Shown: positions 1 to 64,000 of the stretch, in pieces
Numbering within the stretch: the first letter of the stretch is position 1
Layout of the letters: each line of letters begins with the position of its first letter
NCBI GenBank assembly: GCA_051294905.1
Contig: CM119386.1
Span: 20,584,001 to 20,648,000 of the forward strand
Length of the DNA: 64,000 nucleotides
Direction: 5' to 3'
DNA from: Botryllus schlosseri
Lineage: Eukaryota
The notes under the pieces: model-generated
Databases searched by the model: none
The model's input: only the letters and a program-made list of their open reading frames with translations
What the model was told of the DNA's origin: nothing
Program-made: the position numbers and the translations under genes

Positions 1-1279
1 TTCCCGTTCGCCGATATGTCTTGGGCTGCCTCGGTCGACTTTTGGTGGCGAGAGAATTGTACTGACTTTTTTCGGGCGGGTTTCTTGTCTGCGAACATCC
101 CCTTGTCCGTGCGTGATCTACGCAATAAAGTACAGTACACTTGTAAGTAGTAGTTTTGAGACGCTTGGCGACACAGAACCGCAATATACAATCGAATATT
201 ATATTCATTTTTTACTAGTTGCTGACGATTACCACGGACGAGTGTCAGCCGAAAATAGCCAAGTTTGTTTTAATATTAATCTACTATTTAATTGTACAAG
301 TAACAGTAAATATTTAATTTTATTTGAATATTATATGAACATTCCAACTGAAGAACCTCTAGCTTTTTGATGCGAGAACCCGTGATCACATGCGTAAGTG
401 GGACCAAACATGGTCACTACAACAGTATATGCCCAATGCAAGGTGTGATACATCAGTGACGTGGGGCCAGGGGGTGAAATAGAACATTTTCCTCCCAAAA
501 TTAGCCGATTCGCATATTTAATATTCGGAAATGAAGCTCGAAGCGAAAGGTACGGCACATACGGGCCAAGCCTCACCATTGATACCGCAATTCATCGTAA
601 ATAGCATAGAATCGATAATAACTGATAATTATCGAATGTAACTGTCACACTGATACCAAAATCTAAATACTGACCGACTTCTCAATTTTTAAAGTGTTCG
701 GCGGAACATATAACGTTGCGCTACACACCTACATTTTATCGCCGGAACCAGAAAGGGACTTACAAATCAAGAACGTGGACAGCTATGGTGTAGTTTGTAA
801 TTCGAGTTTGTAATTATGGATTCCACTTCCACGGCTGTTTACTTCGCGACATAGATCAGGAAGACAATATGTATTTGATAACTGCATTGTCATCGCCACG
901 TCTGTTATTCTCTTTGATCAATCCACGTATAGTGCAATCCAAGGTTTCGAGTCGGATACATCGAATCCGCGAGTGATATTGGTCGCCGACGCGACAGTAA
1001 CTTGAATTCGGGGATTTTGAAAAGGAGGGTCCGAGCCGCTAAACATGACGACGGCATTATCTTTACCTCTCAACGACATGTTAACACGGTCATGCTTGAG
1101 ATGATTTCTCTGGTTGTGATGAAAATTTCCTAACAAATTGCTGCAATAATGATCAATTTAGTGCAAGAATAATTGTTTGGCAAAGAGTCATATTTTATAC
1201 GCAAAAGAGCCATATATGGCTCGCAAGCCATAGGTTCCCGACTGCTGCTTTATATTGACACCACGGAGTTAAGCTAGAG

Positions 1280-1964
1280 CAGTGGTTCCCAACCTTTTTG
1301 TTGTCAAGGACACCTTTAGATAATTTATTAATTCTGCGGATCGCTGCCTAGATTTCGCCTGAAATTGAATTAAAATATTATTGACCATTGGAATATTTAT
1401 TCTACTCAAGTACTGTGGGCTAGTGTGTCGAATTGTTGCCGCGGTTGCTGAAATAAGAAAGAACTAACAACAGAACGAACGATCGAACGAAAGAAAAAAA
1501 CTTAAACTAAATGCACCATTGGCACAAAATTAAAAAAATAATAATAATACTAAAATATAGAAACTAGAAGGGAGTTGGAAAATATATAAATAAAGGCAAG
1601 ATAGGCCATGCCGAAACTTTCGCAGCGTGAGCAAATTTGAATAGAAGGCTGTGGCCTGTTGCTGTCTTTCTTGAACTAAACCGCGTGCTTTCTATTTCGT
1701 TGTAGCCGAGCCAATCCTGATTTCATTTTAATTGGCATGGTGGATGCAGTATTGTAGCGTAAGGTCAATGTACGTACGCATCGTAGGTAACAGCATAGTT
1801 ATGCACACCGGTACAGGTAATTCTGGTATGCTTGAGCTTGACACATGTACATTTAAAGAGAGAAATTAAAGTAAAATGATCGCTTTTCGTTTTCTTTTTT
1901 CAAAATTCCGTAAGGTAATCACGGACCCACAAGGGGTAAGTGGACCCCATGTTGCAAACCACCG
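1280..1964. mobile_element. hAT (Charlie-like) non-autonomous MITE, 685 bp
   Basis: Imperfect TIRs CAGTGGTTCCCAAC (1280-1293) and GTTGCAAACCACCG (1951-1964); exact 8-bp TSD AGCTAGAG at 1272-1279 and 1965-1972; no ORF. Confidence 0.85.
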
Positions 1965-2198
1965 AGCTAGAGTGTAAAGTAACACTCGTTTAAATCTTTT
2001 ACCTGCAGTTGAATACTGTGGACTTCCGTTCAAGATGATTGCTACAATTTTTTATCCTTTTACCACATCATATTTACAGATCAGTACACCTTTCAATCGA
2101 AGGGTCGCATATTATATTGCTGTTTAACCGGTGCGCCAAAGCGTAAAGCTCAGCAGTCAGGACTGTGAATCATTTGCAGGATCAATTGGCTAATATAC

Positions 2199-2642
2199 TT
2201 ACGTTTTGGATTGAGACGTAATCTGTACGTTGTTGAAGCCAGGCCTCAACTGTGAATGGATGCTGAAACCCGTGACTGGAACAGTCAGAGTCTCTGGTTG
2301 TTTGGGACTATAAGCAGCTGCGTCATCAGATTTGGCGACTTGCTTAAAGCCAGCATGTTCGTCTAGGAAGGTGACTACTCCAGATGTCATGAGCATCGCA
2401 GCCTCTGATTCGTCACTGAGACGTCGCGTACGCTTTATTACGCTGGGTACGGGTTTGCGGAGGATTAAGTCAGGAACCGTCTGGGGTCGTATGGACGGAT
2501 TTTCAGTCACGGTCAATTCATAGGAGACGTCTTCTGGATTCGAATTGCCGTTTATGTCGCGAGAGTCTGATATGGTCGACCCGTCCTCTTCGCCCGACTT
2601 GAAATCCGGAAGAATCCGGCGTCTTTGCGACAGTCTGTTCAT
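2199..2642 (-). other. Possible host coding exon or decayed ORF (Ser-rich, low complexity)
   Basis: 147-aa ORF in a GC-richer island with a KRTRRLSDES motif; no recognisable domain. Confidence 0.2.
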
Positions 2643-4781
2643 CCGGGAATAAACTCCGCGGGGGCGTTGATGAGACCGTTGGCGAACAGTTCACCTTCGA
2701 TATCGTTGGCAAAGGTATTCTCTAGGTGTTGCGGCAGACCCTTCTTTGCTTTACCTGCAGAATTAGCATCATTAAGTAAGGATCAGTATGACAATACTGA
2801 GTGCGTGAGTGATCCGGTTATGAAGAGAGAATTAGGCTTCGAATCGAGTACTTAACTATCACATATGATGGCGTCGCCACAGTCCCAACGATGCAGAAAG
2901 CTCAAGTATGTACCTTTTATGCGACCTCAAAGAATACAATGGCAGTTCTACATCACATTAAAGATGATTTGGTAAATGACCAACGAATTTTGAAATCGGT
3001 GGATAAAATAATACGTCCAATATCTGCAAAGGTGACAAAAGTGGACAGGCGTCGTGCGTAATCTGAAGGTCGGAGATGTAGTTTGTATATCAAAAGAAAA
3101 TCGTATCCACGGAAACTTGGCGGAGTCGAATCCGTATAATCTCCAGAAAATGGGTTGGTCTGAAAAGCCAGGATACTCGAGGGATGAACAGACTCTATAA
3201 CTATCGGAAAGCCCACATGGAAAGGTCAATACACAAACTCATATCACTAGTTGCAGCAGACTCTCAGTCGGTTAAAACATAACGGTATAGTCGTTCTATT
3301 GAAACGTATTAAGTGTTGCGTTTACTTGGTATGGTGATAGTGGATGAATATTTTGTTAATTATGTATGCTTATCGTACGTATACGTGTCCATAGTAGTAG
3401 TTGGTGGTGTTGTTGTTGTCTGTGGATATGCATGGTGTTTGTCGACTACAATGGTCATTTACACCAGGCCAATATTAATCTTTTTTTTCGTAGCTGCCGA
3501 CTTGTAGCACGGCCCGCTTCTAAGCTTTAATAAGACGCTGCTTACACAGATGTCCATAGTTCCTAATATCCATGTATTTGTGGGTCGATCCCTGACACTG
3601 GGAGCCATTGTTATGTTCATTCGCTTACAAAACCACAATTATTTCGAATTGCATTTTCGTGGAAGCCATGTTATTGCAGGAATCTGCAGGAATATTTAAA
3701 TTTCAATTATAGGCGTCGCGGGATTCGTCTTTTATGTATGTCGATTGGACGTCCCACTTCAATGCAGTCTGGTTTGATGTTGGCGCGATGTTAGTTGCGA
3801 TGTGTCGACAGTCGGCAACAACGACCACGTTCGGGTCGCATGGGAGTAACAGCGACTAAAGTATGATTGCGACTGAAGTATGATTGCGAGAGAGATTTGT
3901 TTGTTTGATATTCATGGTCTGTCGACTACACTGTAAATCTAAAAGGTGGAAAAAATGGTAGGAAAATGGAGAAAGATACTTTCCCTCCATTTATCCACCG
4001 TATCTCCACCAGATATGGAGGAATTTAGAGGGTAGAAAGAGGGAGGAATCAATAGTCTACCATATTTGGTGGAAAACAATTATTGACATGGTGGAAATCA
4101 GAAATGACTGTTCGCAAACTGTCGTATTGCCCAATTAAAACATGACAGTCGATACTGGCTTATAGTTAATAACGTCATCAGACATGAATTTCGAGTCGAG
4201 TGTTGTTTTTTCACTCAATATAAAGTCATAGTCGCATACATTTTGGAATATTGGTAAAATAATTAATATTTCATTTACAAGTGGTTAAGTCAGTAGAGGG
4301 ATTAGTAAATTTGAAAATATCTGAATACTATTAATGGATTGTGATGATTATTTGGAGATCCTGCACGACCGTAGCATATCCAAAACCTTTAACGTATATT
4401 CTTATTGCCAATATCCTCACCAATGAACCGTGACCGGCGGTAATTCAGCATCCGGGACTCTGGCAATTTTGAATGCACGGGGAATCGGGGATATGCGCTC
4501 TCCGTCGTCAGTCAATCTGAGTTAGTCGGTCGACAGAGAAAGATATTTATATTCATTGATTGTGAGTTGATCACAATATGATTATTGTTGATTTTAGTTC
4601 ATAAGTAGCCTAATGTGATTTGCTTAATCGATTTCATATCAAGTACCGGTATCGCTTGTGACTAAAAATCCGGAACTAGTGCACTATACACCAACAATAC
4701 CCGTTCATGGTGATCACTTTATTGACTAAGTATTTTTACACGTCAACCTTTTTCTTTTATAATTCTCTCGAATTTCCATTT

Positions 4782-4980
4782 CATGACTCAGCAGATTTCC
4801 AGTTACGAGGTTTCATTTTTTTCCGTTTACGCCCATTACGTTAAATAATACAGTTAACACCTATTATAAACGATGCACTGCCTTTCATTTATGCTTCTTT
4901 ACATAACTAACTTACCATGACTTAGCATATTTCTAGTTACGAGGTTTCAGTTTTTTCCGTTTATGCCCATTACGTAAAAT
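4782..4980 (-). promoter_or_regulatory. Two ~134-bp-period direct repeats, enhancer-like, downstream of env2 of element A
   Basis: CATGACT(C/T)AGCA...AGTTACGAGGTTTCA...TTCCGTTTA(C/T)GCCCATTACG at ~4782 and ~4916; AP-1-like TGACTCA 4784-4790; minus-strand TATAAAA near 4755-4761 and AATAAA at 4718-4723. Confidence 0.5.
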
Positions 4981-5154
4981 ACTTCACTTGAAACCAATCA
5001 CAAACTATGCATCGCCGGGGTTATTTTTATATTCCCGATGCCTATCACAAGTTTACTTAAGAATTTCCCAAAGTTATAAAATTGCATCTCATACTCCCCT
5101 ATCCTAACTACATAACGAACTTACACCTAACTTCAAGAATCAATTCTCTTACCT

Positions 5155-8100
5155 TCAAATCTCGTTATCCTCTGCTGTGTTTCGTATTACCCTTATCGCC
5201 ATCCATTGACTTGTTCCGTTACGCCTCCTCGTGTTCCTCAGATGACTTAGGGTTCTACGCCGACGACATCTTATACAACCAACCCACAACACAATCACCA
5301 GAGCTATCAACCCTGTTACCACCAATATTACAACCACTGGTTCCATGATAGGTATCAGTTTCGCACCTTCCATAATAATCCTATCGATCAAGGATAATTC
5401 TCTTACCTTATATCCACCTTCCATCATCACCAGTTCGTGCAGCCATCGAGTATAGTTGTAGTCAACGAAATCTGTGGTTGTCTTCCCCGCGGTGGTTCTT
5501 GATATTCGGGAATACTCAGGAGCGGGTGTTCCCAAACTTTGGTTTTTCTGCCCAGGCGGTGGTGACGCGTCAGTCATCGTTGACTCCAAGGTAGTATTCA
5601 TCAGTTCGACACTCCTCGGGGACGAGTCGTCTTTGTCGTCTCCTGTTGAATACAAAGCAGTTGTTCCGGTACTTACCTTACGGTTGTGGTCCGGGCTTTG
5701 GTAGTCCGTTCCGATGTCGGTTCCGTCATCATCTCTGGAGTCCTGCAGCGCGTCTGCAGTGGTAATCGGATGCACTCGCGTTGTTGTGGACACCTCACCG
5801 CTGATTTTCGTCGTTCTTTCGGGTAGGTTACGTGGATTGGTTGGCAACTGTTGCTTCCAATGAGTCGAATAGGTTGGTTTGGCATTGTCATTTTCCCCCC
5901 TTTTTTTAGCCATCGATTGCGATCGCCAAGCTTGCACCAGCGTCGTTTTCATTCGCCATCCTAGAGTTAGAGATGGTAGGTGTCTCAGCGCTGTAGTCTT
6001 TGGTACTGTTGTTGTTAGCCGTTCAACGGTCACCAAATGTGCGACGTCGTCCTCCTGATCCCTTGGAATCTTGCTTGTTTCGGTATAGTTAGGTAGAGGG
6101 CTAGTCGGTATATAGGCAGTTCTATTCGCCTCAGGTGCAGTATTCCCGTCTACATCTCGATCGGAGGAAACCTGGTAGGGAACCGTAGTTCCTGCAAAAC
6201 CGGGCCAATCAGTCTCTTCTAACCTTTGGTCGGTTATTTTCGTTGGCGTGGTGGTCTCGTGAGTCATTTCTCTAGTTATTCTCGCCTCTACCGATTTCCT
6301 TTGTTTCGTCAGTTCTTTTCCCCGTTTCGTGATTACCTGGTGCGTGGGCGGGTACCTTGATAACGACATCTCTTCAGTGGCGGTCGTTACTCCTTCCCAA
6401 GTCAGATGCGGCGTCGGGAGACTGTTTGCTGGTTTCTCTTGCTCACTTGGTGTTACCCCATGTCCATTTTCCCAAGCTTCCATGGTCGTACTACCCACCA
6501 TCATCGAAGTAGTTTGCGGAACTTCGGTGGTCCATGTGGTCCTAACGCGATGGTTTCCACGGTCATCATTTGCGGTTAACATCACCGTTCGAGCGGTGTA
6601 TCTCTCCCCCGCATTATTTCTATGGGCATATGGCGTATAGACCAGGGCACCATCACAAAACGTCCCCCGATAGATCCATCGAGGCTGAAATAACTTTTCG
6701 CTCCCCACTTCTGCCTGAATCAGTTTTTGTGAGGCCATATACTTCAGAAGTATCGTATTCATTGATTTTGCTTGTTCTATTAATGTCGGTCGCAGAGTAA
6801 GGTTATACCTCATGGATAGCTCCTCAAGTTGTCCCCGTGAGACGGGTCTTTCTCGCCGCGTTTCTACGTCTTCTCTTATCCGGGCCTTTAGTTGCGACTG
6901 GCATTTATTTATTTCTTCCACGTAGTGTGCCCCAAGGCGGGATAGCCAGTTTCTAATGCCTCCTCGTCCATGTTCTTCGGGTGTCCCTCGAGACGGGGAT
7001 AGTATAAACGTTTCCCACCCTTTTGAAATCAAGCAGGAACTTTGGTTACCCATGGTTGGTAAAAGTATTTCCGTCCGCGTTCGGTTTTCAGGGGCAGCAA
7101 TTTGCATTGCACCTTGCCGAGGGTCCGCAAACACGGCCTGCCCCTCGAAAGGGTCGAATAATACTCTATTGAATAGTAAGGCTGTTTTGAGATCTCCAAC
7201 AGCCGTTGAACAAACTTGTCTATTTTCCTTTAGTCCGCACCGCGATCTATTATGCAAAAGAACTGGGTAAGAGTCATACATTGCCATGCCTGAAGGTTGG
7301 GGTCTTGCCATCGTGCGTAGGAATGCCGTATCGGTTTTTCGTCCGTCGAACATCACATGCCAATGTTCCGAATATGTCTCGTTCCTTGCTTGTAGCCATA
7401 CCAGATTCTCGCTTATCTTCGGCAGAGGAGCTCTGTCGGGCCATTGATTGCTAGAAAAGGTTCTCCGCTTATCCGGCGGGTTCCCAATAATACCGGGATC
7501 GACTTCCTGTATTACAAAATCTAGGGGCAAGAAATTCTCAACCGGTTGCTCCCCCATGAAGTAGCACTCTATACACATCACTCTACTTCGACGTTTTTTA
7601 TGAGCAACACAATGGCTGAATCTATTCTGTCCGATATCCCATCCTATATGACGCCCGAACTGATAGCGACAATTTGCTTCCACTGTTCCATATTGCTCCA
7701 ACAAGTTTATGATCATTGTCTTATATACGGTTAATCGTTGTAATGTCTCGAGGGGTAGAGAATGCAAGGCTCGGGTTTCTACGTACCTCCAGAGATGTAT
7801 CACTCCCAGTCTGCCGTTGCGTCGGTACTTTATTTTTTGAGTATAGTAGTCCGCAGGGTTCAGATCCGGTGATATCCACGACTCAGTCCTTCTGCACACA
7901 CACTCCCGTTCATACGCCCAGGTTTCGTTCCAATACCTGGCGTTTTGGGATCCTATGGATGATATGGGTGCCAGTAATTTGTATAAACTTTGCGGTGCGG
8001 CTTTCAACGGACCAAACGCCGAGTCGTCAACCTGTATCTGATAGTGACGTTGAATGTCCCTTCGAGGCCAGTCCCCTCCTAACATAAAAAGCCGTGACAA

Positions 8101-8298
8101 GGGAACTCTTTGCGGCTTTGGTGGGACGTCGAAAGGTATCCATCCCGTAAAATTAAAGTCGTCGACGGACCCCACGGTCATGGCAGATAAGGGTAGTAGG
8201 TTTTCGCCAGTTTGGGTTTTCACAAAACAAGCCCACAGGATTAACAGCAGCAATCTTTGTAGTCCTTTCCATTTGTACAGGTAGTTAATTATTGGCAT
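5155..8298 (-). CDS. Second envelope glycoprotein (type I membrane; Env-SU-like N-terminal domain, Thr/Ser-rich mucin-like stalk, C-terminal TM), 1047 aa
   Basis: Signal-like N-terminus (RLLLLILWACFV), Cys-containing ectodomain, Thr-rich region, TM VVVILVVTGLIALVIVLWVGCI, basic tail; homologue at 54969-59432. Confidence 0.85.
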   Translation of the reverse strand: MPIINYLYKWKGLQRLLLLILWACFVKTQTGENLLPLSAMTVGSVDDFNFTGWIPFDVPPKPQRVPLSRLFMLGGDWPRRDIQRHYQIQVDDSAFGPLKAAPQSLYKLLAPISSIGSQNARYWNETWAYERECVCRRTESWISPDLNPADYYTQKIKYRRNGRLGVIHLWRYVETRALHSLPLETLQRLTVYKTMIINLLEQYGTVEANCRYQFGRHIGWDIGQNRFSHCVAHKKRRSRVMCIECYFMGEQPVENFLPLDFVIQEVDPGIIGNPPDKRRTFSSNQWPDRAPLPKISENLVWLQARNETYSEHWHVMFDGRKTDTAFLRTMARPQPSGMAMYDSYPVLLHNRSRCGLKENRQVCSTAVGDLKTALLFNRVLFDPFEGQAVFADPRQGAMQIAAPENRTRTEILLPTMGNQSSCLISKGWETFILSPSRGTPEEHGRGGIRNWLSRLGAHYVEEINKCQSQLKARIREDVETRRERPVSRGQLEELSMRYNLTLRPTLIEQAKSMNTILLKYMASQKLIQAEVGSEKLFQPRWIYRGTFCDGALVYTPYAHRNNAGERYTARTVMLTANDDRGNHRVRTTWTTEVPQTTSMMVGSTTMEAWENGHGVTPSEQEKPANSLPTPHLTWEGVTTATEEMSLSRYPPTHQVITKRGKELTKQRKSVEARITREMTHETTTPTKITDQRLEETDWPGFAGTTVPYQVSSDRDVDGNTAPEANRTAYIPTSPLPNYTETSKIPRDQEDDVAHLVTVERLTTTVPKTTALRHLPSLTLGWRMKTTLVQAWRSQSMAKKRGENDNAKPTYSTHWKQQLPTNPRNLPERTTKISGEVSTTTRVHPITTADALQDSRDDDGTDIGTDYQSPDHNRKVSTGTTALYSTGDDKDDSSPRSVELMNTTLESTMTDASPPPGQKNQSLGTPAPEYSRISRTTAGKTTTDFVDYNYTRWLHELVMMEGGYKVRELSLIDRIIMEGAKLIPIMEPVVVILVVTGLIALVIVLWVGCIRCRRRRTLSHLRNTRRRNGTSQWMAIRVIRNTAEDNEI

Positions 8299-8380
8299 AT
8301 TAATTTAACGTGAAAATCTGTAATTCATATAGTTGTGTTTAGTTAAGCATGAGGGTTAAGAGAGCTTCGTCGGAGATTGG

Positions 8381-10966
8381 TTACCGTCGCACTATGGGCC
8401 TGGGCTTTACGGTGTAAGATGGTGTCGACGTTATATACATTGCAAGTTGGGCGTTAGTGTTCCGCCTTTGTACGCTAGATTTTAACTTGGGACAACATAG
8501 GCTGTGGTACCTGACACAACAGAATAAGATAATCACCGCACCCAGTACAAGTCCCAAGGGGAGGAGGATGGATCCGAGGCCCGAGAAAATGCCACTCAGC
8601 CCACTTCCAAATAGACCTCCAATTGCCCCGAGTCCCTTTTGTAGGAGGTTACCGGCACCGTTTCCGACCGATTCTATCAGACTTCCGGCACCGTTCGCCA
8701 TCTCTTCTATCGTTTTGCCAAAGTTCTTCATAAATTCTTCCCCCCCCCCAGCAAACTCGAAGGGGGCTACTGACACATTCTCGTAGCGCCAATCGGAGAT
8801 ATTTACGAACACACTTCGGTTCAGGTCTTCCTTCCATACCTGTATACTGAGATCCACTTCTTCTTGAGCCTGGTTCAGACGAAGCCTGTTGGCTCGGAGT
8901 TTACCACTGATGTCGTTTGTCTCATTCACATACGTATCTTTATAGGCAGATAACTGCTGAGCATGCTCCTGCACCCGCAATGTCCCTTTCCGAATCTGTG
9001 TAAGATAGACCTTACTCGAATCGAATATGGACTTTCCAGTCAAATTAGCCAATTCTTTCATGACCAAGCGGTCGACGGCAAGTTCAGCGTCGCTCACCTC
9101 TGTGAAACTTTGAAACTGAGCGAGGGTGATGGTAGCCTGCCGCAATATCATTTGTCGGTTTTTCTCCATCATCTTTTGCATCCACACCAGTCGTCTGTCC
9201 GTCAGTGATGCCCTCACCTCCATGTCTTCAACCAATCGGTCCAGCTTTTGTTGCTGCGCCGTTTGAATTCGAGAGAGTTCGTTTATCTTTCTTCCCAGCT
9301 CGACTGATCTTTCCGTAGCCTGGATCATTCTATCGTTGATTTGATTACTCAGGTTCTCTGTTTCTTTATGCAGTTGGGAGGATACAGTTGCGACAACAGC
9401 GACGACTGACACAACGGCAAAGATTAGTGCCAGTAGGCCGAAGAGGAATCGTTTACGTCTACGTTTCCTCCCAATCCTCCTATTATTGCGCGCGATATCT
9501 CCTTTTATTTCTATAGGACCTCCCGGAAAACGGGGTCGGTTATGCTCAGGGTCGAAGTGTACCTGATCCCAAAAGGCCGCCTTCAACTGAGGCCCCCCGA
9601 CCGGATCCTGACAGTCGCTACCACTTACCCGTTTCTGACACCTAGGATCATCTGCAACCAAAGAGGGGTGCTTTCGCCAAACAGGCAGTATGTCGTAGGG
9701 TGCGACTGGTCTTTCGGCAGGTCCGTCGAACAAATTATCCCAACCAAGCCCTTGGTCATCTTGACCCTTCCAGTTCGGTAAGGACGCCTGTATCCATCTA
9801 ATCCTTCGAGGAAAATTCGTGGTGGGCAAGTCCCCCCACTTACTCTTGTTCTGAGTCGGCCAAAGATTACACGATGGAGGATGCGCGATGTTGCGTAGGC
9901 CCTTACCGGATAAGGTTGGTGAGTGATGGACGACCTGCCAACGGTGTTCATAGTTTTCCTGGGTGATCAGTCCTGACGTAGCTCGGCAGTTCTGCATAGG
10001 ATGCCACTTACGTTCCCATGCGGATTCCGCACGAATGGTATCTATTTCTTGTATTATTATGTCTGCTTGGCTCGGTTCTAAAGCAGAAATTATCCCTGTG
10101 ATATCACAAAAAACACAGGTGCCGCGTGAACCTGGCCTTGACGACACCAGGCGTTTGTCTGACGTGCGAGTCTTCCAGTCGTAGGTTATTGAATATGTTC
10201 CGGCCCAAAGCACGTTACTCGGCCAACAATGCGCAATGCTCGAGCTACTGGCGTTATATTTATTCCATCGATCAACCCGAGTCCAGTTCCAGGTATCTTT
10301 TGTCATGCGCTCTGTCCTGCAAGTCGATCTCACCGCTGAGAACCCCGCGAATGCTCGTAACATGATCAACTTGAATTTGGTCATTGCCATTAAGGTATCG
10401 TTCACATGAGACCACTCGTCCACTTCAGCCCCAGCCTTCCATTTCTGCCTAGACGTTTCCCAGGTCTCGTCCCAAAACCACCGTATCCTGACCCCATGCC
10501 CTATTGGGCGTACGAACACAGTTTCTTGGTCAAGAACGGCAAAGGTTAGGTTCGGCGAAATTTCGCTTAGTTTTCGTTGGCATAGGCAGGTTCGTTCAAA
10601 ATCCCGTACATTCGACCAATATCGCCCTCGCGGGAACGCCATTTGCTGCAATGACACCCGTTCGGCCACCACGTAACCGAAAGATTCACTATGAAAGAGT
10701 GTTGGTCGCCTGTACACGTGACGATTCCCTGTCTTATTGAAAGCGCTCATTAGGTCGTAGGTTTCCCATTGCGTATCATTCAGCCGAACCCAGTCGTCAG
10801 GTAGTGAGCCGTTGAATTCACCCAGGGTACCCTGAGTAAAGGTTCGGGCCCTGTTTGCTACAGTATCTCCGGATCTTGGCACGAAGTCCGCCGCCTCAGA
10901 CAACAAGCAATCAGATGTGCAACTGAAACCAATAATGACAGGCAGAATATAAATAGCGTAGTCCAT
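8381..10966 (-). CDS. env: Envelope fusion glycoprotein, class I-like (SU / furin site / fusion peptide / heptad repeats / TM), ~861 aa
   Basis: True ATG at 10966 (MDYAIYIL aligns with MDHAAYIL of element C; the track start at 10993 is TTG). Signal peptide, N-glycan sequons, RKRRRKR|FLFGLLALIFAVV, long heptad region, Gly-rich membrane-proximal segment, TM, Cys-rich tail. Confidence 0.9.
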   Translation of the reverse strand: MDYAIYILPVIIGFSCTSDCLLSEAADFVPRSGDTVANRARTFTQGTLGEFNGSLPDDWVRLNDTQWETYDLMSAFNKTGNRHVYRRPTLFHSESFGYVVAERVSLQQMAFPRGRYWSNVRDFERTCLCQRKLSEISPNLTFAVLDQETVFVRPIGHGVRIRWFWDETWETSRQKWKAGAEVDEWSHVNDTLMAMTKFKLIMLRAFAGFSAVRSTCRTERMTKDTWNWTRVDRWNKYNASSSSIAHCWPSNVLWAGTYSITYDWKTRTSDKRLVSSRPGSRGTCVFCDITGIISALEPSQADIIIQEIDTIRAESAWERKWHPMQNCRATSGLITQENYEHRWQVVHHSPTLSGKGLRNIAHPPSCNLWPTQNKSKWGDLPTTNFPRRIRWIQASLPNWKGQDDQGLGWDNLFDGPAERPVAPYDILPVWRKHPSLVADDPRCQKRVSGSDCQDPVGGPQLKAAFWDQVHFDPEHNRPRFPGGPIEIKGDIARNNRRIGRKRRRKRFLFGLLALIFAVVSVVAVVATVSSQLHKETENLSNQINDRMIQATERSVELGRKINELSRIQTAQQQKLDRLVEDMEVRASLTDRRLVWMQKMMEKNRQMILRQATITLAQFQSFTEVSDAELAVDRLVMKELANLTGKSIFDSSKVYLTQIRKGTLRVQEHAQQLSAYKDTYVNETNDISGKLRANRLRLNQAQEEVDLSIQVWKEDLNRSVFVNISDWRYENVSVAPFEFAGGGEEFMKNFGKTIEEMANGAGSLIESVGNGAGNLLQKGLGAIGGLFGSGLSGIFSGLGSILLPLGLVLGAVIILFCCVRYHSLCCPKLKSSVQRRNTNAQLAMYITSTPSYTVKPRPIVRR

Positions 10967-11112
10967 TGAGGTGGTATAGGCGTCGGTCCCCAATGCATAG
11001 GCTTACTATTTTATATTGAATATGATTTAATTATTGTCTGCAAAAATAGAAACATACATTGTCCGGTTTGTGGCTAACTTCCTTTCTTTATTGCGAAAGG
11101 CTTCACTGGGCT

Positions 11113-12074
11113 TTACTGAGGATTACCTTGTGTGTCAGGAATCTGATCACTAGGGTCGTCATTATTATACCGCGGGTCCAGAGATATCGTTTTCAACAGA
11201 GCCCCAAACCTTTTTTTACGGGGGTATCTTCTCTTCCAAAGCCACTCCCCCACATAATCGGCTAGTAAATGACGTGCTAGACCCCTCGATCTGTGTAAAT
11301 GATATTTCAGCGAGCTCCAGCAAGCCTCTAAATCATTGGTATGAACGCCCTGGGCAGATTTAAACGTGGTGGCGTGGTCAACTGATCCATGTTTATAGCC
11401 CTGCCCCCAACTTTCAATGCCCTTATACGATGGATAGCCATCTGTCAGAATGGTTGAACCTCTGGCTACATTCTTAATTATAAGTCTTTTCAGAACGTCC
11501 GCTGTTCGGTCAGATGTGATCTCCACAAACATGTCACCGGTACCTCGGTCCAGGCCACCGAAAGCCCAGACAGCCTTCACTGCTTGTTGACCGCTACCAG
11601 CTGCCCGTTTCCGCTTGGCCAAGTGGGTTTCGTCCAGGATTACAGTTCGGCCAACCCCGCCTAATTTCCGTTTACGTCTTTGTATGTAAGCAGAGCACAT
11701 CTTGCGCAGTTGTCCAGACCATTCTACCGTCGTACGTGCGCTGATCTCGGCCTCATGGGCCATTTGAATTTGTAGAGAGTCTTGGGCCCAAAAATAACTT
11801 AATACTAGCAGCTGGGGCAATCCAAGTTTGCTCTTTGAAAAAAATGAGTACTTGCGGATAGTAGCAGTGGTCCTACAAGATGAGCACCTCCATCTCCATC
11901 CGTCCGAAATTCTCTCGGTAGTCCGTTCTTCCTTCATCCATCTTGAGCATTCTCTGCAAATCATTTGTTTTCTCAGTAGACCCCGGCTTCTTAAAAAAGG
12001 GATGCAATCGCGTGTATGGGGTAAGGCTCCCATTTCCACCAATCGCAGCACATTGTAATCCTCGACGAAGGAGT
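11113..12074 (-). CDS. Merlin/IS1595 (ISXO2-like) DDE transposase, probably expressed from a spliced mRNA
   Basis: Zinc ribbon CREC...WRWRCSSC; catalytic motifs VILDETH, ILTDGYPSY, VDH, HTNDLEACWSSLK. ORF-track start 12099 is TTG inside a polypyrimidine tract ending CAG at 12077-12075. Confidence 0.9.
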
Positions 12075-12161
12075 CTGAAAAGTAAATAAAAAAGTACAAG
12101 TTCCTTTAACGATCGATCACTCCCCAGCAGTTAAATCTCGACGGCAGCGTCACCCTGCATC

Positions 12162-15100
12162 CTAGGCCAGGTTCTCCATCAGTATATACCCTGACGGTAT
12201 TGGCCCTTCGCACAGTATTACCTCGTGATTATGCGACTGTAAGAGTCGTAGACCTATCCTTCTGAGGTCGTTCGCCCTCATTCTCAGAACCGTTCTACGC
12301 CCACGTGCCTTTGTTGTGTTAATCTTACTCAAATGGATGAACCGTCGGTTCATTCTGTGTAGTTGGGTATCAATGATTTGACGGGCACCTTCGTCCGTCG
12401 TTGTGTGATACAGCATGTCATCGCCTAGGTACTCTTCGTATGGGGGTGGCATCCCTTTGGTGTGCCCGTGCGCTGCAGCCAGGCCTTCACCGGACATCAC
12501 TGCCCTGTCGCAATTGGCCATGATATCCTCAATTTCAGTTATCCCGAGGTCTTGTCGCAACTTGTCTTTGATTATTCCGCGAACTTCTTCCCAGGGGTGG
12601 TATCCATCGACAGAGTTTGCGCAATACTCGTGCCGACAGTGGAACATCAGGGTTCGCTGTATTTTCTCTTGTTGAAATTCTTTGTGTCCCGGGAGGGTGG
12701 CCCAGACATGAGGGTCATCATCTCTAGCAGCCATTTCCATCCAATAGGATCGGGACAATCCATCTGAAGTAAACACTTGGAACGTGCTCAAATGGATTAC
12801 CTCTTTTATCTGGAATCCGGAGAGATGATTTAGCCACCTTTGAATCAATGGCTTTGGGCTCGGGTTTTTTGCCTCATCTGTCATTCTTTTCAGGAGTCCA
12901 AAAACTCCCATGTTGTCAGTAATTATAGTGAAGGGTAAGGCGCGCAGCATCGACTGCCATTTCTCCACTGAATCCTTCAGGGCTTTAAGCTCTTTGGTGC
13001 ATGGGTCATAGGCTTTCGCCGTCGGAGTTACCCACTTTTGACTGTAGTAAGCGATCGGATACACCTCTTTGAAAGGGGGTTTTTCCCCCACATCCGTTTG
13101 AAAAATTACGGAGCCAAACCCTACATCTGATGCGTCAGTTTCCACAAAAATGGGAAGTCCTGGATCCAGATGATACAGTACCTTGGCACTGTCGAGTGCA
13201 GCTTGAGCTGTTTTGTAGTCCTGCAATAATTCTTCGGTCCAAAGCACCGGTGTCATTTTACCTCGAGTCGCTGGGACTTTTCCCGTTAGCGCATCAAATT
13301 TTGCCAACTTCAAGCTTAACTCTGGGATGTGCTCCGAGATGTAGCGCAGAGCGCCAATCCATCCTCGTAATTCGTATATATTTCGGGGTGGCGAAAGCTC
13401 CCGCAGAGCCCTTATTCTCTCAGGCTGGACCTCGATTTCTTTTCCCGTCAAGGTCGCTCCTAGGAGATTTGCCCTCCGTTTTCCAATAAAGCATTTATTG
13501 ATGCTGAGCGTCAATTTCATTTTAGCAAGCTGTTCAAATACCAACCGTAGGAGAAGCAAATGGTCGTCTACCGTTTTTGTGCTAAGGAAAATGTCGTCTA
13601 TGTAGGCCTCCATAGGCGTCGCATTCTCCTCATCCGATCGGCCATTTTGCTTCATGCGTTGGCGATACTTTTCCGTGATGGGTTTCACCGCGCATTCTTG
13701 CATGTTAGCGCTCCAAAGGGCAACTGCGGTCTTCAATCCCATCACAATCTTGCGCCATCTTACGTGCATTCCTTTGATGGCTATTCCCACATATTGCTTG
13801 GATCTTTCCGTGATATCCATGTGGAAATAGGCTTTCTTCAAATCCAGCAGGGAGAGCACTTCTCTTCCCTGGGCGAGTTGTTTTACATCTGGTACTAAGG
13901 GTGGAGGGACTTCGATTGACTTTATAGCAGCGTTCAGGGGCTGGAGATTCTGTACGACTCTCCATGATTGCTTCCACCCGTCCTCCTGCTTCTGTCTTTC
14001 ATTCATTTTTTGTGGGACGACAAAGATGGCCAGTTTCCATTCGGCAAATCCTTGCTCAATTATTCCCAGGTCCAAGAAGTTGTCCACTGCTTCTTTTAAC
14101 GCCTTCGCCTGGCCCTCCCCTTTCAGATTATAAGGTCCAGAAACAAAAGGCTTAGTCGAGGGATCCCTGAGTTCTATGTCACACTTATACTTCATGGCTT
14201 GAGGGGCTCGTAAGTGGCCACGCAGGTCCTCTAGTTCAGCTGCGAAAGGCTCATAGACGGCTTTCCAAACTTCGTCGGCAATGATGGTATTTTCCGGGGT
14301 CGTTAGATCAGGAGGTTTGTATGGAAGTTTCGCTAGTGCTACCGATTGTGCACAGAGACTTTCGAGATCCGTCTTAACGCTAAGACTGGTACCTTGTTGT
14401 AAGGTGTACGTGGTAACAGGGCCAATTATCGGCCGATGCGAATCACGTGAAAAACGGGGTTTTGGTGTTGGTGGAGAGGGGGCGAGGTTCTTCGTTGTCA
14501 GCGGGGATTCCCTACCTATCCAATCTGACCTCTGAACTCGGTGCGTGCCCACACCTACCGTCACGCCGACGGACTCAATCTCCGCCGGGGGCCCTGTTTC
14601 TGGGGAGACGTGCATCTTAAAATCCCCAGACTCCTTGTCGGACGCGCCTGGACCTACGTCCGGTTGACCGACAATAGCTGCTTCGTTTGAACCTTTTGGG
14701 AAGTTACTCATAACTGTGGCTGTCGTCCTGCATCTTTGGGCCGAATTATTACAGTTATTCGGGCAAGTGCATCCACGAGAGCTTTCAGGACCAGTTTTCT
14801 CGTGCAGGTCCTTATTTACGTCAGCCGGGATTCCGCGCTCGACGTCTTCATTAATAGTGCCAGCAGGGATTCCTGTCTCGACACTAGGGGTTTCCCGTAG
14901 GTTTCTCTCGACGTTAGTGGTATTTACCAACCCGTCGTCCGCGCCAGTGGCGATTGCCATCTCGACACTTGCGTCAGCGGCGACGGCCGGCAATAATGAC
15001 CGGCGCGCCGACTCGACGCTTATCTGATTTGCAGCTTCCATCAACCCATCGTCGGTAGCAGCGTTGCAAGGACTGTTTCCGACTCTGGTTCCATCCCGTC

Positions 15101-15632
15101 GATCGCACGAGATCTCGTCATGTAGTGTTACTAAAGACAACTCTTCGTTTGCATTAGACGGAGTTTTGAATTCAGTCGTTATGTTCGGTAATTGTTGTAC
15201 CTGATCAATCCATTTTAACCCAATAATATTGAGAGGGACTCCTTTCCCGGTTGCAAATGGAACCGGTAGTCCATCGAAATCAATTATTACCAAGGAGTCA
15301 ACGTGGGAAGAGCCCCCTATGCCGCGTAATTTCATGTCTAGGGGTTGTCGCTCCTCCCAGCTTCGTGGGTATTTGGTCTTAACAACACTTTTCATTATTA
15401 AATTGGGGATGCTTCCCGTGTCGGCCAAGAATTTAGTTTCCGTTGTGGTGTCAACCAAATACAAGAGCCGACCGCCGAATAATTCCGTAAAGTCTGGCTG
15501 TAGTGGGTTATCCGGTGTATCAAGAAATGTAAATAGGGGTAGAGAAGCATTATGTACAGTTTTTGCGTGTTGGGGTAATAAGTTATCTGGGAGCTGATTT
15601 ACCGGATCAATCAGCACCCCCAGTCGTTTTTT
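12162..15632 (-). CDS. pol: Pol: aspartic protease, spacer, reverse transcriptase, RNase H, C-terminal Tpt1/KptA-like domain; no integrase
   Basis: FLADTGS protease motif; RT WRVVQNLQPLN, LLDLKKAYF, YIDD; Ty3/gypsy-type RNase H VETDASDVG...KELKAL...TDN...DGLSR; final ~167 aa match Tpt1 motifs; no HHCC or DD35E integrase. Entered by -1 frameshift from gag. Confidence 0.93.
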   Translation of the reverse strand, partial: KKRLGVLIDPVNQLPDNLLPQHAKTVHNASLPLFTFLDTPDNPLQPDFTELFGGRLLYLVDTTTETKFLADTGSIPNLIMKSVVKTKYPRSWEERQPLDMKLRGIGGSSHVDSLVIIDFDGLPVPFATGKGVPLNIIGLKWIDQVQQLPNITTEFKTPSNANEELSLVTLHDEISCDRRDGTRVGNSPCNAATDDGLMEAANQISVESARRSLLPAVAADASVEMAIATGADDGLVNTTNVERNLRETPSVETGIPAGTINEDVERGIPADVNKDLHEKTGPESSRGCTCPNNCNNSAQRCRTTATVMSNFPKGSNEAAIVGQPDVGPGASDKESGDFKMHVSPETGPPAEIESVGVTVGVGTHRVQRSDWIGRESPLTTKNLAPSPPTPKPRFSRDSHRPIIGPVTTYTLQQGTSLSVKTDLESLCAQSVALAKLPYKPPDLTTPENTIIADEVWKAVYEPFAAELEDLRGHLRAPQAMKYKCDIELRDPSTKPFVSGPYNLKGEGQAKALKEAVDNFLDLGIIEQGFAEWKLAIFVVPQKMNERQKQEDGWKQSWRVVQNLQPLNAAIKSIEVPPPLVPDVKQLAQGREVLSLLDLKKAYFHMDITERSKQYVGIAIKGMHVRWRKIVMGLKTAVALWSANMQECAVKPITEKYRQRMKQNGRSDEENATPMEAYIDDIFLSTKTVDDHLLLLRLVFEQLAKMKLTLSINKCFIGKRRANLLGATLTGKEIEVQPERIRALRELSPPRNIYELRGWIGALRYISEHIPELSLKLAKFDALTGKVPATRGKMTPVLWTEELLQDYKTAQAALDSAKVLYHLDPGLPIFVETDASDVGFGSVIFQTDVGEKPPFKEVYPIAYYSQKWVTPTAKAYDPCTKELKALKDSVEKWQSMLRALPFTIITDNMGVFGLLKRMTDEAKNPSPKPLIQRWLNHLSGFQIKEVIHLSTFQVFTSDGLSRSYWMEMAARDDDPHVWATLPGHKEFQQEKIQRTLMFHCRHEYCANSVDGYHPWEEVRGIIKDKLRQDLGITEIEDIMANCDRAVMSGEGLAAAHGHTKGMPPPYEEYLGDDMLYHTTTDEGARQIIDTQLHRMNRRFIHLSKINTTKARGRRTVLRMRANDLRRIGLRLLQSHNHEVILCEGPIPSGYILMENLA

Positions 15633-18484
15633 GAGAGTCTCAAGCCTTGTTCTAGTTCCTCATCCGTCCAATGCGAGGCGTCATAGCGACGTGGAGGACG
15701 GCGATATAGCGGTTCCGTCCAGGCCACTTGGCTATTGCCCTGGTTCGGTTGTTCAGGTGGGCCCTGAGGACCCCACTGATCCCTATCATGCCAGTGGGTT
15801 CTATCTCTATTTTTTGGCCTAGAGTCATAATAGGCCTCGCACAAGGCAGTTCTCTGTGTCAGAGAGGGAGAACCTTGGGTGGCAAGGTATCGGTCGAGGT
15901 CCGGGACCGTCAATATGTTATTCCTTGCAAGGAAAGGCTCCCAGTTGCGTTTTGTGGACTCCTTAACGCGTGGGGGTACCGGTCGTATTCGTTTGCGAAC
16001 TACCCAACCTAAGGTATCATCCTTGGCAATCACCTCCTCATTTAGCCAAAGCACGAATTTTGCCACGCAATTACGGGATTGGTGTCCCGGGGCCTTACAA
16101 TAATAACATACGGATAAGGACTGCCCCTGAGGGGGGTTCAGATACAAGCCTAGAGGGGCGAAAATGTTGGGGTTCCCAAGAAAATTATACCTCTCACCTT
16201 GGCTCTCCGCGATGCGGAGGGCTTCCTGACTGCTAGACGGCGTGATTTCCTGGCTGTCCCCGCCGATTCCAGAGTCCTGCGTATTCATCACCCGAGGTCT
16301 CCGGTTCGAAGTACTTGGCCCCTGACTTGTTTGAGGAGATCTGGAGTTCCGTGCTGGTGGAACGCTCGGTCCATTCGATGCGTTGCGCCCATTTTGTGTT
16401 CGGGAAGGTTTGGCCCTGGTAGCCGGGCCCTGTCTGCCAAATCCATTTCCACTCATTACATTGGTAGGAAAACGGTTGGTCTTTGCGCCGCGAGGAGGGC
16501 CACGTCGTGGCTGCGAAGCTTGCCCGACGCCGACGGGCTGCCGTGGCGACATATTCCCCGTCGGTCTGGGTGGTGTCCCCCCGATCATGTGCAGAGGTTG
16601 TTGGGGTGAGGGTGGTTGCACCATCGGAAGTGGTGGTGTAGTCGGTGGAGGAGGGGTGTTTATTCGTTCATCTCCACCCCCGTGAGTAGGGTAACTGTGC
16701 ATCATGGGTCCTGCAGGCTGAACATTATATATGTGTACAGGCGGTAGGGGCGACATTGCTTCACGCGTCTTTCTGGCCTCCCGAGTGGTGGGTCGTACCT
16801 CTTGTTCATCCAAGAACTCAGAATTCCAGTACAGCTGCAAATCCTCTGCCACCTCTTGCCAGGACCTGCTATCCCATCCCCGCATCAGCAGTCTAAGTGC
16901 TTCTGGTAATCGTTGTCTTAGGTTGCGGAAAAGTCGCAGCCCATCCGGATTCTCGTTGATTTCCGCCTCCATATCTATCTCTAGTTGCTTTAGGGCGCTA
17001 TTCAACAGCGGAAGAGGTTCGTCTTCCCACTGATAATTCCTCCGGAAGTCGTTGATGACTTTTTCATTGTTAACCAAGCCTTGCGGGTTGGATAGCGACA
17101 ATGATTTCATGACCGAAACCCATTTTGCATTTCCCGAGTTGGTGTTGAAGAAATTCCCTAGCTGATTAGCTTGTTTGAGGCGACCCGCACTTCTCAACTT
17201 CTTCTGCATGGCATTAGCCAGGATGATATCAGTATCAGTGCCGCCCTCACCGTGTCGTATACGCCTCATCGTATTAGCCATCCACTTTAGAAGTGGCATG
17301 TCCCCAGGGTCCATCATTAGCTGTAGCATCTCCTTTTCGGACTGGAACCTTTCGGGCGTAGTCAACACCGGGTTTACGGCATCATTCCGTGGTTGTTCTC
17401 GCGGAAGTCTCGATCTACCTTCGCTTTCTCTTGGGGTAGATGTGTATCGAGGTAATCTGAGGTATTCAGCGATGTCCGAAATATCCTCTGCGGGTTCGCT
17501 TGGGTTGGGCCGACCAGAGTCCCGTTGAAGCGTCCGCGTGGTTTCCCGAATGGCCTCCCGTGCCTCCGCTATTTGTCTACCCAATCTGTCCAATTGGGCG
17601 TCAGTATCTTCCCCCGAGTCTTCAGGCTCTTCGCTTTCGCCTTGTCGGTAGTTCGTTCTCCCTTCCTGAAAGGTAACGCGCCTTGTTGGAGTGCTGGCCG
17701 CACCTTGTGTCCTGGTCCGGGTTCCTTCGGCTGCTCGTTGATCGTCGAGCCATGCGCCGAGCCGTTCTCGAGCGTGTGCATAGTCCTCGTCTGAATCTGG
17801 TCCAGTGTCTGTTCCGGTTCCACTCAGCTGAAATAGACTGGGTGTATCGACTAGGCTCCCCCTTCGTCTTTCGGGGCGTGTCCCATTCCAAACTGGAAAG
17901 CATGGAGTCGTTTTTGGATGAGAATCTGATGGCGACTTCGGCTTGGAACCTGGCAACGTAGGGTAGACTGTCGTTACGGTATGGCAATCCAGGCCCTTTT
18001 GGACTGTAAACGTGGGCAGTGGCGCTGTTGCCCTGGACGATTTCCCAACGGGCGGATCATACGCCGGGGGAGGTGCTGTAGCCATTACGGACAGGGGAGA
18101 AGGTGGTGGTGGTTTACTTTCAACCACTTGGGCATGGGCTTTGCCCAGTTCAAATTCCGATTTCAGAATCTCACTGAGGACTTCAGTGGAGACTTTCCCG
18201 CTAACCTTCGAAGTTGCATCGCATACTGCTTTGAGGTCGGCTTGAGCTCGCCTGACTTCTTTCTTGGCTTTTTCCAGCCCCTTCATTGTCTCGGGCAGAG
18301 TTGATTTGACTTCTTTTAGTACCTTCGTTTGATCAGCCACGTCTTTTGCCAACTGTCTTTCTTGTTGTCTGACGCCTTCGTGGCGTTTTTGCGTGGCTTT
18401 CAGTAGCTTGATGCCCTGCTCGAGCTCGCCTGCCGCCTTTGACGACTTATTCTTCTTTTTAAATAATTTTAGCATTTTTCGCAT
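15611..18484 (-). CDS. gag: Gag polyprotein, 957 aa
   Basis: Upstream of and overlapping pol; basic N-terminus, coiled coil, PPAY and YPTL late-domain-like motifs, single CCHC knuckle CYYCKAPGHQSRNC. Confidence 0.9.
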   Translation of the reverse strand: MRKMLKLFKKKNKSSKAAGELEQGIKLLKATQKRHEGVRQQERQLAKDVADQTKVLKEVKSTLPETMKGLEKAKKEVRRAQADLKAVCDATSKVSGKVSTEVLSEILKSEFELGKAHAQVVESKPPPPSPLSVMATAPPPAYDPPVGKSSRATAPLPTFTVQKGLDCHTVTTVYPTLPGSKPKSPSDSHPKTTPCFPVWNGTRPERRRGSLVDTPSLFQLSGTGTDTGPDSDEDYAHARERLGAWLDDQRAAEGTRTRTQGAASTPTRRVTFQEGRTNYRQGESEEPEDSGEDTDAQLDRLGRQIAEAREAIRETTRTLQRDSGRPNPSEPAEDISDIAEYLRLPRYTSTPRESEGRSRLPREQPRNDAVNPVLTTPERFQSEKEMLQLMMDPGDMPLLKWMANTMRRIRHGEGGTDTDIILANAMQKKLRSAGRLKQANQLGNFFNTNSGNAKWVSVMKSLSLSNPQGLVNNEKVINDFRRNYQWEDEPLPLLNSALKQLEIDMEAEINENPDGLRLFRNLRQRLPEALRLLMRGWDSRSWQEVAEDLQLYWNSEFLDEQEVRPTTREARKTREAMSPLPPVHIYNVQPAGPMMHSYPTHGGGDERINTPPPPTTPPLPMVQPPSPQQPLHMIGGTPPRPTGNMSPRQPVGVGQASQPRRGPPRGAKTNRFPTNVMSGNGFGRQGPATRAKPSRTQNGRNASNGPSVPPARNSRSPQTSQGPSTSNRRPRVMNTQDSGIGGDSQEITPSSSQEALRIAESQGERYNFLGNPNIFAPLGLYLNPPQGQSLSVCYYCKAPGHQSRNCVAKFVLWLNEEVIAKDDTLGWVVRKRIRPVPPRVKESTKRNWEPFLARNNILTVPDLDRYLATQGSPSLTQRTALCEAYYDSRPKNRDRTHWHDRDQWGPQGPPEQPNQGNSQVAWTEPLYRRPPRRYDASHWTDEELEQGLRLSKNDWGC
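15626..15632 (-). promoter_or_regulatory. -1 ribosomal frameshift heptamer A AAA AAC
   Basis: X XXY YYZ heptamer in the gag frame five codons before the gag stop; pol is in the -1 frame; identical heptamer at 50408-50414 in element B. Confidence 0.85.
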
Positions 18485-18528
18485 AGTTTATGTAACTTTT
18501 GTTTGTCTGTATTTTGGTCCCGTACCTT

Positions 18529-18864
18529 TTATTGGCTAGGGGAAGTACCGTTACGAAGTAGATTACCCACGGTCGCGGTTTTGTTGTTTTCGATCACTCG
18601 CCCTTGCGTTGTAGGTGCGGAATACCTTCCGAAGATAACTGGGTCGGTCTCGTTGGCGATTGCCACAGCAAATCCGTTACGTGGGACAGTAAGTGCTTCG
18701 GCCGTTGTAGTGACGTCGTTAGAGAGACCTTCAGGGTTTGTAGTAGGAAAGAATACCGGCACGAGGTGTACGTAGACCGACGCCAACGTTATTAGCAGAG
18801 ATATAGCAGAAGTGATTACTGTCACTCCGAGCACGATTCTCACGAGGGTCGTCTTCGCGCACAT
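18529..18864 (-). CDS. Small leader ORF, putative type II membrane glycoprotein, 111 aa
   Basis: ATG start just downstream of the PBS; hydrophobic anchor at aa ~7-39; sequons NET, NKT, NGT; stops 45 nt before the gag ATG. Confidence 0.6.
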   Translation of the reverse strand: MCAKTTLVRIVLGVTVITSAISLLITLASVYVHLVPVFFPTTNPEGLSNDVTTTAEALTVPRNGFAVAIANETDPVIFGRYSAPTTQGRVIENNKTATVGNLLRNGTSPSQ

Positions 18865-18893
18865 TAATAGGTCACTGTTTTTTCACCGGAAAA

Positions 18894-18911
18894 ATCTCGC
18901 CGATGGCTCCA
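18894..18911 (-). promoter_or_regulatory. Putative tRNA primer-binding site (tRNA-Thr-like)
   Basis: Minus-strand TGG-A-GCCATCG-GCGAG-AT(T): geometry of CCA, U73 discriminator, 7-nt acceptor strand, 5-nt T-stem and T-loop start; lies between TATA region and first ORF. Confidence 0.65.
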
Positions 18912-19120
18912 GTAATGTCTTTATAGTGCAGCTCCGATAACGATTGTTATGCGAGTCGTCTACACTTGGTTCGGATTATTTCGCGGTGAGGAGTTGACCT
19001 TCTATTGCGCTGTATTGTCCAGACGACGTCCGTGGATGTTGATTGAAGCAGCAGTAGTTGCAGTAGTGGTACCTTTCAGTATCAGACAATGACCCTTAGG
19101 TCCAGAGTTCTAAACTAGTC

Positions 19121-19128
19121 TTATATAA
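19121..19128 (-). promoter_or_regulatory. TATA box candidate for the element A genomic RNA
   Basis: TTATATAA about 180 nt downstream (minus sense) of the enhancer-like array and about 210 nt upstream of the PBS. Confidence 0.5.
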
Positions 19129-19305
19129 CGTGTAATTAAGCCTTAATACAACCAAATACTCCAATAAATATCATGCAGACAGAATGAGGTATCTAAGCAA
19201 AACTCGGTTAAATTGGCACATAGAATATCCATCAATTATAACACAAGATAAAGCTTAAACCTATTCATATTCATGCACGATTAAATGTATTTTAAATACT
19301 CCAAG

Positions 19306-19521
19306 GTTTGTTTTCGCATACAAACTATGCGACGGCCTTTCCTGCCGAAGTGGTATCTTTCAGGGTTTGTTAACACATAATTAATGTGACGGCCTTTCCT
19401 GCCGTAAAATCTCATAGGTTTGTTTACACATATAATGCATGTGACGGCCTGTCCTGCCGTAAAGCAGCTCCGAGGTTAGTTTACACATCTAATGAATGTG
19501 ACGGCCTTTCCTGCCGTAAAG
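19306..19521. repeat. Four ~56-bp tandem repeats, enhancer-like
   Basis: Unit GGTTTGTTTACACAT...ATGTGACGGCCTTTCCTGCCGTAAA; cores at ~19330, 19387, 19441, 19498; contains forkhead-like TGTTTAC and ETS-like TTCCTG. Confidence 0.85.
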
Positions 19522-20396
19522 TTCATTCATGACATATCGCTACATGATACACCATTCAATTCACAATAGTCATGCACGATCCAATGTTTTAATCACTATC
19601 TGTTATATCTCTGCGTTCCTTTGTATCGGTATGTATAAGCTTTTTATTCATTCGTATGTACCGTGTCTCACAGACAATCGATCTGATTTACCACGAATCT
19701 TTAACTCTACACATGCTCCAATAAGGTAGAGGTTCCTAGCTTAGTCTAAGGGTGCGTAGCTAGTTATAACGCATAACTCCGGGAGGTTCCAACATTAAGG
19801 ACTTTGTATCGTTGACCCGATTAACATGGCCATATGCCAATTAAAGTGCACTTGATGATACTACCCTTAACAAGGTGTTGCTTATTCGAACACTGTTAGA
19901 TACCCAGGGTCCCTTTTACGGGTTTTCTGAAGAAATCCCTAACCATTTCTAATCCTAAGCTTCTATCCCGTTAGGGTGAAGGGTCCCGACACTAATATAG
20001 GGCGTGGTCGGTGTATAACGCCTAATTAAAGCCTACAGGCAGAGTACTCGCTACCATATTGCTGTAGTAACAACCAGTTATTCACATACTAAATCTTCAC
20101 TAACCCATACACATATCTACGACATAAAATGTTAGCGCCATTTTAAAGCAACCTGATGTTATTGATCAAAGATACAGTAAAGGCAGCGCTTGAACAAAAT
20201 GGCGTCACCATACAATAATACATCAAAGTAACCCTCACATGAAAATATCAATGTCCTGTTATGACTCACGCGTCTCGTCATCATGCCGCAGATTGATTCG
20301 TGTCGTTGTTCGTCAAACGCATCCTCTTCAACCTCCATCATCGTATGTTCAGGACATATTTGGCAACCGTACGCTTGGGTACTCTGTCTTGTGCAT

Positions 20397-20618
20397 CTAT
20401 TTCGAACCCGATTTCTTCAACCCCCTTGCTGATGAAACGATTCTTCTGCGTATCTCTTCTTGATTTTGCAGCCGTCTTGATCGCCTCTTTTCTCCGCTGT
20501 CTTCAACGCGACTTCTTGCGGGCAGTGTTTGGCACGTTCCAACCTTTGGTTCACTGGTCCTTGCTGAGCAGTGATTGACAGTGCCGGATTTCTTCTCATC
20601 TCGTTCATTTGACTTCAT
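20397..20618 (-). CDS. Possible small basic accessory protein, 73 aa
   Basis: ATG start, same strand as element A, Lys/Arg-rich (EKRRSRRLQNQEEIRRR); short enough to be chance. Confidence 0.3.
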   Translation of the reverse strand: MKSNERDEKKSGTVNHCSARTSEPKVGTCQTLPARSRVEDSGEKRRSRRLQNQEEIRRRIVSSARGLKKSGSK

Positions 20619-21239
20619 TAAGCCCTAGATTCTATCGAGGGGAGCAGTTTTTCGGGACTGTCGAATAGTAATTTTAGAGTTGGTACCGCCAAGCCGTTCA
20701 TTAATGCCAACAGAATGTCCAGTTCATATCGATACTCTCATGCCCTCTCACCACTTCAGTCAGTCTTATTATGGCCTCCTTGTGAGCAGGGCAACGAATC
20801 TTGGGCACGTTTTCGAGACGCTCTTCTTGTCATACTAGTCGTAGATACATTCGATGCGCACAGGGAGGACATTAAATACACACATGTCGGAATATTGCGT
20901 CATTTGCTATCGTAACGTTGCCAAAATACAATAATTTGCATGCACGTACTGATCATGGTGCCATAAGTGCACTTGTCAGACACATCCATTTCGAGAAACG
21001 AATGTGCCAACAAGGCGGGTCTTATTCTAATGTCATACTCAATCATCGACACATCAGTTTCGAAAAACGAATGTGTGGACAAGTTCAACCATGGGTTACT
21101 TTTCTAAGGTCTTTATATTAGCAGTACTGGCCTGAGGTATTTCTAATGTTATAGGCCTATTATTTCTGGTTATAATATTCATTTTTATTCATCCTATGTA
21201 GTGCCATAGCAATTTACAACGTAGCTACGTTGTAAATCG

Positions 21240-21615
21240 CTATGGTAGCACCTTAAACGTTTTAGAATATCTGTCGGTCTTCACCAGGGTCTTCCACCGA
21301 GGTACCGACCTATGGTACAATAGTAGCCCTAAACTTTTGGAATCTATGTCGGCCTCCTCCAAGGTCTACCACCGAGGTACCGATCTATTTTATTTAGTAT
21401 AGTCCTAATCGTTTTGGAAATTGTGTAGGTCTTCTCCAGGGTCTACCACCGAGGTACCTATCTATTTTATTTAGTATAGTCCTAATCGTTTTGGAAATTG
21501 TGTAGGTCTTCTCCAGGGTCTACCACCGAGGTACCTATCTCTATTGCACGTAGCCCTAATCGTTTTGGAAAGTTAGTCGGTCTTCTCCAGGGTCTACCAC
21601 CGAGGTACCGATCTT
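21240..21615. repeat. Five ~74-77-bp tandem repeats
   Basis: CCACCGAGGTACC at ~21295, 21369, 21446, 21523, 21597, each preceded by CCTAA...TTTTGGAA...GGTCTTCTCCAGGGTCT-like sequence. Confidence 0.9.
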
Positions 21616-21757
21616 ATCCAGCCTTTTAAATCTATTTTCATATTTTAAAATTCGCAATTCTTATGAATTCAAACAATCTCCGTTATCATGATAAATACTG
21701 GGGTCTGTTAACTATCGTAATTCTTGCACTTGATAAATTTTTACGAATCGAAAAGCT

Positions 21758-22264
21758 TTATTCCGATACTTTCAGTGCCATATAGTGACAATCAGCTTCC
21801 TCTAGCGACAGTGAACGCGTTTCCGCGTACGCGTAAATCTGGACTTCGGGGAAGATCACCCATTTTACGAGATTACGTTCAGTCTTTTCATCACTTAGTA
21901 TCTCTACCCACTCGGGGTTCGCCATTTTCATGGCTTTTACCCAGTTTACACAGATATCTGCGAACGCCATTTGAAGAGGTCCTTCAGGATGAAGGCTCCC
22001 TGCGTAAGTACCTTCCCACTCGTTTTCATCGAGCTGTTTACCAGTCCAATCACTGTCGCACGTTTGGAAGCCGCTCTTTCTTTCCCAGTAGCGAAATCGT
22101 AGACTGGAATCATTAACAAATATATCGTAAAGATGATCTGTTAACGAGTGTGTTGTCATAAGAAATTTCAACGACTTTAGTCTGTGATCGATAAAGTCCT
22201 CTTTTTGTGGTTTCGATATTAGGTGCTCCGTCTCGGGTTCTTTGCAACGCAAGCCCAGGCACAT
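21758..22264 (-). CDS. Accessory ORF of unknown function, 168 aa; homologue of 63136-63555
   Basis: ATG start, AATAAA just after the stop; MCLGLRCKEPETEH...HL...RFRYW aligns with MCYGLGCNPGTDH...HL...RVRYW. Confidence 0.65.
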   Translation of the reverse strand: MCLGLRCKEPETEHLISKPQKEDFIDHRLKSLKFLMTTHSLTDHLYDIFVNDSSLRFRYWERKSGFQTCDSDWTGKQLDENEWEGTYAGSLHPEGPLQMAFADICVNWVKAMKMANPEWVEILSDEKTERNLVKWVIFPEVQIYAYAETRSLSLEEADCHYMALKVSE

Positions 22265-22281
22265 ACTAATATTTTAGCGTT

Positions 22282-22572
22282 TCATATTGATGCAATAAAC
22301 CTTAAATATGCGCATATAGAAATGTTTAAATCGACCACTATCGCTTCATTGGACATTTTTCCGAGTCTTCGAAGCCTAGGACCAGTCCAACTACTATGAT
22401 ATTTTTCACGTACTGCAAGTTGGGTTCTCGCATTATAGAACTCATATAGCAGCGCTGTTGCGGTCGACCGGCTGCATGTATCACGCGCGGTGACAGTTTC
22501 CGGCAGCTTACAGTTGAGCGCAACACTGACTGAATAAATAAACAGCCACTGATAGCGTTCAAAATGAAGCAA
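22282..22572 (-). CDS. Possible accessory ORF, 96 aa
   Basis: Lies immediately upstream of and co-oriented with 21758-22264; no recognisable motif. Confidence 0.25.
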   Translation of the reverse strand: MLHFERYQWLFIYSVSVALNCKLPETVTARDTCSRSTATALLYEFYNARTQLAVREKYHSSWTGPRLRRLGKMSNEAIVVDLNISICAYLRFIASI

Positions 22573-24535
22573 CCCAGTGAAAGCACCGGAGATCTATTGC
22601 CCCCCACCAAGGCTTTTTTTATTGTTTTATAAATTTTTTTTTAAATGATTTTGTACTCCGTATAACTTTTATCTTTGGTTTTCGCTTTCGTAATTTTTTA
22701 TATTATCTTTACATCATTCAGAATTTATTCATTTTTGTAATTTTTTTCACAATAGGTTTCTATTTTTAGGATTTTTTTCGTAGTGGGTATTATACTATAC
22801 AACACGCGTATATACACAATTTAATATATCTCTCCACCCCAGCCTTCCCCCCTTTCTTTTACAGGAATTGTCAGCGGTCACATTCCTTCCATCATACTAA
22901 CAACGTGTCGAATGGGAGGCGAGGTTTTCCCATAGTTAACCAAAGTGTCATACTGGATAGGAAGTGCCGAGAGTCGTGCTCATTATTTATCTACCTAGCT
23001 CCATCACGTGAGCACCTGATAGGCTGAATTTTTCCCCATTAATATTAACCATCAGACACTCAAAAGAAGACACCTCCTACCATTCGGTAAGTGCCAAGCG
23101 GTGTCATTTATATCCATAGAGTGAGGGGGGTGCCGAGAGACAGGGATGGGAGTATGCCTTCCACATAAATATACATTACTATTTACAGATCAATTTGCGG
23201 TTTAGATATAATCAATAATAATAAATTTCATATCCATCTGAGATTCTCAAGGTGTCCTGTGTTCGTCACGATCGAAATTTCACAAAAAATAATAATATAT
23301 ATACATGTAATATATAAGCAGCAATTTAAAATACTTTAAAGAGTCTCGTAGTTATATCTCCAAACTCGCGGAGCCGACTGTAGCGAGGACCAAATAAAAA
23401 GGGAAGAAATGTAAGTAAATTTAAAACTCAAATATAATTAATAGATTAGCAAAAACATTTCATAATGAAAATAGGGTGATTTTTCACGGGGCAGGGGGTC
23501 TGGGAACGTTACCCGCCTTTTGATACTATCTTCTCCTTCTTGTGACGACTTTTCGGGTGTAAGGGCTATTGCAATTGGACCACATTACCCTCATAAATGA
23601 TTGTGGCGTTAAAACAAATCATTCACTACAGCGTGCGTCCTCAATTGCATTTATACCCTGTGATTTAATATAAACTCAACACAACAGACAACAGACGTAG
23701 ACAATACAGTTTCTATGCTTATTCGAAAAATCATTTTTGTATATAAGGTGGGAATTGCGCAGCCTTGTATTCGAGTAAATGAACTATCCGTAGTCCCCGA
23801 GATGTTTTTTCAGGGGCACACTTAGCGATTCAATCACAATACAATGTCTTTTACTTTCTGGAACTTAACATAAATTTTGTGTATCGGTATAATAAATCCG
23901 TGTATATAATAAATGAAATACAAGAATACAGCTTCTACTTTAGAGCTATTCTCCAGTTACACTGTATTCTGACTCAAATTCTTCCGTTAAGTTGAGCTAG
24001 ACAGGGATGCCGAATTATTACGCTTGTCCTAATTCCCTATCAGCTATAGCCTTATTAATTTAGTTGTCTCGGCTTGTCTGGTAGTCTAATCACCACCAGT
24101 CCGTTTGCCCTATTCAGCAGCTTTCGAGGCGTGATCGCACGTTTCCTTAGGCAGAGATTGCGGCATTTAGAACGTCATGGAATGATGATATCTATACGTG
24201 GGCTTATGATACGATAGGCTGTTTTTCAACAAAGCTATGGTCAGCGATGATTCCACACAAAGGTTCGCAGCACATACCGTTCAATACAGACCTAGCCGCC
24301 CCTATCTCTGAAGTAAGTAACAAATAGTGAATGCATTATGACCCCAACCCGCCATCACTAAGGTTGGATCAAAATTGATCCCAGGCGAACAAATATGCGA
24401 TCCATATTTTTATGTGCGGTCGGATTGTTCTTGCCATCCATGTAATCCTAAATGGTGCTATACACTATCAATCAGAATAATACCTTTGCTGATTATCGCT
24501 AATACCTCGCCGCTATGAGCTATTGATTGAGCATG

Positions 24536-24798
24536 CAGAGGTGGTCACCAACGGAGTACTTCTACCTTTTGAATTACTCGAAGTAGATTTTCCCGACTCA
24601 CGCTACCTTTTAGGTAGTTATGCTTTTGGACTAATTCTACTTCTACTTGACCGTTTTCTGTTTTGTAGGCAAAAATATGCGTAGAATACCTACTTACTTA
24701 CTTGTGAACTATAAACTCCTACTTCTACTTGAGTAGAAATTCCGGCGTCACTTCTACTTCTACTTGAGCAGAGACGGCGACTACTTTGACCACCTCTG
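24536..24798. mobile_element. hAT-like MITE, 263 bp
   Basis: Perfect 12-bp TIR CAGAGGTGGTCA / TGACCACCTCTG; internal TACTTCTACTTGA repeats; flanks share AGCAT but the 8-bp TSD is imperfect. Confidence 0.65.
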
Positions 24799-26178
24799 AG
24801 CATATGTCAGACTATTCTTCGAAAGTATAGCGGGCAGACTGAGTACTTTTCTCCTCATTGTAATCGGAACGATTACGACTGCTCATGGCTCTTTCGCATT
24901 GTTTATGTCACATGGAGTCAATGAGGCATGACCACAAGCCTTCAGATCTGATGGGGTCAGTCTGACCCCAGCTCGCCATTTGTGTTATGGTGCCATGCCT
25001 TGAGGAGGAATCTTTGAAATAGGCAGACAGTTGGGTTCAAAAGAAGAAGATTCCTCATTATAACGTCTTGTAGGAGGTTATTATACAGCGGGTCAGCGAA
25101 GTTGGTAACACAAGAAGCATATAAACTGATGGGGTCATTTTGACCCCACCTGAGCAATCACGTAATAGTAAACCCTTAGTCGTTTAGGGTTAAGTGAGAA
25201 TTGCGTGGTTCCCCATATACTTAGGGCGGATAAATTCAAGTAATACGTCGGCCAGGCGATAGAGAGAAATGAACTCAATCTATTCAATGAAATACACAAT
25301 TAACCAACCTTTTAATCGAATCAATGCAAGTCCTCATCAATTATGCTTTGCAAAACAAGCACTTATTATATCAATCAACTATATTCTGCAAAACGAGGAC
25401 TCGCCATCACAACTAACTCTAAACCGCACGTGAAGTTCACTGGATCGGTAACATCAGCATGGGTACCACTTATCTTAGTGTGTACAGCACATACGACCGC
25501 AGATAGAGCGACTTGACCGACCCTGGACGCTGGATGATTTTCGAAATTGACCCACCAATTATATTTTGCGTCACGTGATAGTTAATTTATGTCTCCGCCT
25601 GGCCAATAGAACCAGTTCAACTCATTCTTTTGCGAATTAGCCGAGCCAAGCCAAAATATACGACGAACACGCGCCCTTTTCCAAGATGTCACAACTCAAG
25701 GTTTAGTAGGCCGGCTACCACCACTTTGCTTCCTTTTACCCATGAAGGGAGCTATCTAAGCAGTCTAGCATTTAATATTAGCTGGCGCCATTTTGGTTCA
25801 CTAGTGATATCTTCGTACCGAGGCCAATCGATAATTGTTACAATAACGGCATATCGCCATATTTAAAATAACGCGCATCTTTTTTCCGCATAGGAAATTC
25901 GGCCGATGGCCAGCGGTTGACGGCGAACTCGGTTAACGGCGAACTTGGGATTCAAACTCTGGTTATTCGGTCGTATATCGGTGTCATCCCTGTCTGAAAT
26001 TGGGCCACAGACTCAGAATGTAGCCGCGCAGGACCCATTTCAAACAATGAACCGAGATTTCATAGGGTTTTAGCCAGTTCGTAGTGCAACTTATCGCATC
26101 GCATGGAGTATTTGGTTGTATTAAGATTTAAAGTAATCTAGGCTATAATCTAGGCTATATACCCATCCAAGAAACAAA

Positions 26179-27009
26179 ATGACAAAGCCCGGAACAAACG
26201 AAGATGACATCTTGCTGAGACTGAAAAAGATGGAGAGTAAACTGGATAATACGCTCGCTGAAGTCAAAGTGTTGAAGGAAGAAAACAAGGAACTGCGCAA
26301 CATCATCTCAGAACTGCAGACTACAGCTGAAGATATCAAAAAATCTGGTTCTGCCGTAGAAGAACTGCGAGAAGAGATAGAATCTTGCAAGACTGGTATG
26401 GAATTCATGAATGCAGAATTTGAGGACACCAAAAAAAATCTAGAACGCGCCTCACAAGAATCCATGGTCAACGAGCACGACAAATTTGAGTCAACTATGA
26501 GATTCCTGAACAAAAAAATATCTGACCTAGAACGCACCAACGACAACCTGGAGCAGCAATCTCGAAACAACAACCTGGAATTTCATGGTGTTCCCCACTC
26601 CGAAAAAGAGAATCTGCCTGAAACTATCATGAAAATAGCTAACGCCTTGAAAGCTGAGATTACTGCGCCACAGATTGTGCAGTGTTATAGAGTGCGCTTC
26701 AGAAATAAGGACAAAACAGGACCCGTTATAGCCAAATTCTCTTCTGAGCAACCAAAAAAAGAATTCCTCAAAGTGAAAAAGGCCAAAAGGGATATCAAGG
26801 ACTTTGGTGTAGAAGGAATGAAACAACTCTTCCTAAACGAAAATTTAACAAATTACAGAAGTGATGTTTTCTTTGAAGCGCGAGCTGCGAAACAAAAAAA
26901 AAGCTTCAAATACCTCTGGACTGCAAATGGAAATATCTATATGAAAAAGAATGATGGTGCACCCAGAATCCACATTGAGTCAAAGGATGACCTCGATAAA
27001 CTCAAATAG
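26179..27009 (+). CDS. LINE ORF1 (coiled coil, RRM-like and C-terminal domain), 276 aa
   Basis: Long N-terminal heptads, then SRNNNLEFHGVP, GPVIAKF, LFLNENLT, YLWTANGNIYMKK typical of CR1/L2-group ORF1. Confidence 0.85.
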   Translation: MTKPGTNEDDILLRLKKMESKLDNTLAEVKVLKEENKELRNIISELQTTAEDIKKSGSAVEELREEIESCKTGMEFMNAEFEDTKKNLERASQESMVNEHDKFESTMRFLNKKISDLERTNDNLEQQSRNNNLEFHGVPHSEKENLPETIMKIANALKAEITAPQIVQCYRVRFRNKDKTGPVIAKFSSEQPKKEFLKVKKAKRDIKDFGVEGMKQLFLNENLTNYRSDVFFEARAAKQKKSFKYLWTANGNIYMKKNDGAPRIHIESKDDLDKLK

Positions 27010-27054
27010 AAACTGCTATACTGCTCTCACTGCAAACGCAACCCACACTAAAAA

Positions 27055-29967
27055 ATGGCTCAAAACTTTTTCAACGGGAGCAACTGCAGATCTATCAATT
27101 CAACGAATAGTAGTGATATCCCATCATCCCCAGGAATTTTACTTGCACACTTAAACACAAGATCCCTCCAAGCTCATCTAGATGAAATTCCCCCCCTGTT
27201 TGAAATGTTCAATTGCTCACCAACCATCATCGGAATCTCTGAGACCAAGTTGAAAGAACATCCAACGACTAATGTTAACCTGACAGGTTTCAACTTTTTG
27301 CACTCGCCATCCAAAACGAACGCTGGAGGTGTTGGACTATACATCAACGAAGGTCTGAGATATGACATGATGCCCGACGTAAAATTTGAAACCGAAGGCG
27401 TAGAATATATATTTGTCAGAGTACATGTACAAAAAGCTCTCACAGTGGCAGTCATCTACAAACACCCAGGAACAAAGCAAGAGACTTTTCTTGACGAATT
27501 CTCAAATATTCTGGAAACGCTAACGGCAGCTAACGAACAAATATTTATTATGGGAGACATAAATATTGATTTGCTGAAGACCACCAACTTTAACACAAGG
27601 TACCGTGAAATGCTTGATTCTTATGGAATAGCTCAGATAATTACTGAACCCACAAGAATAACTGATCAATCCAAAACTCTACTAGATCACTTCTACTGCA
27701 ACACTCATCAATATCACCTGTCCCCTTTTGTGCTCCAACACAGTATGACTGATCACTATCCCATCATCTGCCACATGAAATTGGCCCTGCCACATTGTGC
27801 TAAAGAATTCGAATCTCGAACGCCCTTAAACCCACGCGGTATAGAAGAGTATATTGAAATTGTCAGCAATACCTTCAACAACTACAAAATTCCTCCACTC
27901 ACAACTGACAACTACAACTGCCATTTTGAAAAATTTATTGAGGAACTGCGGGCAGCCCTCGACACATCTTTCCCAATTAGGAAAGTCAACCGCAATGCAA
28001 GGCGCTTGAAATCGAAACCCTGGATTGGTCATGACATACTAGTTGCAATCAAAACAAGGGATTGGATGCATAAGCACTACTATCTGCAAGGCACCATCGA
28101 AGGCAAAAAAGTGTACAAAAAATATGCAAACCAAGTGACGCATATGAAAGGAAATGCCAAAAAAGCATACTTCCAAAAAAGATTCGAAGAGTGCTCCAAA
28201 GATCCCAAGAACACATGGAAAACCATTGGAGAAATTATCAACCTAACTAAAGGTAATGCTCCCAAGAGTACTGATGACATCGAGCTACTCGAGAATGGCA
28301 GCATCATCAAAGACCAGCTTGCAGTAGCAGAAAAGTTCAATCAGTATTTTTGCAACATTGGTCCGGATCTTGCAGCTTCAATACCAGACTCCTCCGATGA
28401 CTTTCTCTCGTACTTGAGTCCTGGCCCTCAGAAATCCATTTTTCTTGAGCCGACAAGTGAAGGAGAAGTTGCGATCGTATTATCTGAAATGAAAAGTAAC
28501 AAAGCAGTAGGACCCGATCTCATCCCAACTCACTTTCTGAAGCTAGTATTTAATATTATTGGTGATGTTATATGCATTTTCTTTAATGAGTCGATACGTC
28601 TAGGCATTTTCCCAGATGCACTGAAAACTGCCAGAGTAATGCCAGTGTTTAAGAAAGGCTGTAAAAAGCTAATTTCTAACTACCGACCAATATCTGTTTT
28701 GCCAAATCTTGCCACGGTTTTTGAGAAACTGATTGACTGCCGACTTAAGAACTTTTTTGAATTGAATGCAGTACTGTCTCCGACCCAGCATGGATTCAGA
28801 TCCAACCACAACACCAACCATGCAATACTATCAATTGTAACGGACTATTACAAAACCATCAAGCAAAAATAAAGTGGCTGCAGCATTTTTATCGATCTCC
28901 GCAAAGCTTTCGACACAGTTAACCACAGAATCTTAAGATACAAGCTAAAACACTATGGAATCAGGGGTATTGCAGCAACTCTACTTGAAAGCTACCTGGC
29001 AAACCGCAAGCAATTTGTTAAACTTGGGACATTAAGAACGACTACCAGAGATATAACTTGTGGAGTGCCACAAGGCTCAGTCCTTGGACCGACTTTTTTC
29101 CTCATTTATATTAACGACATTGTTAATGCATCTTTATTCCGCACAACGCTATTTGCTGATGATACTCACCTCTTCATAACCTCCAACACTGTCGATGATT
29201 TGCATGCATCTGTGAATAGGGAACTCCCAAAAGTGTCGAGATGGCTGCAAGCAAACAAACTAAGTTTGAATGCAGATAAAACCGAGATGCTCGTTTTAAA
29301 TGCCAGTCATAATTTCACTGTGAACATCAATCATAAACAAATCTCAATATGTGACTCAGCAAAATATCTCGGCGTCACCATTGATTCCAAATTGTCTTGG
29401 AAGCAGCATATTGAATGCACAATATCAAAACTAGCTCGGTGTGTGGGAATAATGACCCGTCTCCAATCTTTGGTTTCCAGATCAGTACTACGAACCATCT
29501 ACTTCTCTCTTTTCCACTCGCATCTGCAATATGGAATCGTAGTATGGGGAAATGCCTGTACAACATTTTTGTGCAGAATTCGAACCCTGCAAAACCGTGC
29601 GATACGGCTGATCTCATCTGTACCTTTACGTACCAATTTATCGCCTTACTACCGTAAGCATCGAATTTTGCGAGTTGATGAACTGTATCGCTTCGAAGTA
29701 TCAAAAGTTGTTCACAAATATTTTTCCAATAGTCTCCCTCCTGTGTTTGATGACTTTTTCATACCTGCTAAAGATGTCCATTCCCATTACACGAGATCTT
29801 CGTCTAAAGGAAACGTCTACTTACCCCAACCCAATAGCAACCTAACTAAGAGATCTATCGACTACTCGGGACCTATCATCTGGAATGCATTACCATCACA
29901 TATCCGTGAATTGCCTTATAATAGATTCAAAAAAGCCCTACTTGATCGCCTCTTGTCGTTACACTAA
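27055..29967 (+). pseudogene. LINE ORF2 (apurinic endonuclease + RT) broken by one in-frame TAA at 28870-28872
   Basis: APE motifs HLNTRSL, ISETKL, GDINIDL, TDHYPI; RT reads KQK*SGCSIFIDLRKAFDTV in frame, then VPQGSVLGP and FADDT. Confidence 0.9.
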
Positions 29968-32900
29968 CACTGTTGCCCTACCTCGCCCAGACATTGCTTC
30001 ATTGATCATTTGCTACCATTGTTTAATTTTTTATTATATTTTCCTTTCCTAACTAAACATTTTTTCACAGCCAGACTGTTCTGAGTCAAGTGTACCTGTT
30101 TGATGCTGGTGTGATCAGACTAGATGACCTTCACAGTCTTATCGATCATTCCTATCTAATACCGAATACTGTGCACGCATATTTTCTGTACCACCATCAC
30201 TGCCGTTTGTTATGTATTTTGGTTCGATGAAAATAAAGACTCTCTCTCTCGCATCACGAGCCAGCCATAGTAAAAATAGAATTTTGATTTAATTCTTCCT
30301 ACGGTAAACAATCTCAACACAATGGCACAGCCTGAATCTATGATACTAGACGCGCATTACCTTCCCTGGCAAGCTGCGATTTATCAGGTCAGTCGATCAA
30401 TACTGCCCTGCTAAAACTCTACTGCTATATCACATATTGTTTCATACAGAAGACCAAGGACGCTTCAGCACCTTTCCTTAGTCGATTAGGTCACCAAGAT
30501 CCATTCAATATCAGTGAAATTACAACAAAGGCACTACCCCGGATTATTCCTGATAATATAAATTTATCTTATTTTTCCATAACCTTTATAGTTCAGGATT
30601 TCAGATCATCATCATAACTAAGTGGTTCCATAATGTTAGTTAGTCACTTCTCTTGGATACCCAACAGCCTATATTCACTATGTTGGGATCTAATCTGAAA
30701 TTCAAGGGTCTTCCTGGTAAGTACTCCTTTTACCTAATTGAATTCCTGATTGGAATTGCCTGATATATCAGGTGAGCAGTGATGATTTTCCTAAAAAATA
30801 GAATATAGTGTGAGCACAGCACACCGATTCCATACAGGATTGAATTCAGATTCGGCAGGCTTCTTAACAGTCATGGCAATAGGTCACCCGACATATAAAA
30901 CAGAATCATTTTAGAACTGGACAATTAAGCATGTGCATGACCAGACCTCTCTCCTCTATAACACAGAAAATGTAGGGAACATCAGACAATTTTAACCTCG
31001 ATTTCATTTGGACATAACTTTAATGATTTAACCTCTCTTTATTCAATATCAATATAAATTGTCATAATAGAATGGGCTCAAAAACTGATCCAGTGCTAAG
31101 TTGTCAAGAATTTCAGCCTGTGTTCCTAATGGTAGGTCCACCTGGAGTGCAATTCTTTAACTCATTCTTAACTTTTACAAATATGTTAATCTCACCAAGT
31201 CAATTCGCATGGTTCATAGTAGGTGTCCACAACTCGACAATACATTACAAAGAAATTTAGACAAATTTGGTCTCTAATTCAAGAAATGAGGATGATTTTG
31301 TCTCATTTTCAGTAATTTTGATCTCTCTGATGAATTGAGGTCCTGAAATTGAGACCGATTCAGTATCTTAAGACCAAAATTGATTGTCTCACTTACTTGG
31401 TCCCAGAAACTAGACCAACAAAACGCATCTTATAAGGCGTATTGTTTTTATTGTGACAGTTTTTGCTGTGTCAGTATCCTTGGTCTTATTTTGCAGGCAA
31501 CGTTGCCAACCAAAGAAACGACATAGTTGGTGGTCTTGAAAAATGATTTTGGAAAATTTATATGAGCTATAGGTCAAGAGCACATGACCTATACCCAGCT
31601 TGTTGAGACAAGTTTTAATGTATCGGTTATTCAATCCTATTTCCGCAAGAAAGTTTGCCAATCTATGCACATCATGGTCCCTAGACTGGAAACCTGCCCA
31701 ACATAAGCACCAACAAATGATATATTATACCCAAGGATTTGACTTCTAAGTGGTGAGATGGGCAGGGCGAGACAGCTTTTAGCTATGGCCCTACTGACCT
31801 TTTACACTTTATGCACTAGCCAGCTTCCATTGAACTTTTCATTGAAAAACAAAACGCCTCACAACTGCTGAAACCTCTCGATTCATATCATCATAATAAT
31901 CGTCTGACATGAACTATCGTAGTGTGGAAATTCATTTTCATTGCCAATTTTCCACTAACCTGATTATACAAACATATTTTGCTGTTTAGAGACGTTTTGT
32001 TGATGTTTTGTGGAAAAAATATGGAGATATAGTAACGTCAATCAGGGTGACTTCATAACGTCTGCAAAATATTCTCGATTTGAAGTTGTCAGTCTCGTCA
32101 AATTAGAGAACAGTCGTTTGAAACAAAAATTTCCGAATTATTTCCCGAATTTGTCCCAATGCCGGGATTGAAACCTCGCCACGAAACCCATTCTATCCTA
32201 TGATATAGGTAACCACGATTTGAGCAGCTTATTGGAGGTACAGAACTCCAATATACAATTGAATAGTATATTGATAGTGAAATGAACCCAAATACGTTTG
32301 GCTGACACTCGTCATAAGTCAGACAATGATATTTCTGCTCTTAAAACTCGGCTATCAGGTTTGACGCATTCTTATTGCGGATGCCACATTGATAAGGCTG
32401 GTTTGTCGATGAACAAGGAGTGTTTCGTTGCTATCAAAGCATTACGCTCCAACCCTGAAATTCATACCACCAGTTATATCGGTATGCAGCCTTGTCTTGT
32501 TAACGTTGAATTGTTCATGGTCGAAAATGTTTGCTCGTAAATATATATATCTATATGTAAACCCGAACAGAACAAGTCGTTTCTCGGGTTGGAAAACTTG
32601 GATCCATTATTTGGCGCATAAAACTTGTCTATACCTTTTGATTAGGATCTCACTTTGACGGTAGAAACTCTCTGCGGGCCGATCAAAATGCCGTCGTGGG
32701 CGGAATCCGAACCGCGGTCCGTATGTTGCCCGTCCCTGCGCTAGATGCTGGACATAAAATATTTATTTCTTCATTTTGGTGCCATAAATGTTTGCGATCA
32801 CGCCAAAAGTATCGTCGGAAGCGTTGCGCGTTAATTTTGCATTAGTCTACATCTATCTTTGCGGGAATGGTTTTCGGCACTTGTTCATATCAAAACGAAG

Positions 32901-35900
32901 ACGCGGATCTTCAAGACACAACCACGTGCAGGGCTATGTTACATTTCAGCTAGGGTTAGTGTTATCTATGACACAATGGTTTGTGAGCAAGAAGCTCAGC
33001 TAGCCCCGCCGAGCAAAACCCGAGCGCTATTTTCTAAATGGCCCGTTTTAATAATTCGCCAATAATTACTCACACAATCTTCTTGAATTTCAGAGCAACA
33101 ACCTTAACCCACACCGCGCGCAGATTTATTCACTACTCCGAGTCATGGGACATTCTGACCGTGCCAGGCCAAGCCAAACGGATTCAAACCACCAGTGAGT
33201 CGAGTTAAACTATCAAGGTAGGGACATGACTTTGAGTTGTGGCATTATCCAGCTTTCAGCTACAAATGAAGCTTCCATCTATCCGAATTGAATAATTATT
33301 AAGAGTGGAAGAGTTAATTATGCCGAAAACCTGCTGATATCGATCGTGCACGCACAGCATTCAGTGCTGGTATACAAGTCAAATCCTGAGTCACGAATAA
33401 TTTCGAGTCATTGTTGGTTTTGACTGAGTTCAATCAAGCCAATTGGTTCCCGAAGGTGACCCAGCCAAGCCAAGTTGCTTGATCCTTTTGGAGGCGACTG
33501 AGTTAAGTGAGTTAAGTCAAGTCACGAGCCGAGTCACAATTCAAGTTAAATTGAATTTTCGAAGTACGAGAGAGATTCAACCTTCAAGGTCATACCATTT
33601 TTGTCAGCTGTGTGACAGGCAGGTCAATCAACCATTCATCTTGAATAGAATTTACCTCCAATTTATTTAAATGTACTCATGCGCTGCTGTTCGTATTATG
33701 AGCCAAGTCAGACGATTGAATATGAAGCTAAATTCATATAATACAGTGCATCCCCCCTTCACATGTGGGAAAATATAACCGCATGAACATATTCATGACT
33801 CAATCATGACCCAAAGTGGAACACTACCCCATATAAGCAAGCACCTCTACTTGTTGATGACTGAATTTACCCTATTAATCTTGCTCGAATCACCCCAGCA
33901 GAGTCAGCGGGGCCTCGCATAATCCTAGAGGCTGGCCAAGCCACAAATCGGCAGTCACGGAGAATAAGAAGAACATCGGCCTGGAGTCAATGAGTGCAGT
34001 GGCCGACAAAACACCCTGAGTATCCCAAGATAATCAAGCAAGTTACTGAGTAAGTCAACCCACACAGCAAGGTTAATTATAGTTATCTTAGGCGATACTG
34101 TTCGCCTAGATCACACTAGGGGGCCAGTCAAAGTGGCACTGAAAGCCAGGTACATTGCAAGCGGGCTATATCTCTTACTACTAATTTAACATCATGCAAG
34201 CCGCACATTTACTGAATAATGGATTAATCTCGACAGGTCACATCGGCGCATCGTCAAGAATTCGGAGCCTACCAGGTTCAAAGCACGAGATTCCGGATGG
34301 GTTAATTTGATCGTCGACCCCATTACGTCGCCAAGTCAAATCTGGCCACATGGAAAAGGGACAATAGTATTAATTTCTGCGACTCGCAAGTCTAGTAACC
34401 TACTCCTACATGACATACAACTTGATCAGGCAGTGAGTGGACCGGAGGGGGGAGACCGGATCTCCCCACCAGCAATTATAGTCTTATTAATGAAGTGATG
34501 CCTCACAATTGGGACCAATTTAATCCCTCAAGTTCACACCGATTGTCAATCTTATTTGGTTTCAAAATTGGGACCCAAAAACATTCGCCGAAAAGACACA
34601 TTGCCCTTGGTACCACGTTTTAGTGCCCCCATTTCTCAGGCCTGTTTCTCCAGGAGGATTTGGCCAATTACACACATCATAGGCGGCGACCTATAACCAG
34701 GTGCGTTGAACAGTTGTTATTAAAAGGTGGTGGACTGTTCTTCTTTGTACAGACTTGGATTCCGCGACATAGTCCAACCTATAAGTACTATTTCCGAAAA
34801 AACGATAACCTCTGGCACACACATATCAAAGGTGCGCAATGAGCACTGTTAGTTTCTTATAGAATCAAGGTACCCTACTAGCAGACTATGCCACTTTATC
34901 ACTTGTCTAGTCAAGGTTTCTCAACTCATTCGTGATACAATAAACGCACATCATTCAATTCTTACAGGTTACACAATTCAGGAAGTATACAAGATGCCGT
35001 GATCCAGCCAATCATCGACCCACATCCTAGAAATCAAGTCAAGACACGCTAAACCACCAGAAAAAAAGAAAGAAAAAAAAGGTGACCTAAATCCACATTA
35101 TCTGGCTATTCCCCGCACAGTACTCAATCCGTACATAATGTTAACCCATTCAGGACATTATCGTGGCCTAGTGAAACCAACCTGTAACAACACTGATCAT
35201 TTTATGATTTCAAGACCCAGAAATGGCCCGCGTTATTTTAACTTTCAAATTCAAAACCCCAGGGAGTCCTGGTCTCAATTTCCAAACATCAAGCATTCCC
35301 TTTTCAAGCGAGCCAAACTTTGACACCAATTGCAGGCATCATCTTGATTCATACGGCGTTCCTATTTTCGCCGCAATCACCATTACCTATACAATTGTGT
35401 GGGTATTAATCCACCATTCCAAATTCCCTTAATTTAGCACCACAATTATTCAATTTTAAATCTATACAGGGACTCTAGCCAGTTTATATAGAGTTCCACT
35501 ACTATACAGGTAAAAATTACCCTCTCCAATCACGCAATGTCTCTTTTTCCACACCCAATATCGGCATGAATTCCAGTCAATTGTATTTTAATTTCACAGA
35601 TCAAATCATAGCAAAAGAGTCCTATCGGCACTTCCAGCTACTCAGCAGCCAACACAAATCTACCCCCTGCTACGATGCACCGGCTGACACAAGAAAGAAT
35701 TCAGAAACCGCGCGAATTTGAATTCGGTCAAAGATTACGGTATAAGCATGGTTCGTCGTAAAGTTCTCCGCAACTAATGTTATATCCAAACGGTCAATGT
35801 TGAGCGCAGAATGGCGAACAAACGACCGATGTTAGGTGAGTGAGTTTGCTGTCAACATTCACGCTGGAGACCGTGGTAATAGGTACTTCCACTAGTTCGG

Positions 35901-36029
35901 AGTACTCAAGTCAGTCCCATCTACTTCTACTGCCTGATCAAACAGGCGAGTATTCGAACTACTTTTTAACTATCAACATGCCCGGGTAGAATTTTGTGAT
36001 GTCCAGGACCACTGTGGTTACCCACACCG

Positions 36030-36145
36030 GGTCAACTTCTGTTTCGCAACCGCCGACCGGTAGCCTGAAGACCACCCCTTCTGTAGTTACTCTGGTATGA
36101 CTCGAACTCGCAACACATTGGTGATGCAGTTCCGAGGTAATCCTA
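36030..36145 (-). other. Possible host exon resembling a ZP-domain N-terminal segment
   Basis: HQCVASSSHTRVTTEGVVFRLPVGGCETEVDP resembles the ZP-N pattern C...xPxxGCxT; flanked by a plausible TAG acceptor and GT donor. Single short exon. Confidence 0.25.
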
Positions 36146-39100
36146 CCCACAATCAAGCAGAAATTCGCAGGTAGTACTTCAACAGCTCTCAGCCTATCCA
36201 AGTAACAATGCTGCCATTATGACCACCTTTGGACTGTAGAGATCGTTGGGCAATAATCAGTCTTCCTTTTACAGAAACCGCACTGAACATCATAGCATTC
36301 CCACAAGGACCAGCTATCACTCAGGCCGAGCGGCAGGAATACCGCTCATTCGGCAAGGTAAACTCATATCCGTAACCCGTTATGTAACAATTATTCAAAA
36401 ATTATTTATTATGACCATGGCGCTGCGATTTCGCGGCGAACTCGACATCCATCATAGATCAAGGCGCATGTCTCAAATTTCAGACAATCAAGATCAACAT
36501 TTCATTGTAATTTTGAATAACAGCAAAGTTATCAAACTACTAGGATTCAATTTACGCGGCTATAAACTGCCAAGAGTAAATTAAATTATTATTAGCAAGA
36601 CTTCAATAGGGAACTGAGCAGTCGAATCCGAACTTGATTGCTGACTTGACCCGGTCACAACCCCGAATGATGAGTGCTCATTCTTGCAAAAGTGGAAACG
36701 CCAAATTGAAGCTATCCTGTGTAGTTTACAAGGATTTGACCCAACTTATTATCAATTGAGTATCCTGTGCCCCTCACAACACATGTGCTGGACTAGCGAG
36801 TAGAATATGTCAACCTATATCGTAGCAATTTGCCAATTCCATTGTACGTGAACACATGCTGTTACTTGCTATTTTATCAGCTGACCAGCCCGCGAGCGAT
36901 TGGAAAGCCTGAATCCGGCCCGGGACGCAATTTGAGTCCGACACCACTGCCTCAAACCTCCAACTCATGGTATGTATTGTTTTGACCGTATCATTGTGTA
37001 CCCAGATCTCGCGAAACCCCCATCAGTGCGCGTCACGTCGCGTGCTCTCCTATCTACAGATTCAACTCGAATGTACGTACCCACTTGGAAAGTATATTAG
37101 CCATAACATGAAGTGATTTGGATAGTGTTTAATGTCCTTGAGTACACTAATTTAATAAGTCCTCACAAAAACAAAGTTCAGTCCCTACGTTTCAAAAAAA
37201 CATTTTTCTCATTTAAAGCAATAGCCATAAGTCACCTTGGCAGGTTCATTCAGTCTAATAATTAACAAGAAGTGGTGAAGCCATGTATTAGGTCTTAGTT
37301 GGCCGTTGCTGTTCTGGGGTTGCACAAAGTTGTTCTGGGGTCCCATAACAATCAATCCGAGCAAGCAAATACCACATCCATGACGCAGAAATGGCGGGGA
37401 AAGATATTCAAGTATTCGCGGCTTCAATTATTAGTCACTTGTGAAATTATTTTCACTTGGAAAATAACAGTACTATTTATTCAGCCAACTGCCATAGGTA
37501 ATATATCGTTAATCCATTTTCTAATCGCTCTATCGCTCAGTTTTAACTGAACGCCAAGGACCATAATACAGGGTCGCATAGATTCCAGGATCCACTCCCT
37601 ATACCTTGCTAGTCTAGTTCCGAAACCTGTTGTCATTCCATACCAAACTAGTTCTTACAGATACTAATTTAAAAGTAATCTTTAATTGCCAGTTCTTAAA
37701 GCAAATTTTCTCTCAATTTTTGCAGGAACAATACCATAGTACAGATTCCCAGCCACCCCTCCGGTGTTTCAACGAGGCATTCAAGACTGGGGCAAGGCCT
37801 TTTCAAGTACCAAGGAGCAATTTTAAAGCGTTCAACGTCATAACCGCACATGATATGTTAATACCGCTCAGATGTAAAGATGTACCGCTCGCCAACAATG
37901 TTTGTAAGAAAGATGTTGTTCGTGGTTGTTTTGATACCAACAGATTAGGGACCCCTACATTTGAGTATTACTTGTCTGGCTGTGCTCCCATTCAGGTAGA
38001 TGTGAGACTGGGTGGACCTACTTTAGTGACAACAGTTTGGAATAATCACGATCCCAACCTTCTATCGCTAAGATTTGCACAATTCAGTGACTTCGAGCAC
38101 CCGGAAAATTACTGCACAATCATCGGTTCAAATGGTAAAAGACAATCCATTTTATCTGCCAGCGCTGGGGTCAAAATCTATGAGTCACTATACATCTTAA
38201 CTGAGGTCTGGTTTACTATTCTAGTTTATTTGGCTATACCATTGAAAAGTAGTACTTGAAAAGTAGGTTTTAGGCACTAGATATAGGTTTTTCAGACCTG
38301 TAGTAGACCTTTTGAAATCAAGACTAAGCAATTGGCGCGGGCTGCTGTTGCATAGTTTTTGAAAAGTAGTTTTCAGACTACTTCAACCCGCATATCTCAT
38401 ACAAAACATTCCAAATTTCAACCAGGAACCTGCTCGGTTCCCCCTTTTGTCGAATTTCGCACTATGACATGAGGTCACTACATTCTCCCACTAGATAAAG
38501 GGTCAACTGATCACATACCATATTTATCTATCAATGCAGAGGATAGCAACTAATTGACGGGGTACCACACATTACCCAGTTAGGCATCAGCCCGAATTTA
38601 AATAAACTGTATTTGTTCCATGTAGGCCACACAAGCGTTTGGCACCGACGACCTCCACGCCGCTCAGAAAACAACGCGGCCGTAGTCATTACTGGACCAA
38701 CTTTAACAATTATGACAGTCTGCAAACAACCCGCACACACATAAGGTAGGTTGATCTAACCGACGTACTAACTCAATCGCTTACTAAACGGTCCCACATT
38801 GACCCTGTGAATTTAGTCCTAAGGTACATTCCGTTCTACAGCTTTAGGCCATATCCAGCCACACCATTCCAGTAACTTTACTCTAATTTTGACAGGCGTG
38901 CTACCACTTTGACCGGAAGAAGAGAAATCACAAGGAGGCTGGACAAAGTCATAACTCGAATAATTCCAGATTCTTTCCGAAGTTTCGTTCCGGAATTCAT
39001 ATGTGAATCTGTTGTCGCATACCGCCGCGCTCGGCTTACAAGGATTGGTCTATTCGGCGTCTAAACCCTTTGATATCGAAAGCTTTAGTTGACATGGTCC

Positions 39101-42100
39101 AAACTGATATTTTAGCCATCACGATTTATGCGCTGCGATTTGACCAATTCAATCATTCGCCTAGCTTAGCAAGTTCACATCCCGCGGGATCCATTTTTGA
39201 CAACAATACTTAATTCTAGGAGTTACGTTGCGAGATAACACTAGGCCCAAATTGCAAGTCGTACTATATTTTACGCTCACTTCAGTACGTCATCCTATAT
39301 TGTCGCAATCTCAATAATACCACTCGGAAAACTCTCGTATTCACCTTTTCACAACACAGAATTATTGTGACAGTTGATGCAGTTCGCTCTGAGAATGGAT
39401 TTCAACCTCCGGTAAGAAGGTCCGATGAAACTATAATCAGACCCTATTCAAAATGGACGTCAGCAATACGTTTTTTTGGCTTGCCCCTCGTGGGTTTCAT
39501 TGTTCAACTGCATTACATCTCAGGAAGACCTATTCGAAATTTTCAGTCAATGGTATTGGCGCCTGTGTTAAACCGAGCACTGAGCAGTCCCAATTCCCAG
39601 GAAAGCAAGATGAGACACTCATTCCCAATTACAAGATTATGCGTCGGCGATATTTGTGGTTCCGAGGAAAGTTGTTATTTCATAACTCAGTTCATACACT
39701 CACATAAGTAGTTATTATGATCGGAGGATATAGGTTATCATTATACCGCAGCAAGGCCGCATTTTTGCGACAACTATTTATTTTGTCGCGGGCCGGTTTG
39801 AAAGGGACGAACTATTCGGCGCCTGGGCACCTTTCTCATCGAAAGCTTTGACCAGGCCTAGGTTTCACAGCGGACGGTCTTTCTGGGAGCGCCAACGGTG
39901 CGGGACATTCCATCTCGTAATGGCAAATGCAGTTCGGCTCAATGTGATTCCTTCCTTTGGTGCTCTTCTATTTTCACGAAGAGGTAACCTTATTAATAGT
40001 AAGCAATCGAGCGGCATGTTGCGCAAAGCGTGTAGAAAATTTTTACTTTTGGTAATTTCGTCGCAAATCATTTCGCTTTTTAGCATTGTACAAAGATCTA
40101 CCAAAATGTGATCGGCTATTGGATCCAGTATACTACGTCGGGATTGATTTCTTAGTTACCACATCTCAACGGAGGCGGCCAGACTAGTCCATTTCTGGCC
40201 GGTCTTGTAACCTCGCAATCTGTGCAACTATTACTAACCTTACAAACTACCTCACCGTCAGTCATAACCTCCATACTAGCCACGAATTGGCCGGTCTTAT
40301 GCCTATACACCCTCGTGGGTTTTGGGTTCCTTTTGAACCAAGGACGTTACGAACCTAGTTTTCGCCCTACCTTATTCTAACTCCGTTCCTATAAAAAAAA
40401 TTTCATGCCTTAGCTTAGACCCGGACCGATGTGTGCCATGACTCGTGCAATGGGCCATGCAATGCCTCGGAGAGATCTACGGCACATGAAGCAACTCTAC
40501 ATAAGGTTTAGTTGCCATCGGTACGAGTGCTGGATCTTGGGCCCAAGATTACTAAAGAGTAATCATCTAAAAATGGACCTATCCCACCCTAACTACAATC
40601 TATCTAATCACTACCGAAACAGAGGCCATCTTGGACTCATGGACGGCAATAAAGACACCGTCCTCCGCGCCGTCCATAAGTCCGCGACGGATGCTCTGAT
40701 TTAGGGACTAAATCCCAGCTGGAGGGATGCCAGCCTAGACAAAAGTGTGACAAAAATATTTTATTCAACCTTCGCTTATTTTCCGATTTGAAGCTGTACG
40801 ATCTGTCATCGTAATTATCACGTAGTGTGATTTTTTCTTCACCGGCGGCGTTCCTGTGTGTCGGATTTATCGCAACAATTCTAGGCCCGATTTCGCCTCT
40901 CCTCATACCTAATACGTCTCTAAAATAGGTAATAATATTCGACGGTAGACGACCCTCGTTTCAGGGTACCTGTCAGAGGTAAATATTTGAAAGAGCCATT
41001 GAAAATTTACAACTAGCATGCACCTAAATCAAACACCTCCCTACACTTACGGCAGCCGTCAAGGCTCCAAGGCCTATTTTACCAAGTCAATTATTTTATA
41101 TTTTCACGCCTCCCTATTCTATCCAGAGACACGCTCGCGGGCCCCTTTCCCAAGCCTTGGGGTTGCCGCGGGCCGCGGCATTAATAATAGGGATATTTAA
41201 TATAGTAATTCCAAGTGGCCCCTTCGACGGGTTTTCATAAACGAGGACCCCACAACCGCCAAAAAATCCAAATTACTTATGATAGTATTTTACGTTGGAC
41301 ATGAAAAAAATAGACATTCCATGAGGATCGCCTTATGCCAACCGTAATTTGTAATATTGAGAGTTATATTATGGCGAAATTCGCCAGGATTTCCACAGCA
41401 ACTTTCAGAGCGAACTTCAACCCTTTTTATTTGAAAGGTACGTGGCCTTTAAATATTTTGTTCAACACTTGAAACGTCCAAATTTCGCCGCGGCCTGTCC
41501 GAAGCATAGGCATTGGTGCAAGCGGCCCGCGGGCTGTCCCCGAACTTTTACCATAAGCCGCTCACATCTGTGAGCACAGGGGCTCAGATTCACATTGAAA
41601 GGACCAACACGATTTAGGGCAATCGACATGGTAACCAAAGAAGGTACATGCCGAGATTTTACAATCGGGAGCATATTTGGCGTGGTGCACTGACAAGACG
41701 ATTTAATGCGCACTACTTCAAGCGCGTACACAGCCGATCAAGGCTCCACCTTTCTATGACCGCAATTGCGTTAGCACGACCACATTCGACATGAAATATT
41801 TCTAGAGTACTCAACCCAATCGTCTGATCTTTTAACATAACCCCGGTGCAAGGATGCCGGCCCCGTGCGCGAGTAACAGTCGTCTCTTCCTAATCTTCAT
41901 TCCTTCTGCTTCTGTTCGAGTCCAGGGTTGGACTGAATTAGGCTGTGTTGTGCGGCCGATTATATGGGTTTCTGATTCAAAAGATAAACTAAAGCTTCCT
42001 CTCCCTAATAGCTGGAAACTAATTTCGGCCCCAACTCGTGGCGAGTCATTTCTTTTTTATTCTTTTTATGAGTAATTATTCGTGTTCCAGTTGGCGGCGA

Positions 42101-44592
42101 TTGGCCAATTGTTCTCTGGCCACAAAGCTTTTTAACATCCTGTCGGCGTGCCCATTTTCGTCCGCCTTCGGCTTTTTCAATGACCACGAGCCATGACTCG
42201 CGCGCAACTCGAGGTCCGCAGCTTCGGTCCTAGCAGCGCCATTTTGAATGAAAATTTCAGGCGCCATTTTGATCCGGCAACAATCGCGTTGTAGTTCAAC
42301 ATTACAGTATCCCGCATGCGGCAATTCACGTTAGTATTTCATACCTTGTACGACTTACGCCTCGCTGGCCCATTTTTGGCCGAATCGCCAACTTAGAAGG
42401 TCACATATAGCCTCTCTTTTTATCAAAAGGGCCCCTACCGCTTACCTATCCCGCTAGGCCGCAGGCGGGCGCTGTTGTTTCATTTTGCACACACACAATT
42501 CAACCGAGCTATTCGCAACCTGGGTTGCAGCATATAAATTGATAACCCATGTCTTAATAATTGCTCTTTTTATGTTATATTGAGGCATAGCTAGTTCATC
42601 GATCTTTTATCCACGACTGGTTCCTTCCTCACGCTATTCTCAGGGTATAACTAAACCGAGCGCTTATTCGTAAATCATGTCATTTGGGATTATTCGCACT
42701 CTCCACTAACGGCGCACAAGGTTCACGTTAGAGATAATGTTGCAATGCTAAGATCAGACCACTTGCATATGGCCAAGATCTACGAAGCACCCCAGCATTC
42801 ATGACGAAGAATATCGCCTTACAGTTGATATTTCCGGTCACTGGAGCGAGGGGTACATTCCTTTTGATTCGCCTCGAGAGAATAAATAACTGCAAAATAA
42901 TTCCCTATAAAATTAGGCTGGATGCATGAGTTGAGTGTGCGTTTATTTTATCTCAGCTCCCTCAGATCGATAGGACTCTAGTTCTCTGGTCAGGAAGTAG
43001 TCGTTTCGCGCGAGTTTCGTTATGTAGCAACCATATGGCAGGCAACATCGTTATCTCATGTTCCGTCCCCTACCAGCTAAACTGCCGCATATCCGATCTC
43101 AAAGCCCACCTCGCACGCAAATAATTCTTGATAAATTCTCAGTATGCGGCTTTGATCATACTAGTTTGTACGTCAGCACTTCTGAAGATCAGCTGATATT
43201 TAGGCAATGGAACCCATCTCCAATACAACAGAGAATTCGAAGATCGCGCACCCAATCTAAGCGTGATAATTAAACCCCGACTCGCACTTTATTGATACTG
43301 ACGCCCATTTTTTTGTGTACAACGCAAGCTTCATAACATTTAATCCACAAATACGATACTGTCTAACATCATATCAATAGCGCAATCCTTAGTGGGAATA
43401 GCGAAATAACATGGCTTATCAAAGTTATAAATAACCACGGGCTAGCTCGAAATTAACTGCGGGAAACTAATGAATAATATCCTTCGCGTAGCATGAATAT
43501 ATTGTAAGATTTACTGTACAATTACATGCCGCGAATTTTCGAAGTCATCACCTCCCTCGGGTGAATCTGACCACGTATGGTGATATCGGACAATATGCCG
43601 AACATGCCAGTACAAGCACCAATATTGTTGAAGATGTCCATTCCTTTACCAACGTTGATCAAAAAACGCAGCACTGTACAGCGTTGCATTGGATTAGCTT
43701 TTAAGCAGCACAAATTTGTGACTTTATTCGATTCGTTTGAACGGGTATCTTCTGTCGATAAGGTCGTACACTGATCTTATTCTTGCTTCAATCAGACTTG
43801 AATATTCGTATCATTATATCTGACTGTATTTTTTGATAGTGATGAGTGCATTGTCGGTATTATGACGTCACCTCAGTTTTTTACCGCGATAGGCCTATAT
43901 GGATCGCATGTTCCGGTTCCCAGTGCGCTCTCGTGCATGTATGTCTGTCTTGTATAGTAACCCACAATATGTCACCATATCGTTGCAGCGGAATCAAAGT
44001 TACTTGTGTCCATATTTCAATATCTTTTGGCATATCAGATAGGAGGTCACGAAATAGCATAATATAAGTAAGTCATTATACCTATAAATGTGATTACGTG
44101 AGTATAGTCAGGATCAATTAAACAGTGTATTCACATTGAAATGAGCCCGAATATTCTCGGCTGACACTCGTCAGGGGCAATCGTCAGCAACCAGCAGAGA
44201 ATTGGAAAGAACATTGCACACCAACAACCGCATCACAAAACATGACGTCACCAGCGTGAAATTCCGAATGAGAGCGAGACAGAACTAAAATTAATAGCAA
44301 TATACGCAATTCCTGATGATATCGGCCGATTTGATCAGGAATTATAACAAATTTTAGGCGCTTCGCGCCTTTTTTTAGTCGGAACGCCCGCTAAACGAAG
44401 ACCAGACACAGATGATTAGTAGTGGTGAAAAGCATATAGCCTGAGGGGAGTCTGGCGGGCGAAGGCCCCCAAAAGTTCGGTTTATTACCCTATGGGAAAC
44501 CGGTTGCGCGGTGCTGTCCTAGGGTCTGCGCAGTAAATTGGCGTATTCGCGCAGATTCGTGAAAAGTTTGAGGTGACATTAGTGACGGGCCA

Positions 44593-45848
44593 ACCCTACT
44601 TATTCGGTGTTGCAAGAGTCGTGGGAGGATATGTATGCTCTTATTAATGAGCGATTCTCAACTTTTCGTACCTTTACTCATGTCAACGCCTTGTCTTGTG
44701 AGAATATTGCAGGAAACGTGATACTATCGACACCACCATGGGCAACGTCACTTCCCAATGTAGATTCCTCACTATCACTCTCAATTAGTAAAGAAACATC
44801 TCCAAAAACTGTCATAGTACTCTTCAAGGATCACATATCTGCGAACTATGAAGAACGCACTGAGATCTATACAGACGGGTCTAAAACAGAAACGGGATGC
44901 GGATATTCGGTTTACGTTCCTGCACAAAATATAAGTATTGCGTGCCCGCTTCCAAGAATTCTTTCGATCTTTTCAGTGGAACTCATTGCGATCAAACATG
45001 CCCTACTATGGGTACGGCAAAGTCAAGTTACTACGAAAGTTGCAATATTCAGCGATTCCTTGAGTGCATTGGACGCGATCAAACATTCGGGACTATATCA
45101 CACGGCACTGGTGAATGAAATTATTGAGCTGAACCATCAGTTGCGAACAGCAGAAATCACCATATCGTTTGTATGGGTGCCTGGACACTCCGGAATACGC
45201 GGTAATGAATCTGCAGATCAATTAGCTAGGGCGGGAGCTGCTAATACACACATACGTCGGAATCATGCTATCCCACTCGCCGACGTACGGTCGTACTTGC
45301 TAAAGAGCTGCAAAGATGAGTGGGACCGCATTTATCAATCCACAGATACTGGGAGAGCGTACAAAGATCTGCGACCCTCGGTACATGACAGACTATCGGA
45401 AGTGGATACAAGGTTGGGAAATTCGATTTTGCTGCGGTTAAGAACGACGCATTGCAGACTAAACCACCATCTCAACAAGATTGGATGCATCGACTCGCAA
45501 CTGTGCGAAGCATGTGGTATTGAGGAAACCGTAGAGCATTATCTCATGAATTGTAGAAAATACCGCTATCAAAGAGAACGCTTACGACGTCATGCAGAGT
45601 CGAAGAATGTAAATTTCGACATGCGAACCCTACTGACTGATCCACAAGTACTGCGATATGTTGTTGAATATGTTAGATCGACTCGAGGAATATTGTAAAA
45701 CCTTTTTATGTGCATATGTGTAGGCCTAACTATCTCAGTTATATATTATGAACTTTCTGTTTAACTTGTTTCTGTCCGTGGCGCAAAAAGCCTTCAGTTG
45801 TGATAAGCGCCACTCATGCCAATGTTTTTACCTATAATAATAATAATA
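44593..45848 (+). mobile_element. 5'-truncated I-group (RNase H-bearing) non-LTR retrotransposon
   Basis: RNase H IYTDGSK...ELIAI...SDSLSAL...WVPGHSGIRGNESAD; C-terminal CEACGIEETVEHYLMNC; (TAA)n tail; exact 12-bp TSD AGTGACGGGCCA at 44581-44592 and 45849-45860. Confidence 0.92.
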
Positions 45849-47190
45849 AGTGACGGGCCAGATTACTTTGGTACGTTCTAAACTCGGCTGTAAGTCGTTA
45901 GGTTAACTTTACTGCATCTCTTTGTTGCCGTATGGCCACGATTATGAAATTTGACTCTTTGTAACTTCCTGAAATCGCATCGCGCATCAAGCTTCGAATA
46001 TTCACTCTATCGGGCCATATTTAAAATGTTGCCGCAGTTCGCTGAATATAGCCGCGGCGTCGAATTCATATTTCGATTCAATCAAAATGGCCGACGAATT
46101 ATTCTTCTGTCAATTTATGGTTGTTTCTAGCAATTATCCTTGTTACACGTACACCACATTAATACCCTCAAGTTCAGATTACTCTACACTACAATTCTAC
46201 CTTTTTCTTTACTCTTACACGTCAAATTTTGGTGGTATTAAGTTCATTTGTTCCGTATAAGTTCAAATAAACTTCAATAAAATATATGCCTCGTCATAAC
46301 ACACTTCTTTTACAACCATTCTCTCGAATTTCATACAGTGTTCACCGTGTAACAGAGGGTATTAAATGCACTTGTACCAAAAATACAATGAACTTGTCAT
46401 AAGCAGTTACCAGTAACCTACCTATGAGAGATGAGAATGATGCATCTGATGACCCGATATTGTTTTTCTGCTGATATCTTGCTTGGTGGGAAGGTAATTC
46501 AAGTAAGCCAACTGGTGATTATAATGAAAGGAATTAGGTGGAAAGAGTACATTTTCATATTCATGCATGACATAGATAGAGCTATTGTTGGGTACCGGTA
46601 TTCAAACTGGTTCTGTATTTAGTTTTACCATTATGCAGTAGCTGCATATTTATAATTTGGATTTTCATTGTTTGAATGAAAGGAACTCTTCTGATATCTT
46701 TCCGGCGTCACATTTTTTGTAAATGTGAGAATTGACTATGAATATATTCGGGACTAATGCACGATGCAACGTAACTCGTAGAAATGTAAGGCCAAGGACA
46801 TAGGAGTATGTGCATTTTCCGCCCGCATATCTGTTGTCATGGTGCACACTATAGCCTATGACGACAGTGTCATACAAATGATCGCATGATCGAAGCACCA
46901 CATGATTCATATTTCCGATTGTTAATTACAGGCCTTATGGGTATTCTTTCCGGTGATCTTCCCGCTAGTTTAGAGAAACGATCCACCGAATATTAGCCTT
47001 TTGGGATTACGTCAATTTTCATTCTTCAAATCTGAAATATGTTGCTAACAGATAACTATATTATTACACCCGCCTTTAAACCAATTAAACTGTAGCCTGG
47101 TCTATAATGACAAAAACCCACGGCTTTGTCTAGCGATTATTCACTTTATTAATTCTCAGACCGTTTTATACTATGTAATGTCACCTTATT

Positions 47191-50100
47191 TTATTCCTCT
47201 AATCTCAATAATACCCCAGGGATCGATTCTTTACACAAAATAACTTCTGGATTCGGTGATTGCCAAAAGTGATATCCCAATCGTCGCAATACTTGAGGTT
47301 GTGCGCTCACCACCTTCTGTCGATGCCTATCTTTAATCTCAGCACGACTATTTGTGAAATGTATATAGCGGCGATTCATCGATTTTAATTCACCCTGTAT
47401 TATGGACTTAACATTTTCTTGTTTAGTTATGTGGAATAAAGTCTCGTTGCCTTTATATTCATCATATTTAGGCGTCTGTCCAAGAGTTTGCCCATGTGCC
47501 GCTGCCACCCCCGTCTCGTTTAAAATTGCACGTCTGCAATTTAATAACACATTTTTGAATTCGTCAATCGGGAAATTGATGTCGAAACTTTCAAGCAATA
47601 TTAGCTGAACTTGTTTCCATGGATGGTAGCCATTTTGCACATGTTTACAAGACTCATGCCTACAATGTTGTAGTAACCGTCGACATATTTGTTCTGCAAT
47701 TTTGTTTGAACTCACTTCACCCCCAGTTGTATCGCCCCCTTGATTATCAGCGACCACCGTCCACACGCCTGGGTCTTGGTCATCCGCCGCGAACTGCATC
47801 CAATAAGATCGAGACAGACCATCCGATGTGAACACTTCATCTGTTTTCAAATTAATAACTCGTTTTATCTGAAAACCGGACAAATAACTCAACCATCGTT
47901 GTAATAACAGGTCGGGGCTAGGATGCTTTGCCCGGCTGCTCATCCTCTGAAGTAGTCCATATACTCCAGCGTTATCTGTGATTATTGTAAAAGGAGTACA
48001 TCGTAAAGTAGTTTGCCATTTTTCAACCGAATCACGAAGTGCCTTCAACTCTTTAGTACAAGCATTATACGCTCGCGCGGTAGAAGTGACCCACTTATGG
48101 CTATAATATGCAAGAGGATACACCGCGTCGAAAGGGTGTGTGGCTCCCAGTTCTGTTTGGAACATTACTGCCCCAAACCCAACGTCTGAGGCATCAGTCT
48201 CCACAAACAATGGCAATTTGGGATCAAAATGAAACAGAATCTGAGGATCATCAAGACTATGCTGAATTATTTTAAAATCTTCTAAAAGTTGCCTTGTCCA
48301 AAATACGGGCGTTAATTTTGCCCTCGTTGCAGGCACATTTCCCGTGAGCGAATCAAAGTTCGCTAGTTTTACGCTTAGTTTTGGTACATGATCAGAAATA
48401 TACCGTATAGATCCTATCCACCCACGCAATTCGTAAATATTTCTTGAGGGCGCCATAGTTTTCAGCGCAAACAAGCGTTGAGGTTGGACTTCAATAGTGC
48501 AGCCGGTTATTGTAGAACCCAGCAGTTCGATTTTTCGTTTACCAAAATAACACTTATGTATACTAACCGTCAATTTCATTAGTGCAAGTTGCTCGAATAC
48601 AATTTTAAGAAGGATTAAATGATCATTCACATTTTTTGTACATAAAAAGATATCGTCAATATAAGCCTCAATTGGGTTTGAAAGTAATTCGTCCTTTCTA
48701 CCTTGGGACTTCATATAAGCCCTATATTTCTTAATAACTGGTTGTATAACCCCCTTTAAGACGTTGATAGTAAATAAGGCCCCACTAAAGAATAGCCCCA
48801 TGGGTAATTTCCGATATCTTATATAACGCCCTTTTACCGCAATTCCCAGGAAATGTCTTGATTCTTCGGCCTCGTCAATATGGAAATAAGCCTTTTGTAA
48901 ATCGATCAATGACAGGACTTCGCAACCTTGAGCCAATTGCTTCATATCTCTTACTAGCGGTATGGTCATTTCCATTATTCGGATTTTTGCATTTAATGGC
49001 TGCAAATTCTGTACTACACGCCATTTTGGGTCCACCCCTCAGATTTCATTTGGGCGCGGTTCACCTTTTGCGGAACCACAAATATAGGCAACATCCAATC
49101 CGCAAACCCAACTTCTGCAATACCAAGATGCAAAAATTTTTCAATTGCTTCTTCCAAAGCAGTTGATTGTTCTTTACCCCTTAAATTATAAGGCGAAGAC
49201 ACAAAGGGAGGAGTCGACTCATCTTTTAATTCTATTTTACATGGATACCTCATGGCTTGTTTTCCCTGCAAATGCCCAACAAGGTCTTCCAATTCTGTGG
49301 CAAACGGCTCATACACCGCTCTCCATGTTTTTTCGTCTAGATTAGTATTGGCGTCGTCATTAAGATCGGGTTGTTGGAATGGCGCTTTTGACAGCATTAC
49401 GGATTGCTTACGAAGTTCTTCCAACTCCAATCTAACCTCTATATCCGATTCATTTTGCAACACATATTCCGTTATTGGACCACAAAATACCTTTCGCGGG
49501 AAATATTTTGGCCTTTTATTTGTCGTTAAAAACGAGGCAAATAAATCTCCACTATGAGATTTTTGATGTTTCGGTACGCCTACGTCAACATCCACTTCGG
49601 GGCCTATTAGATCGAAAAGATCTTGCGTCCTAAAACTTTTCGACCCGTCGCACTCACATTTTACACCCAATGTGACCAAATTCCGTGCCTGCACTTCACC
49701 ACTATTTTCAGCGCAAACCCTAAAGGCGCTGTCGATATTATATTGGCACGGGTGCGACTTTCCAATTTCTAACGACCTAACATTCGAAACAGCTTCGCGA
49801 TTGCTGTTTTTCACGTTATTTCCTTGTTTGGCCAAGTTTTTTATTCCCCGCACTTCACCATCATATTCTATTACGGCATGTGTCGACAATGAACACGGAA
49901 CACCTATTTCGGACTGAGCCAGCTCGTGACTTGCAATTGACGGGCTCTTTAACACCGTATCAATTGAAGGCAGCGGTATAACCTTGTCTATCCAATGATA
50001 TCCAATAATATTTAACGGGACATTACCACACGCAAAAGGAATTGAAACCCCATCAATTTCTATATATATCAATGACTCGACCTGTGACGACCCACCTATA

Positions 50101-50414
50101 CCTTGTAAATTCATACGCAACGAACACCGCCTTCGCCAACTATTGGGATAAGCTAATCTCGCCATTGACGACATCATCAAATTTGGCACGCTTCCTGTAT
50201 CTGCTAAAAAATTTACATTAGTATTTATATCGACTAGGTACATCAATTCACCCCCAAAAAGCTTTGCGAAATTACATTCATCAGAATCTTTAATTTCCCC
50301 AAACATACTAAATAACGGTAATGACAAATTATTTATTATTCTCATAGTTCTATGTGGTAATAGTTCGTCTGCACACTGGTTCAAAAAATGACCCAGTGTA
50401 GCTAACCGTTTTTT
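47191..50414 (-). pseudogene. pol: Element B pol (PR-RT-RH-Tpt1-like) with a 1-nt frameshift near 49022-49030
   Basis: Collinear with element A Pol: FLADTGS, WRVVQNLQPLN, YIDD, VETDASDVG, HCRH...LFHIT...MNRRYIHF; WTQ(aa)WRVV lacks one base relative to WKQSWRVV. Confidence 0.9.
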
Positions 50415-50960
50415 GACAAATTCACCCCAGTTTTCAATTCAGAAGCCTACCAATGAGGAAAGGGCCGTTGCTGATCATTTGGAGGATAAACCACAGGATT
50501 AGCACTAGCCATTGGCGCCTCAATATTTGGCGGTTCAAAAATTGGTCTATTTCGCCAATTTAATGGATCACGGCGTTTGGGGCGCTTGTCAAAATATAAT
50601 TCGCATAACCGCGCTCTCTCTTGCAAACTGGGGGACCCTTGATCGGCGAAATATTGGTTTAAATCTTGGATTGTCATTAGCTTTCTGCGCTCCGGGTTTT
50701 CACCTCGGAGGAAAGATTCCCACTTAGATTTTACTTCTTCAAACAATGGACTTGGAAGTGGTTTCAAACGAGGGCGGACAATCCATTCACCCTCCTCATC
50801 TTTAGTAAGTACCAGTTGGTTAATCCAGAGAATTACTCGACATAAGCACTGTCTAACAGAATGGCCGACGCTTTTACATAAGTAGCACACCATTAACTTC
50901 AGGCCATTAGAAGGATGCGTATACAATCCAAGCTTTTCAAAGATGTTTGGGTACAAGTGA
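50400..50960 (-). pseudogene. gag: Element B gag 3' fragment, 5'-truncated, with premature TAG at 50447-50449
   Basis: PNIFEKLGLY...CYLCKSVGHSVRQC...QGSPSLQERARLCELYFD aligns with element A Gag C-terminus; HW*ASELKTGVNLSKNG aligns with HWTDEELEQGLRLSKND. Confidence 0.85.
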
Positions 50961-51235
50961 AGTAAACGCCGTAGACTTACACGGCACCTGTGTGAAACAT
51001 GAAAACATCGGCGTGTGCAGTGTTTTACCAGTAAATGAACAATGCTGTACTTGAACATCGAAAATATGGGCATTAGATTCACTAGGTCTCATATGGAACA
51101 AGTGAATTAAACACCCTGACCTACCTATAGCACGGGGACAAATAAGAGAGAATTGATTAGTGAAGCGCGGCCGAGAAAAAGGCGGTTCCTCGCAAACCTA
51201 CGACCCACGAACACCGTATCATTCCACTTCTGCAG

Positions 51236-52176
51236 GTCGGCGAAGCAGGACATACAACGTACTACGCCTGGTCGAGTCGGGAGCACTACGCGACGTGCGC
51301 GACTGCATACTATTTATGAGAGATCATGGGCTGTTGGTGCGAAAGATGAAGTGCCGTAAATGTGAGCGAGTAATGAAGGAGGAAACGACTACAACGATGG
51401 ACGACGGCTGGAGATGGAGGTGTAATCCTTGCAATACCACGGCGACCATACGCAAACATTCACTGTTCGCGGGAAGCAAGGTAGAACTCCCGAAATTACT
51501 GATATTGTGCTACTTTTGGGCCCACGACGCCCTACAGACTCAGATAGGCCACGAAGCCGAAATCAGCAAACGTTCGGTGGTTATATGGTGTGGCCGACTG
51601 CGGAAGATCTGCGCGTCTGAATTCCAGCGAAATAAAAGCCCCTTGGGAGGCGTTGGAGGTTGCGTTATCCTGGACGAGACTCACTTGGCAAAACGAAGGG
51701 CTGCTGCATCCGGCAAGCCGGCGATTAAAGCCATATGGGCTTTCGGAGGAGTGGACAAGGCGACGGGGAAGATGTTTGTGGAAATAACCGCTGACCGAAC
51801 GGCGGCGGTGTTTCGGCAACTCATTGTAGGCAACGTTGCCAGTGGATCTACGATTTTGACCGATGCCTACCCCTCTTATAAAGGAATAGAGAGCTGGGGA
51901 CGAGACTACAAGCATGGCGTCGTGGATCATAGCTCGACCTTCAAAAGCCCCGAGGGTGTCTGTACTAACGACGTGGAAGCATGTTGGAGCTCGCTGAAGT
52001 ACCACCTACATCGGTCCCGAGGTTTAGCACGCCACCTGTTGGCGGATTACGTAGGGGAATGGCTCTGGAAAAGACAACACCAGAAAAGTGACAGATTTCT
52101 TGAACTACTACGAACCATAAACAGAGACCCTCGGTACAGTTTTGACAAATACGACGCGAGCCCCGTGAAACTTTAG
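51236..52176 (+). CDS. Merlin/IS1595 (ISXO2-like) DDE transposase
   Basis: CRKC...WRWRCNPC; VILDETH, ILTDAYPSY, VDH, TNDVEACWSSLK; roughly two-thirds identical to 11113-12074 by eye; homology starts at the acceptor CAG 51233-51235. Confidence 0.9.
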
Positions 52177-52295
52177 TCGCGACCCATGACCTATCATAAA
52201 GAGACGTTTTGTTTGTGTTTTTCAGACAATAAACCGAACACTTTCGTAAATAATACCTAGCTTATGCAGTGGGCTGAGCCTCCTATTCCGCCCCA

Positions 52296-54884
52296 ATGGA
52301 CCACGCTGCTTATATTCTTCTTATCGCTCTTGGTGTCATTTGCCCACCTAATCGCCTGCTGCCTGCGGCGGCGGTCGGCGTGCGGGGATCCACAACTGCC
52401 ATAACGAACAGAGGACGGACCTTTACCCAGGGTAAACTAGGCGAACTGAATGGTTCTTTGCCCGAAGATTGGGTTGAGCTCAATGCTACACATTGGGAAA
52501 ACTACGATCTTATGACCATGTTCAATGGAACAAAGGAGCGACACGTGTACAGACGACCGGAATTATTCCATAGTCAATCTTTTGGCTACGTGGTGGCTGA
52601 GCGGATTTCGTTGCAACAAATGGCTTTCCCGCGGGGCCGCTATTGGACTAGCGTGCGAGATTTTGAGCGGAGGTGCTTATGCCAACGGGGACTAGGACAA
52701 ATTTCACCAAACCTTTCCTTCGCCATCCTGAATCAAGAAACACTATTCGTACGCCCAATTGGACATAACATCAGAATTCAGTGGTTTTGGGACGAAACCT
52801 GGGAAACCACTAGCGAACGATGGGAACCCAGACCGTCTTTTGACGAGTGGACCCACCTAAACGATACCTTGATGGCGATGACAAAATTCAAACTGGTCAT
52901 GTTGCGAACGTTTGCAGGCTTCTCGGCAGTAAGGGCGACTTGCCGAACGGAACGAATGACAGAAGAGACCTGGAACTGGACTAGGGTAAACCGATTGAAT
53001 AGGTATAACGCAAGCAGCTCCAGCGTCGCACATTGCTGGCGGGGCCGTATCGTCCAGAGTGAGGGGATATGGGAGACCTATTACGACCAGGAGACTGGTA
53101 GAAAGGTCTATCATCTTGTGGGGCCGCCCACAACTTCCGGTTCCCCCGGAACATGCGTTTTTTGCAACATTTGGGGGGAGGTCTCTGCTTTGGAGCCGAG
53201 TCAGGCGGACATAATAATACAAGAGGTGGATACCATCCGTGCGGATTCCCTGTGGGAACGACAATGGCGGCCCATGCAGAACTGTAGAGCTACGGCAGGC
53301 CTGATTTCCCAGGAGCACTATGACTATGTCTGGCGGGTCTTCCGATCCTCACCCGTGCCACCAAGGACGGGAATGCAAAAAATTGCACACCCCCCTTCCT
53401 GCAACCTATGGCCGGTCGTGAACCTCAGTAGATGGGGGGATTTACCAACCACGAAATTTCCTCGGAGGGTACGGTGGATACAAACATCGTTTCCAAATTG
53501 GAAAGGCCGAGATGAACAAGGTCTCAATTGGGATAGTTTTTTCGACGATTTTACTACACGGCCCCCGGCACCTTACAACGTTTTGCCAATTTGGCGGACG
53601 CATCCTTCTCTAGTCCGCGGTGATCCCGCGTGCGTAGAAAGGGTAAGATACAACCACTGCCAAGATCCGGTCGGGGGTCCAGAATTAAAATCTGCCTTTT
53701 GGAACCAAGTGCACTTCGATCCGGAGCGTAACCGACCACGCTTCCCAGGGGGACCGATCGAAATAAAAGGCGACATAATGGGGCGTGGACAACGGTTGCC
53801 CAAAAAGAAAAGGCACAGGAGGTTCTTCGGATTGCTCTTTCTACTGTTTGCCACCATTGCCACCATTGCTGTGGTGGCCACTGTTGCTGATAAACTACAC
53901 AAGGAGACTGAAGATCTAAGTAACCAAATCAATGACAGGATGATTCAGGCTACGGAGAGATCGACCGAACTAGGCATGAAAATAAATGAACTATCCCGGC
54001 TTCAGTCGGCACAGCAAACCAAATTGGATCGGTTGATCGCGAACATGGAGACCAGGGCCTCACTGACTGATAAACGACTGGTGTGGATGCAACGGATGAT
54101 GGAAAGAAATCGACAAATGATACTGCGACAGGCCACCGCGACCCTCTCACAGTTTCAAAATTTTAAAGAGAAAAGTGAAGCCGAACTCGCCATCGATCGA
54201 TTGGTCATGAGTGAATTGACCAACCTGACTGGCAGATCAATTTTTGATGCGAGCAAAATTTACCGGACACAAATTCAACATGGGACGTTGCGCGTACAGG
54301 AATACGCTCAGCAGCTCGCTGCCTATAGAGATGCTTATGTAAATGAGTCGGATGACATCGGCTACCAACTTCGAGCGAATCGGCTCCGTCTGGACCAGGC
54401 TCAGCAGGAGGTAGATCTTGGCATACAAGTATGGAGGGAAGACCTCAATAAGAGTGTGTACATGAATATCTCAGACTGGCGCTATGAAAACGTATCAGTG
54501 AAACCCTTCGAGTTTGCTGGGGGGGAGGAGTTCATGAAGAACTTCGGAAAAACTATAGAAGAAATGGCAAACGGGGCCGGAGGTGTGATAGAATCTGTCG
54601 GAAAGGGCGCGGGAACCTTGTTACAAAAGGGACTCGGGGCAGTCGGTGACATACTTGGAAAAGGATTGGGCGGTCTGTTCTCTGGTTTGGGTTCCATTCT
54701 ACTTCCCGTGGCCCTCATTCTGGGGGCAGGAATCATTCTGTTCTGCTGCATTAGGTATCACAGCGTATGCTGCCCTAAGCTAAAATCGAAGGTGCAGAGG
54801 AGGAACACTGGCACCCAGTTAACAATGTTCATCACGTCAGCACCCGCTTACACCAAGCCGCGCAGATTCATGATCCGACGGTGA
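52296..54884 (+). CDS. env: Envelope fusion glycoprotein, class I-like, 862 aa
   Basis: Signal peptide, KKKRHRR|FFGLLFLLFA, heptads, TM; closely collinear with 8381-10966. Confidence 0.9.
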   Translation: MDHAAYILLIALGVICPPNRLLPAAAVGVRGSTTAITNRGRTFTQGKLGELNGSLPEDWVELNATHWENYDLMTMFNGTKERHVYRRPELFHSQSFGYVVAERISLQQMAFPRGRYWTSVRDFERRCLCQRGLGQISPNLSFAILNQETLFVRPIGHNIRIQWFWDETWETTSERWEPRPSFDEWTHLNDTLMAMTKFKLVMLRTFAGFSAVRATCRTERMTEETWNWTRVNRLNRYNASSSSVAHCWRGRIVQSEGIWETYYDQETGRKVYHLVGPPTTSGSPGTCVFCNIWGEVSALEPSQADIIIQEVDTIRADSLWERQWRPMQNCRATAGLISQEHYDYVWRVFRSSPVPPRTGMQKIAHPPSCNLWPVVNLSRWGDLPTTKFPRRVRWIQTSFPNWKGRDEQGLNWDSFFDDFTTRPPAPYNVLPIWRTHPSLVRGDPACVERVRYNHCQDPVGGPELKSAFWNQVHFDPERNRPRFPGGPIEIKGDIMGRGQRLPKKKRHRRFFGLLFLLFATIATIAVVATVADKLHKETEDLSNQINDRMIQATERSTELGMKINELSRLQSAQQTKLDRLIANMETRASLTDKRLVWMQRMMERNRQMILRQATATLSQFQNFKEKSEAELAIDRLVMSELTNLTGRSIFDASKIYRTQIQHGTLRVQEYAQQLAAYRDAYVNESDDIGYQLRANRLRLDQAQQEVDLGIQVWREDLNKSVYMNISDWRYENVSVKPFEFAGGEEFMKNFGKTIEEMANGAGGVIESVGKGAGTLLQKGLGAVGDILGKGLGGLFSGLGSILLPVALILGAGIILFCCIRYHSVCCPKLKSKVQRRNTGTQLTMFITSAPAYTKPRRFMIRR

Positions 54885-54968
54885 TCAACTGCCTCCCAGG
54901 ACACCAGACTTCGACTCGGACTGACATTTGAACTTTTATGTACGACAGATTACTAGCTTAGACTAAAA

Positions 54969-57900
54969 ATGCGGATAACTACCTACCCAAACGGATGCGG
55001 GCCCGGACAGACCCTGTTGATGGTCGTATGGATAAGCTTCGTAAAACCCCAGACCAACGAAGCCCTACTCCCCTTATCTGTCATGCACGCGGAAAACATG
55101 GAAAATTTTAACCTTACGGGATGGACACTCCTGGGTGACCAGGTTCAAAGGACAGTAAGCCTGAATCAACTGTTTCGACTATCTGGAAAATGGCCGGAAG
55201 GTTTGGCGGAACGGAGATTCCCAATACTCGTCGAATCGCCCACCTTTGGACAGATGCGAGCAGGCCGTGGCCGACTGTACAAATTACTGGCAGATTTGAA
55301 TCACGGAGCTCGGTATTGGGACTCAGCGCGTGGATACGAACGAGCATGTAGGTGTGATCGACGGACGTCCGGAATATTACCGAACCTCTCCCTGCGGGCA
55401 TTGTTCGGGAATACCACGTACCATCGCAATAAAAGCTTCGGATTAATACACACCTGGGAGCATGAAAAAACCCCGGGTCAACCCTTCCCACTCGACCCTG
55501 GAATTCGACAAGTACTAACGGTATTGAAAATACTAGTTATGAATATGTTGGCACGATACGCAACGGTGAGATTGACGTGTGAGTTTCACTCGAACGGGGT
55601 TGAGGGATGGATAGTTAAAACGCACCGGTTTCAGACCTGTGCGAACTCCGAATCTCGCGGAATGAGTTGTGTGGGATGTGCGATTGCTGGACGCCGTCTC
55701 ATCGCCAATGCTCTGGGACGGGATATCGTGATTCTTGAAATCGACGACAGTATTAGGGGAACTGATGCAGATATACAGCTGACCGACTCGTACAACCAAT
55801 GGCCGGGCGGTGTCCCAGTACCTCTATTAGAAAGTGACCTAGTTTGGCTACGAGCTCGAAACAAGACGGGCCCTAGAGATAGGCCCGTGAATTTCGATGG
55901 CCATGGCCGGTACAGACGGAAGATTCACGCACTCATCAGGTTCCTGAATAGGGACGCCCAAACACTGAACAATGACAAAAACTTTCCCACCCTCCTGCAA
56001 GGGAGCTTACGATGCGAACGGAAAAAGAACAAACGGAAGTGCCGAAACGCCGTAGGAGGCCTAAAAGTGGCACTGGCATATGGGGAGGTGACATATGACC
56101 CCTACGAAAACCAGCCTGTGTTTGCAGACCACCGGTACGGCCGGATGTATATAACGTCGCTGGGAATTGACGATCAGGGAACGACGTCTCGCAACTCGTC
56201 CATGGGTCGACTACCCTGCGACCGGGCCGAGGGACTGAGACCCCTCATGGTGTCAGCAACCGCTGAAAATTCAGGACGAGAGAATAAAAACATAAAGGAT
56301 TGGCTGACTCGCCTGGGAGCGTTTTACGTAACAAGGGTGAGGAGGATCTTGGGCGAGGCAGCCGCTCCGATGACGAAGATGCGGGAAAACCACGCGGGTT
56401 GGAATCAGTCGTTGACACCGTTGGAAGTTTTGCCTTTCCAATGGGCCCTGAGGGTAAACCAGACTCGTGAGAAACAGCGCGATAAGGTGAATATGGCTTT
56501 ACTAAATTATATGGCCACACAAAAGTTGCGGGAAGCACGCCAATTCGAGCTGAAACTATTCAAACCCAGGACGGCTTATAAGGCCCTGCTGTGCGAAGGA
56601 AAAATGATCTACATTCCTCACGCCACATATCCAGCAACGACTACAGAACCGCTGCCACCACCGCTCACGCCCCGTGCTCGAACCAAAACGGCCAGTGCAA
56701 CTCCTACCACCCCACACGAGACCGATCGGGAAGAAGATTCCGATTTTGCCTACGATGAAGATTACTACGAGTACGCTTACGACTACAACAACAGTTGGTA
56801 CGAGCCCGAGTATAACGAAAGTGGTTACGGGGACTATTATAGTGACGAGTACTCTGCAGTGGCCGAAGAAGAAACATCTGATAGGCTGCTCGTTCACAGG
56901 TCCACGATTGCGACCACAAGGGGTACGCAACCCACGTCTCTATCATCGAGTGAGGTCTCAGCGATTGCGCAGGAAACTAGCGTCAGAATAACAACACCAG
57001 TAAGAGTTCCCGTAAGCTCAACGACGGGATTCGAATCAACGAATCACCGACTGGCAACCCGCAGCGTTGCTTGGCCAACTCATGTTAGTACATCTGAGAT
57101 ACTCATGACGACGCAATCCCAAACCCCGGCAGCACCCGGACCGTTCACGACGCAACAAACAAACCCGGTAACAACCTCCCGTAGCGGGACTGGCGATACC
57201 TTGCAAACGGACTCCCGACCTACGTCCGGTTCTACTACAACGAGCCCTCCCACAGTAGATAATCAAACTTCGGCCGAGTTTTTTACGGGCACCTCTGGTG
57301 TGTCCACTGTACCAAAAATGAGCGCGACACTCACGAAGATGACTACTTGGGAAACAACGAAGGTCACACTTCTGCAAGAGACTACTCATCAGACCCGCGT
57401 ACCTGTGGCTTCAGAACTGTCAGCGGTAGAAACGACTGTATTTGAACCTGCAACTATTACAGACGCCACAGCGCCGCGGACAACTGAAGGCACGTACTGG
57501 CTCCCTACTACAACCGTCACCACAGAAAACACCGTCTTTCCTGACACTACAACGCATCTCGCAACTACCCGCCTTAGATATTCGGAAAAACCCAGTAAAC
57601 AAACTCGAAGAACGCCGTTGCTCGGTCAAGAGACCGCGTTTGCGGCGGTGGAAGCGTCTCCTGAGGGACCCACTACGTTCGTTCCGTCAATGTCCACAAC
57701 CGAAGCCTTGATTGCGACGACGCCTACAGCCATTATCAGTGTGGCCAGTTTGAAATTGGCACAGGGGGATTCGACGGTGAACACCAAAGGGTCCCAAATC
57801 ACATCGACCCCCCGCGATACTACTACAGATTTAGTAAGGTATACGAAACGGGTCGAGACGACCGCAGCGGCCATGGCAACAACCGGGAGTACCGCTGCAG

Positions 57901-59432
57901 CGGGCGCTCCTGTGACATCTGGTCAAGCCTCAACAGGGCATTCCCCTGGCGCCGTGGATGCGCCTGCTGTATCAGAAATGAGCACAAATCCTGCAAAGAC
58001 GACTACTCAGGCAACGACGAAGGTTACTACTCCTCAGGACACTACTCCACAGACGAACATACCAGTGTCTACGGAACAATCAACAATAGTGACGACTTTA
58101 GCCGAATACACCACTTCAACCACTGCCGCACCTTCGACGGCCGCCACAACCGCAACTCCATCACCCCGGGACCCCGAGTCCGGCAGGGGAGAAACGACCG
58201 TAACCTTATCTGTGACTACGCCTGTCGGACCGACTAGTGCTCGAACGATGGAGCCTACCAGAATTGCGGGTGCTGCAGAGGATACTGAACAAGGGATGAC
58301 GGACAATGTCCCCTTCTTGTCCACTCGGACAAGAACGCCCGCCACTCAGGACCGAGCGAAGGCGACCACGGCAGAAACCGTATCGCCGAATTTGTACCTG
58401 ACCTTGGAACGCACCGACACTATACGGTCAACGAAGGGGTTTTCTGGAACGCTGTTGAATTTGCAGGGTGGGACCGGTGCGTGGGTACTTAGAGGGGTTT
58501 CTCAAACGGAACCTACACGTCCGGATATTACTACCCACCTCCATTGGGACCTCTCGGCGACCGGACCAAAGCAGCCAACAAAGGCCACCATACCCGAGTC
58601 GCCTACGACCATAACAATAAGCAGGGCTGTAACGGATGAAGCAAGGAGTTCAGATAACCTTACGACAGGACCTAGCATAACAACACGTCTACTAACCACC
58701 GGACGTGTTACCTCGCGATCTGCACATGACCTTGTTACGATGATTACGTCCACGACATCGACAGCGACTACGATGACCGATCCCGTCTTCGCGTCAATGG
58801 AGCCAACAGGTGGCGGAACTATGAGTAAAACTACACCAGGCGATACGGTCCTCGTGACCGCCGGAGAACAGCTTTTATCTACGAAACAGCTGGTGGGGAC
58901 ATTGGAGGCTTTCGTCACCGACGGGGTAACGACGCAGGCCCAAGCCTCGGGACGACGAGTGCGACCGACCCGTCCTTCTCGAACGCCGTGGGTCGCCGGG
59001 CCGACAAACGCCGACACCGTCTCGAGGTCTGGGCAAGCGACGCGGAGGACAGCAGGGTCCTTTTCGGATCTCACCTGGACACCGCGTGTCCAGGCTTCTG
59101 GGAAACCATCCCAGGATGGTTTCGGCTACCGCGACAGACTGAGGGAGCTGCTACAGATGGAGGAACAGTATTCGGTAAGACATATCTTTTCCCCTACACT
59201 AGATAACGGGGGAGGGGTTGTTAAACAAGGCCCGAAAACACAACATTCAATCGTTGTGGCAATGGGGCTGGTGGCAGTAATAGTGTTTTTGTGGATTGCG
59301 GGTATGAAATACGGAAAATATAGGTCCATGGGTCAGGTAAAAAAGGTGCAAAAGAGGAACAATGAACAAATATGGACAGCGATGACGACGCTGCCTGAAG
59401 GGCCGGATTTGAAACCGAAAAAACAAGCATGA
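54969..59432 (+). CDS. Second envelope glycoprotein with very long mucin-like stalk, 1487 aa
   Basis: N-terminal part aligns with 5155-8298; Tyr/acidic patch; long Thr-rich region; TM IVVAMGLVAVIVFLWIAGM. Confidence 0.85.
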   Translation: MRITTYPNGCGPGQTLLMVVWISFVKPQTNEALLPLSVMHAENMENFNLTGWTLLGDQVQRTVSLNQLFRLSGKWPEGLAERRFPILVESPTFGQMRAGRGRLYKLLADLNHGARYWDSARGYERACRCDRRTSGILPNLSLRALFGNTTYHRNKSFGLIHTWEHEKTPGQPFPLDPGIRQVLTVLKILVMNMLARYATVRLTCEFHSNGVEGWIVKTHRFQTCANSESRGMSCVGCAIAGRRLIANALGRDIVILEIDDSIRGTDADIQLTDSYNQWPGGVPVPLLESDLVWLRARNKTGPRDRPVNFDGHGRYRRKIHALIRFLNRDAQTLNNDKNFPTLLQGSLRCERKKNKRKCRNAVGGLKVALAYGEVTYDPYENQPVFADHRYGRMYITSLGIDDQGTTSRNSSMGRLPCDRAEGLRPLMVSATAENSGRENKNIKDWLTRLGAFYVTRVRRILGEAAAPMTKMRENHAGWNQSLTPLEVLPFQWALRVNQTREKQRDKVNMALLNYMATQKLREARQFELKLFKPRTAYKALLCEGKMIYIPHATYPATTTEPLPPPLTPRARTKTASATPTTPHETDREEDSDFAYDEDYYEYAYDYNNSWYEPEYNESGYGDYYSDEYSAVAEEETSDRLLVHRSTIATTRGTQPTSLSSSEVSAIAQETSVRITTPVRVPVSSTTGFESTNHRLATRSVAWPTHVSTSEILMTTQSQTPAAPGPFTTQQTNPVTTSRSGTGDTLQTDSRPTSGSTTTSPPTVDNQTSAEFFTGTSGVSTVPKMSATLTKMTTWETTKVTLLQETTHQTRVPVASELSAVETTVFEPATITDATAPRTTEGTYWLPTTTVTTENTVFPDTTTHLATTRLRYSEKPSKQTRRTPLLGQETAFAAVEASPEGPTTFVPSMSTTEALIATTPTAIISVASLKLAQGDSTVNTKGSQITSTPRDTTTDLVRYTKRVETTAAAMATTGSTAAAGAPVTSGQASTGHSPGAVDAPAVSEMSTNPAKTTTQATTKVTTPQDTTPQTNIPVSTEQSTIVTTLAEYTTSTTAAPSTAATTATPSPRDPESGRGETTVTLSVTTPVGPTSARTMEPTRIAGAAEDTEQGMTDNVPFLSTRTRTPATQDRAKATTAETVSPNLYLTLERTDTIRSTKGFSGTLLNLQGGTGAWVLRGVSQTEPTRPDITTHLHWDLSATGPKQPTKATIPESPTTITISRAVTDEARSSDNLTTGPSITTRLLTTGRVTSRSAHDLVTMITSTTSTATTMTDPVFASMEPTGGGTMSKTTPGDTVLVTAGEQLLSTKQLVGTLEAFVTDGVTTQAQASGRRVRPTRPSRTPWVAGPTNADTVSRSGQATRRTAGSFSDLTWTPRVQASGKPSQDGFGYRDRLRELLQMEEQYSVRHIFSPTLDNGGGVVKQGPKTQHSIVVAMGLVAVIVFLWIAGMKYGKYRSMGQVKKVQKRNNEQIWTAMTTLPEGPDLKPKKQA

Positions 59433-59732
59433 CGGTAAGGGAATTTGTTTTCTGTAAAGATGAATGACTGTGTTGAACAATTATTAACAATAATTACCAA
59501 GAGTTAACAATAATTGATGATAATTAACGAAAATTGACGATAATTAACAGAGTGAACCAACGGCAGCCCAGTTTAACCGAAGGTGAACTGGTCTGACCGA
59601 GAATAACCTACTTTGAACTAGGGAAACCTACTGCAAAAGGTAATAGCGTAATCACATACTTGCAAGCATTACATCAACGCGGACTGACGCACAGTGACGC
59701 ACAATGACGCGTTACCACTTCCGCCCGAAAGC

Positions 59733-59740
59733 TATATAAA
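59733..59740 (+). promoter_or_regulatory. TATA box candidate
   Basis: TATATAAA preceded by three TGACGC and CACTTCCG motifs (59685-59725). Confidence 0.5.
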
Positions 59741-59764
59741 CGGCTACAGAAAAGACATAGAGTC

Positions 59765-60060
59765 ACTTAGATCTAGGGATAGCTAGGGGTAGGTCGTCTA
59801 GAATAGATAGCTTAGGCTATAGGGCCGGTTGGCCATAGGCTAATGCATAGGCCGTAGACTTAGACTTAGATCTAGGGATAGCTAGGGGTAGGTCGTCTAG
59901 TATAGATAGCTTAGGCTATAGGGCCGATTGGCCATAGGCTAATGTATAGGACGTAGACTTAGAGTTAACGCTAGGCATAGCTAGGGGTAGGACGTGTAGG
60001 CCTAAGCTTAGACATAAGCATAGGGGTAGACTTAGGAATAGTCGCAGTTATAGGCATAGG
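59765..60060. repeat. ~101-bp direct repeat, two near-identical copies plus a degenerate third
   Basis: CTTAGATCTAGGGATAGCTAGGGGTAGGTCGTCTAG...GGCCATAGGCTAATG at ~59766 and ~59867. Confidence 0.85.
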
Positions 60061-60439
60061 GGCCGGCATGCTGACGGGTCCCGTTAGCATGCCGGGTTAG
60101 TTAACCATACACATAGGCAATAGGGTTAGGGATAGGTATACACTTAGGTATAGGAATAAAGATAAGGATAAACACAAACATGGGGAATGTCAGTTAGCGA
60201 TTGGACGCCGTCGAGATCAGAGGTCATGGACAAGGACAGAAGACGAAGACGAAGACATAGGATGGACGCAGGCATACTAACGGAGGAATCTGTGAGTACA
60301 TTAACACATTGTTATATCCTGATAACTTGTAGCGAGCACGTTAGGAATCTTGTTGTGTCAATCGGCAGTTGACCTATTCGAGTTGTGCGTTTGCTAAATC
60401 AATAAAATCAACCAACGAAACAACGCGCGCGTATCAAGT

Positions 60440-61030
60440 CAGGAAACATCATTTCCTGTTGTTCACATATTATGAAACTGTGACGCACGGCTTCGCTTCA
60501 AGCCGAAGTAAACATTTCCTGTTTTTCGCATTTCATGAAGATGTGACGCACGACTCCGCGTTGAGTCGAGGAAAACATTTCCTGTTATTCGCGTTCAATG
60601 AGGTTGTGACGCGCGACTTAGTATCAAATCGAGGACAGCATTTCCTGTTATTCGCGTTCAATGAGGTTGTGACGCGCGACTTAGTATCAAATCGAGGACA
60701 GCATTTCCTGTTGTTCGCGTTTCGCGAGGCTGTGACGCACGGCTGCGCTTCAAGTCGGAGGAAAACATTTCCTGTTGTTCACAAATCATGAAACCATGAC
60801 GCACGACTTCATGCCAATCCGGGGTAAACATTTCCTGTTGATGGCATATCATAGCAACTATGACGTGCGACCATGGGTTGAGTCGAGAAAAACATTTCCT
60901 GTTGTTCGCATTTCATGAAGCTGTGACCCACGACTCCTCGTTAAATCGAAGTAAATATTTCCTGTTGTTGGAACATCATAATGCTGTGACGCACGGCTTC
61001 ACGTCAAACCGAGGCAATCATTTCCTGTCA
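60440..61030. repeat. About ten ~63-bp tandem repeats, enhancer-like
   Basis: Recurring CATTTCCTGTT and GTGACGC every ~63 bp, ending ~40 nt before TATATA at 61070-61075. Confidence 0.9.
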
Positions 61031-61285
61031 TTGGTAACCCACATCCTCACTTCACTTCCTGAGTTTGGGTATATAGGTAGGGCAGAATAGCAACTAATGT
61101 TCACTCTGGTATAGCTATACCTGTTGGAAGGTTAGGCTAGAGGCTGCTCATGCCTGTTGCTGTAACATAGGAATAAGGATTGGGAACTGTTATAATAAGA
61201 TCAAGTGAACCTTTGTAAATTAAATAACTTCAATTTGATATTCTATTAAGATCGATTGCTAAACTACTGACTAGTCACCAAGATA

Positions 61286-61654
61286 ATGGCTGTGTGCTCC
61301 GCTATGGAAACATATACAATCGAGGGTGATGAAAAGCTGTTACCCGGTAGATGTGTTGTAGTATTGGAAAGAATCGATGAAAAACCAGTCATGGGGGGTC
61401 TCTCGATTACCAGTCAAAGTTTACCAAGACCATCACCTCAGATGGTAATGGTGAAAGTGGAAAGGGAAGAAGTCGAAAAGGCATGGATAGAATCCCTGAA
61501 TTCCCCAATGGCCATAGATTGGAGGCCACAAACTGAAGTTAGAATCTGGCGTCCCTGGGAGACATGTACAACCACTACCACGACTGTAACTACCATAGCT
61601 GAATTATCGGTGACTGGCGTATGGGAAATGTTGGATGAAAATATGGAATTGTAA
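61286..61654 (+). CDS. Accessory ORF 1, 122 aa
   Basis: ataATGGCT start; TYTIEGDEKLLPGRCVVVLER motif shared with downstream ORFs. Confidence 0.6.
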   Translation: MAVCSAMETYTIEGDEKLLPGRCVVVLERIDEKPVMGGLSITSQSLPRPSPQMVMVKVEREEVEKAWIESLNSPMAIDWRPQTEVRIWRPWETCTTTTTTVTTIAELSVTGVWEMLDENMEL

Positions 61655-61727
61655 TTGTAAAACGTTCATGTCTGTGCTGTAAAAAACTATATTCATTTTA
61701 AAGAACTATTGTATAATAACTTTGATA

Positions 61728-62276
61728 ATGGCTGAATCCACAGAAGTGAACGAATTCCCGACTATGCCCATTTTGGAGAATGAACAACTAATGACGGGCA
61801 AATGGTCAATAGGAATAAGGCTTGCGGATTCTCAAATCGCCGAGGTTGCCAGAATGTCGGAAATAAGGAACCTTGAGACCCCGGACGATACAGAAAGACT
61901 TATGAAAAAAATCGAAATGTGCGAAGCCATGGCCGCGCTCGTAGATGATAGAAATGTCCTTCCGGGAGAATGGGGGGATTGGGTTGAAATAATCCAGGGA
62001 GCACAGGCAGAATTCTCTAAAAATTATAAGAGATTTTCTGATGCCCTGGAGGAACTAAAGTTTTGGTCCATCGACAGAACAGAGATGAATGAATTTCTAA
62101 AAACCCATTGGCCACCCCTTAATCCCTCCCTGGGTATCACACCTTCCACCCCTGCACCAAAAGACGGACCGAAAATCAAGCACAAAGCGCCGCGTAAGCA
62201 AGACAACTCGGACAGACGAATGACCCGACAAACGACTAAGAAACTTTCACGCGTAATACGGCGGTTGGAGTTTTGA
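61728..62276 (+). CDS. Accessory ORF 2, ~182 aa
   Basis: ataATGGCT start; EQLMTGKWSIGI and EMNEFLKTHWPP motifs shared with ORF 3; basic tail; AATAAA near 62312. Confidence 0.7.
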   Translation: MAESTEVNEFPTMPILENEQLMTGKWSIGIRLADSQIAEVARMSEIRNLETPDDTERLMKKIEMCEAMAALVDDRNVLPGEWGDWVEIIQGAQAEFSKNYKRFSDALEELKFWSIDRTEMNEFLKTHWPPLNPSLGITPSTPAPKDGPKIKHKAPRKQDNSDRRMTRQTTKKLSRVIRRLEF

Positions 62277-62424
62277 CTCCTCGAACGATAGGCTAAATCT
62301 GTTTTAAACTGAATAAAAACTGTTTTCGAAACTTTGTTTTGAGTTTTATTTTGGTGTCATGACGTATTGTATCTGTTTTTAAGGGAAAAATTAAATTAAG
62401 AGAATTACTAGACGTCCGTCACGT

Positions 62425-62991
62425 ATGGCTAGATTCGGATTACCAACTGTTGAGAAGGTATATACGATTGACACTGAATGGACTAATGAAAAATTGAGAA
62501 ATGGAAAACTTGGTGTGAAAATAAAACGAAGAGATGTTAAAAATATTGATGAAGATGAGAAATTGAAAAAAGGAAAATGGACTGTAGAAATAACTCGGGA
62601 AGACGTTCGGGCGGCCATGGCAAAACTCCCTAGAAACCCCAGATCGGATCGAATGAAAAGAACAAGAGAAATTATAAATAACAAAAAACGTGCAAAACTT
62701 GCGCGAATGGCACACGCAAATGCCGTACTCACAATGACTCGCTATAAGACGAACAAAGAATCTTGGCGGGCGTATAATAACTTGAGTGCATCTATGAAGG
62801 GTTTGAGTTTGCTATGCGCAAACGAGATGGAAGTGGATGAGTTCCTGGAGAACAATTGGTCTCCAGATGCCCCAACAATACAGACCCTAGAAGAAAACTT
62901 CGACGTCGGCCTATTCTTGGAAATAGACGGTCGAGACGAGTTGCCCGGTCTGGATTCCCTAGGAGATGAATATATGGAAATGTGCCACTAG
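62425..62991 (+). CDS. Accessory ORF 3, 188 aa
   Basis: cgtATGGCT start; EKLRNGKLGVKI, EKLKKGKWTVEI and EVDEFLENNWSP motifs. Confidence 0.7.
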   Translation: MARFGLPTVEKVYTIDTEWTNEKLRNGKLGVKIKRRDVKNIDEDEKLKKGKWTVEITREDVRAAMAKLPRNPRSDRMKRTREIINNKKRAKLARMAHANAVLTMTRYKTNKESWRAYNNLSASMKGLSLLCANEMEVDEFLENNWSPDAPTIQTLEENFDVGLFLEIDGRDELPGLDSLGDEYMEMCH

Positions 62992-63135
62992 AACTTAATT
63001 GTGTGTCGTTGCTTCTGTGTATCATTGTTTCGTGGTCACATTTTCGTGAACTGTACTGATTTGTATTTAAGGAAATTTAAGGTTATAAGGAAATATAAGG
63101 AAAATAATATTAAACGGAATCTTGACCTAGTTACA

Positions 63136-63555
63136 ATGTGTTATGGCCTTGGTTGCAACCCTGGGACAGATCACAGCGCAGGTCAAGAATGGGCAAAGAA
63201 GTGGCCACTTGAGGCCAGACAGCGATTGGTAATGGGAGCGATCGACACATCGACTGTTAGAAAACATCTGATGGGTTTGTTATTGGGTATACGGACTAGG
63301 AATAATCCTAGGGTACGCTATTGGCGACAACGCACATTATCAAAGGGGAACCAGCGCGAATGGGTGGAGACGTTATCACCCTCGTATAGACAACAACTGA
63401 AGGTGGAAATAGAGAAGCTCATCGATCCGGCAATAAATCAGGAAGACCAACAGTCGCAACTGCAGGAAGGCGCCACTCTGACGACGCCACCGCAACGTCC
63501 GCCTACACGTCAAACGCTGGAACCGGTAGGAAACGCTGAAAGCAGCGTCGGGTAG
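63136..63555 (+). CDS. Accessory ORF 4, ~139 aa; homologue of 21758-22264
   Basis: First ATG in frame at 63136 (MCYGLGCNPGTDH); shared motifs with the element A ORF. Confidence 0.65.
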   Translation: MCYGLGCNPGTDHSAGQEWAKKWPLEARQRLVMGAIDTSTVRKHLMGLLLGIRTRNNPRVRYWRQRTLSKGNQREWVETLSPSYRQQLKVEIEKLIDPAINQEDQQSQLQEGATLTTPPQRPPTRQTLEPVGNAESSVG

Positions 63556-64000
63556 GAATTTTGTTTTTTATTAGGACGATATACCTGGCTGACTGGGACT
63601 TAGGACAATTTTATCAATTCGGCATCCCTGTCAAGCCAAACTAAACGGAAGTGTCAGAGCCAGAATACGGTGGAACTTGGGAATAGCCCAAAAGTAGAAG
63701 CCGTATTCTTGTATTTTATATTATTATGTATACGGAATTAATATATAGTTACATAAACAACCATGTGAAGATACTGAACAGCAAAAGGCAACCGCCTAAT
63801 AAACCTAGAATATGTCTACGTTTCAATGTTGGTATTGTTTACCGTCGGTCGTTGTGTCCGGTTTTAACGAATGGTAGTAGTTGATTAACTTCGTGCAATA
63901 ACCCTGACAGCCACCCGTCCCGTGAAGAATCACCTTATAAACAATATGAAATATTTTCGCTTATCTTTTTATTTTATTTGAATTTTCTTGTTACTTATTT

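Follow-up and report, generated by a model that had tools for sequence, protein, structure and literature searches.

A 64,000-nucleotide stretch of Botryllus schlosseri DNA (assembly GCA_051294905.1, contig CM119386.1, forward-strand positions 20,584,001 to 20,648,000; hereafter the window) carries members of a family of giant elements that fits no known kind: it resembles a tRNA-primed reverse-transcribing element in its working and a Merlin transposon in its insertion, and it is a member of neither group. All of its elements share one cyclic order (leader, primer site, gag, pol, transposase, env1, env2, accessory genes, and back to the leader), which is opened at different points in different lineages. 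The opening lies between pol and the transposase in the element that we call C and in most families, and between env2 and the accessory block in element A and one other lineage. Read along the RNA, both elements would show a retrovirus-like order with the accessory genes at the 3' side. Given the internal RNA start and primer site and the predicted permutation of the cDNA, we think it probable that the elements are copied through a circular DNA that is opened and inserted by the transposase.

The permutation was exposed by two short open reading frames (ORFs), one at 21758..22264 (minus strand), 5' of gag in A, and one at 63136..63555 (plus strand), 3' of env2 in C. The original prediction regarded them as the same accessory gene in two positions; the ORFs, their positions, and their homology were confirmed, but they are two paralogues, accA (paralogue 2, in A) and accC (paralogue 1, in C), and not one gene. 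BLASTP of the pair gave 18/77 identities (23%; E = 2e-5), and in the alignment with shuffled controls that had been proposed as a check, their Smith-Waterman score of 58 was matched or beaten by 0 of 2,000 shuffles. As one unrelated ORF among the 76 window ORFs compared scores 60, the pairwise match taken alone is marginal. Profile-profile comparison of seven accA-type with four accC-type proteins gave a probability of 93.5% (E = 2.3e-7 over 135 columns). The DNA comparison of the two genes returned no similarity (best E = 3.8), and one element carries both genes 4 kb apart, with a 49%-identical relative of accC upstream and a 58%-identical relative of accA downstream; the two are homologous but are not a single gene. 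Both paralogues occur in 29 of the 61 elements of a genome census described below, always with accC first (29/29), and one element has a second, 35%-identical accA-like gene and thus two accA-like genes. They are part of a fixed block (accC, segment Y, accA, second transposase, arrays) that precedes leader, primer site, gag, and pol in both layouts; A has lost accC and kept accA, and C has lost accA and kept accC. Segment Y is non-coding, lies at 23845..24044 (minus strand) in A and at 63588..63790 (plus strand) in C with 78% identity between the two, and sits between accC and accA in fuller copies.

The window copy of accC is internally deleted (139 amino acids versus 242 in a sister copy). 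accA is under purifying selection (dN/dS of 0.09 to 0.18), and in the commonest family 17 of 18 copies keep it intact. The accA-type proteins may carry a weak PWP3A-B_C-like domain: PF20886, the C-terminal domain of PWWP3A/B, was weakly matched by five of seven accA-type proteins (best E = 1.7e-6) and two of four accC-type proteins (best E = 9e-5), with single-protein scores of 22.9 and 18.8 bits for two D proteins against a curated cut-off of 27 bits; the window's own accA and accC proteins gave no PF20886 match in the Pfam scan. A homologue search with the accessory proteins returned a single match, 89% identical to a D protein, the matches in the Atlas were unrelated or below 0.9, and no solved structure was matched. 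Most likely, the accessory proteins act as modulators taken from the host, as do an apoptosis inhibitor and a ubiquitin-conjugating enzyme encoded next to them. In the commonest family, the accessory block (L028-L029, C3:29428000-29443000) encodes a leucine-rich-repeat (LRR) protein, two BIR-domain ORFs (one with RING), a ubiquitin-conjugating enzyme, a second transposase of the IS1595 type, and nine ORFs that match no Pfam family. The second transposase (about 43% identical to the first, tnp1) has its own start codon, lies directly after accA, was found at 29 loci of the genome, and groups in the tree with the transposase of the B families. The gene pair in itself is ordinary paralogy, and its value is that of a marker.

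Element A (4672..46378, minus strand) spans 41.7 kb including later insertions and has a target duplication with 7 of 8 bases matching. It starts with its left inverted repeat (46358..46378, minus strand), followed by 20 kb of largely non-coding DNA, Y, a weak candidate polypurine tract that could serve as plus-strand primer (22843..22860), accA, a 77-bp tandem array (21254..21614), a 57-bp tandem array (19299..19521), an exact DNA copy of the host 24-base spliced leader (19142..19165), and a primer-binding site of 19 bases complementary to host tRNA-Thr(CGT) plus CCA (18893..18911), all on the minus strand. On the same strand follow a small hydrophobic ORF (18529..18864), a gag-like ORF (15611..18484), the pol frame (12162..15659), tnp1 behind a conserved splice-acceptor-like site (11113..12075), env1 (8381..10966), and env2 (5155..8298), a paralogue of the N-terminal part of env1 with a mucin-like stalk; the right inverted repeat (4672..4692, plus strand) closes the element. 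These ends and this layout recur in five other copies at other loci, each with different target duplications. Two LINE-related sequences lie within A: an insertion at 26104-30249 (plus strand) that starts with most of the spliced leader, which other copies have in full (L101 and L103), and an RNase H-bearing fragment at 44592-45850 near the left end that is missing from a sister copy.

Element C (plus strand) has its left 13 kb, of 24.7 kb, within the window (50950..64000), and its target duplication is a perfect 8 bp. Its left inverted repeat (50950..50970) has a second, internal copy at 51095-51115. The transposase gene tnp1 (51237..52176) starts 290 bases inside the left end and precedes env1 and env2 (52296..59432), 99-bp and 63-bp arrays with three further accessory ORFs (59765..62991), and accC. 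The 63-bp array (60434-61028) precedes a TATA box and the accessory ORFs; its repeated motifs resemble what we take to be NF-kappaB and CRE sites. Beyond position 64000, where a look for arrays, a TATA box, and a U5-like end had been suggested, the same 77-bp and 57-bp arrays do follow, but they give way to the leader (68129-68152 in window count), a tRNA-Thr(AGT) primer site, the small ORF, gag, pol, and an inverted-repeat right end at 75611 (window count). The 3' part of a distant family member, element B, with a broken pol, occupies 46803..50949 (minus strand). The three members are thus clustered, with C inserted in the gag of B and the end of B 425 bases from the left end of A; an ordinary gypsy element with an integrase-like ORF lies immediately left of the window (L005).

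The ends of A and C are imperfect inverted repeats of about 21 bp that start with GG and match at 11 to 16 of 21 bases. Mapping the ends in many copies, another of the checks proposed at the outset, yielded inverted repeats and 8-bp duplications at most end pairs: the duplication was perfect in 15 of 23 end pairs read by script, in 2 more read by eye, and in 15 of 18 further copies, with one element common to both sets. RNA reads across empty sites omit exactly the element plus 8 bases. A direct repeat longer than the local arrays, as an LTR would be, was absent from A, C, and three other full copies. The ends themselves are not permuted, in that the 280 bases inside the right end of A, after env2, are homologous to those inside the right end of C, after pol. 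In A, C, and D, poly(A) hexamers occur 52 to 79 bases in from the right end, which weighs against copying through a circle. Non-autonomous elements of 10 to 15 kb with A-family ends are present at at least 40 loci (including L059), and the leader is altered in the one copy examined, suggesting that the ends may also move by cut-and-paste.

These ends bear directly on the three explanations that the original prediction had offered for its finding. An LTR of about 3.5 kb that encodes proteins and stands at both ends would account for Y, the arrays, and an accessory paralogue being found upstream of gag in A but downstream of env2 in C, and accA does lie between the candidate polypurine tract and the leader. 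This reading is refuted, and we give it next to no credence, since C runs on into gag and pol and ends in an inverted repeat, long direct repeats are absent from the five full copies, and gag-pol is not flanked by accessory genes on its two sides in any of the 61 census elements. What may survive of it, through the candidate polypurine tract, is a weak indication that accA lies within an unpaired U3-like stretch of 3.7 kb at the 3' end of the RNA. That A sits behind the remnant of a tandem copy agrees with the gene order alone; A is, however, one unit with one end pair and its own target duplication, in a layout shared by five other loci with different duplications, and such a remnant at this locus is scarcely credible, although the A layout may originally have arisen from a tandem or concatemer. 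The remaining explanation, integration of a circular or circularly permuted intermediate, stands as far as the circular permutation is concerned, whereas random integration of a circle does not: the ends are fixed and of the transposase type, and it is the gene order between them that is permuted.

We surveyed the genome with four protein searches and counted 61 transposase-bearing elements, after setting aside 39 of 129 transposase matches as weak or partial, 29 matches that were second transposases, 6 of 44 accA matches (five interrupted by stops, the sixth being the 35%-identical second accA-like gene), 5 of 39 accC matches covering only the C-terminal part, and 78 of 142 pol matches. The C layout (transposase, env1, env2, accessory genes, gag, pol) was found in 51 elements, with pol 12 to 80 kb downstream of the transposase, pairings over 50 kb being counted without a check for nested insertions. 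Seven elements have the A layout (accessory genes, gag, pol, transposase, env1, env2), with pol directly upstream of the transposase, and three transposase hits were unpaired. The seven A-layout copies comprise the A family and, as a separate lineage, one element that is closer to a C-layout family; a single A-layout clade was rejected with the C-terminal part of pol (AU test, p = 0.00012; the group was defined by layout, with the tree already in view). Given that the B families have the C layout and that the tree is rooted at its midpoint, two moves to the A layout would be the shortest account. The transposase and pol trees are largely congruent, suggesting that both genes travelled together. 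We hypothesize that the two layouts arose because the end joint was relocated, on two or more occasions, to a different non-essential site, for example by a new end pair entering the circle, as the available text on Teratorn proposes for that element (PMC10175614).

The start of the RNA is marked by the leader. When four RNA runs were compared with an 8-kb derivative of the family, thousands of reads matched only a 32-base spot before gag, flanked on one side by a template-switch adapter and on the other by a wide variety of mRNAs: the host spliced leader, which forms the 5' end of many host mRNAs. The 24-base sequence is listed as a chordate spliced leader in the available part of a published account (PMC3795323). 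It is exact in 31 of 37 elements, from families whose pol proteins are 47 to 98% alike, and none of 175 non-coding windows was equally conserved. A G precedes the leader in 18 of the 37 elements, compared with 18% G upstream, and 1 to 3 bases there are variable. Copying over a cap would give such an extra G. Further, a retrocopy of A-family RNA (L096) begins exactly at the leader. We therefore infer that the leader copy marks the 5' end of the element RNA and the strand-transfer site. The TATA box at 19125 had been considered as start site and was superseded by the leader, and capture of a spliced leader (SL) RNA gene was rejected, as the GT after the leader is unconserved and the downstream sequence differs from that of two candidate host genes. 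Those candidates (L098 and L099), with the leader followed by GTAAG and a common downstream stretch, may be host SL RNA genes or SL-derived repeats.

Several other leader-bearing sequences were observed. Short tandem duplications of the 3' part of the leader occur in elements and in SINE-like repeats (L008, L032, L036, L016, L090, and L105), reminiscent, we presume, of relict leaders in dinoflagellate retrogenes. At L104:340-390, what we take to be a U1-snRNA-like 5' fragment is joined directly to the leader and a repeat, possibly as a template-switch chimera. About 400 single-cell reads, with 80 starts, accumulate on the sense strand immediately before the leader, the pattern expected of an RNA 3' end; these reads derive from a different copy and were not counted as evidence. 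The 8-kb derivative (L066:992-9028, minus strand) has both ends, a perfect duplication, leader, primer site, and intact gag and pol, and is without transposase and env. A subfamily (L047 and L050), with about ten such matches in one of the protein searches, has most of the reverse transcriptase (RT) deleted and gag, leader, and ends intact.

About 225 bases after the leader, all families have a site that starts with TGG. Complementarity extends over 19 bases to tRNA-Thr(CGT) in A, 18 to tRNA-Thr(AGT) in C, and 18 to tRNA-Ile(AAT) in the D family. In 30 of 37 elements, one or another of these sites is present, and in 1 of the 37 the region lies past the end of the locus. Two scores of 28 bases in the tRNA comparison arose artificially from truncated strings. 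For the B and C8 families, no matching tRNA was found among the 17 host tRNA loci compared. The site switches tRNA between families and also within the A family, among copies 92 to 98% alike, and both tRNA-Ile variants are mirrored at its base 18. The candidate polypurine tract is present in all five A-family copies that keep the region, 3.6 to 5.4 kb before the leader; positionally similar tracts were found in four other elements and none in two, and two families have no conserved tract.

In pol, a protease was identified by its DTG motif only, followed by RT (YIDD), RNase H, and a Tpt1/KptA-like domain. The gag-like ORF was identified by position and by a CCHC knuckle just under the Pfam cut-off (zf-CCHC, E = 5e-4). 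Its neighbor env1 is an envelope candidate by sequence features (signal peptide, basic cleavage site, hydrophobic peptide, and C-terminal membrane anchor), and the envelope candidates had no Pfam match. The transposase contains a DDE_Tnp_IS1595 domain (Pfam E values of 2.9e-13 and 3.9e-10), with the DDE motifs present in A and C. An integrase family was absent from the pol of A and B (Pfam, at an E threshold of 0.1) and from the relatives P0001 to P0003, and no recombinase family was found among the ORFs scanned with Pfam. The RT, RNase H, and DDE motifs are intact, and dN/dS was 0.06 to 0.07 for RT-RNase H, 0.12 for gag, and 0.09 for env1; strong purifying selection acts on RT and gag in every family that was compared. 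Elsewhere, pol has three close relatives with the same architecture (37 to 46% identity), the remainder being gypsy-like (21 to 29%); matches to long polyproteins were rejected, as these were concatenated gypsy models. The Tpt1/KptA-like domain (12162-12660, minus strand) ends pol in all families and in P0001 to P0003, which come from other assemblies.

Recombination among copies is heavy, with sub-kilobase mosaicism among copies whose target duplications are intact. Among 18 D copies, r2 falls from 0.43 to 0.15 within 1 kb. Across the leader, r2 was 0.03 to 0.05 with 83 to 100% four-gamete failures (over 25 to 200 bases), compared with 0.24 to 0.36 and 27 to 40% elsewhere; at 150 bases none of the 451 windows had a lower value, and at 250 bases it ranked within the lowest 1.3%, a contrast that rests on few haplotypes. 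With a second alignment method and 19 copies, r2 was 0.026 across the leader versus an independence mean of 0.059, and 0.79 just downstream but 0.14 to 0.17 upstream, on few sites. We propose that this linkage break results from a strand jump at the leader.

These observations can also be set against a giant cut-and-paste Merlin transposon that once captured a retrovirus-like cassette, its leader and primer site being fossils or kept for expression and its linkage break arising from leader-targeting LINE endonucleases and repair. The Merlin-type ends and duplications and the non-autonomous derivatives are as such a transposon would have them, and leader copies also head LINEs and SINE-like repeats. 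Nevertheless, we consider it quite improbable, because a fossil cassette accords poorly with a primer site that changes tRNA among nearly identical copies, with the strong constraint on RT and gag, with mosaicism despite intact target duplications, and with the variable bases and excess of G right before the leader.

Reverse transcription that starts in the middle of the element would give a cDNA permuted relative to the integrated form, and a circular intermediate would therefore be needed. In the copying cycle that we propose, which follows established retroviral chemistry, the genomic RNA would begin with the trans-spliced leader, and a host tRNA would prime about 250 bases of minus strand, up to the leader. 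There, the minus strand would jump to an RNA end matching the DNA just upstream, with the 24-base leader as terminal redundancy, and synthesis would continue leftwards through the accessory genes and the left end. As pol and gag would still be uncopied at that point, synthesis would then have to cross a right-left joint back to the primer site. The resulting circle would contain a single unpaired LTR-like region; the transposase would open this circle at the joint and insert it, and the 8-bp duplication points to the transposase as the inserting enzyme. The joint itself may come from transcription of an excised circle or from a second template jump between two RNAs cut by trans-splicing. Linkage between the right and left ends was r2 = 0.10, versus 0.21 to 0.23 in adjacent windows (18 copies, 4 × 10 and 17 × 22 sites, low power), which argues against both ends being on one template in every cycle. 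The ends are linked no more strongly than distant windows are, and this is better explained by a joint that forms in a second template jump, or by frequent exchange close to the ends, than by a single template bearing both ends. We found no support for the notion that the transposase must draw a first exon from beyond the joint, as exons with a start and a donor are possible inside the left end in two families and the B-family transposase carries a start codon of its own.

The same ends and joint data were weighed for a linear route without a circle, by which a single RNA running from the left to the right end is copied from its 3' end, the leader and primer site give short recombining cDNAs, and the layouts are ordinary block translocations of transposase and env. 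Consistent with this route, a right-left joint had 0 matches to the exact pattern in the genome (spacer of 0 to 12, four end types) and was absent from four RNA runs in which the depth over the element body was mostly under 2, the ends show no extra linkage, and recombination is frequent everywhere. In the same RNA runs, at the same low depth, a joint from a leader-side donor to the transposase acceptor was likewise absent. We nonetheless regard the linear route as improbable: the sole primer site found lies inside the element and follows the host tRNAs, neither a primer site nor a terminal redundancy was found near the right end, and two independent translocations would both have put the transposase about 110 bases or less from the pol stop, in the same cyclic order.

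Copying through a circle could also be part of a fuller life cycle, that of an enveloped reverse-transcribing tunicate virus of 17 to 40 kb with a prophage-like cycle and a movable joint resembling an attachment site, a reading that we put forward tentatively and hold to be possible rather than probable. By this reading, the transposase would excise the element and re-close it as a circle, and trans-splicing would cut a read-round transcript at two successive leaders to yield a unit-length, leader-redundant genome. Synthesis primed by tRNA would then rebuild the one-LTR circle, and the transposase would open it at the movable end joint. More speculatively, the task of the Tpt1-like domain could be to remove a 2'-phosphate, or what remains of a branch, from the 3' part of the RNA.

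Known integrating reverse-transcribing elements use either LTRs and an integrase or a circle and a tyrosine recombinase. In the elements described here, tRNA-primed reverse transcription is apparently coupled to a cut-and-paste transposase, with an unpaired LTR-like region in mid-element and a movable end joint, which would show a way to dispense with LTR ends and integrase. They would link caulimovirus-like copying to precise integration in an animal, with host trans-splicing setting the 5' end of the genome, and they make exact predictions, namely, a right-left joint and a strong-stop DNA of 250 bases. Tools that find LTRs would miss such elements, and the anatomy explains why. In the titles and abstracts searched, no RT element with an IS1595/Merlin transposase was described, Repbase, Dfam, and most subscription journals being outside the search.

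Metaviridae and complex retroviruses have the order gag, pol (with integration enzyme), env, and accessory genes and are primed by tRNA. The present elements resemble them in cyclic order, tRNA priming, recombination among copies, and carriage of an apoptosis regulator as cargo, and gypsy-type RT and RNase H are their next relatives, at 21 to 29%; giant envelope-bearing Ty3/gypsy forms are known, according to the available part of one report (PMC6431247). Unlike Metaviridae and Retroviridae, they have no LTR pair and no rve integrase, with a Tpt1-like domain at the integrase position, and their integrated form would be permuted relative to an RNA that starts with a trans-spliced leader. DIRS and Ngaro elements have a gypsy-related RT, no integrase, and a tyrosine recombinase and are thought to insert a circular cDNA, without target duplication or env and with split or inverted repeats and an internal complementary region. 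The DDE transposase and 8-bp duplication of our elements set them apart from this group.

The closest model for the proposed copying step is provided by the Caulimoviridae, in which tRNA-primed copying leads, without an integrase, to a circle with one copy of the terminal redundancy (PMC7660458); in our elements, the anatomy points to such a circle. Those plant viruses, however, are 7 to 10 kb in length and have no envelope and no integration (PMC7660458), whereas the elements here have a chordate leader and precise, transposase-type insertion at fixed ends in dozens of copies. Kuafuorterviruses, from invertebrates and chordates, are described in the available text as having LTRs, an integrase, a size of 5 to 6 kb, and the motifs IADD, VADD, or LADD (PMC11673190); our elements have YIDD and, compared with that description, none of the LTRs, the integrase, or the small size. 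Teratorn, a piggyBac-herpesvirus fusion for which insertion into circular or concatemeric virus DNA was proposed and both terminal and internal transposase positions are reported (PMC10175614, available part), is likewise a virus-like genome bounded by DNA-transposon ends. As described there, it differs in being a DNA virus with piggyBac, a TTAA target, and no reverse transcription. Merlin elements have a DDE_Tnp_IS1595 transposase, ends starting with GG, an 8- to 9-bp duplication, and inverted repeats of 24 to 462 bp (PMC8101967, available part). With Merlin/IS1595 our elements share the DDE_Tnp_IS1595 transposase, the GG ends, an 8-bp duplication, and imperfect inverted repeats, although these repeats are shorter than that range. 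Merlin transposons move without an RNA intermediate, the transposase being their sole autonomous gene; in our elements, gag, pol, env, and the primer site are conserved as well. Members of Merlin described in the same available text have a single transposase gene (PMC8101967), whereas our elements often have a second transposase and extend over 17 to 60 kb with gag, protease, RT, RNase H, two env-like genes, and a tRNA primer site.
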